Source: Mytilus trossulus (taxonomy: Eukaryota). From it: a stretch of 64,000 bases of DNA. The stretch lies in the NCBI RefSeq assembly GCF_036588685.1, contig NC_086373.1, positions 93,062,001 through 93,126,000 on the forward strand. Reading direction: 5' to 3'. The notes below the pieces were generated by a model. The model saw nothing but the letters and a program-made list of their open reading frames with translations. It ran no database searches and was not told the DNA's origin. Positions within the stretch are counted from its first letter, which is position 1. Each line of letters begins with the position of its first letter. Positions 1 to 64,000 of this stretch are shown in pieces. Made by a program: the position numbers and the translations under genes.

Positions 1-360
1 AGGCAACGGTAGTAGACCGCTGCTCGAAAGTCATAAATTAAACTGATTAAGAGAAAATAAATCTGGTTTACAAACTAAAAATGTGATAAACACATCAAAT
101 ATAAGAGGAAAACAACAAACAACAAACAACAGAAACACTAAAAAACAGGCTATTGATACTATAAGTTAAATCTACTATTTCCATGTTATCAATTACTAAG
201 TAAGCAGTGAGACACATTTTTATTTAAGTTTTTATTTAGATAAGAGCTACAATTTTAGAAATCAAAAACACCTCCTAAACAATTAGAAATACATAGAAGA
301 ATCATAAAATGTCAAACAGAACAGGTCATTATCACTTCTGATAATCATTGGATCTTCCCT

Positions 361-2524
361 TTATATGCCAGTTTCACCTTGCTCGGTTTCTCCTGTGGGC
401 ATGTCCTGGCCGAATTCAGTGTTCTCATTTTCATTCAACTGTGGCATCATGTCAGATGGAGATGATCTAAAAATTAAAACAAGGAATTAATAAAGGAAAG
501 AAGGAAATAACTGTTTACTGAAAATGTGTTTTATTGTTACATTATAGTTCGTTTCTGTGTGTATTACATTTTAACGTTGTGTTGGTTGTTTTCTCTTATT
601 TTTGAGTTTAAATTATTGCGATAAGACGTGGCACGGTACTTATCTATCCCAAATTCATGTATTTGGTTTTGATATTATATTTGTAATTCTCGTAGGATTT
701 TGTCTGATGTTAGGTCCGTTTCTCTGTGTGTTACATATTAGTGTTATGTCGTTGTTCTTCTCTTATATATAATGCGTTTCCCTCGGTTTTAGTTTGTTAC
801 CCCGATTTTGTTTTTGGCCATGGATTTATGAGTTTTGAACAGCGGTATACTGCTGTTGCCTTTATTTACATTATGTTAAGAAGTTGATTGAAGGTTGGTT
901 GACAGTTCTATAGTATCCTTTTCATTTTTTTAAAGAAAATTTTCCACCAAACTTATTGCAGGTTAAACTGTTCAGAATTATATATTATTATATGGAATGT
1001 TTAGGAGAGATGTGAAAAAGTCGGAATAGTTTTAATCTAATGTAAAATTATAAAACAAATGAGTCTTTCATTGTGTTTTTTTTTAAATCAGCGTATGGTA
1101 TACTATTTAGACTCGTATGGACTAATTACGGATGCTTAATCCACTACATATGTTTTTAAACGACTTTCACTTGTATATGTTAGCGGAATGTTCTTTATGT
1201 AACACGTTGTTATCCAATCAACATTTAAAATCAACGTAAGTATAAAATCCTATCCAATTATGTATGAAATATATGGAGATAGACAAAAACACAAAACAAA
1301 TCATTATTTCAAATGCAACTTACCCTTCATTTTCAGGGAATGTCATGGCATGCTCACTGGAACAACGAAGACATTTGCAGTAGCAACGCCCTCTGTATAA
1401 GACTGATACATAATATCCACAGCGTTTTGCTCTACAATGGCCTTTACATCTGGAAGCACAACTTGCCTCTGCCTCATGGACTTAAACATAAAAATAAATG
1501 TAATGCGTTAATAGCTAATATAGGTATATGTTATTTGCTAATATTTCAGGGGATTGCTGTCTCATGTCTAAGCATGCCATACCTGTTCTTTTGTCATTTT
1601 ATGCAGCACTTAGTTTTTAAGTAATTTTCACAAAATGACCACAAAAAAGAGCTAAAACTTAAAGGGAGAATATTAATGACTGAATATGGTGACATAGTCG
1701 GAATGCATGCAAAAAAATATCTCCGGAGATCACATTAATGAATATTACTTTGATAAGAATAATTGATAATCTAAACCTAAATTGAAGATACAACGTTGAG
1801 ACAATGTCGATGCTCTTGGCAAAACAGAGAAATGAGTAAATCTTCATAATCATTGCCTTTGAAGGGTCTGTTTGACCAATACTAATACTGGTAGTTTGAA
1901 TCTAAAAAAATGTTTTACTCGCTGAGATGAAAGAAATCCCATTGTTTTCCATTATCCTACGTTTTTATTTTTATCTGTATCTGGTCATTTTATTTTTAAG
2001 AAATTATCGTGTTGATCGTGATTTAGACATCACATACGTAAAATGAACAAAACCATAAAACATAGGTATATTTACGACATAATATTGGTGCTGGTTTGAA
2101 ATATTTTCATTATTCATTTTTAAGACGAAATGTTTAATACGCTATAATTGATCTCATGCAGTTTTAAACTTCTTGTTAATTGATGAAATAGTCACAAATA
2201 TAAATCATTTTAACTGGAAATATTTATGAACTTCATTAACATATAGAGGTTTTGTAAATGTCACGTGCAGTTAAATGATATGAAGAGAATTGATCACACC
2301 TGTTTGTAAATTTTATAAAAGCTTAAAAAACCCTTAAAACTAAATGTCCTCATTGGAGACGCAAATACTTTACCGAAGTCGTTCTGAAGGAGAGTAAGCC
2401 AACGTAGAAAGGACATTTTAATCTGCATTAAAACATTTATATGACTAAATTAAAGTAACAAAATTATGTACATACCTGCAAGAATTGCTACAAGAGCAAT
2501 AGCCAGAATAAATGCTGCCTTCAT
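361..2524 (-). CDS. MytlB: Mytilin B-type antimicrobial peptide precursor (103 aa)
   Basis: Coding exons 2524-2476, 1480-1324 and 466-361 have GT/AG boundaries and matching phases (1, 2). Translation: MKAAFILAIALVAILAVHEAEA | SCASRCKGHCRAKRCGYYVSVLYRGRCYCKCLRC | SSEHAMTFPENEGSSPSDMMPQLNENENTEFGQDMPTGETEQGETGI. The mature peptide matches mytilin B as I recall it except R13K. Exon 2 starts at 2548; non-coding exon 1 is about 2975-2941 (donor GTAAGT); AATAAA at 236-231. Confidence 0.96.
525..868 (-). repeat. Interspersed high-copy repeat in mytilin B intron 3
   Basis: Ends in GCGGTATACTGCTGTTGCCTTTATTT. Related copies at about 1-140 (opposite strand), 4340-4590, 5135-5310 and 10080-10180. Confidence 0.7.
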
Positions 2525-2940
2525 ATTGGATCAAAAGTAGATATTGGTCTGAAATGAAAAGGATTGTAACATTATTGAAATACATATGAGATGTAATGAA
2601 AAAGGAGAGCATACAAAATATAAAATATAAACACATTAAACTTTTGGGTAGCATCAAACACGGAAGTTTGACAAATCTGGCGATTACAGCACTTTATTTA
2701 TATTTTTGTTTGAAAAATAAGAGACGTTTTTAACCCCACTGCGAGAGTGTTATTCGTTAAGGGTCCAGATTAATAAATATAACAGATTTATATTAAAATA
2801 TGCATGTTTTTATTAATTTGTTGAAATAATTCTGATTTATTGAAAAGGTAAGACAGAATACGCGTATTTCTAAAGATCTTATTTTTGATTATTATGATTT
2901 GAATACAGTGATACAATTTTTATTTAAAAAAACTACTTAC

Positions 2941-3045
2941 CTTATGTGTATGATTCAGATAGTCAGCAGGCTGTGATAGTAAATTGACAAATTAGCAGTT
3001 TTTATAACATTTGATTTTGAAATGACAATTCCGTCGGAGGGAAGT
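2941..3045 (-). promoter_or_regulatory. Mytilin B non-coding exon 1 and core promoter
   Basis: Minus-strand TATAAAAA at 3006-2999, conserved motif at 3028-3041 (plus-strand ATTCCGTCGGAGGG), and splice donor at 2940. Same layout in the three other intact paralogs. Confidence 0.8.
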
Positions 3046-5940
3046 AGGTTTGTAAAACGGATTTGCGTCTTGTTTTCTGTGTTATATCTATGTTATGTCG
3101 GAAATATAGGCGTTTACAAAACGTGTGTAGCACAACAAATAGATATCAGAAGATTTGGTATGAATGCCAAAGAAAAATTCTTCATCCAATTAAGTTACAT
3201 TTTTTTAAAAGTAAACCATTATAGGTGAAAATACGGTCTTCAACACGGAGCCTTGTAAAACCATCAAACAGGACCACCTATGTTGAAATGTATATAAAAA
3301 ACGTAAAACAAGAAGCACTTATGAACCACACCAACAAACGACAACCAGTATACAACAGGTTTCTGATTTAGGACCGGTGCAAACCAATGCAACTGGTTTA
3401 AACGTTTTAATAGGCGCTAACATTCACCCTAACCTGAAATAGTAGTGTAACATTACAACATAGAAAGACACACTATAACATATAAATTGAAATGGCCTAT
3501 CTCAATCAAAAGACATATTAACAAAAACAAGTAAACTTACACTGACCATCCGTGATAATATCATGCGCTGATGTCAAAGAAAGCTTCTATCAACAATCTG
3601 TCGAAAGTAACTTGAGAAGACACGAAAGGAAAAGACTAACAAAGAAAAAGATTAGGCCATGCTTTAGAAAAATAATTTGGGACACCACTAGTTAAAAAAA
3701 TATACCAAAGAAAGATTTAACAACATAAATGTCACTAAAACCGTCGAACTGGTATCCAATCTATCTACTTGCAAGTGCTCATTAAGTCGAGAAGTCGAGA
3801 CTATAATTGATTTTCACAGCTTGATATCGTTTTTTTTTTAATATAATATATTTTAATGATACAACGGAAAGGCTACAAACAACGACCAAAAGATCATTTT
3901 TCAGTTCTTAATCGAGTGGAATATTCAGTATCTAAATCATCAGTTGGTTGTCCACATTTAAAAGAAAAACGACCTCATTGGGAAAAAAACCTTCTTGACC
4001 TCCTTGTCCTTTAATCTTTCGGAGGTCTTATTGGTAATTATACCGCAGCTCCTTATTTTCATACTGAATGTATGTTTATTATTCCGTATGAACCAAGCAT
4101 GAATGATAAATGAATAATACAGCAAAATGTATTTTCATGATTGAAATTTAACTATTCAGAGACACGCAACACAGAAATGCATTTACATGTCATACTACAT
4201 ATTATATTTTCAAGCTATCTTGTAGTGAACTAATTTCATTCTTTTAAATTTTATTTACAAACTAATTCAAATTAAAACAAGTGAAGTTTTGGAGTTTTTT
4301 TCAAATTATGTTTTTGGATATTTTCATTTTTGTAATTTGACTAGCACAAAACCAGGTTTAATCAACCATCTTTTTCTTGAAATGTTCTGTACCAAGTCAG
4401 GAATATGATATTCATTTATCAAATAGTCCGTTTCTATATATGTTGACGTTTTTTTTGTGACAGTTCATTTTTTCTGTTTTCCTCTTATAGTTGATTTGTT
4501 GCCGTCGGATTTGGTTTGTGACCCAGATTCTTTTCGTTAAAAATCGATTTATGACTATTGATCAGTGGTATACTACTTTTGCTTTTATTTTCATATTCAA
4601 AACTGTGCTTTTATGCACCGAATAGTTTTTTAAGTGAATCATAGAAGCGGCTGCATTCTGAAATAGATTTAATGGCAAGTTGCGTATCATAACATTGGAT
4701 AGTTCTAAAAAGAATTATAAATATACGATTATGTGGTAAAATTGACAATTAGACATATCTTAAACAGAGACCAAATAACATAGAAGTTATTAGTTGTAGG
4801 CCATCATACGACCTCCAAAAATAAACAAAACCCTTATCGCATAGTCAGCTATAAAAGGCGCCAAAACCCCATTTACCTCGGACAATGCAATATATAAGAA
4901 CCATAATAATCATTATATGTATTCTACAGACTCGGCTGAGTATTCAACAATGTCACAATATCGTGATGCATTTCTATTTCCTCTTGGAGACATACATGGC
5001 TTTTTTTGTAATGCATCCAGTTATCATTTAGGGAGGGAGTATGTTTGTCTGTTTGCCTTTTCTCTACGAAAGAAAGTGACTCATTTATTTAACTTTTGCC
5101 ATCCTGAAAACAAGTTATTTTACCAAATAGAAGCAATAGTAGTAAACCACTGTTCAACAGTCATAAAATCGATTCAGTGAAAATAAATCCGGGTTACAAA
5201 CGTAAACCAAGGGAAAAAAACATCAACTTTAAGAAGAAAAACCTTACAAGAGAAACACCGAATTGCAACAAAAACAAACGCCAACATACATAGACACTGG
5301 ATATTTTATAACAAAAGCATATATGTTTTTAGTCGTATTTAAAAGCATAAATTTGTTAACTTAAAGTTTTCACTTCGTTTTTGCTCGGCTTTCTTCCTGT
5401 TTAGACTGGAGTCAATAGGAAGACAACTCGTGCCTCTGTCGTACCAAACTGTATTTAAGATTTCTTCCAAACTAATACCAGACGTCTTTCGACAAATACA
5501 TTTAAAACAAAATTTGGATTCATTATTAATTTAATAGATAAAAAATAAAGGGCAATTGGTAATATTAAGTCCCAAAATGATCAATTTAACCGTAAGTGAT
5601 ATCAACCGGTTAATGATTTTTAGTATTATATTTTAGACCTTTCCGACAGTTTACGGGTTAAACGAGAAAAAAAAACCAATCAAGTATCAACTCCAAAAAT
5701 ACACATAGACCAATGATGTAAAGTACGCCGCCATAAAAAAGCATCTGAAACTATGTGTGAATCGTTAAAGGGAAAGAAGATGATACAAGAAGAAAACCAG
5801 ACTGTACTGTAGCCTTCTGTCCTTGGATAGTCTTCAGAGTATAAAGGGGTACAATAAAATTATAAGATTTATGGTAAACATAAGTTCAACACGACTTAAC
5901 CATAACCACTCTCTTAAATTATAATCCTTCCAAGTGTTTT

Positions 5941-6075
5941 TGTTATTTGTTCTGTTGACCCGGTTATTTGATGTTAGTGATCGAATAAGTTTCCGATCGG
6001 AAGGAAAAAAAATGTTGCTGAACAAATAAATTGTATCCGAATCAGTAAACAAGCAGTTAATAAACATTGTATAGT
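5941..6075. promoter_or_regulatory. Conserved non-coding block, candidate mytilin enhancer (copy 1)
   Basis: Highly similar to 19561-19690, including an identical 30-mer AAATGTTGCTGAACAAATAAATTGTATCCG; a weaker copy lies at about 35272-35402. Function is inferred. Confidence 0.45.
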
Positions 6076-6754
6076 TTATGACCCTATTAATCTAAACAAG
6101 AAAAGACTATTGTAAGATGTGCATTATAGATTTGATTGAAAGAGCATATTCCAAATAGCAGTTTACTACCTAAAATGTCTGTCTCTTAGAATTGAAGAAA
6201 GACCAGGGAAATAATTATCAGATATCATGTCTTTTTCTGGGAATTGCTCAAGCAGATTTGCTTGTTTTAGTAATTATATTAGCTTTTCTTAATCTTTCCA
6301 CTTTCCTGCTCAATAATGTTTCATAAAACAAATAGTCTTGAATGAAGCAGCACACAATTGAAATAACCTACCGAATTATACTTGTTATCGTATTTGTCCT
6401 TCAAGAATAAACGATGGGTGCCACATCTGGATCAGGATTTACTAACCCGTCCGGGACACCTGAAATAGATCCCGTATTTTGTTGGGGTTTTGGTTGCTCA
6501 GTGTTGTTTTATTTGTTGAATTTTATATACTGTCTTTTGGTCCCTTTCTTTAATTTTGCCATATCGTTGTCACGTATTTTCGATTAATGATTTTTAACCT
6601 TCCTTTGGTATTTGATCTCTCTTTTAATGTCATTGGAGAACCGATTGTATCTTGATGTACCTGTTGACTAACTTATGTGAATATCATTTAAAAGTATGGT
6701 GCTCAAACAATAGTTGACTTGTATTACATTTTTAAAAAGGTATGCCTTCAAACA

Positions 6755-6790
6755 AGATACTTTTAGATACTTTTAGATACTTTTAGATAA
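6755..6790. repeat. 10-bp tandem repeat (AGATACTTTT) x3.5
   Basis: Directly visible in the sequence. Confidence 0.85.
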
Positions 6791-7351
6791 GGAACTTATA
6801 AAGATTGATACTTTGGGGAGGAGTTGAAACCTAAATTTCGTATTAATTTCGAAATCTATAAACGGATAATTTACGATCTGTTTATTATCAATCTTGTCAG
6901 CAACAAAGTACTGAATTCTTAGCAGATGATACCCTCGAGGAGTAATTGTCACATAGCAGGGGTTTCGACCAAATGCTATGAAAAATGAAAAAAAAACCTT
7001 GATAATTTCTTGCGCCTCACGCGCTATTCTGGATTTACGTTAATCAGGACTACACATTTTGTCGATTGGATTCTTTTGTATACCTATATATTGTTAGACA
7101 ATTCATCAAGGATAAGGGTTTATCTTCAACGCATGGTTTTGCTATATCGTATATTTTGTCATTTTTGAATATGGTAATGAGAGCAAATCTTTAATAGTAT
7201 CTGTTAAATTTGTTGGCATCTCTTTATACTGTAGAAGATAAGACCAGGGCATTTTGTAGAGACCACTATTTTTTTGTAGAACGCCATACATTGTCGTCCA
7301 GATGTTTGTTATTGTAACGTTAGGTTGCTGTCTCGTTGATGTATAACCCAT

Positions 7352-7526
7352 AGATTTTAGTAAAAAAAGTAAAAGTAAAAAGTAAGCATCACAAAAGTCA
7401 GTTAATCGCATGAGTGTTAACGGGACCAATTATGTTACAGATTTTAGTAAAAAAAAGTTTAAAAAAAAGTTAAGCATCACAAAAGTCGGTTAATCGCATG
7501 GGTGTTAACGGGACCAAATACGTTAC
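7352..7526. repeat. Tandem duplication of about 88 bp
   Basis: AGATTTTAGTAAAAAAA...AAGCATCACAAAAGTC...GTGTTAACGGGACCAA occurs twice in direct succession. Confidence 0.85.
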
Positions 7527-7761
7527 TACATATCTAGATCCATTAAAAAAAATAATCACAAGTAATTTTTGTCACTAAATATGATTTTGAACTGTAAAAT
7601 TTGTACTTCGTTGAAACACAGTTCTACTTATAATGAATATTTATTGTATCAGAACTACAATAACAGAAATTAAATTGAAAAAGAACAATTGCATTAAACA
7701 TAAGTACTAGTATATAATTTTAAAACAGAAATGGTCATCATCACTTTATTAGACCTCCTTG

Positions 7762-10518
7762 TTATATGCCAGTTTCACCATGCTCGGCGTGTTCTTTCGG
7801 TGTATTCTCCGCGAATTCATTGTTCTCATGCGCATCCATCTGTGGAAAAATCTGAGATGATCTAAAAAAGAACGTCAATAAACTCATCATAGATACCAGG
7901 ACTAAATTTGTATATACGCAAGACGTGCGTTTCGTCTACAAAAGACTCATCAGTGACAATGGAAATTAAAAAGGTTAAAAAGGCCAAATAAAGTACCAAG
8001 TTGAAGAGCATTGAGGACCAAAAGTCCTAAAAGTTTTGCCGAATCCAGCTAAGGTTATCTATGCCTGAGGTAGAAAAGCCTTAGTATTTCAAAAATTCAA
8101 AATTTTGTAAACATATAATTTATAAATATAACCATATCAATGATAATTCATGCCAGCACAAAAAGGGCTGACTACTGGCCTTGTGATACCCTCGGATAAA
8201 TAAATCTCCACCAGCATTGGCATCGACCCAGTGGTAGCAAATAAACTCATCATAGATACCAGGACTAAATTTTGTATATACACCAGACTCGCGTTTCGTC
8301 TACAAAAGACTCATCAGTGACGCTCGAATCCAAAAAAAGTTAAAAAGGCCAAATGAAGTACGAAGTTGAAGAGTATTGAGGACCAAAAGTCCTAAAAGTT
8401 TTGCCAAAACCAGCTAAGGTAATCCATACCTGAGGTAGAAAAGCCTTAGTATTTCAAAAATTCTAAATTTTGTTAACAGGTAATTTATAAATATAACCAT
8501 TTCAATGATAATTCATGTCAGCACAAAAAGGGCTGACTACTGGGCTTGTGATACCCTTTGGGGAAATAAATCTCCACCAGCAGAGGCATCGACCTAGTGG
8601 TTGTAAATAAACTCATCATAGAAACCAGGACTACATTTTGTATATACGCCAGACACGCGTTTCGTCTACAAAAGACTCATCACTGACGCTCGAATCCAAA
8701 AAAGTTAAAAAGGCAAAAATGAAGAACGAAGTTGAAGACAATCGAGGACCAAAAGTCCTAAAAGTTTTTCCAAATCCAGCTAAGGTCAGCTATGCCTGAT
8801 GTAGAAAAGCCTTAAACAAATATTTATATATATAAAAAGTAAGAAATGAGTTAAACTTTTAGATCTATGAGGTTGATTGAAGTATACAGTTTGGCTGGCA
8901 GTGGTTATCTACTTTACTCTTGCCAAGTAAACAGTCAACTAATTTCAGATTCTGTTAGATGAAGACTTTACCATTTCCCTTCTCAATTTTATTCTAGATA
9001 GCGATACAGATAAAAAGACTGTGCATTTATAATTTATGTATCTCCACAAACCCGTCCCGTGGTTACCTTTAACCGCCTATGAAGTTTATACTACGTATCA
9101 CTTACATAATGAGACAGTTATAATTTCATGGCAATAGAAGCAATAGAAAATTGATCAAGAATCGGATCGATAGTTTTTGGATACAAAGGTTTGATTAAAA
9201 AATCAATATATCGTCTAGTGTGTTGTTTTATATGCAAATACACTGATTCGAATTGACTGAAAAATGAGACTAAATCCACTGCATATGTTAGGTAAAGACC
9301 TCAATATATTTATATTACAGATTTTATTGAGCTCTTTGGATGGTTCCGTACGGCAAGATATATCATCTATCCTTCTATTGCACATTTACAATAGAGCCTC
9401 ACTTTCAATTTTTCAACTGATGCATGCATACAATATTTTACATAGTATATTTTCTATATATTCAAATTGCAACGTACCCTTTATTTTCAGAGAATTTCAG
9501 ATTTTGCACACTTGCACAATCTAAACATCTGCAGGTGCATCGATTTCCATAAGCGAATGCTGAATAGCATTTATATCCTTTGCTTCTACATCGATTTCTG
9601 CATCTGGTACGACAATCTGCTTCTGACTCATCAACTAAAAGAAATTACAACATAGATATATCAATAAAATGTGCTTATATTGTTGTCGAATGTATAACTA
9701 TTAAACCCATAACTTTTATAAGCTTCTTTACAGGGTTTTTCGGAAAAAACATATTTGGGATCTAGATTCTTCTCGAAATGGACAAATCACATGAAAGAAA
9801 TAATTATGAAGAAACTGGGTTACCTTCGTGTAAAATTTATAAATGTTTTTTTTAAAAAAACCGCTGAATCAAATCGTCTATTTATCGAAACCACGATCCA
9901 GTTCTCTTTTTATTTGGTTCTGACGTCCCTGAATTTGTTATAGCCATAATCGATACAATATGTGCCACATGTTGAGCAGAACTGCAACTCATTTAGGGCA
10001 CATGCTATTACACCTGGGTCTAACTTAGGCTCGTCTTGCTCAGTCTTTAGTCTTTTATGAAGTGTTTTGTAGACTGTCTCTATAGTTGGTTTGATTCCCT
10101 CGGTTTTATTTTGTAACCCGGATTTGTTTTCTTTCAATCGATTTATGACTTTTGGGCAGCGGTATACTACTGTTGCCTTTGTTTGTTTTTTCGTCGTTTT
10201 TCGTGAATTACCTTGATATTGCCTGGTTTCTTTTAACACGATTTTGTTTGTTCTTCCGGTCACAATTTTGTTCATCCTTTTCATTCACAGTTTTGTTAAT
10301 ATTACGTCCCAAAAGTTCTCATACTGCAATGTGCTGTGTCAAATATTTTGCCGTTATCGTTTATTATTGATAAAAATAACACAAAAAGGACTTTACATTT
10401 TAATAAGCTGGTCAAAAGATCATGTATCATTAAGTTATAGAAACACGCATTATGTGGGGTACATACCTAGTATAAGAAGTACTGCAAGGGCAATAGTCAG
10501 AATAATCGGTACCTTCAT
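7762..10518 (-). CDS. Divergent mytilin precursor with shifted 4th cysteine (102 aa)
   Basis: Coding exons 10518-10467, 9634-9478 (157 nt, same length as in paralogs) and 7861-7762 have canonical GT/AG and an open frame. Translation: MKVPIILTIALAVLLILVDESEA | DCRTRCRNRCRSKGYKCYSAFAYGNRCTCRCLDC | ASVQNLKFSENKGSSQIFPQMDAHENNEFAENTPKEHAEHGETGI. Exon 2 starts at 10547; exon 1 is about 10960-10920. Confidence 0.9.
7876..8814 (-). mobile_element. Non-LTR retrozyme array: about 2.6 tandem units of 363-366 bp, each with a type I hammerhead ribozyme motif
   Basis: Units start at 7878, 8241 and 8607. Minus-strand consensus GCGTCA-CTGATGA-GTCT-TTTGT-AGAC-GAAA-CGCGNG-TC-TGGCGT reads as stem I, catalytic core, stem II, short near-palindromic stem III and a GUC cleavage site. 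Confidence 0.88.
8279..8325 (-). ncRNA. Minimal type I hammerhead ribozyme (best-preserved copy)
   Basis: Minus strand GAGCGTCA CTGATGA GTCT TTTGT AGAC GAAA CGCGAG TC TGGTGTA. All core nucleotides are intact, stem I pairs with G-U wobbles, and cleavage is predicted between 8286 and 8285. Confidence 0.8.
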
Positions 10519-10917
10519 ATTGGATCTCAAGGAACGTTGAAATTGATCTGAAAATAGATAAGCTGTTTCATCTTTGCAATATACAGTATGGCAAAAAAAA
10601 AAAAAAAAGAAAGATACACAGTAGACTCTATGGTGGTATCAAATACAAAATCTCAAGCAAAATTAAACGACTTAAGTAAACGGTCAAGAATACAACACTT
10701 TTATAACTTTAGTTTTTTTAAGTATCAATAGAGATTTTCTACCCCTTGCCCTGAGGTAATTATTTAGAATGCAGATGAATAAATGAAGCAGCATGTTCAA
10801 TAAGTATCTTGATACACCGTTGATGTATTGAAAAGGTATTTCCTAAGATTGATATGTTTTGATTATTATAATATGATCGTCTTCATACAGTGATACAGTT
10901 TACTTTGACAAAGTTAC

Positions 10918-11030
10918 CTAACTTATGTATATGATTCAGTAAGTCAATATGCAGTTTATGTAAATTGACAAATACGCGATTTTCTTTTATAATATTTGTT
11001 CCAGGGACAACGATTCCGGCGGACGGGCTT
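10918..11030 (-). promoter_or_regulatory. Exon 1 and core promoter of the divergent mytilin
   Basis: TATAAAAG at 10991-10984 and conserved ATTCCGGCGGACGGG at 11013-11027. The homologous donor is mutated (GT to TT), with AG|GTAACT available 4 nt further on. Confidence 0.75.
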
Positions 11031-11595
11031 CGGTTCTATTTTTGTCCTGCGACGGAAATTCGTTCTGCTTGTTTACTATATTTTTTCTAAAATCTAGGGC
11101 GTTTATATGTAAAGTTTAACATAAAAGGACTAATCAACACTAATTGCTCTAAACACAGACCAGTTCGACACTCGATGAATTGCTGATTGGACATATATGC
11201 AATTTTTAATAGTAATCTATAAGATGATATATTTGATATATGTGCCTTGGTAAATTAAGGTAGCACAATAATAAGATTTTTTCAGTCTTAATCAGACAAC
11301 TTTAAACTGATGTTATTCATTTCATCTTACTTTATATTCTATAATATTTGTTTAATCTTTCAAATTGGGATAATTTCATTATGACCTAATTATTACATAA
11401 TTTATTGTTATGTAATTAGTTGCTATATTGTGATGTCCACACTCGAATTTAGCGTCTTTAGCATCCCAAAATATTTTAAAGATTCATGTACAACACAGCT
11501 TGACCTCCAAAACAGTGTCTCAGATTTCCAAAATCATCAATAGAACAAATTTTATACCCAATTGAATTTAATAATCTCTTATGAATTGATGTTGC

Positions 11596-12125
11596 AAAAG
11601 AGGGACGAAAGATACCAAAGGGACAGTCAAACTCGTAAATCTAAAACAAACTGACAACGCCATGGCTAAAAATGAAAAAGACAAACAGAAAAACAATAGT
11701 ACACATGACATAACATAGAAAACTAAAGAATAAACAACACGAACCCCACCAAAAACTAGGGGTGATCTCAGGTGCTCCGGAAGGGTAAGCAGATCCGGCT
11801 CCACATGCGGCACCCGTCGTGTTGCTTATGTGATTACAAATCCGGTAAATAGTCTAATTCGGTAGGTCAAATTCATGAAAGGGAGGGAGATTGTAGTTAC
11901 GACGTAAGGAACATATCCGATATCATTTGTGAAACGGTTATTTCATAACGGTCAACCAACTCGTGATGGCGGCCGTAAAATTTACGAAGGGATGATTTCA
12001 ACTTCACCATTTGGAACTCTTGGTTTAATAGCTTCCTTGTGAGCAGTAACCCTTTACCAAGAAAATCATGATAGGAAATACAAGCACGGGAATATCGTAT
12101 CAATTTGGAGATATATACCCGTATA
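11596..12125 (-). mobile_element. Penelope-like retroelement 3' fragment (RT thumb region plus 3' untranslated end)
   Basis: ORF 11897-12202 contains VYISKLIRYSRAC..YHDFL...LLLTRKLLNQ...KLKSSLRKFYGRH, typical of the C-terminus of Penelope-like RTs. Near-identical copies at 12411-12694 and 44263-44693. Confidence 0.8.
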
Positions 12126-12410
12126 CAGGGGCAAACTTCATGGAAAATTATGAGAGAATGAAATACAATATGAAAAATCTGAGACTTGTTTTTGGAGGTC
12201 AAACTGTGTTGTACTGTGTTGTGTTATTTTGGAATGCTATGAATAACAAAGAAGCTAAATTCATTCAAGTATGGACATCACATTATAGCAACTAATTACA
12301 TACCAATTAATTATGTCATAATAAAATTATCACAATTTGAAAGATTAATCATTCTTCTTTCTTTTGGTACCTCATTTAAAAAATTAAAAAAAAGGATGAG
12401 TGGAATTACA

Positions 12411-12694
12411 TTTCATGAATTTGACCTTCCGAATTAGACTATTTACCGGATTTGTAATCACATAAGCAACACGACGGGTGCCGCATGTGGAGCAGGATCT
12501 GCTTACCCTTCCGGAGCACCTGAGATCACCCCTAGTTTTTGGTGGGGTTCGTGTTGTTTATTCTTTAGTTTTCTATGTTGTGTCATGTGTACTATTGTTT
12601 TCTGTTTGTCTTTTTCATTTTTAGCCGTGGCGTTGTCAGTTTGTTTTAGATTTACGAGTTTGACTGTCCCTTTGGTATCTTTCGTCCCTCTTTT
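12411..12694 (+). mobile_element. Penelope-like element 3' end, inverted relative to 11596-11880
   Basis: Near-perfect reverse complement of 11596-11880. Confidence 0.8.
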
Positions 12695-13274
12695 ACATCA
12701 GTTTAAAGATGTCTGATTGGGGATGAAAAATATTTGTATTGTGCTATCTTAAACGAAGATGTGAAATAATAATTTTATCAAAACTGACAACTTGTTTATC
12801 CATTACACATGACTTGTTCTCATCGAGGGTTATTATTATAAAATAGTTAAATCATTATCAAATTAAACAAGTCAGTGAATGCTCGTATACTTCAACTGAA
12901 TAAACGCCTTTAGGTCTTCATAAATAATCTGTCTATCACAGAAAAAAGGTGTCCCATCCCGATTATTTCCACAGTGTTGTTTGCGTTAACATGAAATTTA
13001 ATTTTCGTCTACAATAACTAGCGCACAAGGACTTTACAACTATATACACATTACCATAGTCCCGTAAATGCTTATAAAAACTTATCTAAGGTTTAAAGGA
13101 ACAAAATATTTCAAACTGAAATACACGTCTTTTCGATTTAGCTATATGATTGAGTTAGAAAAGCAGGTCTGGAACGTGTCTGCTGAGTTAAAGCACTTGG
13201 GTGTTCCTGATTTAACGTTCATTGGCAAACATTTTATGAATGTTCAGAACGAAATCGCAATTATACATTGAAAG

Positions 13275-13581
13275 TATAAAAAAGAAGATGTGGTATAATT
13301 GCCATGAGACAACTGTCCACAAGAGACCAAAATGACACAGACATTAACAACTATAGGTCACGGCCTTCAACAATAGCAAAGCCCATACCGCATAGTCAGC
13401 TATAAAAGGCCCCGATAAGACAATGTAAAACAATTTAAACGAGAAAACTAACGGCCTTATTTATATAAAAAAAAATAATGAAAGACAAATATGTAACACA
13501 TAAATAAACGACAACCACTGAATTACAGGCTCCTGACTTTGGACAGGTACATACATAAAAAATGTGTCGGGATTAAACATG
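13275..13581 (+). repeat. High-copy interspersed repeat (AAGAAGATGTGGTAT...GAGACAACT family)
   Basis: Related copies at about 3149-3530, 22430-22745 (minus), 27779-28130, 56806-57105 (minus) and 57845-58095, plus many short fragments. Confidence 0.8.
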
Positions 13582-15088
13582 AACGGTTCTAGGATTTATG
13601 CACACATCACAATGGGTAGTTTCCAGGGAGAGGCGTTGAATCACTGCAAGTTATTTAAAGAGCCCTGGTATATGTTTTGAGGTCATTGTTTTTCCATTTT
13701 TTTGTTGGATTTTTTTTTTAATTTAGGTAGTATTAGGATTTTTTTATCCTATGTCTTGTGTGCCTTGTTATTCATTTTTTTCCGAGGGTTAAATACTTCA
13801 AAGCTGTAAACCAAATAAAGGGTGGGGTGAGCACAGTCTTCTATTTTTTCCCTCTGACAATTTTTTTTAAAGCAAAACAATTGTAGAGTTTCTCCTTCCA
13901 GCTGAAGGTATTATATTTTCACCTTTATAACGTCCCGTAATTCTTATATCTCTCGAAAAATCAAGCTTAACACGGTTGATAGCATGCTGTGTAATGTTCT
14001 TTGTTTTTCATGCATTCGAAGCTCTTTCCTTCATCAGGAACGCATAAAGCAACAGATTCATTTAATTTTAAATTTTGAACTATGGACACCTAACTCAACC
14101 GGTATGTTATCAATCTTGTCAGATCCGACGTACTGACCACTGATCTATCGAGTTCTTCAAATCTACTTTTAAGTATTGTCGTAGGTTGTAGAATGTAGGA
14201 CGACATGACTATATACCAGTAGGTTAAGTACTTTGCGGTTTTTCTCAGTAACTGTGAGCTTTTTTTATGCGATAATGTTTATTATTACAATTGCTTTTAG
14301 TTGTGTGAGCTTTAATATCGGTTTTAAAGAGATAAGTGCTTTTCCTGTTCTGAATTAAACTTTGTGTCCTTTTGTTCAGTTTTTGACAGGCTATTAATCG
14401 AGATGAAAATTGTGTGTTTGATTTCACGGCATTTCTTTGCTATATCTTATATTTTGTCATGTTGATGTTATCTGTTTAATTTTTTGACATCTTTTTATAT
14501 TGTGGGTGATTGAGACAATCACATGTTGTAAAGACCACTATATTTCGTTGAAGGCCATACGTTATCGTCTAGATATTCATGTTTTGTTCCATTTGGTTGC
14601 TGTCTCATTGGTGTAGAGCCAAAAGATTTTATTCATAATAGGACGTGAGGCATCACAAAAATTAGGTTTTGGATAATTACGAGCCAATCTAAATAAAATA
14701 TGTATCTCTGATAACGTTATTCTACATATGTATTATATTAATTAAAATATTGGTTTCTGATAACGGTATTCTACATTTGTAGTATAACGTAATCAGAGAT
14801 CAATATTTTGATTAGATTGATTACGAGCATATGTATCATTTATCTGAATCCATTGTAACCTTAACACATGTAGTTTGATTTAATGTACTCTGCTCTCCAG
14901 GATGTACATATACTATGTTACTGGTAATATTTTTGAACTGTAAGACCTGGAAATATTTGAAACACAGTTCTACTTATAATTAGAATTTATTGCATCAGAA
15001 CTACAATAACAGACAACAAACTAAAAACAACTTGACAAAAAGAAAGTAAAACTATATAATGTTTTAACATATCCTATGGATATTCCCT

Positions 15089-17089
15089 TTATATGCCAGT
15101 TTCACCTTGTTCGGTTTCTCCTGTGGGCATGTCTTCGGCGAGATCAATGTTCTCGTTTTCATTCATCTGAGATGATCTAAAAAAAATGAAGAATAAAATG
15201 AATTACTTAATAAAGATTGGAAACTCATGCAAGGTAAATAGTCTATCATGTTCTATGTTGTATCATGTGTACTATTGTTCGTTTGTTTGTCCATTTAATT
15301 TTAAGTCATGGCGTTCTCAGTTTATTTTCGATTTATGATTTTGACTGTCCCTCCGGTATCTTTTGTCCCTCTCTTGGAAAAACAACTAATGTTTTTAATT
15401 CATGTTTCTCCATATGGGGATCCCTAAACCCGCCTTTGAAGTTATTAATATGTACAACTTTCATAGTGATGAAACTATAATTTCAAAGTAAGAACAGAGA
15501 TAGAAATTAATCAAAAATCTTATTTATTTATCGAATGCCAAGGTAATTAAATCGTCTAGTGTGTCTTTTATGTCTTTTATATGTGCATTTATGTGTAGAC
15601 AATATAAGTAACTAAGAAAGGAGTCTACTGCATAAATTTGGAGAGGGATTACATGAGAACATCCTAAAAATAGTTTAAATTTGCTTTTAGAATTGTTCTG
15701 TACGGCAAGATATCTCATTTATCATTGGCTAATTCAATCGGTCGAAAAGAGGGAGATGAAACAAATCACATTGACAATACAGGCTCACTTACAAATTGTG
15801 TAATCTAATGTATATATCATAGTTCACAAGGCAGCCGAAAAGTACAATATAAAGTATTATTAAACATACCCTTCATTTTCTGGGAAGTGCATGGTATGCT
15901 CACTGCCACAACGGAAACATTTGCAGTAGCATCGTCTTCCAAAACTGGCTGATGCCCAGCCTTTACAGCTTCTGCCTCTACATTTAGATTTACATCTGGA
16001 AGCACAACTTGCTTCTGACTCATGAACTAAAATAAAATAAAACATAGGTGTATCAATGAAATATGGTAATGTTAGCAAATGCATTACAAAGTCATAAATG
16101 TTTGGCTATTTTAACTGTCATAATCTTTTGACCATTTGCTTAGCACTATTTTTAAAAGTATTTTTAATTGAAGAAGTAATAAGCACGGCTGGAAGAATAG
16201 CATAAACTTAAAAAACAAGAATATTTATTACTTATTTTCGCTAGTATAGGCTTCATTCGTAGAGATATATAATATTTGTTCATATTATTTTGTTAAATGT
16301 CATAAGTCTACATAAACATGAATCGAAAATGATATGTCTTGACAAAAACAATGTTTTGAATCAATGGAAGAACATTAAGGTTTTAGTCATGATGGAAACA
16401 TAAATTACGTGACAGGATAGATACATAACATAAGACTTGTCTTGCCTAGTCGTTAGTCTTTTCTGAAGTGTTTTGTAGACTGTGTTTGTCGTCGGTTTCG
16501 TGTTTAACTGTGGTATTTTCGTTTTTTTCTTCGACTTATATATTTCAATAATTTAATTTTTGATGTAACGCGTCTTCTGATTGACTGACGTTATTTTGTT
16601 ATTAGCGCATATACATAATTTAGTCATGTGACCGTGACGTCATCAACGTTTTTTCGTGGTTTTCTAGGTTTAAAATGGAATTTAGAAGTAAATTATAAGA
16701 AATGACTGTAATATTTTTTTCTGTCTATTCGAAATAACATAAAAATGTGGTGCACACTGTTAAATAACATATTACAGTCATTCCTTAATTGTAAAGTTTT
16801 TTTTTCTTTTAACACGCTTTTGTTTATTCATCCAGTCACAATTTAGTTTCTTCCTTCCACGCACTGTTTTGTTGATATTTCGCCCTATGCACACGCGTAT
16901 TCCAATCTATTGTATCATATTATCTTTTACGCTATCGTTCTTTATAGATTAAATGAAACACAGAAAGAACATAACAATTTACTCAGCTTTTGAAAAGTTA
17001 AAATGTCATTTAATTACAGAAACCAAAATTTTGTACATACCTATAAGAAGTACTGCAAGAGCAATAGCCAGGATAACTGCTACCTTCAT
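15089..17089 (-). CDS. MytlD: Mytilin A/D-type antimicrobial peptide precursor (97 aa)
   Basis: Coding exons 17089-17041, 16026-15870 and 15176-15089 have canonical splice sites. Translation: MKVAVILAIALAVLLIVHESEA | SCASRCKSKCRGRSCKGWASASFGRRCYCKCFRC | GSEHTMHFPENEGSSQMNENENIDLAEDMPTGETEQGETGI. CKGWASASF and CYCKCFRC are the mytilin A/D signature; the exact isoform name is tentative. Confidence 0.93.
16555..16790. repeat. Small inserted element in intron 2 with internal inverted repeat
   Basis: AAGAAATGACTGTAATA (about 16697) pairs with TATTACAGTCATTCCTTAA (about 16770). Contains TGACGTCA at 16635-16642. Not seen in the paralogous introns. Confidence 0.5.
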
Positions 17090-17477
17090 ATTGGATCTCA
17101 GTAACGTTGATATTAATCTGAAATTGAAAGGGATGTTAGAATGTTAGATTTTAAAACACTAGACTCTATGGATGTAACAAGTACGAAATATATAAAATAA
17201 ACAAAAAAAAATTTTAGAAAACGGTAAAGTCGAGAATTTGAAAAACAATTTGTGGTTTAAAGCTTAAATGCGATTTTCTACACCTGACTCAAAATCATAA
17301 ATCTAGAATACAGGTGAATAAATTATGCAGCTGATCTGAGAAATTCTACATGTTCAATTAGTTTCACGTTTCAGTGCTAACTAAATGAGAATCTTTTCTA
17401 AAGATTGTAACGTTTTGATTATTATAAAACCGCCGTTACCATACATTAATACAGTTTACTTTGACAAAGTTACCTAC

Positions 17478-17582
17478 CTTATGTATATAGTTCAGCAAGT
17501 CAGCAGGATGTGAAAGTAAATAGACAAATTAGAGGTTTTTATAGTATTTGATCCAGAAATAACGATTCCGGCGGACGGGCCG
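17478..17582 (-). promoter_or_regulatory. Exon 1 and core promoter of mytilin A/D-type gene
   Basis: Donor AAG|GTAGGT at 17477, TATAAAAA at 17543-17536, ATTCCGGCGGACGGG at 17565-17579. Confidence 0.8.
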
Positions 17583-19560
17583 GTTTCTATTTTGGTTTCT
17601 ATTTTGATGTCTACGACGGAAATACGTCTTGTTTTCGTACTGGTTTTTTTTTTCTGAAATCTAGGGCGTTGAAATCTTAAGTTGAACATAGAAAACACAT
17701 CAAAAATAAACGTTTATAATGAAAAATAATTCATCGTGTTTAAAGCAAAAATTTGACCTATAATTGTTAACGTATTATACATTACAATTTGTTATCCTAT
17801 AGACACTCATCCAAATCTTCGTTCAGTTGTATATCCACGAACGAGATTGTAACATTGAGAATTAATTTGGATTATTTGCGATATTCGTTATCTTTCTGTG
17901 AAAAATCTTAGCAACAATTGTAAATCTGAAGAAAGTAAAGAAAAAAAACCAAAATGGGACTGCAATCATTTAATCAAGGATCAGAACAAAGGCATGCTGA
18001 ATAAAACAACAACAAGAAACAAATACAACACATCAATCAGAAATATAAGGACAAGGCGAATCAAATCTCAAGTTATCTGAATAAACTCATCATAAATACC
18101 AGAATTGAAATTTTGTAAACAAGTTAAAAAGGCCAAATAAAGAACAAAGTTGAAGAGCTTTTTTAGACCAAAAAATCCTATTTTGTTTCCAAATACAGCT
18201 AAGGTAATCTACTCATAAAGTATAAAAGCCTTAGTATTTCAAATTAAAACAAGTCAGTAACTGTGCTTCGTTAAACACCTGATGAATTGCTTATCGGACA
18301 TGTATGATTTTTTTTTATTATAGTAACATATACAATATTAATTTCAGGTATCTCAGTAAAATTAACGAAAAAATGTTAATAGATATTTATTCATTATCAA
18401 AAACTTCATTCATTATAAAAAGTTAATATTCTTACTTGTAAAAACTAAACTAAAGTTCAAAGAACATTTTTTTTCAACTGTGATACACGTCTCTTCGAGT
18501 TGACCAAGTCGTTTTGAATGATTATATCTGAGATGACGCACGGGGAAAGCACCCAACGGTTTGTGGATAGACAACTAGAAGAAATTAATTTCTATCTAAT
18601 TCAGTTCCTTCAATAATTCATAATATTAATTCACTTAGAAACAAAAAACTATGTCAACGAGGATATCCAAATGCAATTTAGGCTCTCTTTAAACAAAGAA
18701 CATACTAGTAATATAAAACGAAAGTCAATAATATAAAAAAGACCATAGCACAATACAAGATGACGAGATAAATAAATACCGAGCATCGCAAAAAAGGTTA
18801 AAATAAAGATATATACAAAGAGAAATAATAATAAAAAAAAACCAACACTTTAGATGACGAACAATACCGTATTCAGATCGCAAGACTTTATCTCGACCAA
18901 TATGCTTCACAAGGTAAATAAGAGAATGTACAACGAAATTTGAACGTTAAAAGAACTAACCTCTATGAAATCAGCCAAAAAATTTGCAAAACAGAAGTGC
19001 TAGCAAAAAATAAAATAAAAATGAAATACAATATCAAAGAAGGATGAAATCTACTAAAAATAAGCTCAACGTACTTAACCTGCTAATTTGAAATCATGTC
19101 AAGCTTTAATCTAGTATTTTTATCTTATATAGTAACTCAATTTTTACGATATTTCTTGATGGTATGCAAGTCTAAAGTTCTTTACAAAAAACAACAATAG
19201 CGTTTAATATACTGGCGATCATATTCTACGAAAATAAGTAAAGCAATATGACATCAGATAAGGTATAACAAGACTTTTAAATTAGCATTTATCAGGAAGA
19301 ACACAGCATTGTTCTACTTCAGCAATACAAATATGTGGTGTATAAGTCAGGGGAACCCAATTGCACCCTACACGCCCTCTTCCACAAACAAACAAAAAAT
19401 GAAGAAAAAAAGAAATATTTCGAAAGAAAGTATCCAACAGCAATTAAAAGTTGACCGTTGAATAAAGCTTGTCCAGAAACTATCATCACTTAATCATCCC
19501 GTTTATATGTAACTGTACTATTACAGTCAGCATAGTACCCTTGTCCTAAAACTCGTATTT

Positions 19561-19690
19561 GTTTACTTGTTATGTTGACCCGGCTATTTGATGTTTTTGA
19601 GCCAATAAGTTTCCGATTGGGAGGAAATAAATGTTGCTGAACAAATAAATTGTATCCGGACAAGTAAATACGCAGTTTATAAGATTTGTA
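19561..19690. promoter_or_regulatory. Conserved non-coding block, candidate mytilin enhancer (copy 2)
   Basis: Paralogous to 5941-6075; about 2 kb upstream of the A/D-type promoter. Confidence 0.45.
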
Positions 19691-20213
19691 GTTGTGATGC
19701 CCTTTTAAAATAACCACATGAAAATAGATATAGGACAAATGTTAGATGTAAAAGAATGAAACTTCATGGAATCAATTGGTCTTAGAATGAAGGCCAGGAA
19801 ATGTTAACGAGATTATAGGTTCACACCCGCAGTGAAACATAGTTTATTGTTTCTTAAATATCACGAATTTTACACTTTTGCAGTTGCATATGTTTTTTTA
19901 AACAACTCTTCATGGAGCAGCGCATATTTCAATAGCATTTCAATCTTTGCAGAGCATAAAGTTTGTTACTGCAAGTCTCCACTGACTAAAGCCAATGATT
20001 TATTATCAAAGAAGTTTTAGTGCACAATAAATATGCATCTCAATAACTAAGTATTAAATTAAAACTGTTATTCAGCATTCGTGTAGCAGAAAACATTTTC
20101 ATATATCTTAGGTATATAATACAAGTTAAAAAGGAAGAGAATAGAATGTTAACAAACGTCCGAACAGAATATTATTCCAAACCTATACCAATGTTCTTCA
20201 TAAATCCGCCTCC

Positions 20214-20777
20214 TTACATCACAGTTTCACTTTGCTCGATTTCACTTTTCTGCGTATCCTGTAATTGGTCAGTGTTCTCATGGTCTTTTGTCTGTGCTTG
20301 CATCTCAGATGGTAAGAAGATAAAATAGGACGAAAAACAGAATGGAGGAACTAATAGAATTTCAAAATCGTAACATTTAGGATGTCAAAGTAGAAGTCAT
20401 AGCATATTACTGTCAGCCATTCTCTCTTTTACCCTTGTAAAGAATATTGTCACATCTGTTCATGATAGGTTTTACTGATATGGTGTGATGAATTCAACTT
20501 GTTGAAATCAACATGATTCTAAAAACCTACAAACTGATGTATGTTAAAAAAATTAACCAATGTTAAGCAGACAGTCAACACTACATAATTGATAGATGTT
20601 TTACTAGTAATTTTAATAGATCCTTCATTTTCAGAGACTTTCATGGTACGCTCACTGGCACAACTGAGACATCTGCAGTCGCAAAACCATACTTATCTGT
20701 ATGCCAATTTTATCTACATTGTCTAGCCGTCCATTGGTATTTATAACTGGAAGTTCAACTTGCATTTGAGTCCTGGA
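20214..20777 (-). pseudogene. Mytilin C-like pseudogene (exons 3 and 4 only)
   Basis: Exon 3 remnant 20777-20622 reads QDSNA S*TSSYKYQWTARQCR, a 1-nt frameshift, then *VWFCDCRCLSCASERTMKVSENEG. Exon 4 remnant 20313-20214 reads PSEMQAQTKDHENTDQLQDTQKSEIEQSETVM*. It has two stops, three lost cysteines and all three splice sites mutated; no exon 1 or 2 was found. Confidence 0.9.
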
Positions 20778-23700
20778 TATAAACAAAATATAACAGGTGT
20801 AAAAATACAAAAAAAAAAAAAAAAAAAAGCTGGAGGTTATTTTTATTATTTCAATGTATTTTTCATTCATGTTGAAAAGTCCCATATATTCATATTCAAT
20901 TATGTGTATACTTTTTAAAAGTATTTTTGATAAAACATTATATTCTTACAGGAAAACAATTACAAATATAATTGTCATTAGAGTTCTGTATTTTTGTTGT
21001 TTTACTTTTTTACACTACGTTATTTAAATAAGAAGTAAACTATAGTGGCATTTTTTTCTTACGTCATTTTCGATTTATGAGTTTGAATGTCCCTTTTGTA
21101 TCTTTTATACCCCTCTATGCTGTTTCAATATTCTTCAACTTAGGGGACGGTCAGATCCCTTATAAACATGTTTTATCTCTACCAGGTTCTATATGTGCAT
21201 TTTTAAGTTTGCAGTCTATTGTTTAGTGGTAGCTGGTTTTTTTTGTCCGTTTTATTTGTTTTCCTTGTTTTTTGTTTTTTTAATTATTCAGGCTATTGGT
21301 ATTCTCGTTTGAATTTTTACGTATTTGTCACGTCTGGCGTTTTATAGGCGGCTCTACGGTATGGGTTTTGCACAAGGATAAAGGTCGCTATTGACCTACA
21401 TCTGCTAACATCAACGTCATGTGGACTCGGAGTTCTTCAAAACAAAGTTTTACTCTGCGTGCCATTGTGTCTTTATTTATTCTACATTGACTGGAGGAAA
21501 TAGGGGGGGGGGGTATTTGAATCTCCCCAAAAAGGGCAATTCCCGCCTTATTTTTGAGCCTTCCCAAAATCAGGAGTCTTTGAATGTTGTTTTTAAACAT
21601 TTTTTTATTCATTTGTGGTTTTGAGTTAAGTGAAAAAAAAATTTCGACCTCGGGGTGTTTTCTGCTATTTGTTCGGGTTTATTATACAATTCCTATGTAC
21701 CATACAGATCTAAAAACTTCAAAAAACTAAAAATCGGAAATACAATACTCGGCAAATTAAGGACAATTTCCAAAAACTCCAAACCAGAACAATATCCATC
21801 GTATTATCCTTCGTATCGACAATAGTACGAGAAAAGTTTCCTTTAAATCATTTTAAATCAGAAAAAAGTATGCAGACACATAACTTAAACAACTAGAATA
21901 CGTACTTTAGTCGCGAAATTTTATCTTTATGTCTGTGCATCTGTTTGTTCGTTCGTTCGCCATATTACAAGTTGAAATAGTGATTTTAGGAAAGTTAAGG
22001 TTTTTTTGTTCAATTTTATTAAAGATTTAGTAAGTGTGATCTTAATGAAATGAAATTTTTACAATATTCCCGAAAATCAAACACATAAAACGAATTGAAA
22101 ACAACTGTCATTTTTCCTTACTCGGTACAGAAATTTTTCCATCGGATAGAGACATTTAATCCGAGGTTCAGTGGTTAGGGAGTACCACGATCTTTACACT
22201 ATAAAGATCCTTTTCATCAAACTCTTTTTGTGGTCTATACTTGAAAAAAATATTTCATATTGGTTTTGGATTTGATATATTTGTCTGTGGTTTATAATTT
22301 TACTATTTGGTAATTTGGTGTTCATGGTCTAATTTATGTTTATGATGAGATCAGCCTTTTTCAATTCATGTATTTGAGCGTTTCCTTTGATGTAGTATAT
22401 GTACACCATTGTTTCAGGTAAGGGTGAAGGTTGACGCCAGATGAAACGTTCAAACCCGTTGCATTTGTTTGTTCTTTTCCTAAATCAGAAACCTAATATT
22501 CAGTGATTGTTGATTGTTGATGTGATACATAAGTGTTTCTCGTTTTTATACTGATGATACCATTGTTTTTCCTGTTTGAATGGTTTTACACTTGTCATTT
22601 TTGAAGCCACTTATAGCTTGCTGTTAGGTGTGAGACAAGGCTTCGTGTTGAAGGCCATACATTGACTTATAATGGTTTTTATTTACAATTGTAACTTAGG
22701 CGGAAAATGTTATCATTTGCATTCATACTTCACCTCCTTATATATATTACCTTATGAAAAAAAGGTGGATTAAATCTTGTTTTATAGCTTATTAAACCTC
22801 TCACATAAAATGCAGTGGCATATAATTATGTCAAATTGAACAATGTGAGAGGATAACAAACAGACTTAATTGATGAAAATGTGTGATACTGCGAATTGAT
22901 GGTGTCCTACCGTCACATACTTTTACTTTTTACTTTTTCAGGGAAAAGCAAGCTTCATTAATGATCAAAACTAGTGTTTGTCAAACTGCTGTGTAACAAG
23001 TGTAATTTTTCTGATAAAATGGATGGTTCAAATTTTTTATATATTTTCAAAGGGTCAAAGTTAATGTTTGTCAAAATTTTATGAAAATTAAACGAGATAA
23101 ATTAATTTTAGTGAAGGTGTTCTGTACCACCCTAAGTGTGATATATCAATATTGAAAACATACAATACATGTCTCGATCCAAAATAAATAACGAATTGTG
23201 TACGTTTGTACGAATATTACATAAATTTGCTATAACAGACAAATGACCATTTTGTAGAGTGGGTTTGTATGACGAAATCAGTATTTTTCATATGCATTTT
23301 GGGTCCTACATGCTCTTCAATTTTGTACTTGATTGGCGTTAAACCTATTTTAATCAAAGCGTCATTGATGAGTCTTATGTAGATGTGTCAAATTATAATT
23401 CTTGTACCTTTGATAACTATAATCGTTACTTTTGTCTATATCCGATAATTAAAAACCTGGATCTGCAACCAAATTTGAGATTTTTTTTATTTTGAAAACC
23501 TAAATTGTTATCCTTGATTTGTTATCGCCTTTTGATTTTGAAATATGGAAAATTGAAATCAGAATAACCGAAAGTTATGAAATGTAAACTGCATGTTTTA
23601 AATTGAATCACGATGGTACGTCAGTAACTATTACGACAAAAAACTACTTATCCATAGATGTAAGGAGATGCGGTATGAGTGCCAATTAGAAAACTCTCCA

Positions 23701-24264
23701 TCCAAGTCACAATTTGTGAAATTACACCATTATAGGTCAAAGCAGGGAGTCTTGGATCACACAGAACATCAAGCTATAAAGTGCCGCCAAAATGACTACC
23801 GTGAAACCATTCAAACTGTAAATCAAAACAGTCTAATCTATATAACCATGCAGGTGTTTATGTAAATCTTTTCATTAAAAAAAAGATAGAAAAAACTCAA
23901 ACAGCTGAAGATGAAATATGGAACTGTTACATGTAATTTTCTTTTTAAACACTTGTACAACAATTGGGACATGTATGGTGTGTAAGTATGATATTAATAC
24001 CGACTGTTTCAGGAAAAGTATGCTACCTCAGCATTATTTCTATGTGTCCTACGTTCTAATTTGTCTATTATGATTGTCTCCCTGTATTTGACTAGCGTCT
24101 AAATCAATAACTGTTAAGTTGAAACACAATTTTATTTAGAATAACAATTACAGAAATCTAAGACATTTTATACAAGTGAAACGAAAGAGGAAAGTCTATA
24201 AACACATTTCGAATTTCACTCCAAAACAGAATGTGTATCAATGTCACTTTATCAGGCCGTCTAT

Positions 24265-26600
24265 TTACATTCCAGTTTCACCTTGTTCGGTTTCTCCTTT
24301 CTGCATGTCCTGGAATTGCTCATGGTCATTCATCTGTGCTGGCATCTCAGCTGGTCTGAAGATGAAATATGATATATAAGAAATTGAAAAAATACATCTA
24401 GATTTGAAAAAAATTTAAAACGTGTAGGATGTTTAAGTTTACTGTCAGTCTCTTTAAATCTTTTATTATTGTCAAAAATACTGTCACCCTTGTCGTGATA
24501 AATTTTACAGGCATTATTTAATGACTTAAATACATTAAGATAACTTTAGTTTCAAAAATCATATCAACTGATGTCTATATAGGAGGCAGTCAAAACTACT
24601 TAATTAAAAAAATGCTATAAATTAGTGTTGTCAAATCGTACACTTTTTCCTAACCGGTTACTCGGATAATCGTTCGACCGATTAACCGGTTAACCGGTAG
24701 TTTACGTTGGTGTTTGAAAGCCTTATCAATAGTACCCTACACATAGATATGTATAGGTGTTAATTTGACAACCTTTCATCCAAGTCAAAAATTTACGTGT
24801 ATGATATGATTTCTGGCGCAATTTGACTTTTAATTTTCGAATACACCGTATCAACTATATATATAACGATTGTACCAACTTCAGATTGAAAAGTAAAAAA
24901 AAACTTCTTGATCTCGAGGAAAATGAATATGTCTGAAACCGATTATTCTTTCATTTTCTCTTGCTGTCTCTGAAAATAATGTAGAGTGTCTCAATAAGAA
25001 ATGATTCATTATTAAATAAAAGAAGATGTAGTACGATTACCAATGAGACAATTCCCAACAAGAGACCAAAATGACACAGAAATGAACAACTATATATAGG
25101 TTACCGTACGACCTGTTTCTTTACTTTTTTTGCTTGTCTCTTTAAGTAATGTTACTCGTTCTATCACGTATACATTGAGTACATTCACGTTGGTTGCATA
25201 TTACAATATTTGAGAAAGCATAAAAAAAGACTGAGCCTAGCACTACGGAGGTTATACATTTAGATGTATGTTTACACAATATTAGATCAAAAACGAAATA
25301 ATGAAGTAATTAGTAAATTTCAATCACATCGCTGATTTAGAGTTACTGTTAAAAAAACATGTATACTAATTATGTTTCTTTAAGATGCTGCTCGAGCTCT
25401 AATTAAGTTTTTAGAATTAACAAAAGCATTCAATATACTGAACAATTGATCTGTCAAATTAATTACCACGCCGACATATTTCAAATAAAACATAACTATT
25501 TATTGATTTTAATACACATTAATATCAAATCTTTCAAAACTTTAAAAAAAGTCCGGTTAACCGGTTAGCTTTTTTGGTATTCGGTATTCGGTCGTTCGAC
25601 CGGTTAACCGGTTAACCGGTTAATCGTTGACAACACTACTATAAATGTAACGTACCCTTCACTTTCTGGTGAGAATTTCATGGTGTGCTCGCTGGAACAT
25701 CTGAGACATTTGCAGTAGCAGAACCATCCATATCTGACTGAGACGTAATATCTACAGCGTCTGCTTCTACAACGAGATTTACATCTGGAAGCACAGCTTG
25801 CATCTGCGTCTTGGACTAAAACAAATATCACAGATGTGAAAAACGCAAAAAGGGGATATCTTTGATACTGTAGGTATAGTTTAATTGTGTAAATATCACG
25901 AGTTTTTTGTAGGTATATTCTAATATGACATCTTTCTTTCTATTTTTATAAAATTCTCGATATACCAAGCGCTGTCTCAGATCTTTGCCTAATAATGACT
26001 GTTACAATATACAGCCATAATCTTAACACTTTCCTTATTATATTTTGTTAACAAAATAAATAATACGCATACTTAATTTGTTTACTGGTTATGTAAAAAG
26101 TTATCAAAGGTACCAGGCTTATAATTTGATACGCCAGACGCGCATTTCTGAAATTGTTATAATAATAAATTGGTTGTGCTGAGCATTGACTATTCAAAAA
26201 AACAAACCAGACTCATTTCAGACATTATGCACTCCTTTTGGGCGTTCACTTTGTTTTCAAACATGAGTAATAGTTTTGCATAGTGAAGCTATGTTAAACA
26301 CACTATCATTCAATTCATAGTAACCGATGTTTTTTTTTAAAAATAGCAAAATTTAACATACATTCATCAAAACTTGTTCTTCAGGTTTTGCCCTCTCTTC
26401 TTTTTAAATTTTTTTGCAATTTGTGTTTCTTCATTTTGGCAACATTTTATTTATTCCCAGGTGAAGAAGGTAGGCTGATATTTACATTCTGATTATTAAC
26501 CAATCAGATTGAATGGTATTTGCTGCATGAGAAATACAATTATTTACATACCTATAAGAAGTACTGCAAGAGCAATAGCCAGGATAACTGCTAACTTCAT
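24265..26600 (-). CDS. MytlC: Mytilin C-type antimicrobial peptide precursor (99 aa)
   Basis: Coding exons 26600-26552, 25815-25656 and 24355-24265 have canonical splice sites. Translation: MKLAVILAIALAVLLIVQDADA | SCASRCKSRCRSRRCRYYVSVRYGWFCYCKCLRC | SSEHTMKFSPESEGPAEMPAQMNDHEQFQDMQKGETEQGETGM. SCASRCKSRC...CRYYVSVRYG is the mytilin C signature. Confidence 0.95.
24623..25638. mobile_element. Non-autonomous hAT-type transposon in mytilin C intron 3
   Basis: 12-bp TIRs TAGTGTTGTCAA / TTGACAACACTA, perfect 8-bp TSD CTATAAAT (24615-24622 and 25639-25646), and subterminal TTAACCGG repeats at both ends. Confidence 0.92.
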
Positions 26601-26878
26601 TTTGGATCTAAAGGAGTGTAGATATTGATCTGAAATTTGAAAAAAATTACATAATCAATAACCAATAAAAAAGACACACACACAATTATTATTATAAGCC
26701 TCGCAGAAAATTTCAACATTTGAGAAGAAAGTAAGCTCATTAGAAATTAAATTAATAAATGTAGCAAGGCAGCTTTGAAATATTTTCTGTGCAGTATTCT
26801 TGTCTGATTTATTGAATAACAATCACATTTTGATCATAACAATACATTGATTCGATTTATTTTCACAAAGTTACTTAC

Positions 26879-26985
26879 CTAAGGTGAACAATTCAGCTAG
26901 TCAGCAAGATGATAACCATCAATGACAAATGAACGGTTTTTATATACATGGATCCAGACATGACAATTCCGGAGGACGGGAGGGT
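26879..26985 (-). promoter_or_regulatory. Exon 1 and core promoter of mytilin C
   Basis: Donor AG|GTAAGT at 26878, TATAAAAA at 26944-26937, ATTCCGGAGGACGGG at 26966-26980. Confidence 0.8.
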
Positions 26986-29900
26986 TAGGTTACACATTTG
27001 CGTATTTCCTTTGTTGTCAATATTTTTAGAAATCACTGTACACTTGTTTTGTTTAAGATTTCGCAAACAAATTAACATGAAATAGTTACAGTTCGAGTGG
27101 GTGACCTACCGTCACATGCTTTTATTTTGCTGTGATATGTATATAGTTATTGAGATCAGAAGATATTACACGTGATTCGTTAATAAAATAATTGTAAATA
27201 ATTTTGTATGTTTTTACGAATATTACAGAAGATTCGTTACAACATTCATTTTTAGAGAGATTGGCCAAAAACCTGCTGAATTCGGGACTTAACTTTTCAT
27301 ATATTGTTTATGTTCCTTTTTATTATTTTTTTTAAATATGCAATATTTAAACGAATTGATTGTTTACTATTGAAAGTCTTGAATGCGTTCTAATATTGAA
27401 CAACATCAGTTCAAAACAATTATGTGCCAACATTTTTTTAACCAGAATAAACCAAAATTATAAAATATAAACTGAATGCATATGTAAGAATCTAGGAGAT
27501 ACGTCTGTTAATATAAGACTAATTGTATTATCCATATAGGTTTCTATTTCTATGTTTTTTTTGTCAAACGTTTATTTGTAAAATGAATAAACAGCTCAAC
27601 ATCAAAATGTCTAATTCTACAGTAGATATTCATCCTAATGTTAAACAGCGGAGGAAAAATTGTTGAAATTCTACAGGTGAGTATCGTCTAAGTATACTAA
27701 AAGAATTGTATAATAACTAGAATGACATTCAACTATGACATTATTTGCGGATTTTATGGACGAAAAGTGTTCTATTGATATAGGAAGATGTGGGTTGAGT
27801 GCCAATGAGACAACTTTCCATCCATATAACAATTTAAAAAGTAAACCATGATAGGTCAATGTAAGGCCTTCAACATGGAGCCTTGGCTCACACCGAACAA
27901 CAAGCTATAAAGGGCCCCATAATAACTCAAACGGGAAAAACAACGGTCTAATCTTTATAAAAAAAAACGAGAAACGAGAAACACGTATAAATTACATAAA
28001 CAAACGACAACTACTGTACATCAGATTCCTGACTAGGGACAGGTGCAAACATTTGCAGCGGGAGTAAACGTTTTAATGGTACCAAACTTTCTCCCTTTTT
28101 CAGAAACAATAGCATTACATCACAACATAGAAAATCTATGTTTTCTATTATCGTATATGTCTTTCCTGGTTGTCTTTGTATGCAGTCTTGTATTGTTACT
28201 TTTGATTTGCAAGTTTCGTGTTTTTTCCATATTTAATTCTTGTAGTTGTTTATATATCTTCTATTTGTATTATATTTAAAAAAAGTACGTGATATGAATA
28301 TCCTATATCCATAAAACTAATACTAAAGATGTAAACATATCAACGATTTCTAGCACCTTTAGTAATTTACTTTTCATAAACCATGATATAATGGACGGAA
28401 CTCGAAAAGGAGTATCCAGTTTAAATATCTGAAGAAAAAAAATCCCCCAGTAAAAAAAACCCCAAGCATGTACGGATGAAAATACTTAGGGGAACAAAAC
28501 TTGAAACCGAGTTTATCTGTGACGAGTAAATTATGAAATTAATACTTTTAATGGTCCATCATGTTAGTATTACTCTTGTCTGTCATCAGAGGTCATATAC
28601 AAAATTTGATGGAGTTTGTCCTCCACAATTTTAAATTTTCATGTAATGTTTTGTGCACTATTATTTGTAATTTCGTCTTTTTTGCCGAGATAATTGACTT
28701 GTTTGTAATATTGTACAATTGAGCACATCCGAAGAGCTTAATGTATTTCTATATTATAGTGTCAATATTTTGTCTGTTCATAACGACACCTAGGACTAAT
28801 GTGATTTCTTGTTTTTTCTTTTTTTTATAATCGATGGTTTACAAGAAACCAAAAAGTAACATTCTCCGAAGTAATGAAAATAAATTACTTTAATGTAACT
28901 CTCATTTAGTAATTAAAAGTTTTAATTTTAACAAAGGTTAAAGCTCGTATCAACTTTCAACAGATACAATTTATTAATTAGACGAAAAGCTACTTTCCGC
29001 TCTTAAAAAAAATGTATCCGTTGAATAACATCCGTCGACCATGCAATACATGTACTGAAATGAAATATCGGCCAGCGAAAGTAATCTTTTTTTCAGAACA
29101 GTAGTTTATCAAGCAAAACAAACAGTACATGAATATTCTATCATTTCCATTTTTCTATTTCCGTTTTTTTCTATTCTTTAATATAAGATTTTTGAAAAGC
29201 TCGAAATGTTCTGATCTTCATTCATATGAAATATTTCGTTAGCGGAAAATGCAATGAAGCTTCATATTTTATTATTTTATGCATAATAGTGATAAAGTTT
29301 TTTAATAACATGTTATCACCTATTATTCATTTATGAGTTTGGTGAAAATATCTTATTCATTTTAATTTAAAATCTCCATTTTAAATTATTATTTTAATGA
29401 TTTGATAACTTTTGATTATCCTCTTCCTGTTAATTTCACAAATATGTTCTGCTGTTGAAAGGTTTTTGGGTGTTAAATTTTGTAAATTTGATAAATTATT
29501 TCACATAGTCAGGACTTAAACTGCTTTCTCCACGAGTTATGTAAATAAAGGCAACAGTAGTATACCGCTATTCGAAACTCATTCATTGAAGATTTTACAA
29601 AAAAACATCTCCTGCTTTTTATGGGTTCCTGGTGTATTCTCTATTGCAAGTTTTAAGATTATAAAAAATAACAGTCAATAAATAAATACCAACTATCAAA
29701 GTATCCAGTGTAAAACTGCAATGACTAATTACGATTGATCAATTTGGTATTCAAGTTTGTTTACATGGGCTTCTATTGCATTGTAGTAAGACACATGTGG
29801 GAGGAATAAATAAACAACATTGACCAGGAGTGTTAGAACTTAGGAAATACACTTATCATTAGGAACAATTATCTCAGCTTTAAAGACCTTTTATACCCTA

Positions 29901-31194
29901 GTTATTTGATATATTCCTTGTTCTCCATCTGTTTGAATACTTTTTTTTCTATGCATGAACTTTCTAAATTTATCACATAATGCTCTCAAAAACAAAACGC
30001 AAGCTCAAAATTCTGTACTTGTAGATGAGAAACCTTGTTAGTCGACTCTTTTATATTACTGAATTTAGCTGTACATTGGACAATCTTTACACAAGTTCTT
30101 AGTGGTTATCATTTAAATAACTTGATATGATAATTTTTCTAAATGAATATACCAGGATTCCAAATCTTAAGATTATCAAAAAGTAAAATCACATAAACAC
30201 TGAATGCCGGGGAAAATTCAAAACGGAAAGTCCCTAATCAAATGGCAAAATCAAAAGCTTAAACATATCAAACGAATGCATAACAGCTATCATATATATT
30301 TACATGTTTAGCAAACCTCAAGGACACGCATCCTTTTAAAGACACTCTTATCCTTGAAAGAGAAAGAACATTCAGGTGATATTTCTGATGAAAAAGTAAT
30401 TGAATAGTATATGCCTTTTCTTAAAAGGAATGTGCCATGAGTGTCAATAAGATAATATTTATAGATATATTAAAAGTGAAAAAACGGTCGATAGAGTAAA
30501 ACATCATCAAATGATTATATTGTTTAAAGAATGAGTAAATATCCAAGATTTGAGAAAATTCTGAGGGGGAAACAAAATTCAATAGACCAAATGGAGGAAA
30601 ATAGATATAAAAGTGCGAAAATTATAAGCCTATTGACTTAGAGCAGGCATATTTAATATGTAACAGGTGAAAATAAATTAAGGCAAATATAGGATATACG
30701 TCAATCAAACTGAACAACAACTTAGTCACCACTGATACCATCAAGAATGTGAAGACACACCTGTTGGTACCAGTAAAAGGCAAGACCCAATTACCCATGA
30801 ACAAGATATATATAAAAAATTACATCAAATATTAATCAAATATGTGTCTGACCAGAGAAAAAAGTAGTTGTTTGTGAACGACTTATTACATCCGGATACG
30901 TAAACATGCACTTAATATGTCTTTTTACTAGTATGTTCATTTCGGTCATTTGCCTCTTGAAATGGCTCTGTGTTTTGAGTTCTTTTTTATGGGCGTTTGT
31001 GCGTTCCTTTTATTGATAAGTCCAGAAAAAACGCCTTAAAGGCATACAATTTTTATGGTATTATTTTCGTTTTTTGCGCCCTTTATTTCATTAAATTTGG
31101 TCTTTATAGGAAGATGTGTATATTTATTAATCTATGAAGTATATTTTCTTATTTTTGGTTGCTTGGTCTTAATTATTGACACGTAATCTATCGT

Positions 31195-31475
31195 ATCTGT
31201 TTGGTTTGCTCAAACAATTTTGTCAAAATAACAACTTTCATACAAGTGGGATATTTAGCTGGATATAAAACCAAGTTTAGCCCAGTATTTTTATTCATAT
31301 TTACTTTCGTCTTTGGAGCATATTTTCGTAATTTTGGTTTCTGGATCCCAATAATTTTTACGTTAATAACTAATGTCTGTTCTGTTTGCTCAAACACTAT
31401 TGTAAAAATTACGGAACTGTCATACAAGTGGGAGATTTAGCTAGATATAAAACCAAGTTTAAACAAGTATTTTTC
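31195..31475. repeat. Partial tandem duplication (period about 180 bp) of an interspersed repeat
   Basis: TCTGTT..GTTTGCTCAAACA...TCATACAAGTGGGA.ATTTAGCT.GATATAAAACCAAGTTTA occurs twice. Confidence 0.7.
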
Positions 31476-33030
31476 TATGAAAATGCATGTTCCAGGTGAG
31501 GAATATCACAGTTGTTTTCCAGTCGTTGCATTTAGTTTGTCAAATTTCATGCATGGACATTTTGAAATTTTCTTGAAGTTCAGTATTTTAATTCAGAGCT
31601 TTTTTTAAACTTAAAGAGAATAGACAAAGTTGAAATGAATATTTTTTCATAGAGAATGATACCTCAGTTTTTTAAAATGAAATAAACATTTTGACTTGGT
31701 CGATACAAGAAATACTAAATGTGTCGATATTGTCTTTTCGCAATAACTTTGCCTCACCAAACGAATCTCACATTTTATTTGTTAGGGTTTTACTTCATAG
31801 TAAATTGTGTTAATTAGTGCTATTCAACTAGAATGTGTTGGGTTCAATATATAAAAGTAGTCATAGTTGGAATTCAAGCTACGTTATTTTTTCAAAAGTC
31901 AATATTCTTAAATTTCAAGAAAATGCATCACTGTCAAAATAATTAAATGAATATCAAAATAGATGATGTTGAATAAAAACAGAGCATAATTCTCTTATAC
32001 GTCGGTTTAACCTTGTCCTTCACGATAGAATTGTTCATTGTTTTTTCATGAAAGTGTAAAAATTCAAAACAAAAACATCCCACAATTGATCGAACAAGCA
32101 ACCAGATTTTCACTTTTCAATGATTGTTAAAACCTTTTTGTTTGAAATCATTGAAAAGTTGAATAAAGACAAAGGTTATAGTCGGTACTTGAAAAGGGCA
32201 GGATGCTTATTTGAATAAGAACAGTGTCATTAGTCTGTGTCATTTGATCTCTGGTGGATACAGTTGTCTCATTTGCAATCATAATACTTAAACTTGTTAT
32301 AATACTTTAGAGGTTAAGCAATAAAAATGATGAATAGTACTTTAGCGTTTATACTGAATTGAAATATAAAGTATATCTTTTAGAACATTGGTTTAAATAA
32401 TTCACAATTTGATTTAATTTACGGTTAAGAAGTAATCGATAGTTGTAATTCTTTTCATTGTGCATAGTGTAACACGTCCTGCTTATTGAGATAATGAATA
32501 TCTGTTTGGTAAAAAAATAACAACAAAATTGAAAAATCTCTGCAGCAGTAGACGTGAGAATGCCTGCTTTCTATCATAAAGATATAAGAAGACGAATTTT
32601 CATGCGTATTTAAAATCTTGTTTTTTTAATTATATTTCAGAAGACAGCTGATTAACTCTGATCTTTTTAATTCAGAAATACTTTGAAAACTGTTTACTCT
32701 CGTAGTGTTAAACCATTTGTTAAGTTATAACAAAAACACTTTAGAGCGTCTGCATAATTTTAAAGCGATAGAATAATTTATACCAAAACTTTAGATTGTT
32801 CAACCTTTTATACCACATTTCCCCATTTGAAATTGAAAAATTGTCTAAAAAAAATAATCCACTTTGCTTTTTAATATAGGAATGGAAGCTTACGCTATAA
32901 ATGTATTGCTTTGGGATACCTTACAGCATATTTTGGTTATAGTGAAACAAAAATATAAAACATGGTATACCGAGGAACAAGTGATCAGTTTATGCCTTAG
33001 TTTCTTCCTTTAACATATCTGTTGATTTAA

Positions 33031-33761
33031 GGTAGCACAATACAAAGATTGTTTTACTTCCAATCACTAACCTATGAAATGTTGTAACTTTCTTATGAAT
33101 GCAAAGAATAAATAATAATGGAGGTATATATAGGAAGATAAAAGATTAATCTTTTAAATTAAAGCAATATTTTTATTATGCAATCATTATGTAATCAATT
33201 ATTATGTAATTAGTGGCAAAATCTGGGTAAGTTCACTCGAATGAATTTAGCTCTATTATCTCTTTAACTAAAAAGAAACTTTGAACGAATTCTTAATCAA
33301 CTCATAATGGGCTTCAAAAGGGTGTCTCAGATTGTCTCTCTGGTATACCATTCTCTCATAAATCTCTAATTAGTGTAAACATCATAACCACATATTTTTA
33401 AAGAAGATAATGTTTAATTAGGTGTAACATTTGTTCTCTACATTCTATCTGAAATCTGAGACATTCTTTTGTAGATAATGGCCAGAGGAACAACATATAA
33501 TAAAACCAACTCTCTAGGGATACCTATGCAGAAGCTAATTTCATTTGAATGTGGAAATTTGGGTGAAACATATTTTAAACACAGTTAACATTATAATTAT
33601 TTACATAGTTGTTGCACAATACTAACATTGCATTAATTTGAAAAAGTAATCTGTTAGCTATCCAAAACTTTCACTTTTATAAATTTTCAAGCATTATTAA
33701 GAAAGTTACAGCATTTTAAAACTTGGGAATTGGAGTTATACAATCTTTGTATTGTTCTAAC
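33031..33761. mobile_element. TTAA-specific non-autonomous DNA transposon (same family as 11259-12748)
   Basis: TTAA at 33027-33030 and 33762-33765; termini GGTAGCACAATACAAAGATTG / CAATCTTTGTATTGTTCTAAC. The empty site GTTGATTTAAGGTAGACC is preserved in the adjacent duplicate at about 33944-33961. Confidence 0.85.
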
Positions 33762-33765
33762 TTAA

Positions 33766-34560
33766 GGTAGACCTTTTCAACACATTTTCTAAAATTCCTA
33801 TGAAAAAGGGCAGTCTCTCCTGCTAACCTCTTCTTATTTTCATTTGAGTCGGGGTTCCTTCAAATACTTGTCAAATGATGACAGAAGCTAGAAGACTTAA
33901 TTTCTATTTCAGATATATATTCATGATGCTCTATTCACTATTTGTTGATTTAAGGTAGACCTTTTCAACACATTTTCCACAATTCATATGGGAAAGGACA
34001 GTCTCTCCTGTTAACCTCTTCTTATTTTCATATGAGTCGGAGTTCCCTCAAACTTGTCAAATGACAAAAAGATCATTTAATTTCTATTTCAGGTATATTT
34101 ATCATGCCTTTTCCATTATAAAAAATCCAAACTTTTCTGATTGTGTTCCATTAATATATTCTACAGAACTAGAAACTGGGGAAAAAAAAACAATAGACTC
34201 AACCGCCTCATTTCAAGACGTATAACTCGAATTGGACAAAAACAGTCATCTCAATACCTGAATCGATTACAAATAAGATGATTTAATATTGAAAGTATCT
34301 ATTACCATCACTTTAGCAGCAGTAAACAATTTCACCTACATACGAGATATACATTTACCATTACTCATTCGGTATTCAACAGCTAGCAGCTGTCATTTAA
34401 ACTTAATAAAACGTCACCAGAGTCTAAGCAGAAAGTTGATGAACCAGGGTTATGCAAAAGAACGTCTTATTGATAAATGTCCCGTATAAATATCAAAAAC
34501 AGTTCAGGATGGTATTGCTGTATAGATTACAGATACTGACATGTTTAGCATATTAATTAC
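33766..34560 (+). mobile_element. Decayed Penelope-like RT fragment with an internal duplication of about 188 bp
   Basis: DNA similarity to 47123-47480 (ADLFLFSYESEF, NFSDWVPLIY regions); ORF 34289 contains LIRYSTASS...LSRKLMNQGYAKERL. Confidence 0.7.
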
Positions 34561-36184
34561 GTGGTATGGTGATGTTTTCACTTATCTTTGTATATCTTTA
34601 ATCTTTACTTTTTAATTCATTTTTTGCAATATCCTATTGGCGTGGCTCCGCTATCTATGCATCCCGCCATTATCTAATTGTGCTAGTTTCATTCATTTTC
34701 TGTATACTTTTCGTTCATTTTTATTTATGTGCTTTGTCTATAGAATGAGTCTTTAAGCCATTTTGTTTTTCGTTGATATAGATGTTCGTTTTTATATTGA
34801 TTAAAATTATAACACTAGAACAAATAATTGTATTCCATTATTTTTTATCTTTCAACTTTGTAATTTATAATTTGTAATTTGTAACTATTCTTATGCTAAT
34901 AACAGATACACTTAAACAAATAAAACTGTGTAGAACTAGTTTGGGTTGAGAATTATTCCTATGGGGAAATTCCTTTACAAGACATGATCAGATTTCCATG
35001 AATTTTTTTTAAAATCATTATCATTATATAACGTAGCTTTTAGTGCTTTCAATTTTGATTCGGACACCGACACAAAACCAGAAAAATGCACGACTCTCCC
35101 ACCTTCAGTGATAGGTTAGGAAAAAATCTTAGCATATTGAGTCATTACAATCTTTAACACTAATAAACAAAAGACTTATTAGAATACATATGTATGTACG
35201 GTATATCTTAAAAACAATGTCATGCTATCTTGTCAAAAAGTAGTGTTTTCTGACCTAGGTTTATATTTGATTCTGTTTACTTGTTTTGTTTCGGAAATCT
35301 CAATTTCATTAAACGGTATATTTGTTCCTGAGCGGAAAACAGTTTTTAGTTAAATGGATAAATTTGTATCCGTTGAAATAAAGACGCAGTTTATCATACA
35401 TTAAAGATTGTTTGAGAGCTCATTTTTTTTGTATTCCGGAAAATGTTACTTTTTTTTTTTCTTGTAAACCTTAGGAGACTAAAATATTTCACAAACTGTA
35501 CAATAGGTCATCTTACAAATGAAAAAAAATGCAACCATAATACAACAAATAATAATATTAAGTGAATGAGTACAAATAGGTATAACATTATAGTTTCTTA
35601 AACCATCATTTTGAACTTTAAAAAATTTCACAGACATTAACAAAGATAATCACTAACTGAAACGGTATCAAACAAAACCGGTTTATCGGGATAGCACAGA
35701 CTTTTCAAAATAATATTGTAAATAAAAATAAAATGACATTCTCAATCAGTAAATTTAAATCAGTAAATTTAAATAAATTTACCAGTCAAAAATATAGTGA
35801 CATTTTCCATTTTTTTTTACAATCAACAAGTATATGCAATTGTTGGTGAATGTTTTATTTTTCCGCTAGAGTATCAAAAACTCAGTAGGTAGAGCTGTTG
35901 TTGGTCTTCAACTTCTTTTGAAGTTGACAAATAAACTTCAGAATGGGATTGGGAAGTACGTTAAAGAGACAACAACCCGACAAAAGTAGAAAACAGTCAA
36001 AGATCACCAATTGGTCTTCAAAACAGCGAGAAAATCTAGCACCCGGAGGTGGGCTTCAGCCGACTCTTAAATAGAATGTGTACTAGTTCTGGAATAATTG
36101 ACATCAGATTAAACTCCAAAACATATAAATGAACTAAAATAAAAAAAAATATAAAAGATCAATAAAGGTAATAGGCTCCTGACT

Positions 36185-36312
36185 TAGGTCCTCAACTTTG
36201 TACTTGTTTGGCATTTTAACTGTTTTTATATGAGCGCCACAGATGAGTCTTATGTAGCCGAAACGCGCGTCTGGCGTATTAAATTATTATCCTGGTACCT
36301 TGATAACCATTT
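36185..36312 (+). mobile_element. Solo retrozyme fragment with a mutated hammerhead core, nested in another repeat
   Basis: GCGCCA CAGATGA GTCT TATGT AGCC GAAA CGCGCG TC TGGCGT carries U4A and a stem II mismatch. It splits the host repeat motif CTCCTGACTT..GGGACAGGCGC. Confidence 0.7.
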
Positions 36313-37861
36313 GGGACAGGCGCAAAATTGCGGCGGGATTAAACATGTTTTGATATTTGTGAGATCTGAATCCTTCTCTATACCTCTAGTTAATGTCGAT
36401 TAATAAATATTAAATAGCAATACGCGCAGTAAAATCTGTTTGAGAGAAATATGAGTCCGATTTCAGAAAAAAAACATACATATTGCATCTTAAAATAGTT
36501 ATTTTGTATTGTATCTGTACAATTCGTTGTCATGAGTATAGAACTAACACTCGTTTATTAGTAGTCAAAGATGAATATTTGTTAGAACCCATTCACGCGT
36601 CAAATTTTTTCAAAAATAATTGTCTCACAAAGTTATACCACTATTTTAGTGTGCATAGCTCTTTAAACGGAACGACATTTTCCGTATTATTATATTCCCC
36701 AAGATCCAAAGTTGCCAAACACAATGAACCTTTGGGTACATGAATTTAAAAACGTGTACAGTAAACAGTACAGCAAATACGTTTAACGCCAACTTTGCAA
36801 TCGAAACTAATATCTCTGTCAATCTTTTTTTTTTAATGTATGACCCGCATTTTATAAACTTAGTATGGGGCTTCTTACATTTTTAGTTTTTAAGAATACA
36901 GGTCTGATGTCTGGAAAAAACACATGTCACATACTTCTTTATATCATAATTAAATTTATCGGTCTCTTTAACCATGGTATGTTATGTGTAAACAACTGTA
37001 TCTATATTTGTCTGTTTTATAGTAGCATAAGTTATATTTCTAGACTGAACCTTTTAGAGCTTGACATTTAATTGATAACTGGTAACTGTTGTAAGCCTAT
37101 GAGTGACCCATTGATGTCCGTTGGTTTGTTTTCTGTTTCAGTGACTTATAGTCCACATGTCATTTTATTTTTTATTTAGACAAACTTGTTGTATTCAAAT
37201 TGTTGTTTTTATAATACTATAAATATTACTTTTGCTGACCTATCTTTACATTGTGGACGAAAACTTTGATATTACTGAACGGATATGGTTTTTTTTGTGG
37301 TTTTTGACAACGGAAAACAATGTTTTGTTGTACTATTAAATTGCTTCCTTCGAAAGTTCGAAGTTTAACATATATAGTAGAGTAACAACTTACAATTGAT
37401 TAATGGTTCCATGACGGAAAAGGTAACGTTTTAGCCAATTAAAAACCTCAGTAAATGGAAAAGTCAACTTAGAAAGTTAGTTTGATTCAAGCAAATGATT
37501 TTTTTTTGCAAATTGAAAATTAAACTATAAAAAATCTTTTATCTTATTACAATTTGTATGCTCCATGTTACCTGTCTGGTGATTTCATACTTTCTAAAGG
37601 GCACTCCCGTGTGGGATTTAAAACTAAAATGTAAAATTACTTGATCAGTAACAACATTTAACCATTGAAATGATTTATAAATGTATAACTCACGTCATTG
37701 TTACTTCTATAACAAAAGTGGTGAAAAGTATTTTTAAGACACTTTATGTCCTTGTGGTGTCGAACGATATGTAATATATTTTTTATGATAAATCTAGAAC
37801 AAATTGTGGTAGTAAATTCTTTTTTTTTTAATCTACAATTATGTTCTTGTTACAGTTGTAA

Positions 37862-38682
37862 CATATGCTCTTCAGCTTTGTACTTTTTTTACTCTTTTTA
37901 ACTTTTTTTTTATTCGGCGTCACTAATGAGTCTTATATAGACGGAACGGACGTCTGGTGCAAATATAAAATTTAAATCCTGGTATTTATGATGAGTTAAC
38001 TTACAACCACTGGGTCGTTGCCACTGCTGGTAGAGTTTTTATTCCCCGAGGTTATCATCAGCCCAGTAGTCATAGCTTTTATTTTGACATGAAATATCAT
38101 TGATAAGGTCATTATCATAAATGAACTGTTTACAAAACATTGAATTTTTGAAATACCAAGGCTTTTTTTTACCTCAAGAATATGATACCGTAGCTATATT
38201 TGGCAAAACCTTTAGGAAATTTTCGTCCTAAATGCTCTTCAGCTTCGTACTTCACTTGGCCTTTTGCTTAACTTGTCACGATTCGAGCTTCACTGGAAAG
38301 TCTTTTATAGACGAAACGCGCGTCCTAGAATCAATGCCGATGAGTTTATTTACAACCACTGAATCGATACCACTGCTATTGGAGTTTTTTCCCCAAGGGT
38401 ATCACCAGCTTAGTTGTCATCGCGTCTGTGTTGACATGAAATATCATTGACATGGTCATAAATTTGAATTTTTGAAATACTTAGGCTTTTCTACCTCATG
38501 AATAGATTACCTTCGCTGTATTTTGCAAAAGCTTTAGAAATTTGTCACCTCTTCCACTTCGTTCTTATATGATTTTTTTAAAATTGTTTTGATTCGAGCG
38601 TCACTGATGAGTCTTTTGAAGACGGAACGTGTGTGTGGCGCAAAAATTAAATTTCAATCCTGGTATCTATGATGAGTTTATA
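37862..38682 (+). mobile_element. Older, degenerate retrozyme array (same family as 7876-8814, opposite strand)
   Basis: Reverse-complement homology to the intronic array. Three decayed hammerhead motifs at about 37915-37960, 38283-38325 and 38596-38641, each with core substitutions. Confidence 0.8.
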
Positions 38683-39206
38683 TATATACTATTTTTTTTT
38701 AATTCTAAACAGATATTTTTTTTCAATTTCATCAAGCGCAGCACACTATAATATGACCGAATCCAGTCATCTTTTTATAAATTTTGATTCGATACAGCAT
38801 CTATCTTTAATTATCCCCCCAACAAAATAGATGGAAAGGAGTATGTATACGAATGCTCGTATATGATCAATTCTAAATATGATGTATTTTGCAGCATTAG
38901 TTGTTAGTGCTATTAAACTCTGTATTCAACATATATTGATTTCGCTCTAATTTAATAATGTCAGCAGATGGGTAGTTTAGTACATCATTACCGAAGAGAC
39001 ATCTTTGTAGAGAATATGTCTGCTAAAGCTTAGCGGACACTAACGGTTACAGTCCCTTGCGAATTTGTAATCCTTGTCTCAGAAGTGCATATATAGGTGG
39101 TCTCTAGATAGAAGGTTGCTACGTACAACTAAAAAAATAATAGCCCCACTCCCCCCAGTTTCAGTGAGGTTCGATTCTGATCAATCTTTAGGTTTATATT
39201 TAATAT

Positions 39207-42200
39207 TACGGTGACAATTAAGGTAAATTAAAACATTAATGCACCGAAATACCTCACGGCTAGTTTTGGTCTTATTTTGAAGATAAATATAATACCCTTC
39301 TATTAAGGCATGTCGTAGAATGCCAAAGTGGTGCAGATTTTTGATAATTGCGATTAAAGGTTAAAAGGGGGGACTTTAAAAAATCGGAATTTTTGGACAT
39401 TTTGGACGATTTCTCGGTAGTCGCTCATGATAACTGAGAAAAAAATTCAATGGAAGCAAGCTCTAAGGGTGCTGCAGAAATTCAGCTTCTAATATTTATG
39501 CCAGATTGACATAGATTAGTGATGTTCACACCCGCAGCCAATATGGAAGAAAATGATAAAGATTATCTTTATTTACAAAAATTATCGATAAAAAATATTT
39601 ATATTTAATATTCAGCTTTGCAATAATATATTACAATAGATAAAGATATTTTTGGGAAAGTTTTGTTAAGATACCATAAAGAATAAAGGAGAAGTTAGTA
39701 TGTAAAGTTTACACCCAAATTCATTATTCCTTTTTGAAATAAAAAAATAATGTTGAAATTATAAAAATAGTCTTGATGCATAACTGTCAGCATGAACACG
39801 ATAGTATATGAAGTTTTATTGATGACAATAGGTCAACCAGTCTAAGAGTAATATCATTTTGAAAATGCATGACGATGTGTGCATCCCCCTTTTTTTATAA
39901 AACAACGCAAACAACAAAACATCAAGAGTAGACTTTTGACTTTTACCGTTTTAAAGCACTATATATATCACACAAACACGATTTACAGAAATTTTGATAC
40001 AAATGAAGATATTTGTGTATATTTCAATAACATTTGACATTATTATGCACGTCCGATGATTTGAAGTGGTTACGAAAAAATAACACAAAAAAGTACATGT
40101 TATACTTCTAAATTATTTGATAAAGTTTGCAGTTGGTTTACAAGCATGCAAACCTGTTGCAATACCGCCGTTTCCCTTCGAATCTGTGATTATAGTCTTC
40201 TCTGTTGCCATATCACTCCATATGCCATTGAATATACCAGGCTTTTGTCTGACTGCAAACTTTCAGGACATGAAAGCTGAATAAGTGTCTTTTGGGAGAT
40301 TCAGCATGTCAATTAAATAAGCTGGTGTCCACCTAGCATAATTTGTTTTGTTTGCAAGAAGAAACAAGGCAACATAGAAGACACGGATTGGAGGTGTAAA
40401 GTCCAATCTCCATCACGTTCTGCTTTGACATTCATAATCATAACGTCAACGGCTCGTAAAAACATTTCCCAAAATTTAAAATTGAAGATGCTTTATAAGA
40501 AAACTCTCTGAACTCCGAAATCAACGAAGATAACTGTTCCCGGAAAAGAATTAAAAATTCAGAGAGATCTAATACCTTTGTATTAAGGTCACTGAATGCA
40601 TCATGACAAGAAAGCATTGTTTGCCAGTATTTTCGTCTATGCTAGCAATTTTTCGTTGGTTTGAACACCATTGAAAAAATTTCTTGAACCATAATGCCAT
40701 CACAGTTTCATATGCTAATGTGTAAGCTCTAACACCGCGATTAAACTGCTTGCCTTAGAGAATCTGATCTACAGTTACTGTACATCCTGCAAATGCACCC
40801 GAATCGACCAATAAATCCCGAAGCCCAGCCATATTTTGCCTATTGCTGAAATGTAACTAGAAACCATGTGAAATCAACATAATCTAACAACGTGTGGGTG
40901 AAAAATCTGAGGCATAGACCACTTTACTTGTTGGGCTATGGCATAAAGCTGTTGGTCGAAGGTCTGTTCTGGGTTATTCTGACCTGCGGCCTTTGACATT
41001 TCTACGCATTTTACAATTGTCGTATATACTGTCGCCATGTCAGCAGTTTTTGCGTCTATGATTGGAGGATATGCAACGACGACATGAATGTTTTTTTGGT
41101 CGGAAAGTCTTTTGTAAAAGCCTGTCCAAAAAGGTATCATTTGTTTTTTATCATTTTAAAACCAATGTAGTTCAACAATGTCGCGTGTAAGTGATCGGAG
41201 CAATACCCAAGCCTTATCAGACACGTTAGATTTATTGGTTGCACATGATTCGATTTGGCAGTATGGCTCGGTACATTTAGGTGGGCCGAATCTTTCCTTA
41301 GGCTTATAGAAAGGAAAACATGACATGAGACTAGAAGTGTTTTCATCCATAGTTTCTGCATTAATATCAACGTTGTCAGACCCGTCTTGAATGAAGTCTC
41401 CACCTGAAATTTTAGAACATATTCAATTGGGGATGTATGTTTCATTTTGGGAACTTATAATTTCATGGTTAGCTGAACTAGTCAGAAATTGTCTAACCTC
41501 AGTGTAAGACGCACAAAAGCCATGCGAATGTAAAGTTTCAATAAGATTTTTAGAACCATAATCATGATGCAACTGAAGAGCCAATGATAAACTAAAAGGT
41601 GTAAACTATTTTTTTATGCAGCGATATCACACACTCGACTAAAGCAATACATTTCCGTACTGTATCACCTGAGAGTGAATTGAAATCATTCTCCATATGA
41701 AAATAGTTATCATCTATTACTAGTAATCTGGCAAGAAAGTTTATCAAAGAGGTAGGTATGAATTGTAGCCGTAGAGATAGAAACTTCCGAAGGAGATGGA
41801 TAAAATTCAGCCGAAATTTTGAAGGATTGTAAACTGCTTCTCAAAATGTTTGCAGCATCATGTAGGGTCTGATCTTCTTGATGTATGGAATCATTAACAA
41901 AACTGGTTTTCATCTCAGAAAATTCCGCTTTTAAACTACTGGCAGCGCGAATAGCCTCAGAAACACCGATAGAGCTACTGAAAATCATATTTGATTTACC
42001 CTGTCCTCTTTGAGACTGAACAACAAAGCGATCACCGTAGTGATTTTTCAGTTTGTGTTGCAGTTTATAAGTTGTATATCTACTTCTAATTTCTTGTGGG
42101 AGAGTGGAACAATACGTGTCTAGTAAATTCGACAACGAAAATGCTTTCTTATTAAAAAACAGATCATCGTGTAGAACTTCCGTCAGGTTCTTGAAAGCAA

Positions 42201-43657
42201 TATCATGCTCCGCCTCATTTGAAACATCATCGGAAGGTTCCCTTTTCCAGTTCAGCATATAGTTAGCAATGCATGTTGAATGATACAATGCCTTGTCCTT
42301 GAAGTTCTCCATAGAGAGTAAACTTACCATTTGAAAGTCAAAGTTGTCTTTTGCTGCATTTAATATATTATCAGCACGTTCAACAGACTCAACTCGCCGT
42401 AATTGCTTATCTCGCTTGTAAGACTTTTGTTTACAGAATAAACATTTAGGCCAGTCTAATTGTAATACCGTTGAGCGTGTTTTAACACAAGTTGGTTCAA
42501 ACACAGAATGGTTTGCACTCGATGTTGAGCATACTTCTTTACCTATTTGAAATGTTTCCAAGTTTTTTTTTACTTGTATAGGCTTTATAACACGACCTAT
42601 GATATTTTATTTGTTCTAATGGAATCACTTTCGTTGATTCAAATTCATCATAAAGGCGGCGATAAACAATACCCTGTCTGACATCTATTTCGTCTAAAAG
42701 AGTAGTCTTCCCTTTTTCTGTTGCATTGACAAATGTTCATTAGTAGATATTTGGCAAATAACGCATAATTCCCAATTACTCTTAAGCCTACTCCTTTTTG
42801 GAACTGAGTGAGCAAATTAACAGGACTCGTGTCCATTATTTTCCGGGTTATTTCGGGGATGTACCAATGTGGTTTAAAATTAGTTTATTCAACAAAATTA
42901 ACAAGAAATAAAACAACTAAAAATCACTAACACATAAAATCTGTATACTCAGTCAAAAACTAGACATGGACAATGATATAAATATGTCTTACTATAGATG
43001 AAAAAAAAAAGAAAATACACAGTTTTATTTTCTGGGGAAAAACAGCAAATCATAAGTCAGGGGAAAATAGGAAAAGGGAAAGCAAAAAGACTTAATGAGG
43101 TGAAAATCAAATAGTAAAACTGCTAAATGATAAGTATTATAAAACGGCCCGAAAATCTTAATTTGCATACTTTTTCGCAATTTTAGGCATTAAAACTTCT
43201 TGCATATTGATTATTATACTGTTTTTTGTGAAAATGTGCCACTGATGATATATATAAGAAATGGTTTATACTTTGTCAAACGGTAACATTGTAAAAAATG
43301 ACATATACATTTGAAAATCGTCCAATTCACTTAATTTATATGATAATATGATAAGACAGTTTGATATCAATTTAAAGCTGATACAGTACTCTTTCATCTG
43401 ATAACAACTTTTGTGTTGATATCTTCATTCGGGAATTAGTTATAAACGTTCGCGTTTTTGAAAATAAAAAAGAAAAAAATCGGAAAGTCACACTTTATCG
43501 CAATTTTACAAAAAACTGCACAGCGGGAAAACTCTACGACAGGGCTAAAATGAAAGTATAATGTTAACTCTATCTTCATGTGCATTTTCAGCCGTGAGGT
43601 ATTTCGGTGCATTAAACTCCTTAACTAAGCGACTTTTCCTGATTTGTCACTCCACTA
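39207..43657 (-). mobile_element. Decayed, internally deleted Academ-like DNA transposon
   Basis: Perfect 26-bp inverted repeat TTAATGCACCGAAATACCTCACGGCT (39236-39261 and 43590-43615) within longer imperfect TIRs. Probable termini TACGGTGACAA / TTTGTCACTCCACTA. Superfamily assignment is from recalled transposase motifs. Confidence 0.75.
40150..42840 (-). pseudogene. Frameshifted transposase (Academ-like)
   Basis: Collinear fragments: CLFC...ALYHSTC (41710-42561), WTGF...PII...TVYT...TFDQQLYAIAQQVKW.P..F..HVVRL (40874-41140), and AERDGDWTLHL..V..MLP.F...NYARW (about 40330-40470). Multiple stops and frameshifts. Confidence 0.8.
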
Positions 43658-44262
43658 TAATGTTTTGTTTTTCTTTCGGATTTTCTTTTATCGTGAAGTC
43701 CATAGTTTATCTTGACTTATGGCAGTTTGCTGTCATTTAATATTTCCGTACTCCCATTCTCCAGATAAATGTGAGTTTTGGCGAACGGAGGACCCCACTG
43801 TCTATTCATATTTGACATGTTTGTGTATTATCTACAATATAAAATGTGGCATTCCATCATGACCTTTCTATGAATTTCACGTTTTAAAATAACGATCAAA
43901 ATCTTGATTTTTAGACATTTTCGTGTCAGGAAGATACATTTTTGTATTCACTGACCTATGCCTTCAATTTTTGGCTAATGCTGTAGCTTTTTGTGTCATT
44001 TACAATGGAAGACAACATTGACCTCTCGACTTCGAGGTCAAATAATGGATTTTAAAACTGATAATAGTATAATCCACTAGTTTTAGTCCCCTAAAACAGT
44101 TCCAACCAGTTACAGTTATATATTCATAAGGCTCGTAAAACATACCATCCATATTGTTTGCATCACACAAGATTATGCCTTTTCTCGGACTGCTAGTTGC
44201 GGCTTTACACCAAATATTCTGGAGTTGAACTGCTTGATATTTTAGTTTAGGGAAAAGGACGC

Positions 44263-44693
44263 TATTAAACCGAAAGTTCCAAATGGTGAAGTTGAAATCA
44301 TTCTTTCGTAATTTACGGACGCCATCACGAGTTGGTTGACCGTTATGAAATAACCGTTTCACAAATGATATCGGATATGATCCTTACGTCGTAACTACAA
44401 TCCCCTTCCCTTTCATGAATTTGACCTTCCGAATTAGACTATTTACCGGATTTGGTATCACATAAGCAACACGACGGGTGCCACATGTGTAGCAGGATCT
44501 ACTTACCCTTCCGGAGCACCTGATATCACCCCTAGTTTTTCGTGGGGTTCGTGTTGTTTATTCTTTAGTTTTCTATGTTGTGTCATGTGTACAATTGTTT
44601 ACTGTTTGTCTTTTTCATTTTTAGCCATGGTGTTGTCAGTTTGGTATAGATTTATGAGTTAGACTGCCCTTTAATATCTTTCGTCCCTCTTTT
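44263..44693 (+). mobile_element. Penelope-like element 3' fragment
   Basis: Close match to 12411-12694 and to the reverse complement of 11596-12030. Confidence 0.8.
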
Positions 44694-45408
44694 ATGGGTG
44701 GATTGAGTGCTCACAACGATTTGAACCACATGGCATTCCTGGAAAGTACGAGAAATATGTTCTCTATCATATATAAGTGCTATCAGAAATCGAATTTTGT
44801 AGTAATATTTTTTGTCGTCAAGTTTAGTTTTGGACCGACCTCGAATTCAATGACAATTTCAAATGAAAGTAAACAAATAAGAAAATTTAATATTGTTTAG
44901 CTAATCAAATTTACGGGTGAATGTAGCGGAATTTGATGAGACTGTTATTAAAGTGAGAGGGTTAGCGCTATAGAACCAGGTTTAATCCACCATTTTCTAC
45001 ATTTGAAAATGCCTGTACCAAGTCAGGAATATGACAGTTCTTGTCCATTCGTTTTTGATGCGTTTTGTTTCTTGATTTTGCCATGTGATTATGGACTTTC
45101 CAAATTGATTTTCCTCTGAGTTCAGTATTTTTGTGATTTTACTTTTTACCTCATAGCTTTACATTTAACATACATTGTTTTAAATGTGGATAATTAACGT
45201 GTTTTACATACTCCTGATGTTCTATTTATCTATTGAAATTAATAACAGTATACACAAACCGTTGTGAACGTCCTATATATGATATAGATAAGATAATGTG
45301 AATTAGGAAATACCTGTCTACCTTATCTTGTTAAGTTTGGCATTCATTTATTGAAATATTAATTACACACTGTATATGTCATATTGTTCCTTAAACAAAC
45401 TAAACATC

Positions 45409-47008
45409 ATGAAATCTTATTGGTATGTGTTTTGGAACGTTAGTTTCGTGTTTGTAATGTCAAAAACTTGTTCTGCCTTGCCGGAAAGCACAGATACAGT
45501 GTATAATTCTATGCCTTCAGAATATAGGAGTATACAAGAGGCATTAAAACAATTAGAAGATAAGTTAACTGCGCAATTTCATTTTAAAGTCCTGGAACTG
45601 GAAGAAAAATATGATAACCAAATGCGAATAATGAAAGAAGCTATTGTTCAGCACGACCTTGAAATCAGGCGTCTGAAGAAAGAGGAGGAATTATCTCAAA
45701 TAGAAAAAGAGGAGACAGTAAAAATAAAGGAAGATGTAGAACATTTGAAGTTAATGTGTAACAAATGGCAGACATTTTCTAACGAAAGTGATTCTGTTTC
45801 GGGACAGACTGACGCTGTAGGCACTGTGAATGACAATGAAACACTCAAGAGAGCAAGAAAAGATAAAAAAGAACAGATGTATGGTGATTATCGTGGAAAA
45901 GGTAGATATTCAATATGACTGGTTTGTGCTCATGGTATAATCCTAAAAGTTACAACATATATTGCGAGGTTACATTGTACCAAGTTAGGAATATGACAAT
46001 TCTTGTCCATTCGTTTTTGATGCGTTTTGTTTTTTGATTTTGCCATGTGATTCCGAATTGATTTTCCTCTAAGTTCAGTATTTTTGTGATTTAACTTTTT
46101 AAAAAGAGAGCGAAAGATACCACAAGGGTCATTCAAACTCATAAGTCGAAAATAAACTGACAACGCACTCTCTTTATTCGATATAGTAAGTACCGCTCAG
46201 TTGCAAAAGTCAATCCTTGTGGATGCTTTCCGCTTTGCCGTTGAATTAGTATGAGTAAAAATATTTTGACTGAACCTTCGGTTTGAATATGTAATGTAAG
46301 TAATACTGAGGCTGTAGCCTCTCGTAACAGAGCTGAGGGAACGATTATAAGGTCCATGTGATTATGATCCTTAACAAACTAAATGTGTTATGCATTTTGT
46401 CTACCTATAATGTTGATATGATAACGCATTCATAATAGCATATTTCAGTTGAATTCTTTTTCATACATATTGATTATTGAAATATAATGGGAAATATATG
46501 AAGTATAAAACGAAATGCATGATTAATGAATTGTTTTTCTTTTAAAGCAAAAAGACTTCTTCTTGGAACTGCCGCACCGACTTCAAAACCAACGGTGGCA
46601 TTTTATGTTTGGCTGAGCCACAGCGAGACGAAAATTGGACCACATCATACTTTACTATTTGACCATATAGAGACAAATGTCGGTAACTGTTACAACAAGC
46701 ATACTGGGGCATTTATTGCGCCAATTGGGGGTGTTTATCTATTTTCTTACACAGTGTTTTCTGAACGACAGGGCTACGGTTCATTTGAGATTGTTGTCAA
46801 TAGCGCAAGTCGCGGATCAATATTTGTTGAAAATGGGGGAGCACAATCTGTCTACACAGGTTCAACTGGAGTTGCTGTCTTGCTTTTAAACCAGGGAGAT
46901 GCATGCACTATACGGACTCATTCTACGTACTCATCTACCGGAACAATCCGTAGCGGGAACTTAATGCGAACAGCATTTAGTGGTGTGATAGTTGGACACA
47001 TGTTGTAA
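45409..47008 (+). CDS. Secreted coiled-coil C1q domain-containing protein (C1qDC), about 317 aa
   Basis: Exon 1 45409-45901 encodes a signal peptide MKSYWYVFWNVSFVFVMSKTCSA and a charged heptad region. Phase-1 intron with G|GTAGAT and TTTAAAG|. Exon 2 46548-47008 encodes a globular C1q domain (VAFYVWL, LLFDHIETNVGNCYN..TGAFIAPIGGVYLFSYT, LLLNQGD, TAFSG). AATAAA overlaps the stop. An alternative in-frame ATG lies at 45376. Confidence 0.92.
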
Positions 47009-47109
47009 TAAAATGAGATTTTCTCACACTATGTTTGAACAATATGTTTTATTAAGATATTATCGGTATAACAAAAACAGTATTTTATAATTTGATTAGT
47101 ATAGCATTG

Positions 47110-48560
47110 TTTTCCTTCTTCTATGGACCTATGTGTGCATCTTATTGCCGACCTATTCTTATTTTCATATGAATCGGAGTTCATTCAGAAACTTGTCAAA
47201 AAGAAGAAGATCAGGTCATTTATTTTCACATTCAAATATATTGATGATATTCTTTTAATTAACAATCCTAAGTTTTCTGATTGGGTTCCATTAATATATC
47301 CCCCAGGACGAGAAATTAATGAAACAACAGACATAGCTTCCTTTGTCTCATTTTAGACGTATACCTCGAGTTTGACATACACGGTCATCTCAGTACCAGA
47401 ATCTATGACAAGCGGGACGATTTTGATTTTGAAATTATCAATATTCCAACTTCACCTGGATATTGTATATACATTTTCCAACTTAAACCTTTAAACAGAC
47501 TTTTTCGGAAAGAATATAGCTACGATACTCTTGTCAGGTCATTAAATATTGCATACTTTGGTATTAATATTGATTCATTCATAGGTTCTTTGCATCGGAA
47601 ATAAACACATGTATTCTAAAACGATACTCTTGTCAGGTCATTTAATATTGCATACTTTGGTATTAATATTGATTCATTCATAGGTTCTTTGCATCGAAAA
47701 TAAACACATGTATTCTAAAACCAATTGTTGGCATGCCATGGGTTGTGTTCTCATATGTTTATGATGGTATGATACTAAACCCCTAACGGGAGGGATTGTA
47801 CTTGATTTTCATATGACGAAGACATAATATTTTAATCAGTTTGATTGAGGTCTCGCGTGCGTATGTCAGTAAGTGCTAGAAGTTCTTACTTCATTTTGTA
47901 TCATTGTCAATTTGCTTATTTTCCTTTGTTACCTATTAATTCATACATCGAACGCTGACTTTCGTTTTAAACTGAGTTTTACTGTGCATATTGCTGTGTG
48001 TTTGTTTTTTTTCTACATTGGCAACAGGTATAAGGGCAGGGTTGAGATCTCACAAACATGTTTAACCCCGCCGCATTTTTGCGCCTGTCCCAAGTCAGGA
48101 GCCTCAGGTCTTTGTTAGTCTTGCATGTTTTCTAATTTTAGTTCATTTCTATATTTTGAAGTTGAGTGTTACGTCCATTTTCACTTGAACTAGTACACAA
48201 TGATATTTAGGGGCCAACTAAGGACGGGGGTCGGGATTTTCTCGCTGTGTTAAAGAGTCATTGGTGGACTTCGGATGTTGTCTGATCTTTGGTCGGATTG
48301 TTGTCTCTTTGACATATTCCCCATTTCTATTCTCAACTTTATTATTCGGTATTTAAGAGCATGTAGCAGCTACTATGACTTTGCAAAACGTCTCTAGTGT
48401 CAAAGCATGAAGTTGACTAACCAATGGTACGTCAAAGAACGTCACCCCCTTTCAAAAAAATCATCGGAAGGTACCTTGTTTATAAATATTCCGTATCAAC
48501 TTCACAAATAATCCACGATGGTCTTAAGGTATAGATTATGGGTACTGACGTTGTTTATCA
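47110..48560 (+). mobile_element. Decayed Penelope-like RT fragment split by nested insertions
   Basis: ORF 47123 has LIADLFLFSYESEF..FTFKYIDDIL (YIDD RT motif). It continues to about 47480 and resumes at about 48343 (IRYLRACSSYYDFAKR). The gap holds a 99-bp tandem duplication (47522-47720) and an interspersed repeat. Confidence 0.8.
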
Positions 48561-48749
48561 TCTTAATAACGTGTTTTTCTTTTATTTGTCTAGTTTATAA
48601 ATTTACTATTTAGATTTATTTGGAGGTGTCAATTTGATGCGGCTCAGTACGTCCCGCCATTGTGTTATTATTCTATACTAATTGTTGTATACTTGCTTGT
48701 CTTTCGTGTTTGCTAATGTACTTTGTCTGTGTGCCTTTCTGTGTTTTGC

Positions 48750-49287
48750 CTGATGTTCATATGATGAAATCATAATCTTTCAGTCAGTTTAATTGAAGTC
48801 TGGAGCTGGCATGTCAGTTAACTGCTAGTAGTCTGTTGTTATTTATGTATTATTGTCATTTTGTTTATTTTCTTTGGTTACATCTTCTGACATCAGACTC
48901 GGACTTCTCTTGAACTGAATTTTTTAATGTGCGTATTGTTATGCGTTTATTTTTCTACATTGGTTAGAGGTATAGGGGGAGGGTTGAGATCTCACAAACA
49001 TGTTTAACCCCGCCGCATTTTTGCGCCTGTCCCAAGTCAGGAGCCTCTGGCCTTTGTTAGTCTTGTATTATTTTTATATTAGTTTCTTGTGTACAATTTG
49101 GAAATTAGTATGGCGTTCATTATCACTGAACTAGTATATATTTGTTTAGGGGCCAGCTGAAGGACGCCTCCGGGTGCGGGAATTTCTCGCTACATTGAAG
49201 ACCTGTTGGTGACCTTCTGCTGTTGTTTTTTATTTGGTTGGGTTGTTGTCTCTTTGACACTCCCCATTTCCATTCTCAATTTTATTC
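48750..49287. repeat. Young copy of an interspersed repeat (also about 47800-48342; inverted at about 35945-36470)
   Basis: Shared GAGATCTCACAAACATGTTTAACCCCGCCGCATTTT..GCGCCTGTCCCAAGTCAGGAGCCTC core and CCCCATTTCCATTCTCAATTTT end. Confidence 0.75.
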
Positions 49288-51766
49288 TTTCTTCCACGCG
49301 AAGTGGCTATGTACTTATACATCCGTAATTGTGCTATTGTGTCATGTTAAATGTTTGTTTATACCGGTATATCTGCTTGTTTTTATAGTGATTAAGATAA
49401 TACCACACTGAACGTTGACTGTCTGACTGTTATACCCCTATTTTTGACATTTTTACCTATTATATAGATATAGGAAGATGTGGTGTGAGTGCCAATGTTT
49501 GTTTGTTTTGTTTACACATCATTGTCAATATAAGACTAATGTTTTTTTTTTATACTACCGACATAAACATCTAAGCCCAAGAAAAAGCCCAAGAATTTGC
49601 ATCAAATGATGTTAAATAAAAAGTGAACTTATCTCCTGCACCACTTAGAAAACACCATATTTTAAAATTAAACTGTCACATCAATTATATTATGTTAGTT
49701 CACAGACACCACTGTGCACATGTTTTCTCTCTCAATTTATAGGTGACAATTGTTGCAAGAAGGGATACAAATGAAATACACAATAACAATCAAGATTAGT
49801 ATCTTTTTTTTTCATTATATATATATGTGTGATTTTGATTTTTTTACAAAATTATTTTTTTCAAAAATTTGCAAGATAAGAATAACTTAAAATCATCTAC
49901 AAAAATAATTAGATTTCAAATAAACCTTGAAAGTCATGATAAACAACATCAAAGAATATTTCCCAGCAATTTTTTTTTAAAATTTAAAAATGGGGAGAGG
50001 CTCAACCCCAATATGTACCTGTGCATTTTCTCAAAACTTTTAAAATTTTACAATTTTGTGTTTAAAACATCTGTTTGTTAAGTAATATTAACGGTCGCCT
50101 TATCAGTATGAAATGACAAATTTATAGCACTACTTAACCATTTTATAATTGAGAGAAGATATGAAATTTTCACTTTCTTGTGCATGGAGCTATGACTGTA
50201 AAGGTTGCACTTCTGATAAAATAAACAATGCAATTTTCCATAGAAACTCTCTTTGCGACTAAAGCTGTGCCACTTTTACTATTAAGTTTCGTACACAATT
50301 ATATCCTTAAACAGAAAGTTGATATTGCTGACTGCTTTATTTTAAGTATTTTTACAAATATCAAAACATAGGGCTGTGAGGCATATTTTCAACATTTATA
50401 TGCCCCGAACCTCTATTGAAGAGTTCATCATAGATATTACCAAAACTAAAACAGTAAAAGTTATCATTTACAAAGACAAATAAAAGCAAATTATAACACA
50501 TAATTAATAAAATAACTGGTACCAAGTTTTCTGCAGTGATCATCAGATAAGTGGGAATAAATCCAATAAACTTATCATAAATAAAAATGGGTTACCTTTG
50601 ACAAAACAAAACAATCAACCAACTTACACTTATATGTGGGCATCAAGTCTATAGCGCTAGTTTTGGATTTTAAATGTTCAATTTATCATTGATTAATGTC
50701 CATATGCTACATTTTTGTAAATGGAGGTGAGAAAAGCCTCTTTTATATGAATTTTTATAACTTAACATAGAGACGTCCTAATCCGTTAACGATAAAATAG
50801 TACTTATCTAATCCTATTAAAGAATCAAACATACCAATTTAACTTAACTCTAAACAACAATACTTTCATTTAAATGTTATTGTTTCTGGTTGGTTGCAAG
50901 TAAAGAATGGTAGAGAAAAAGACATAAATATACTTAAATGTTATGATCCGTTTTAAATATTAAATTTCATTTGAAGGAATCTTACTGCGATTCAGGTAGA
51001 AAAATTGTTAACGTGTATGTTTGTTCGTAAAAATCAAAGTTCAGCGATAGTGGTATACGAAATTTTGATTTTAGTTTCACACGGTTTTCTTATGCATACC
51101 AAAGTATGTTTCATTTAAATTGAATCTACATTTTGTATCTAATTCATTTCAAATTTAGCCAGTTCAAATATTCATATGAAAGGACAATGGGCGGACATAC
51201 AGTCTTTTTCCGTCATTTAAAATATAATGAGTCTTAGTTTATTTATAAAAAATGGCTCTCGAAAAAAGCAAATATTATTTTTCTGATGAATTGCCGAAAT
51301 CAGAATTTGTTTACATAACGTTATTGTAAGATTTGCTTTCAATGAATTTAAACACTCAAATTGACAGAAAGATTATTAATTAAAAGGGTTTGAAGTTTAA
51401 GCGATAAAGAATAAAAGAAATAATCTGAAAAATGAAAGATTAACTTATGGATTATATGAACCGAGCAATGACACTACGCCATAAAAGTGAATTAGTGCTA
51501 TTGTCGTCGGGCAATGAGACACCTAACAACAAACGTTAATGTGAAAGTGAGAACTTCTAAATAATATTATTATTCAAACATTTTAAAATCTCGAGTGTTA
51601 TAACCAGGATTCCGTATAAGATCGGATATTGATAAATAAACATTCATAATACTTGACTTCAAGGAGAACGAAGACATGAGTATATGATAAGATTTATTAG
51701 TGCTTTCCTCAAATAATTTACAAATATACCTCTTGGATAAATTTTGATTACTTTACCAAATACACA

Positions 51767-54700
51767 ATGGAGAAATGGACATGGAATTTCATAAATATGG
51801 ATCATCTTCATGTAGCAGTAAACTCTACTATCAGACATATTATGCAAAATGAAAGGAGTAAAAAATGGAGCAAGGTAAGATATATTAGTTATGTTTAAAT
51901 CTAAAAAATATTTTTTATATTCAAAATATAATTTAGAAAGAAGATGTGGTCCGATTGCCGATGAGACAACACTCCAATAATAAAATATGTAGACAGCTCT
52001 CTTACAAGCAAAATCCTAACGGTAAAGTTTTAAGGCTTAGGGAATACTCTATCGCCAGGCGCACTTGGACACATTCTACGCATCAATACATCACGAGTTA
52101 CAAACCCACAGGAAGGTGTGGTATAATTGCTATAGAGACAACTCTTCATATAAAACTAGATATGTGTTTGCACCTCTACTTCTCCCGTCCAGCTGTTTTG
52201 TTAAAACTTGTATATTTGTATTTTCGTGATAAACTTATTATGTAGTAACACATTGTAGCCTAAGCCATCAGATTGCATAGATGCTATGCTGGTCGCCATT
52301 ATTTGCAAGCCTATTGACATAATTATTGTAATTTATCAAGAGCTCTGATCGCAGAAGGTTTGTTTCCACACATATTCATCTAATTTATAGACCAAAAAGG
52401 TCGACCGACTTGTATGTTTAAGCAGAGACATATATACACATATGTATATATATGTCTCCGGTTTAAGTAACTGAAGGTTTGATTGTTTCATTAAAATGCA
52501 TATATTCCAGTGTTATAATGTGACCATGTGAAAGAAGTTCCAGAGAATGTGTTTAGAATACAAATATGTGTTTACTCAATATTTTTTTTAAATAAGGTTG
52601 ATAAGCACTTGCTTGAATATGTATTATTCTGTCGATTAATTGACTGTTGGTGTTTAACGCCACTTTAAGCTATATCATGATGGTCCTTTTATAAGTGAAG
52701 TTTTAGAGAGAACCGCTGACCAACGGCTACACAACTGACAAAAAAAGCCATTGAGAACGAAGTTGTAACTACTTTGCAAATAGTGAGGTTCGAATACACC
52801 ACTTCGGATTTGATTGGTAATGACAGGATCGCATTAGAATATAGCAGTTACTGTAGATGAACTTTTTTACCACTCACTAGGTCACTAACTCCCCTATACG
52901 CTGTTGATTACAACTTACATTTCATATATATAGGAAGATGTGGTATGAGTGCCAAGGAGACAACTCTATGTCAATTAACACTATTTTACTTTGTCAATTA
53001 TAACTTTAATAGTGTAATGAAAAACTATTTCATAATTCATACCTAAAATTCAGACAAATCACGAATGAATGAGCGTACAGATGCACTTCGGTGTGGTTTG
53101 TTAAATTTACGGAAAATTAAAGAATTAAAATCATATTTCTTATAATTAAGACCTGCAATGTAGAAAACACACAGATTATAAAGACAAGGGATTGGTTTAG
53201 ATTTATTTAGTATAAAAAGTTGAGAGTAAATAAAGAATAAAACACACTTCAATCCTAAGCTTACTGTGGCTGTAACTACAGAAGTGTTTATGAACGCTTT
53301 TAACTTTAGAATCATAATATCAGCTAATAGAAGCTAGGAGGCAATAAACTTGACACTTGAAATAAAATTAAATAAAATGACAAAGTATACTTGTTAGAAA
53401 ATGTAAAGCCGAATAAATACATGCTGATAACGGATTAAATAAAATCAAAATTTCACTTTTATCGTTAAAGTTTTATTACATTGGCGTGTTTACATATAAT
53501 AATACCTGGACACTTTTTATTCATTCAAACAGAGTAGCATTAACATATGAAATATACAAATTAAATTCTCCATGTCAGTGTTTGATTAAAGATTTTATAT
53601 TTCTATACATGTTTCGTTACGATGTATGAAAATATGCTTTCTCCTATTAAATTTATACACATTTATGAGTTCTTTATTGAAATCGATAATATCTCTATTC
53701 TAAATAAATGATACTTGAAAATAAATCTCAATAAAAATAACGAAAACAAGATAAAGTTTGGTGGCATAAGCTGAATAGGTGTTAAATGGACATTAACATT
53801 AGAGTGCTTTGTACACGAGCAACAAACTGGTCAAAGTGTTACATGCTGCTATTTTACTGCCGCAATATGATATCAAAGGAAAGCAAGCCCCTCCTCTCCC
53901 AGGAAACTCTGTTTTTTTCTCTCTCGCACTTCCAAATACTTAATACTTAACAGAGCAGCGGACACTATTCATTTTAAGTAGTTTTGTTAAACCTAGTCGT
54001 GACACAAAACCAACCACCTCTCGTACTTCTGTGAGAACCATAGGTTGTACATAGCGTTCTTTTACGGTGTAAAATGTCTTAATTTTTGTTTCCAATTAAA
54101 AAAAGAGATTACTGGTATTAATGAATATATACATTGATCTGAATTGGATTTATTCATTTAACATGAATTGAATGAAAAAAGGGGTAAAACAGTGTGATTT
54201 TATGCGTTTTATGATGAGGATGACGAATTTGGTCCCGTTAATAACCTTCGATTACATTTTTTAAATTCTAATCTTTTTTAGGGATATTGGGAAGATGTTT
54301 ATTATCAGTAGGAAGATAGAAACTTTATCATTTTTCTCTATGAACACTATGGATGAATGTAGTACATGTATATCCAATCGATTTTCGCTGGGTATTTCAT
54401 GATAGTTAAGGTCAAAATCAAACGACTTTAGAAACCGTCCTCTTTTGTTGTTGATCTTGTAGGCATTGTGTCTTGTCCGAATTAAGTATTTTTCTCGCTG
54501 AAAATATAAAACTCTAAAATCAAAACGATAGTTTTTAATCAAACGCACTTCTATAACTGCCAATTTTATTTGTTCTAGGTTATAGAAAATTATAAGATAC
54601 TGCTTTTTATGGTCAGCAAAAAGAACCTCCCAGAAGATTACGAACCACCGCCATCATACAATATGCTGGTGAGTACATTTCATTGATATGCACATTTATC

Positions 54701-57700
54701 ATAAGACTCTCTTTACCAGGGTTGTGGCTTATAAATTGCCTTTAAAAATATTTTGATATGAGCGTCTGTGTAGACGAAATGCGCGTCTGGCGTACTAAAT
54801 TATAATACTGGTACCTTTGATAACTATTATACACATTAGACTCTCTACATGTAAGTGTTATGGCTTATGCATGTTGACATTGCTTTATTTCTTAAATGCT
54901 GATATAGATACCCTGAAACAATGAAAATATAGATACATGAGAAATGGAAGACGACAGTAAAAACCACGAGCAGCTTATATCTTGAAGATAGATGAATTTT
55001 TTTGAAGATACAAATTAATGTTTATTGAAATTTTTTTAATTATTTTTCAAAAATAAAATGAACAATTCAAGACGAATATATGCAAGATATCCCTCCCCCT
55101 CCCCAATTTGAAGCAACATTAAAGTTGTTATTGCCGTATCGATGATGCACATCAGTTCATGGAGTATTCTGTATACTTGTTCTTTGTCTCTGCATGGTAA
55201 ATAATGGATTTATTCACAAACGTCTCCAAATTTCTTTGTTTTGATTTAACGGATGTTTTTTTTTTATTTCTTTTTTTCAGTTGTATGAAATTTACTATCA
55301 TTTAGGTGTTGCTTATCAACATTTGAAAAATCCTAGAAAGTCCGCTGAAAGTTTTACAAGTGCAATTTCAGCTGTATCAGCTCCAAAGGTGAGTTTGGGA
55401 TTTTATTTAAACATACATTTGATTGGACTGCGCGGTTTGATAACAATAAACCAAGATCAGTTGAATTCAGATTCCGTAATATGTTGTTTACATAATTCTA
55501 CCGTCTATATGGATCTATCCTCTGAGGAATGTGAAGTAGATTTCATTTAAAGAGCAACACATCAACGTTAAAATCTACAAAAAGTAGTCCTTAGTTCATC
55601 ATATTAGCTGTTCGCTTCCAAAATCATTTGCATATATACACAATTATTCTAATTATCTTCCCGACTCTGGACTAATTGACACGTTCCGTAAATAGAGATG
55701 ACACACATTAAATAGACACAGAAAAGTTAGGACGATATGTTTTAGCTAAAAACACAATTTATATTATCCCCCTAAAACTTTTTAGAAAATCTAATTGAAG
55801 GGAATAAAAAAAATTATATTCGTCTGGAACACAATTGTTTAAATTGATTACTATTGTAGCGTTGTCGTTTTTGTATGGATTCGTGTTTGTCGATGTGTTA
55901 TTTTGGTAGCGTAAATTACGTAAAATCCATATTCAAATGGCACAAAGAAAACAAACCACAACACAAAGTTTCAAATCAAATCACTATATAATCAGTTAAA
56001 TGTATATCAGTTTGACATAATACAACAGTTGAACAATAATCCTAATTCACTAACACAATATTACTCTCAACACTTCTAGCTAACAGTATCAATTCTATCT
56101 TTTTCTATTCCTCACTGATCTCTCTCGCATCCCCTTATATACATATTTACAGGCGGTACCCCGACGGTTCCAAAGATGGGGTACCGGGCGGTTCTAAGGA
56201 TACCGGGCGGTACCTCAACGGTTCTCAAGATTGGCTACCGTGCAGTACCCTGACAGTTTTAAAGATGGTGTTACCGGACGGTACACCGACGGTTCCAAAG
56301 ATGGGGTACCGGGCGGTTCTTAAGATACCGGGCGGTGAATTTAAATGATATAGAAACCGTTCAAATAAATAAAAATACTGGGCATTGCCCTATAGAAATG
56401 TAATGTAACCCCAATGTATTAATAAAAAGATATGTTACATAATAATAAATTATACAGTCAAACTAAAATCGCTACACTATCATATAAAGTACGTACTATA
56501 ATCGTGACTGAAATCTATCGGTTTTCTTTAAACTACACCATAGCGACAATTTAACTTGAATTAACTAATTGTAGTTTGATTGGAATTATTATTGTTGCTC
56601 GATATAAATCAAGTGATGGTATTGATTTTTTTAAGAACTGCTTTTATTGATATGGTTGAAGTTATTATTTTTATTAAATTTCAGAACGGATGTTTGGCCG
56701 GATGTGTAACTAACTCTTGTTTGATGACACCATTGTATGCCAGGAGAGCGTTCTCTTTCTCCCAAATAGGTAAATGAATATTCAAGAGAAATGTAAAAAC
56801 ACGCTGTATGTATGTGCCTGTCCCAAGTCAGGAGCCTGTAAATTAGTGGTTATAGTTTGTTTATGTGTTACATATTTGTTTTTCGTTCATTTTTTGTTAC
56901 ATATATATATATATAAATAAGGTCGTTAATTTTCTCGTTTGAACTGTTTTACCTTGTCATTTCAAGGCTTTTTATAGCTGACTATGCTTTATGGGCTTTG
57001 CTCATAGTTAAAGGCCGTATGGTGACTTATAGTTAATTTCTGTGTCATTTTGGTGTATTGTGGAGAGTTGTCTCATTGGCAATCCTACCATATCTTCTTT
57101 TTATATGTATTTATTAGCGATCAATAATAAGTTATGTGAGAGGAGGTCTTTTCATTAAAAAAGTAGAAAATGTTTTACTGCTCTTAATCATGTTTATAGT
57201 AATATAATAATACACAGTGGTCTTGGAGTACAGATTCTGGGTACCGACAACTTTGTTTATCGTCCTAATAACGTGTGTTATATTATTCTTTTATTTGTCT
57301 TTATGTATATTACTTTTACTGTTTAGTCTTGTTTTTTTTTGTGATATCCATTAGACTTGACTCCGTACTTATTTATCTCTCAGTGTGTTCTTTGTTTTAA
57401 TAATTTTTGTATTCTTATCTTTCATTTTTTTCTTATGTTTTTTGTCTATATGCCTTATAGTGTTTCTTTGATACATATGACGTGGCTCTGTACTTATACA
57501 TCCCGTCATCATGTTATTGTGCTAATTATTGTAAACTTTTGTATGCTTGTGTTTCATTTTTGTTAATGTGCTTTGTTTGTCTATAATTATATATGCCTTT
57601 TTGTGCTTCTTTGTTAGATATTTGTTTGCTTTTGTAGTTATTAAGATTATAACACAATGTTGGCCGCTGTACCCCTATTTCTGACATTTTTACCTATAAT

Positions 57701-60700
57701 ATCTGTTTGTTTTGTTCACACATTGTTGTCAATATAACGGAATTCGATACGAATGTCATACAAATGAGAGGTTTAGCTAGTTATAAAACCAGGTTTTATT
57801 TACAGTTGTCTTCATAAGAAAATGTCTGTACCAAGTCAGGAATATATAAAAAAGAAGATGTGGTACGATTGACAATGAGACAACTATCCACAAAAGACCA
57901 AAACGACACAAACATTAACAATTATAGGTCACCGTACGACCTTCAACAATGAGCAAAGCCCATACCGCATATAGTAAGCTATAAAAGGCCCCGATAAGAC
58001 AATGTAAAACAATTCAAACGAGAAAACTAACGGCCTTATTTATGTAAAAAAATGGACGAAAAACAAATATGTAACCCATAAACAAACAACAAATATGACA
58101 GTTATTATCCATTCGTTTGATGTGATTGAACTTTTGATTTTGCCATTTAATTAGAGACTTTCCGTTTTGAATTTTCCGTGGAGTTCAGTATTTTTGTGAT
58201 TTAATTTTTGTTACTTGCAACCATTTCAAGTACCATCGTTGTATGATTTAAAATTTGTCGACCATCGTTTGTTTATATATTTCGTAAAATAACTAAGTTA
58301 TCACTGAAACCACTGAAAGAAGAAGATAAGTGAAGGAGTGTTTAATATTCATAAAACAGCTTTGATTTGTCTCACGTTTTTCAGTCTTATGTCTATAATC
58401 TTGTCTTCAGCCAGTTTTTATTATTTCAAAGTTTGACAATTATAAACGGTGCTATTTTTAACTGACTATACAGTATGGGTTTTGCTGATTGCCGAAGCTA
58501 AATCGCCTGTTTACTAGTACCAGTACCTATAGATGCTTATATGTACGTCAATGAACAGTAAATGACAAAGTTCAAATAGGAAATAAGTATAGTTGCAACG
58601 CATTATTCATGCATTTACACAGAGTAAATTTACATGTCGGCAAGTCTTAAATTTTGATTATTTTTATCTTTAAAGGTGAGCATGAAAAGGCTTTAAAAGA
58701 CGCAGAAAGATGTGTTGTACTTGACAGCAGAAACCCCGTATGTAGAAATTCGTTTATATAACACGAATCTAGTTACATATTTATAAGACACTGTCAAACA
58801 TCCAAACATACTATCCACACTCATCTGTGTCCACACTTGTTACATATTTAAAATATTTCTTAATAAAACAAGTGTGGACACATATCAGTGTGGATAGTAT
58901 GTTGGAATGTTTGACAGTGTTTCTGACCAAAAAAACTTTTCTATGTTTTTTTTTCCATAGTGATTTATGTTAAACTGTGTTCCACAGTAACAACCATCCT
59001 GAATATCAGAACAGTGCCAAACACTTGATGTGTCGGTAATTCAATATTTGGTTTTTATTTTCAAGATTATTATGAAAGAGACACATTTTGTATAGATGTT
59101 ATATGGAATCAAATGATTCTGTTAAAATGTCCCACTACTTTTCTTTTTGGAAAAAAAGCAAACACCTTATATTTAGTAATTAAATTAACACGTCTTCTTT
59201 TTTTTATGCATGTCGAGGTTTCTGACTTGGAACATAAGGACAATCACTTAAGTATGCAACCATAAATAAGCCACGTTTTGCTTTCCAATTCCTAAACTTT
59301 TATATCATCTTCTTATAGGACCTGTATTGCATCCGAGCTTTGGTCAAAAGTACAATGGACAAGGATAGTTCGGTAAGTTATGAGACAACAGGTTAAACGA
59401 AATGAGCTCTTAATTTTTTCGAATATTGCAGTACTGTTAAAACTCGATTGTTGTCAATTTTCTTACTATTAAAGCCCAAATTTATCTTATCTGAAAGAGA
59501 AACAATGAATTTACCAATAAATTGAGAAATGACATGTTTTTATGAGACGTTAGAGAGGGTAAATTCATTTGAACCCAGTTTCAAATTTTTTCATGCATAG
59601 ACCAACTTTAAACGAAACTCATCAATATGCACGAAATGAGAAAAAAAAACCGCAAACATCCGATAGGGCATATACTGTATTCGACAACTGGCTAGTGTCT
59701 ATTACCATATGTCAAACTTTCAAATTGAATAGATTCGGCTGCAATGATTAAATGTATAAACAACAATGATCCTCTATTCCGATAATGTTTTCAAATATAG
59801 TGTATGTGCTACTGCAATTAAAGTTTAACATGGTTACTGATGCTAATATTTTCACATATGGTGTATGTGCTCTGTCGTTAATATTTTCTGAGAGTAGACG
59901 TGCGGTAGTTTACAATGGCTAGGTTATGTCGGGCACATATTGCATGCACCGTGACAGGAATTACATGTGCTATGTCGGCATTATTTCCATATATGTATTG
60001 TATATAGTTTCAGTAATTTGACATTATATATATGCTAGGAATTTTCGAATTTTCCGATATGTATGTGCAATGTCGGCTTTAATTTGTTGTAGACATATAA
60101 AGGAAATGGAAGAAGAAGGGATCTTAATTTCATGACAGATGTTGACATTGCATTGAAACTCAATTCAAAACATAAGTGTGCTTTGGTTCTACGCTCTGCT
60201 ATGGTAAGCATTGTTGAAGATTCTAATCATGTATATTAATAACGTAATTAATGATTTAACGATTTTTTTTGTGTGAATTACATTTTAATGTATTTTTTTT
60301 AAAAGTTTTAATCAACATAAGTAGTTTCTGTATTGTTCGAAAACAACACAGAAAGGTTGTTATTTGTAGGAAACATATACAATGTGTTTTCACTTAAGTG
60401 CTTTATATATTTATGTTTGAATGATCATCTGATATATTTATTAACATATAATTGATGGCCGTAATATGATTTAAAGAAATGAAGTTTAGTTTTTGAAGTT
60501 AAATACGAGCTGTTCTCTTTATATTTGTGCCAGAAAATCAAGCTTTCCATTTAATCAAACCCTATAAGGAGATGGGATATGAGTAATAATGCCAAATATC
60601 CACCAGAGTCCGAACGACACGGAATTAAATAAATATAGCTGATCGAACAGTATTCAACAATGAGTAGACCTCATAATAAGCTATAAAAGAACACGGGATG

Positions 60701-63607
60701 ATAAGCTCTGAAATAAGTAAAGAAAAACAAAACTACGGCTTGATTTATGACAAAAAAATTAACAAAACCCCCAAATATTACAAACAGCAAACAACGAGCA
60801 TCATTAGATTACAAGCACTCGACTTAGGACAAACACATATGGCGAGGTTAAACACGAGAGCTCAATTCCCCCTAACCTGTTACAGTGATGTTACATCACA
60901 ACGTAAGAACACAAGTTGTAATTAATCAGCGGAAAATGGGTAGTCTCATGATGTTGGTACGAAGAACAAAACCAACTACCTTAAGGACAAAACCCTATCT
61001 AAGAGTACTCGCAGTTACTTAAAGCATGTTCAAAACCATTAAAAGCTAATTAATTGAACAGACTATTAACCAGCTATCGTTACGGCAGGTGTAAGTGGTT
61101 TAACAGATCAAAATATGATGTTCAAGTTGTCAAATCAATTGTATTTTAATGGCATTCAGAAACCCAGACATAAATTCGCTGTACACCTTAGTACCAAAAG
61201 TCCACAATAGGTAATGTGAAAACGTCGATGAATTCCATGATGTACATTCCAAGGTTGACGTTTTAGAATGTTTCGTATTTAGCTAATTGTTGTAGTTTTG
61301 TAAGAGCCATTTCACACATTTTTGTCGAACATTTTAGACAAAGTATGGATTTGGTCAGGTGAGTGCTGACGTCCAGTATTTTATAAATGTGTTGCATAGA
61401 TCTGTATTGTTATCTGACTTTGAAAAGCGCTTTATCTAGTGTATTTTTATTTTATCTGCTTTCATCAAGCCGTATTGTTTAATATACGACTATTTTGCTT
61501 GCCTTGTAAACATTTGCTGTAGTTTTGTGTTTATGTGTTGTTAGTTGGAAGAACAGTCCATTGCTGCTCGAGGTGTATGTATATAGTGTTGTTTACATTA
61601 TACAGATTTTTAACATTTCCATATGTAATCTTTTATAATTTACTTAACCCTTAAATATACTAACTTAACTTCCTATATAACAAAAAGAAATTGTTTCTTA
61701 TTAATCGGTTTCTGAATGAAAAAACGGGAAATTCGACGTACACTGATTCTAACAAAATCGTAAATTTTAGATAAAATTATATACAATTTTTGAAATCCTT
61801 ATTCATTTACAACTAATATAAGATAATAATTTTTGCTTATAAAATTTTTGCAGAGAAGTTTTTATCTGTTTGTTTTCATGCCTAGATTTTTTGAACGATA
61901 ATTTAACATGTTGGTGTAAAACAACAGAGATGACATATTAAGCGATGAGTTGTAATCCGATTTTTTTTTTTTTTTTTTTTTTTTTTCTCATCTAACTCAC
62001 TTGAAATTGTCAAGATGATAATTTTCATTATATTAAAACTTAGCCACAACTAAATATTTCCAATTTTTCTGTTTAATTGTTCGAAAATTAACGTTTTCCA
62101 ATTCCATCGATTTCAGATGTTTTCCCCTTACGTTTCCCAGCTCCAAAATTGCACACTCACAGCATTTAACTTGGTTGCTATTTTATTGACTTATTTACCC
62201 TTTTAAATTTTATTTGATGCACATAAAAAAAATTATATATTCAGAATATTTTAAGGCAAAAAAATTCATAGTTATTGATCGCATAAGGGTAACTACAATA
62301 CCGAGTATATCGTTTGACTGGACGTTTTGTCTTTCTTTTGGAAATGATGATATGTGGAATGATTTCCATATAAACATCATTTTTACTATCTATCAGAGAC
62401 AAAAATCATTGGACGTTATCAAATATTGATCACCGTTAGGCCTTTGACGATGAGAAAAACAATATATATATAATTTCATAACATGTATGTCTCATGATCA
62501 ATCCTTCTGATGTGATGACAACAATCGCGAGACATCCCATAGTTATATTTTATTTTATTTTCGATACTCTCTATCATTCATGATTGCACATCATTTTTAT
62601 CTCAAAGTCACAATAATGCATAACAATTACCAATATAATTCTTGAATAGTAAGCTAGTAAGCCATACAAATTACCAACTTGACATAATGTGACAAAAGCA
62701 AAAAAAAACATCAGAGGGATACAATCAGTTTTATACCCCTACAATGCATTTGTTTAATTTGAGATTTTGCTTTTAAATAGGAATGATTTTCGGGCTTTTA
62801 GTAGTAAATCATGAATATGCTTATTTATGTGTATAGTTTTTTTAATCAAGATTTATTCCAGTATGTCAGAGAAAAAAAGTTTTTAAATGAGAGAGGGAGA
62901 ATTGTATCTGTGTATCTGTGTATATCAAAAGTATGTCACAGAGAAAGGCAGATTTTTAAATGGTTTATTTTTTCCAAAACAGACAATACCAGTTTACCAG
63001 ATGGAGACGGATCTATGTAGAAATATTACAACTTTTACTCACCCATCAATACTGGAATTTTATGACAAGTAAGTTATTTTTGCTAAATTGAATAAACGAA
63101 GGCAAACTAAATTGTTGTTCAGTTGTTAATATTTACTTCAGATAACCAGTGATTGTAGATCTGTAATCAATGCTTTAAAGTTAAGTAATGTATTTGGAAT
63201 TCTTACACTGATTTCGAGTTAAGGAATGGCTTCTAATTTTATTCTATATTCCATTTTAATGAGTAATAATGAAAATAAATATGTTCATAATGTCACGGTC
63301 AAATAACAGATTGTGTCTATGAGCTATCAGACACCAACCTGTTTAGAAACATTAATGATAACATTGAACGAATCGTTAAAACAAAATAACTTAGATATTT
63401 TTGGGATAATGAATTACTCAAATTCATAAAGTTTTGTTATGATATGTTGGCCACACGGGGAATACAAAACGAACACATACATATATATCTCAATACCATG
63501 TAGTGATTTTTCTTTTTCTATTTTCAGATACTTGTACCCACTTAGTGTTCCTCATACAATCATCTCGATAAACCTTACACCAGATAAACCAAGCAAGAAA
63601 AAGCTAG
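51767..63607 (+). CDS. Uncharacterised tetratricopeptide-repeat (TPR) protein, 5' part; continues beyond the window
   Basis: Phase-consistent GT/AG exons: 51767-51874 (MEKWTWNF...SKKWSK), 54579-54668, 55281-55388 (YYHLGVAYQHL..PRKSAESFTSAI), 56685-56769, 58676-58737 (GEHEKALKDAERCVVLDSRNP), 59319-59372, 60093-60203. Tentative exons 61062-61090 and 61160-61210. Then an exon ending at 63068 (start 62983 or 63021) and 63528-63607. Confidence 0.78.
56151..56337. repeat. GC-rich hairpin-forming minisatellite in a TPR gene intron
   Basis: About 35-37 bp units like GCGGTACCCCGACGGTTCCAAAGATGGGGTACCGG, with a higher-order repeat of the first two subunits. Confidence 0.8.
58788..58920. mobile_element. 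133-bp fold-back MITE-like palindrome
   Basis: Arms 58788-58841 and 58867-58920 are near-perfect reverse complements (ACACTGTCAAACAT...ATGTTTGACAGTGT). No clear TSD. Confidence 0.75.
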
Positions 63608-64000
63608 GTATGGCAATGAAAAAGAATTCACTAGAACACCCAATCGCTTCACGGTATACATGAAAGTATAACAGAAACGAACATAATTGAATTTTGATTA
63701 TCTGGATATTCCAATGAGAAATTATAACCCAAAGAGAAATCTTTGCATCTTTGACCATGGACTGCTTTGTTGTGCATGCGTCTAAAAAGCTAAATCACAA
63801 AAATACCGAACTCAGAGGAAAATTCAAAAAGGAAAGTCTGAAGCTCAAACATATAAGTGCATAGCAATGTCCTGTTGAATTTGTAACATTAAAGAATATG
63901 AAACGCTATCTGCACTTTACAGAAGATTTTCAACAACTAGTTTAGGGTTCTGTAGTTTGCCTGTTGTAGGGATTTATTTTTTCCGCATTCTAAATTACCC

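What the first reader, a model, noticed from the sequence alone, without database searches (positions are those of the whole stretch)
9516..9617. Mytilin with a relocated disulfide cysteine (C15 to C17) while keeping eight cysteines
Seen: the mature peptide DCRTRCRNRCRSKGYKCYSAFAYGNRCTCRCLDC has Cys at 2, 6, 10, 17, 27, 29, 31 and 34, whereas the three other intact genes have 2, 6, 10, 15, 27, 29, 31 and 34. Relative to the A/D-type neighbour, TGT became TAT (C15Y) and GGC became TGC (G17C), each a single-base change. Established: in mytilin B the fourth cysteine pairs with the last one (C15-C34). Inference: a compensatory pair of mutations rewired this bond to C17-C34, giving a new disulfide geometry on the mytilin fold. 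Net charge is +7, against +9 to +10 in the paralogs.
Basis: partly seen in the sequence, partly recalled or inferred. Interest (0 to 1): 0.82.

Follow-up and report, generated by a model that had tools for sequence, protein, structure and literature searches.

The report
Mussel mytilin with shifted fourth cysteine
This is a real, transcribed mussel antimicrobial-peptide gene of the mytilin family in which one of the eight bridge-forming cysteines sits two residues later than in every other mytilin compared here, a modest new variant whose disulfide bonding is still untested.

Summary
Window 9516-9617 (minus strand) encodes the 34-residue peptide with Cys at 2, 6, 10, 17, 27, 29, 31 and 34. Three neighbouring mytilin genes have Cys15 instead.

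The peptide lies in exon 2 of an intact three-coding-exon gene. Its product is identical to RefSeq XP_063407324.1, an "uncharacterized protein" of Mytilus trossulus, 102 aa. It has the usual three parts: signal peptide, cationic mature peptide (+7) and anionic tail (-5).

Contigs of three probable RNA runs from two studies carry the exon 2-exon 3 splice. One of them confirms the Tyr15 and Cys17 codons, so this is neither an assembly error nor a silent gene.

On a tree the gene falls with the canonical mytilins, not the pseudomytilins, and has the longest tip. AlphaFold2 predicts the mytilin B backbone (TM 0.86 to 2EEM), with Cys17 as the first residue of strand 1.

The C4-to-C8 separation is 19 residues in all 11 comparators and 17 here. 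I found no paper describing this, and no second protein with this array.

The "two compensating mutations" account is too simple. The nearest paralog differs at 22 of 34 residues, with replacement changes far outnumbering silent ones. The C17-C34 bond is plausible but unproven.

Verdict: a new variant of a known kind, of modest interest.

The parts
10467..10518 (-). Coding exon 1: ATG plus the first 17 signal-peptide codons (MKVPIILTIALAVLLIL) and one base of codon 18. The donor is G|GTATGT.
   Evidence: tblastn of P0001 is 100% identical over residues 1-17; sequence read.
9635..10466 (-). Intron 1 (GT...AG).
   Evidence: Sequence read. The exon ends follow from the exact fit of P0001. I did not see this joint itself in the rows that read laying printed.
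9478..9634 (-). Coding exon 2: the end of the signal peptide (VDESEA), the whole 34-residue mature peptide and the start of the C-terminal extension (ASVQNLKFSENKG).
   Evidence: Contigs of X6, X7 and X10 end this exon at 9478 and join it to 7861.
9516..9617 (-). Mature peptide, 34 residues. Cys array C-X3-C-X3-C-X6-C-X9-C-X-C-X-C-X2-C; net charge +7; calculated pI 9.27; calculated monoisotopic mass with four disulfides 4022.68 Da.
9573..9575 (-). Codon 15, TAT (Tyr), where every comparator has Cys.
   Evidence: Unchanged in the X7 transcript contig.
9567..9569 (-). Codon 17, TGC: the relocated fourth cysteine. Predicted to be the first residue of beta-strand 1.
   Evidence: Unchanged in the X7 transcript contig.
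7862..9477 (-). Intron 2, 1616 nt, GT...AG on the minus strand. It holds a 365-bp unit repeated 2.6 times (7877-8814).
   Evidence: The joint 7861|9478 'skips 1616, CT..AC' in X6, X7 and X10; tandem repeat.
7762..7861 (-). Coding exon 3: the anionic C-terminal extension (SSQIFPQMDAHENNEFAENTPKEHAEHGETGI) and the TAA stop at 7762-7764. An AATAAA follows 11 nt downstream, at 7746-7751.
15908..16009 (-). Mature-peptide region of the nearest paralog (A/D-type mytilin, canonical Cys15). The two genes align over the exons, parts of the introns and the 3' UTR at about 69-74% identity.
1362..1463 (-). Mature-peptide region of a mytilin B-like gene (canonical array).
25697..25798 (-). Mature-peptide region of a mytilin C-like gene (canonical array).
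20609..20803 (-). Broken mytilin exon-2 copy. It has stops and a frameshift in the 5' half, and only the ...CDCRCLSC tail is still in frame.

Best explanation
This is a functional, transcribed, fast-evolving paralog within the tandem mytilin gene cluster of a Mytilus genome; its product is identical to a Mytilus trossulus RefSeq protein. The precursor is made like any mytilin. A signal peptide is cut after ...SEA, a 34-residue cationic cysteine-stabilised alpha-beta peptide folds with four disulfides, and an anionic C-terminal extension is removed. The three core bonds are expected to be unchanged: C2-C27, C6-C29 and C10-C31, which tie the helix to strand 2. The fourth, accessory bond to the C-terminal Cys34 has had its other anchor moved from the helix-strand loop (position 15) to the first residue of strand 1 (position 17). 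A shift of exactly two residues keeps the side chain on the same face of the sheet as residue 34, the face away from the helix, so Cys34 remains the only sterically sensible partner. Shown here: the sequence, the gene structure, transcription and splicing, family placement, uniqueness of the spacing among the comparators, and the predicted backbone. Inferred: the signal-peptide and C-terminal cleavage sites (by homology), the C17-C34 pairing, antimicrobial activity and haemocyte expression.
For: The peptide and codons are verified. The three exons match P0001 = XP_063407324.1 at 100%. Pfam PF10690 scores 62.9 bits against a cut-off of 28.5. phmmer against 1.84 billion representatives finds only mytilins and pseudomytilins, with the best hits at E 2.5e-18 and 2.4e-17. 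The GT-AG joint 7861|9478 appears in contigs of three probable RNA runs from two studies and two organism labels. The own genome has only one copy of exon 2, so a retrocopy does not explain those contigs. All seven other cysteines are kept despite 65% residue divergence from the nearest paralog. AlphaFold2 gives pLDDT 90.7 with H2-13, E17-23, E26-32. The canonical control gives H2-12, E17-23, E26-32. The top Foldseek hit is 2EEM, mytilin, with TM 0.86 and rmsd 1.4 A over 34 residues. With a two-residue turn at 24-25, residues 17 and 34 fall on the same sheet face as 15; this is an inference. PMC7168163 shows that this scaffold tolerates moved or extra cysteines (C5 in mytilins K, L and N and in Perna; nine Cys in mytilin K).
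Against: No disulfide map, peptide detection or activity data exist. In the predicted hairpin register, residue 17 lies opposite residue 32, not 34. A C17-C34 bond is therefore diagonal, roughly 8 A between alpha carbons in an ideal ladder by my own geometric estimate, and needs the free C-terminal dipeptide to bend back. The model's confidence is a little lower at the C-terminus than in the control (87 against 92 for the last block). The runs are only guessed to be RNA, their tissue is unknown, and contig depth over exon 2 is low, about 2 to 19. Only one annotated protein with this array exists among about 15 billion, so conservation across species is shown only indirectly, through coded runs of organisms B and C.
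Confidence: 0.7

Rival explanations
1. Relaxed or decaying paralog. The gene is transcribed but the C4-C8 bond is effectively lost. C17 and C34 stay free or scramble, and the Cys at 17 is a chance substitution among many.
For: The tip branch is the longest of the canonical group (0.94). The peptide differs from the nearest paralog at 22 of 34 residues, its charge is lower (+7), and it has Asp at positions 1 and 33. Contig depth is low. A dead copy lies in the same cluster. Only one annotated protein exists.
Against: The reading frame, all splice sites and the stop are intact, and the seven other cysteines are kept. The excess of replacement over silent changes (pN 0.39, pS 0.10, non-coding about 0.28, Fisher p 0.016) exceeds the neutral level, which relaxation alone does not give. 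The new Cys lies exactly two residues from the lost one, on the same predicted sheet face. By my rough estimate, the chance that a random replacement makes a Cys at that one site is a few percent.
Confidence: 0.15
2. Different wiring. C17 takes part in another pairing, either an altered intramolecular topology or an intermolecular bond that makes dimers, so the peptide is structurally a new class.
For: In the predicted register C17 faces L32, not C34. PMC7168163 proposes intermolecular bonds for the outward-pointing extra Cys of Perna mytilins.
Against: The cysteine count is even. C27, C29 and C31 face the helix and have their usual partners C2, C6 and C10 in place. The backbone is predicted unchanged.
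Confidence: 0.1
3. Pseudomytilin-family member, or a mosaic made by gene conversion from a pseudomytilin, suggested by the shared CRTRCR start.
For: CRTRCR is shared with the pseudomytilin-2-like genes on another contig (L005, L006) and with the PM sequences in Table 1 of PMC7168163.
Against: On the tree the pseudomytilins are split from all other rows, this gene included, with 100/100 support. The Arg codons of the motif differ: CGT..AGA here against AGA..CGT in the pseudomytilins. The C-terminal extension ends in ...GETGI like canonical mytilins. The gene lies inside the canonical cluster and aligns with its A/D neighbour through the introns.
Confidence: 0.03
4. Assembly or sequencing artefact at codons 15 and 17.
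For: None found.
Against: The X7 contig reproduces both codons. The differences printed for X2, X6 and X10 also lie outside them, though each of those contigs has one difference that was not printed.
Confidence: 0.01

Closest known systems
Mytilin B (PDB 2EEM) and the canonical mytilins A/D, C, G1 and M
   Same: The same three-part precursor and the same 34-residue length. Seven of the eight cysteines are in identical positions. The same cluster and exon layout. The predicted backbone has TM 0.86 to 2EEM. It is the only PDB sequence hit.
   Different: C4 is at 17, not 15, giving C3-X6-C4-X9-C5 instead of X4/X11. Only 35-44% of mature residues are shared. Charge is +7 instead of +9 or +10. Asp sits at positions 1 and 33.
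Mytilins K, L and N and most Perna mytilins ('alternative cysteine array', PMC7168163)
   Same: A precedent that one cysteine of the mytilin scaffold can move while eight are kept. Mytilin K has nine cysteines, so a nine-Cys state is tolerated.
   Different: There it is C5, the partner of C1, that moves onto strand 1, often with a longer C1-C2 loop. C4 keeps its 19-residue distance from C8 (P0005 and P0006). Here C5 is canonical and C4 moves.
Pseudomytilins (Mgal PM2/PM3, Mcal PM; L005 and L006 in this genome)
   Same: They share the CRTRCR start, G14, Y18, A20 and G24.
   Different: They have a canonical Cys15 and an unrelated, weakly charged C-terminal extension, lie on another chromosome-scale contig, and are separated on the tree at 100/100.
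Mussel defensin MGD-1 (from memory, not tested here)
   Same: It is also a four-disulfide alpha-beta peptide with C1-C5, C2-C6, C3-C7 and C4-C8 pairing (array stated in PMC7168163). As I recall its sequence, C3 and C4 are six residues apart, as here.
   Different: It is a different family with a much shorter C4-C5 segment and a different precursor. The spacing resemblance is a lead only.

Membership tests
Mytilin family (Mytilus CS-alpha-beta antimicrobial peptides) | Three-part precursor: signal peptide, cationic cysteine-rich mature peptide, anionic C-terminal extension | tested here: met
   P0001 is 102 aa. Mature peptide +7; extension +1 (exon 2 tail) and -6 (exon 3), net -5. Cleavage sites are inferred by homology.
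Mytilin family (Mytilus CS-alpha-beta antimicrobial peptides) | Significant sequence similarity to known mytilin precursors | tested here: met
   phmmer E 2.5e-18 to P0002, whose mature peptide equals Trichomya mytilin 2 of PMC7168163 Table 1, and 2.4e-17 to P0003, whose mature peptide equals Mgal mytilin M. PF10690 scores 62.9 bits.
Mytilin family (Mytilus CS-alpha-beta antimicrobial peptides) | Canonical array C-X3-C-X3-C-X4-C-X11-C-X-C-X-C-X2-C (PMC7168163) | tested here: not met
   The spacing here is 3, 3, 6, 9, 1, 1, 2. The family as now defined already admits alternative arrays (K, L, N), so this makes it a non-canonical member rather than excluding it.
Mytilin family (Mytilus CS-alpha-beta antimicrobial peptides) | Eight cysteines | tested here: met
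Mytilin family (Mytilus CS-alpha-beta antimicrobial peptides) | Gene layout and position among other mytilin genes | tested here: met
   Three coding exons with the same phase-1 split of the signal peptide. The gene lies between B-like and A/D-like genes on the same strand and aligns with the A/D gene through introns and UTR. PMC7168163 gives four exons; a non-coding exon was not resolved here.
Mytilin family (Mytilus CS-alpha-beta antimicrobial peptides) | CS-alpha-beta fold | tested here: met
   By prediction only: pLDDT 90.7, one helix and two strands, TM 0.86 to 2EEM.
Mytilin family (Mytilus CS-alpha-beta antimicrobial peptides) | C1-C5, C2-C6, C3-C7, C4-C8 disulfide connectivity | not testable with these tools
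   No coordinates or chemistry were available. Needs MS or NMR mapping.
Mytilin family (Mytilus CS-alpha-beta antimicrobial peptides) | Haemocyte expression and antimicrobial activity | not testable with these tools
   Spliced contigs show transcription. The tissue is unknown and there is no assay.
Pseudomytilins | Groups with pseudomytilins and has their divergent, weakly charged C-terminal extension | tested here: not met
   The tree splits them at 100/100. The extension here is the canonical type ending in GETGI.

The most novel reading that the evidence does not exclude
The relocated cysteine makes a diagonal cross-strand C17-C34 staple, or forces a shift in hairpin register or a different pairing. 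Either would give the mytilin scaffold a distinct C-terminal and hairpin geometry and a changed activity spectrum. It would have arisen under positive selection and would be carried by only some Mytilus lineages or individuals.
Probability: 0.15. Interest if true: 0.5.

Novelty: new variant of a known kind. Interest (0 to 1): 0.35.

Why it matters
Mytilins are a standard model of invertebrate cysteine-stabilised antimicrobial peptides, and mytilin B fragments have been used as design templates. Known variation in the family touches C5, extra cysteines or loop lengths. The distance from C4 to the C-terminal C8 is otherwise constant. A natural, expressed mytilin that moves C4 by two residues without changing length offers a test of how freely the accessory fourth disulfide of this fold can be re-anchored. 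It can be compared directly with canonical paralogs of the same genome. It also adds one unnamed member to the mytilin repertoire and an apparent case of rapid adaptive divergence after tandem duplication. It does not change how the family is understood.

Tried and rejected
- **The search for related loci, metagenome contigs, with P0001:** 197 pattern matches, none confirmed.
- **The search of earlier findings (near, by words, whole genome):** nothing bearing on this locus.
- **Paper search for three 9-residue motifs of the peptide:** no paper. Supplementary files and non-open papers are not covered, so this is weak evidence of absence.
- **Word-index protein search:** a single hit, P0001 itself.
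- **Phylogeny within the canonical mytilins:** unresolved, with all inner forks open except the pseudomytilin split, so 'derived from the A/D type' rests on DNA similarity only.
- **Indels as the cause of the shift:** rejected. The length is unchanged and the ungapped alignment keeps K16, aromatic 18 and 23, G24 and R26 in register.
- **Pseudomytilin membership:** rejected.
- **Spliced model:** Full-length analyses used the database protein P0001, which matches the three window exons at 100%.
- **Structure models:** no atomic coordinates were returned, so I could not measure the C17-C34 distance.
- **Read laying limits:** it allows one call, and 48 difference rows were not printed. Contigs X2, X6 and X10 each have one unlisted difference within or near exon 2. 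Only X7 is fully accounted for.
Full report

Translating window 9516-9617 on the minus strand gives the quoted 34-residue peptide, with cysteines at 2, 6, 10, 17, 27, 29, 31 and 34.

A six-frame scan for the mytilin cysteine pattern finds four intact copies on the minus strand:
- 1362-1460, B-like
- 9516-9614, this one
- 15908-16006, A/D-like
- 25697-25795, C-like

A fifth exon-2 copy at about 20609-20803 is broken by stops and a frameshift.

The A/D-type neighbour has TGT at codon 15 and GGC at codon 17; this gene has TAT and TGC. Net charge is +7 against +9, +10 and +10.

**2. The gene**

The peptide lies in exon 2 of a complete gene on the minus strand:
- Exon 1, 10518-10467, carries the ATG and 17 signal-peptide codons and ends G|GTATGT.
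- Exon 2, 9634-9478, carries VDESEA, the mature peptide and ASVQNLKFSENKG.
- Exon 3, 7861-7762, carries the acidic tail ending ...GETGI and a TAA stop, with AATAAA 11 nt downstream.

The word-index protein search with the stop-to-stop frame around exon 2 returned one protein, P0001. It is 102 aa and is RefSeq XP_063407324.1, "uncharacterized protein LOC134691053 [Mytilus trossulus]". tblastn maps it onto the three exons at 100% identity.

The window is G000:C1:93062001-93126000 of a 1.30-Gb assembly in 541 contigs. The protein's source contig is 113 Mb long. The window is therefore from M. trossulus or something nearly identical to it.

The C-terminal extension has net charge -5. Pfam PF10690 (Myticin-prepro) matches P0001 at 62.9 bits against a cut-off of 28.5.

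**3. Is it an artefact, and is it expressed?**

The sampled words of exon 2 are held by ten public runs from six studies. I laid four of them on 7500-10700.

Contigs of X6 and X7 (organism A, a different study from the likely source run) and of X10 (organism C) each skip exactly 7862-9477. That is a 1616-nt gap bounded by GT...AG on the minus strand, and it joins exon 2 to exon 3.

The own genome contains exon 2 only once. These contigs are therefore spliced RNA, not a retrocopy.

The 396-nt X7 contig covers all of exon 2 with three differences:
- 9600: silent, Cys6
- 9576: silent, Gly14
- 9522: Leu32 to Phe

Codons 15 and 17 are unchanged. In exon 3 the same transcripts differ at 7811, 7799 and 7793. 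By my reading of the codons these give A87V, P91R and E93G.

A DNA contig of X2 (organism B) covers 9402-9606 with one difference that was not printed.

Caveats: the RNA label of these runs is a guess by the tool, the tissue is unknown, and contig depth cannot rank expression.

**4. Family placement**

HMMER against 1.84 billion cluster representatives gave only eight hits at E <= 0.001:
- P0001 itself.
- Five mytilin precursors. The mature parts of P0002 and P0003 equal Trichomya hirsuta mytilin 2 and M. galloprovincialis mytilin M in Table 1 of PMC7168163. P0004 is canonical, P0005 has the eight-Cys alternative array described for mytilins L and N, and P0006 has nine cysteines as described for mytilin K.
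- One pseudomytilin, P0007.
- One weak hit to a long protein.

The peptide starts with CRTRCR, as the pseudomytilins do. Two pseudomytilin-2-like genes lie on contig C10 of the same genome (L005, L006). However:
- A maximum-likelihood tree of the exon-2 region separates the three pseudomytilins from all other rows, this gene included, with 100/100 support.
- The arginine codons of the motif differ between the two groups.
- The C-terminal tail is of the canonical type.

Within the canonical group the tree is unresolved. This gene has the longest tip, 0.94.

At the DNA level its best match is the A/D gene. They align over exon 1 and the start of intron 1 (74%), exon 2 and its flanks (72.5%), patches of intron 2, and exon 3 with the 3' UTR (69%). 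It is therefore an old tandem duplicate of that lineage.

**5. How unusual is the spacing?**

PMC7168163 gives the canonical array as C-X3-C-X3-C-X4-C-X11-C-X-C-X-C-X2-C. It describes variation in the position of C5 (mytilins K, L and N and most Perna mytilins), an extra cysteine (the Perna CCC motif, mytilin K) and one loss of C8. It does not describe a move of C4.

In the 11 comparators I hold by reference, the distance from C4 to C8 is always 19 residues (15 to 34, or 19 to 38). Here it is 17.

I also counted by eye on Table 1 of that paper. The 19-residue distance holds there too, including for sequences whose C3-C4 loop differs by indels, such as Thir mytilin 1 (X2) and Mcal mytilin 6 (X5). 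The one exception is Pcan mytilin 7, which has a longer hairpin.

So the family varies the loop before C4 but keeps C4 in register with the hairpin and C8. This gene breaks that register without changing length.

No paper in the searchable library holds the peptide's motifs. The protein's 90% cluster has one member.

**6. How it probably arose**

The two codon changes are real, but they are two among many. The mature peptide shares 12 of 34 residues with the A/D neighbour.

Nei-Gojobori counts for the mature region are 32 replacement differences in 81.8 sites (0.39) against 2 silent differences in 20.2 sites (0.10), Fisher p = 0.016. Aligned intron and UTR differ by about 0.28.

Replacement change above the non-coding level points to positive or diversifying selection on the mature peptide. 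This rests on 34 codons and one pair of genes.

All seven other cysteines were kept throughout. The order of loss and gain cannot be told from these data. Because mytilin K carries nine cysteines, a nine-Cys intermediate is the more comfortable route, but that is an inference.

**7. How it probably works**

AlphaFold2, run on a 12-row alignment, gives pLDDT 90.7 with helix 2-13 and strands 17-23 and 26-32. The B-like control gives 93.4 with helix 2-12 and the same strands.

The best Foldseek match in the PDB is 2EEM, synthetic mytilin, with TM 0.86 and rmsd 1.4 A over all 34 residues. The high E-value only reflects the small size. The other listed matches, all far weaker, are mostly scorpion toxins and plant defensins. 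2EEM is also the only PDB sequence hit.

With a two-residue turn at 24-25, residues pair as i + j = 49. Cys27, Cys29 and Cys31 then face the helix and their partners C2, C6 and C10. Residues 15, 17, 32 and 34 lie on the other face.

Moving C4 by exactly two residues therefore keeps it on the same face as Cys34, which remains the only sensible partner.

In this register residue 17 sits opposite residue 32. A 17-34 bond is therefore diagonal and needs the unstructured C-terminal dipeptide to bend back. By my own geometric estimate the alpha carbons would be about 8 A apart in an ideal ladder, more than a disulfide usually spans.

I had no coordinates to measure this. I put C17-C34 at roughly 60-70%.

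**8. Verdict**

- The gene is real, intact and transcribed.
- It is a non-canonical member of the mytilin family, already in RefSeq as an unnamed predicted protein, and I did not find it described.
- It is a new variant of a known kind, of modest interest to specialists in mussel immunity or disulfide-rich peptide design.

Noticed in passing
window 20609-20803 (minus): A dead mytilin exon-2 copy between the A/D-like and C-like genes. A stop stands at the place of the first cysteine, there is a frameshift, and only the ...CDCRCLSCASERTMKVSENEG tail is in frame. It is closest to the B and C types over its whole length.
   Followed up: partly
window 7877-8814 (intron 2 of the gene); related pieces at 37865-38684, 18080-18243, 36188-36304 and 23298-23383: A 365-bp unit repeated 2.6 times. 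Its summed contig depth in a DNA run is tens to hundreds of thousands, so it is a very abundant dispersed or satellite repeat of these mussels. It is also present in contigs of the probable RNA runs.
   Followed up: no
window 10389-10602: In the three probable RNA runs the summed contig depth over exon 1, the 5' UTR and the start of intron 1 is 2,300 to 27,000. Over exon 2 it is about 2 to 19, and the DNA run X2 has no depth at 10389-10602. The paralogs in this window are only 70-81% identical there, so highly expressed sister mytilins do not obviously explain it. Unexplained.
   Followed up: no
L005:1516-1617 and L006:1516-1617 (G000 contig C10, about 29.05 and 29.07 Mb): Two pseudomytilin-2-like genes about 16 kb apart on a different chromosome-scale contig from the canonical mytilin cluster. 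Their mature peptides differ from each other at one residue (V or F at position 11) and from the published Mgal PM2 by Q22E.
   Followed up: partly
window 9522, 7811, 7799, 7793: Transcript contigs carry replacement variants: L32F in the mature peptide (X7 and X10), A87V (X6, X7, X10), P91R (X7) and E93G (X6, X7) in the acidic tail. X2, the DNA run of organism B, also carries the three tail variants. Only two silent differences were seen in exon 2. L32F appears under two different organism labels.
   Followed up: partly
window 41710-42561 (minus) and 45376-45918 (plus): These are the only two open frames of 180 aa or more in the window. Neither matches a Pfam family.
   Followed up: no
window 7352-7526 and 47522-47721: Two short tandem duplications, 88 bp x 2 just downstream of the gene's 3' end and 99 bp x 2.
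   Followed up: no

What the first reader, a model, noticed from the sequence alone, without database searches (positions are those of the whole stretch)
7862..8814. Self-cleaving ribozyme array in sense orientation inside the last intron of an antimicrobial-peptide gene
Seen: three tandem type I hammerhead motifs on the same strand as the mytilin pre-mRNA. Predicted GUC cleavage sites are at 8652, 8286 and 7922 (spacing 366 and 364 nt); the last is only 60 nt before the exon 4 acceptor, and the array ends about 15 nt from the AG. The middle copy has an intact core and stem I, the upstream copy has C3G, and the downstream copy has an intact core but a damaged stem I. Established: tandem minimal hammerheads with a palindromic stem III are non-LTR retrozymes, reported in Mytilus, which cleave as dimers and yield small circular RNAs. 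Inference: mytilin transcription could drive retrozyme RNA production, and cleavage could compete with splicing of exon 4, which encodes most of the acidic pro-region and carries the poly(A) signal. That would make the array a cis-acting attenuator of this gene.
Basis: partly seen in the sequence, partly recalled or inferred. Interest (0 to 1): 0.85.

Follow-up and report, generated by a model that had tools for sequence, protein, structure and literature searches.

The report
Decayed retrozyme array in mytilin intron
This is an old, mutated copy of a mobile element already described in mussels, which carries self-cutting RNA motifs and landed in the last intron of an antimicrobial-peptide gene. 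The gene is still spliced correctly, so this is an ordinary insertion and not a demonstrated regulator.

Summary
Observation confirmed. A 938-bp tandem array (7877-8814, minus strand, 2.6 units of 364-366 nt) carries three type I hammerhead motifs, with cleavage-site C at 8652, 8286 and 7922. It lies in sense in the 1,616-nt last intron (9477-7862) of a mytilin-like gene and ends 13 nt before the acceptor AG.

It is a copy of the published Mytilus galloprovincialis non-LTR retrozyme family (Cervera and de la Pena 2020). The family ribozyme consensus is letter-for-letter that of their clone Mg353. This genome gives at least 4,922 candidate loci.

The array has the family's usual insertion shape, with a fixed 3' end and a truncated 5' end, and is absent from the sister paralog. 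It is decaying: 6.4% from the family consensus, mostly by unit-private changes. The ribozyme positions have changed as fast as the rest.
- HHR1 has C3G.
- HHR3 has a broken stem I.
- HHR2 alone is formally intact, but weakened.

A spliced exon 3-exon 4 RNA contig shows that the intron is removed correctly. RNA contigs over the array carry family-consensus letters, not this locus's own. The attenuator idea is unsupported but not excluded.

The scan already holds 138 notes on such arrays in this genome, including another sense-intronic one.

The parts
7877..8814 (-). Retrozyme array: 5'-truncated unit (family positions 203-364), two full units (8651-8286 and 8285-7922) and a terminal 45-nt partial unit ending at family position 46
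   Evidence: TRF. BLAST of the unit against the window and the loci. Comparison with the family consensus. GC 36.8%. No ORF of 60 aa or more.
8646..8689 (-). HHR1: hammerhead motif with C3G in the catalytic core (GUGAUGA) and loop III GCGU; C17 at 8652
   Evidence: (17.3 bits)
8280..8323 (-). HHR2: the only copy with an intact core and all 12 helix pairs. Stem I has C1.4U (a G.U pair) and loop III is GCGA. C17 at 8286.
   Evidence: 25.6 bits, full model; best hammerhead-containing fold -4.6 against MFE -12.2 kcal/mol
7916..7959 (-). HHR3: intact core, stem I with two non-pairs (1.2 U.C and 1.6 U.U), loop III GCAC; C17 at 7922, 60 nt before the acceptor
   Evidence: 20.2 bits; best hammerhead-containing fold +1.6 against MFE -10.8 kcal/mol
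7862..9477 (-). Last intron of the mytilin-like gene (GT at 9477-9476, AG at 7863-7862), 1,616 nt; 678 nt without the array
   Evidence: Spliced contig joint 9478|7861.
9478..9634 (-). Exon 3, encoding the cysteine-rich mature peptide
   Evidence: PDB search: the only hit is mytilin-B 2EEM, weak at E 0.95 but with the cysteine frame aligned.
7719..7861 (-). Exon 4: acidic C-terminal region ending ..GETGI, stop at 7764-7762, AATAAA at 7750-7745. The RNA contig ends at 7719.
7874..7882 (-). Branch-point-like UUUAU / UUGAC at the junction of the array's 3' end and the flank (A at 7879 or 7875), followed by the pyrimidine tract and the AG
   Evidence: Read directly from the sequence. Inference only, not mapped.

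Best explanation
The array is one old insertion of the Mytilus non-LTR retrozyme family, a non-coding, non-autonomous retroelement of about 364-nt units that each carry a type I hammerhead.

It entered the last intron of this mytilin paralog after the duplication that gave the sister gene. The insertion was a head-to-tail cDNA of 2.6 units, with the family's fixed 3' end and a truncated 5' end. The units were probably identical on arrival and have since drifted neutrally.

Today it is transcribed only as part of the intron and removed by splicing. HHR1 is catalytically dead, HHR3 cannot form stem I, and HHR2 may still cut slowly. Two working sites around one unit are lacking, so the locus is not expected to release unit-length or circular RNA. 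Any cut by one slow ribozyme is expected to have little effect on exon 3-exon 4 joining.

Inferred, not shown: because the array ends 13 nt from the AG, the present branch point must lie in the last few dozen bases of the array or at its junction with the flank.
For: - Family identity. The unit has 4,922 first-look candidates in this 1.30-Gb genome, with scored copies 82-92% identical. The consensus ribozyme from other loci equals that of clone Mg353 (supplement). The paper's description also matches: about 5,000 HHRs, 350-390-bp repeats, low GC.
- Insertion shape. About two dozen independent insertions end at unit position 43-52 (mode 47), while their 5' starts vary. This array runs from 203 to 46.
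- Empty site. The sister paralog's last intron is 693 nt, and the alignment shows a single 937-nt gap where the array lies. The two other paralogs also have ordinary intron ends.
- Decay. The units are 91.4-95.7% identical to the consensus, and 51 of 55 distinct changes are private to one unit. Ribozyme positions differ at 8/132 (6.1%) against 52/806 (6.45%) elsewhere, Fisher p = 1.
- Ribozyme state.
- Splicing. Run X22, contig record 25, joins 9478 to 7861 exactly. Its exon 4 variants (7793, 7811, 7834, and the insertion after 7741) recur in DNA contigs of run X2. Record 12 of that run extends from exon 4 across the acceptor into the array, 7742-7906.
- Kinetics. The mussel HHR cleaves at about 0.1 per min in vitro. 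Slow hammerheads in introns leave splicing intact.
Against: - HHR2 passes every sequence criterion for an active hammerhead, and its activity was not measured.
- The RNA evidence is one low-depth contig (4.5) from a run whose RNA label is a guess. Contigs cannot show RNA ends, circles or levels.
- The expressed allele in X22 is linked to the array only through shared exon 4 variants seen in another run.
- No target-site duplication was recognisable.
- The branch point is not mapped.
Confidence: 0.8

Rival explanations
1. The sense-oriented ribozymes cut the nascent mytilin pre-mRNA before exon 4 is joined, so the array acts as a cis attenuator of this gene.
For: - The array is in sense and its last cleavage site is 60 nt from the acceptor.
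- HHR2 has an intact core and all helix pairs.
- There is a precedent for an intronic ribozyme that tunes its host mRNA: the Cpeb3 HDV-like ribozyme.
- My own rough estimate (inference): if HHR2 kept the published 0.1 per min and splicing took about a minute, roughly a tenth of transcripts could be cut first.
Against: - HHR1 has C3G and HHR3 lacks a stable stem I. For HHR2 the best hammerhead-containing fold is 7.6 kcal/mol above an alternative fold that buries the cleavage site.
- There is no sign of selection on ribozyme positions.
- The family ribozyme lacks most loop-loop tertiary contacts and is slow even as the cloned, near-consensus copy.
- Hammerhead-cut introns are spliced normally, and only a fast HDV ribozyme aborts splicing.
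- The correct splice is observed.
Confidence: 0.08
2. Mytilin transcription feeds the retrozyme life cycle. Two cuts release a unit (for example 8651-8286, with HHR2's core acting in a double hammerhead on HHR1's site), and the unit is then ligated into a circle.
For: - The stem III loops of HHR1 and HHR2 could pair in trans at 7 of 8 positions. HHR2's 5' stem I strand matches HHR1's 3' strand perfectly. Both were worked out by hand and are inference.
- Family RNA is abundant in the runs laid here and in published northern blots.
Against: - At this locus's private positions, run X22 carries only the family-consensus letter: 8425 at 198/198, 8480 at 27.1/27.1, 8634 at 575.9/575.9, 8289 at 7239/7345. 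Contigs drop rare variants, so this is weak.
- 'Goes back about 360' joints also occur in the DNA run X2, so they reflect tandem genomic copies and not circles.
- The source paper does not report dimer dependence for the mussel ribozyme.
Confidence: 0.04
3. The array is a local tandem duplication or satellite that grew in place, not a retrotransposed insertion.
For: It is tandem and AT-rich. No target-site duplication was found.
Against: - The same unit occurs on most large contigs.
- Independent loci share the same 3' end at unit position 43-52.
- The array's own end, at position 46, fits that rule.
- The paralogous introns have an empty site.
Confidence: 0.03

Closest known systems
Mytilus galloprovincialis non-LTR retrozymes (Cervera and de la Pena 2020, Nucleic Acids Res 48:5054, PMC7229834; cloned copy Mg353)
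   Same: Unit length (364-366 nt against 350-390 bp), one type I hammerhead per unit, low GC, head-to-tail repeats and thousands of copies. The family consensus ribozyme from this genome is identical to the Mg353 ribozyme from the stem I 5' strand to the cleavage site.
   Different: This copy is 5'-truncated and about 6% decayed. Only one of its three ribozymes is formally intact. It sits in sense inside a gene's intron, 13 nt from the acceptor.
Intronic self-cleaving ribozymes that act on the host mRNA: the mammalian Cpeb3 HDV-like ribozyme (PMC10919898) and the amniote intronic hammerheads (de la Pena and Garcia-Robles 2010, cited in PMC7229834)
   Same: A self-cleaving motif in sense in an intron upstream of an exon, so cleavage could in principle compete with splicing.
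   Different: Those ribozymes are conserved across species, and the Cpeb3 one is kinetically matched to transcription of the next exon. Here the motifs decay at the neutral rate of their surroundings. They are recent transposon cargo.
Amphibian satellite 2 / axolotl retrozymes
   Same: Type I hammerhead in tandem repeats of about 330-350 bp, with a short helix III capped by a palindromic tetraloop.
   Different: The amphibian motifs need to act as dimers. The mussel motif has a two-pair helix III and cleaves as a monomer, slowly.
Non-autonomous elements mobilised by Penelope-like elements (PMC8557442)
   Same: Frequent 5' truncation, head-to-tail multicopy insertions and a fixed 3' end.
   Different: No sequence shared with the 3' end of a Penelope-like element was found in the 30 + 4 loci inspected here. 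The partner remains unknown.

Membership tests
Hammerhead ribozyme type I (Rfam RF00163) | Conserved core C3-U4-G5-A6-N7-G8-A9, G12-A13-A14 and an H17 cleavage site | tested here: met
   Met in HHR2 and HHR3. Not met in HHR1, which has C3G.
Hammerhead ribozyme type I (Rfam RF00163) | Three helices around the core, with helix I open | tested here: met
   In HHR2 all 12 pairs are standard. In HHR3 two stem I pairs are broken. Covariation across 47 copies is uninformative: 2 pairs have a change on both sides, a value reached by 45 of 500 shuffles.
Hammerhead ribozyme type I (Rfam RF00163) | Score at or above Rfam's gathering threshold (34 bits) | tested here: not met
   25.6, 20.2 and 17.3 bits. 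No hit at gathering. The short helix III variant scores low.
Hammerhead ribozyme type I (Rfam RF00163) | Self-cleavage at the predicted site | not testable with these tools
   Published only for a near-consensus family copy, kobs about 0.1 per min.
Metazoan non-LTR retrozyme (Mytilus family) | Tandem repeats of about 350-390 bp, each with one type I hammerhead; low GC; no LTR, PBS, PPT or ORF | tested here: met
   Period 365. GC 36.8%. No ORF of 60 aa or more.
Metazoan non-LTR retrozyme (Mytilus family) | Sequence kinship with the described family | tested here: met
   The consensus ribozyme and its flanks match the Mg353 sequence printed in the paper's supplement. They were compared by eye.
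Metazoan non-LTR retrozyme (Mytilus family) | Dispersed in thousands of copies | tested here: met
   4,922 first-look candidates, with scored hits on most large contigs.
Metazoan non-LTR retrozyme (Mytilus family) | Expressed as unit-length linear and circular RNA | tested here: inconclusive
   Contigs resembling the family are abundant in three putative RNA runs. Contigs cannot show circles. Nothing is assignable to this locus.
Domesticated intronic regulatory ribozyme (Cpeb3 / HH9-HH10 kind) | Purifying selection on the ribozyme relative to its flanks | tested here: not met
   8/132 against 52/806 changes, Fisher p = 1.
Domesticated intronic regulatory ribozyme (Cpeb3 / HH9-HH10 kind) | Measurable effect of cleavage on host mRNA | not testable with these tools
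   Only the presence of the correct splice could be shown.

The most novel reading that the evidence does not exclude
HHR2 (8280-8323) still self-cleaves in the nascent pre-mRNA, alone or as a double hammerhead with its neighbours. In that case a relic retrozyme lowers the output of one mytilin paralog, or lets an immune-gene promoter drive release of a 366-nt retrozyme RNA. It would be a natural invertebrate case of transposon-borne ribozyme cleavage competing with splicing.
Probability: 0.07. Interest if true: 0.55.

Novelty: already known. Interest (0 to 1): 0.2.

Why it matters
As it stands it matters little. It is one of thousands of copies of a published mussel retroelement, caught in an intron.

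It does show that an insertion ending 13 nt from an acceptor can be tolerated by a transcribed immune gene. The branch site is then probably supplied by the element's own end or its junction with the flank.

The family's fixed 3' end, seen again here, is a concrete clue to where reverse transcription of retrozyme RNA starts. A 2020 review by the authors who described these retrozymes says no such clue was known.

If the small chance that HHR2 is active held true, the locus would be a convenient natural system for testing ribozyme-against-spliceosome kinetics in an invertebrate.

Tried and rejected
- **Rfam at gathering thresholds:** nothing in the whole window. Only sub-threshold Hammerhead_1 hits appear with the E-value setting. 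A snoR11 match at 7830-7919 (26.4 against 50 bits) and a psRNA6 match are chance.
- **Covariation test of the hammerhead on 47 copies:** the family is too uniform (95% column identity) to say anything.
- **Target-site duplication:** none recognised at this insertion or in the flanks of the other loci.
- **Search for the autonomous partner.**
  - 30 GIY-YIG (PF01541) loci and 4 extended loci were inspected. They are Penelope-like elements with an N-terminal endonuclease. One has a 1,056-aa frame and is repeated in tandem every 4,277 bp.
  - Retrozyme-like pieces lie near 5 of the 30, but at no constant place or orientation. Their density is no higher than in this window (5 pieces in 64 kb).
  - No shared 3' tail was found, so there is no support for a link.
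- **PDB sequence search with the exon 3 peptide:** only mytilin-B (2EEM) at E 0.95. The cysteine frame aligns, but the hit is statistically weak.
- **Protein search on the joined exons:** not done.
- **Reads.**
  - All four runs are kept as contigs, so RNA ends, strand, circles and levels could not be read.
  - 'Goes back about 360' joints occur in the DNA run too, so they are no evidence of circles.
  - No contig bridging the upstream junction (about 8814) was listed.
- **Sense-strand poly(A) signals or strong splice-site look-alikes inside the array:** none.
- **Family consensus:** a majority-rule consensus of 40 genomic units of this non-coding repeat was computed only as a yardstick for divergence. 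It is not reproduced here.

Full report
**What is there**

Tandem Repeats Finder reports one array at 7877-8814 with period 365, 2.6 copies and 89% matches. Read on the minus strand, each unit ends with the same motif. It consists of a stem I 5' strand, CUGAUGA, a GUC/GAC stem II with loop UUUUGUA, GAAA, a two-pair helix III with a tetraloop, and GUC followed by the stem I 3' strand.

Rfam's Hammerhead_1 model matches all three places. The scores are 25.6 bits at 8280-8323 (whole model, E 0.0015), 20.2 bits at 7921-7954 and 17.3 bits at 8652-8682. All are below the family's gathering score of 34, so a default scan reports nothing. The exact core pattern is not expected by chance, with 0 in 100 shuffles. 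The three copies are repeats of one another, however, and do not count as independent finds.

The cleavage-site C is at 8652, 8286 and 7922.

**The gene**

On the minus strand the gene reads as follows:
- The coding part begins with ATG in an exon that ends near 10467.
- Exon 3 is 9634-9478 and encodes a cysteine-rich peptide.
- The last intron is 9477-7862, 1,616 nt, GT..AG.
- Exon 4 starts at 7861 and reads SSQIFPQMDAHENNEFAENTPKEHAEHGETGI-stop. AATAAA follows at 7750-7745.

The only solved structure that the exon 3 peptide finds is mytilin-B (2EEM). The hit is weak (E 0.95), but the cysteine frame aligns. Three paralogs in the window end in ..QGETGI or ..QGETGM.

I searched the exons one at a time by reference and did not join them.

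The array ends at 7877. Only gacgttctttttt separates it from the AG.

**What the repeat is**

The middle unit has 4,922 first-look candidates in this 1.30-Gb assembly. The 126 scored matches, 82-92% identical, lie on most large contigs.

Cervera and de la Pena (2020, PMC7229834) described about 5,000 type I hammerheads in M. galloprovincialis. They sit inside 350-390-bp repeats and are expressed as abundant circular RNAs. The authors classed them as non-LTR retrozymes.

Their supplement prints the cloned genomic copy Mg353. Its ribozyme, from the stem I 5' strand to the cleavage site, is the same as the consensus I obtain from other loci of this genome. The flanking unit sequence is plainly the same family. 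The element is therefore already known, in this genus.

**How it got there**

Across the 30 fetched loci, about two dozen independent insertions end at unit position 43-52, most at 47 (..GAGTTTATTT). Their 5' starts vary from position 1 to 337, and their lengths range from 410 to more than 2,400 bp.

The array here runs from position 203 to position 46, so it is a typical member. A second, older array in the window (37865-38684, plus strand) ends at the same place.

The sister paralog's last intron is 693 nt. Aligned with ours, it shows one 937-nt gap where the array lies. The other two paralogs also have ordinary intron ends. The array is therefore an insertion that post-dates the gene duplication.

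I found no target-site duplication.

**State of decay**

Against a majority consensus of 40 genomic units, the four pieces of the array are 91.4, 94.8, 93.1 and 95.7% identical. That consensus was used only as a yardstick. Of 55 distinct changes, 51 are private to one unit. This fits units that were alike on arrival and then drifted apart in place.

Ribozyme positions have changed at 8 of 132 sites, against 52 of 806 elsewhere (Fisher p = 1). Nothing has protected the ribozymes.

| Ribozyme | State | Best hammerhead-containing fold (kcal/mol) | MFE (kcal/mol) |
|---|---|---|---|
| HHR1 | C3G in the core | -11.2 | -16.0 |
| HHR2 | core and all 12 pairs kept; one G-C is now G.U; loop III is GCGA | -4.6 | -12.2 |
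| HHR3 | two of six stem I pairs lost | +1.6 | -10.8 |
| Family consensus | reference | -8.6 | -16.0 |

In HHR2, the loop III change helps an alternative fold that buries the cleavage site.

Among 44 distinct ribozymes from other loci, 31 keep the core and 19 keep the core and all pairs. One intact copy out of three is therefore unremarkable.

**Expression evidence**

One call each of the run finder and the read layer was available. All runs are stored as contigs.

In run X22 (organism A, guessed RNA), a 281-nt contig lies on 9611-9478 and continues at 7861-7719. This is the exact exon 3-exon 4 splice, so the intron with its array is removed correctly at least some of the time.

That contig's exon 4 variants (7793, 7811, 7834, and a 4-nt insertion after 7741) recur in DNA contigs of run X2 (organism B). 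One of those contigs, covering 7742-7906, runs from exon 4 through the acceptor into the array. The array junction therefore exists in another sample under another organism label, on the same exon 4 haplotype.

Family sequences are very abundant in the three putative RNA runs. At this locus's private positions, though, the contigs carry the consensus letter. In X22 the depths carrying the consensus letter are 198/198 at 8425, 27.1/27.1 at 8480, 575.9/575.9 at 8634 and 7239/7345 at 8289. Nothing points to RNA derived from this array, although contigs drop rare variants.

Joints that 'go back about 360' also occur in the DNA run and reflect genomic tandems.

**Would cleavage matter?**

- The source paper reports slow cleavage for the mussel ribozyme, about 0.1 per min for the cloned copy. 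It also lacks most loop-loop tertiary contacts.
- Dimer dependence is reported for amphibians, not for the mussel.
- As summarised in PMC2995048, Dye et al. 2006 found that an intron cut co-transcriptionally by a hammerhead is spliced as well as an intact one. Fong et al. 2009 found that only a fast HDV ribozyme aborts splicing.
- The Cpeb3 ribozyme shows that the principle exists. That ribozyme, however, is conserved and kinetically tuned.

My own rough estimate, which is inference, is that even at 0.1 per min and a splicing time of a minute only about a tenth of transcripts would be cut first. A weakened HHR2 at cellular Mg2+ should do less.

**A more concrete consequence of the insertion (inference)**

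The intron's earlier branch-site-like sequences (UUAAC and CUUAC, near 8840-8850) now lie about 960 nt from the AG. The present branch point must therefore be in the last bases of the array or at its junction. There UUUAU and UUGAC (A at 7879 or 7875) precede the pyrimidine tract.

**Verdict**

The regulatory reading has no support and several points against it, but it has not been tested directly.

The scan already holds 138 notes on such arrays in this genome. They include another sense-intronic one and a follow-up that saw a fixed internal 3' end in a different unit family.

Noticed in passing
L002-L030; window 7877, 18080 and about 38684: Independent insertions of the 364-nt retrozyme family all end at unit position 43-52 (mode 47..GAGTTTATTT). 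That is about 47 nt past the ribozyme cleavage site, not at it. Their 5' starts vary, with a cluster at 287-337. This fits reverse transcription that starts at a fixed internal site on a circular or multimeric template. A 2020 review by the authors who described these retrozymes states that no conserved priming motif was known.
   Followed up: partly
window 37865-38684 (+); also 18080-18243 (-), 23298-23383 (+), 36188-36279 (+): There is a second, older array of the same family: about 2.2 units, 73-78% identical, with degenerate cores such as CUAAUGA, CUGGAAA and GACGGAAC. Three short fragments also lie in the same 64-kb window.
   Followed up: partly
L062:2682-2925 and 8953-9154; L064:6478-6597; flanks in L009 and L013: A sister retrozyme variant has loop 2 UUAUGUA and a different 3' strand (..GUC|AGGCGUACUAAAUUAUAAUCCUGGUACC..). 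It may correspond to the second ribozyme family (HHR A/B) of the 2020 paper.
   Followed up: no
L061:3044-6211 and 7321-9999: A Penelope-like element with an N-terminal GIY-YIG domain and a 1,056-aa open frame is repeated head to tail every 4,277 bp. The same spacing occurs at several other genomic places. Observed only.
   Followed up: partly
window 8819-8850 (-): The intron's probable former branch-site and pyrimidine region (..aactcatttcttacttttt..) is followed by an AG at 8820-8819, right at the array's 5' edge. This is a potential cryptic acceptor. No RNA contig of X22 lies there.
   Followed up: partly
window 8266-8345 (-): In HHR2 the loop III change (GCGC to GCGA) lets GGAUUCG upstream pair with CGAGUCU. 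The minimum-energy fold therefore buries the cleavage site.
   Followed up: partly
window 7352-7526: An 88-bp tandem repeat (2 copies, 88% matches) lies downstream of the gene's 3' end.
   Followed up: no
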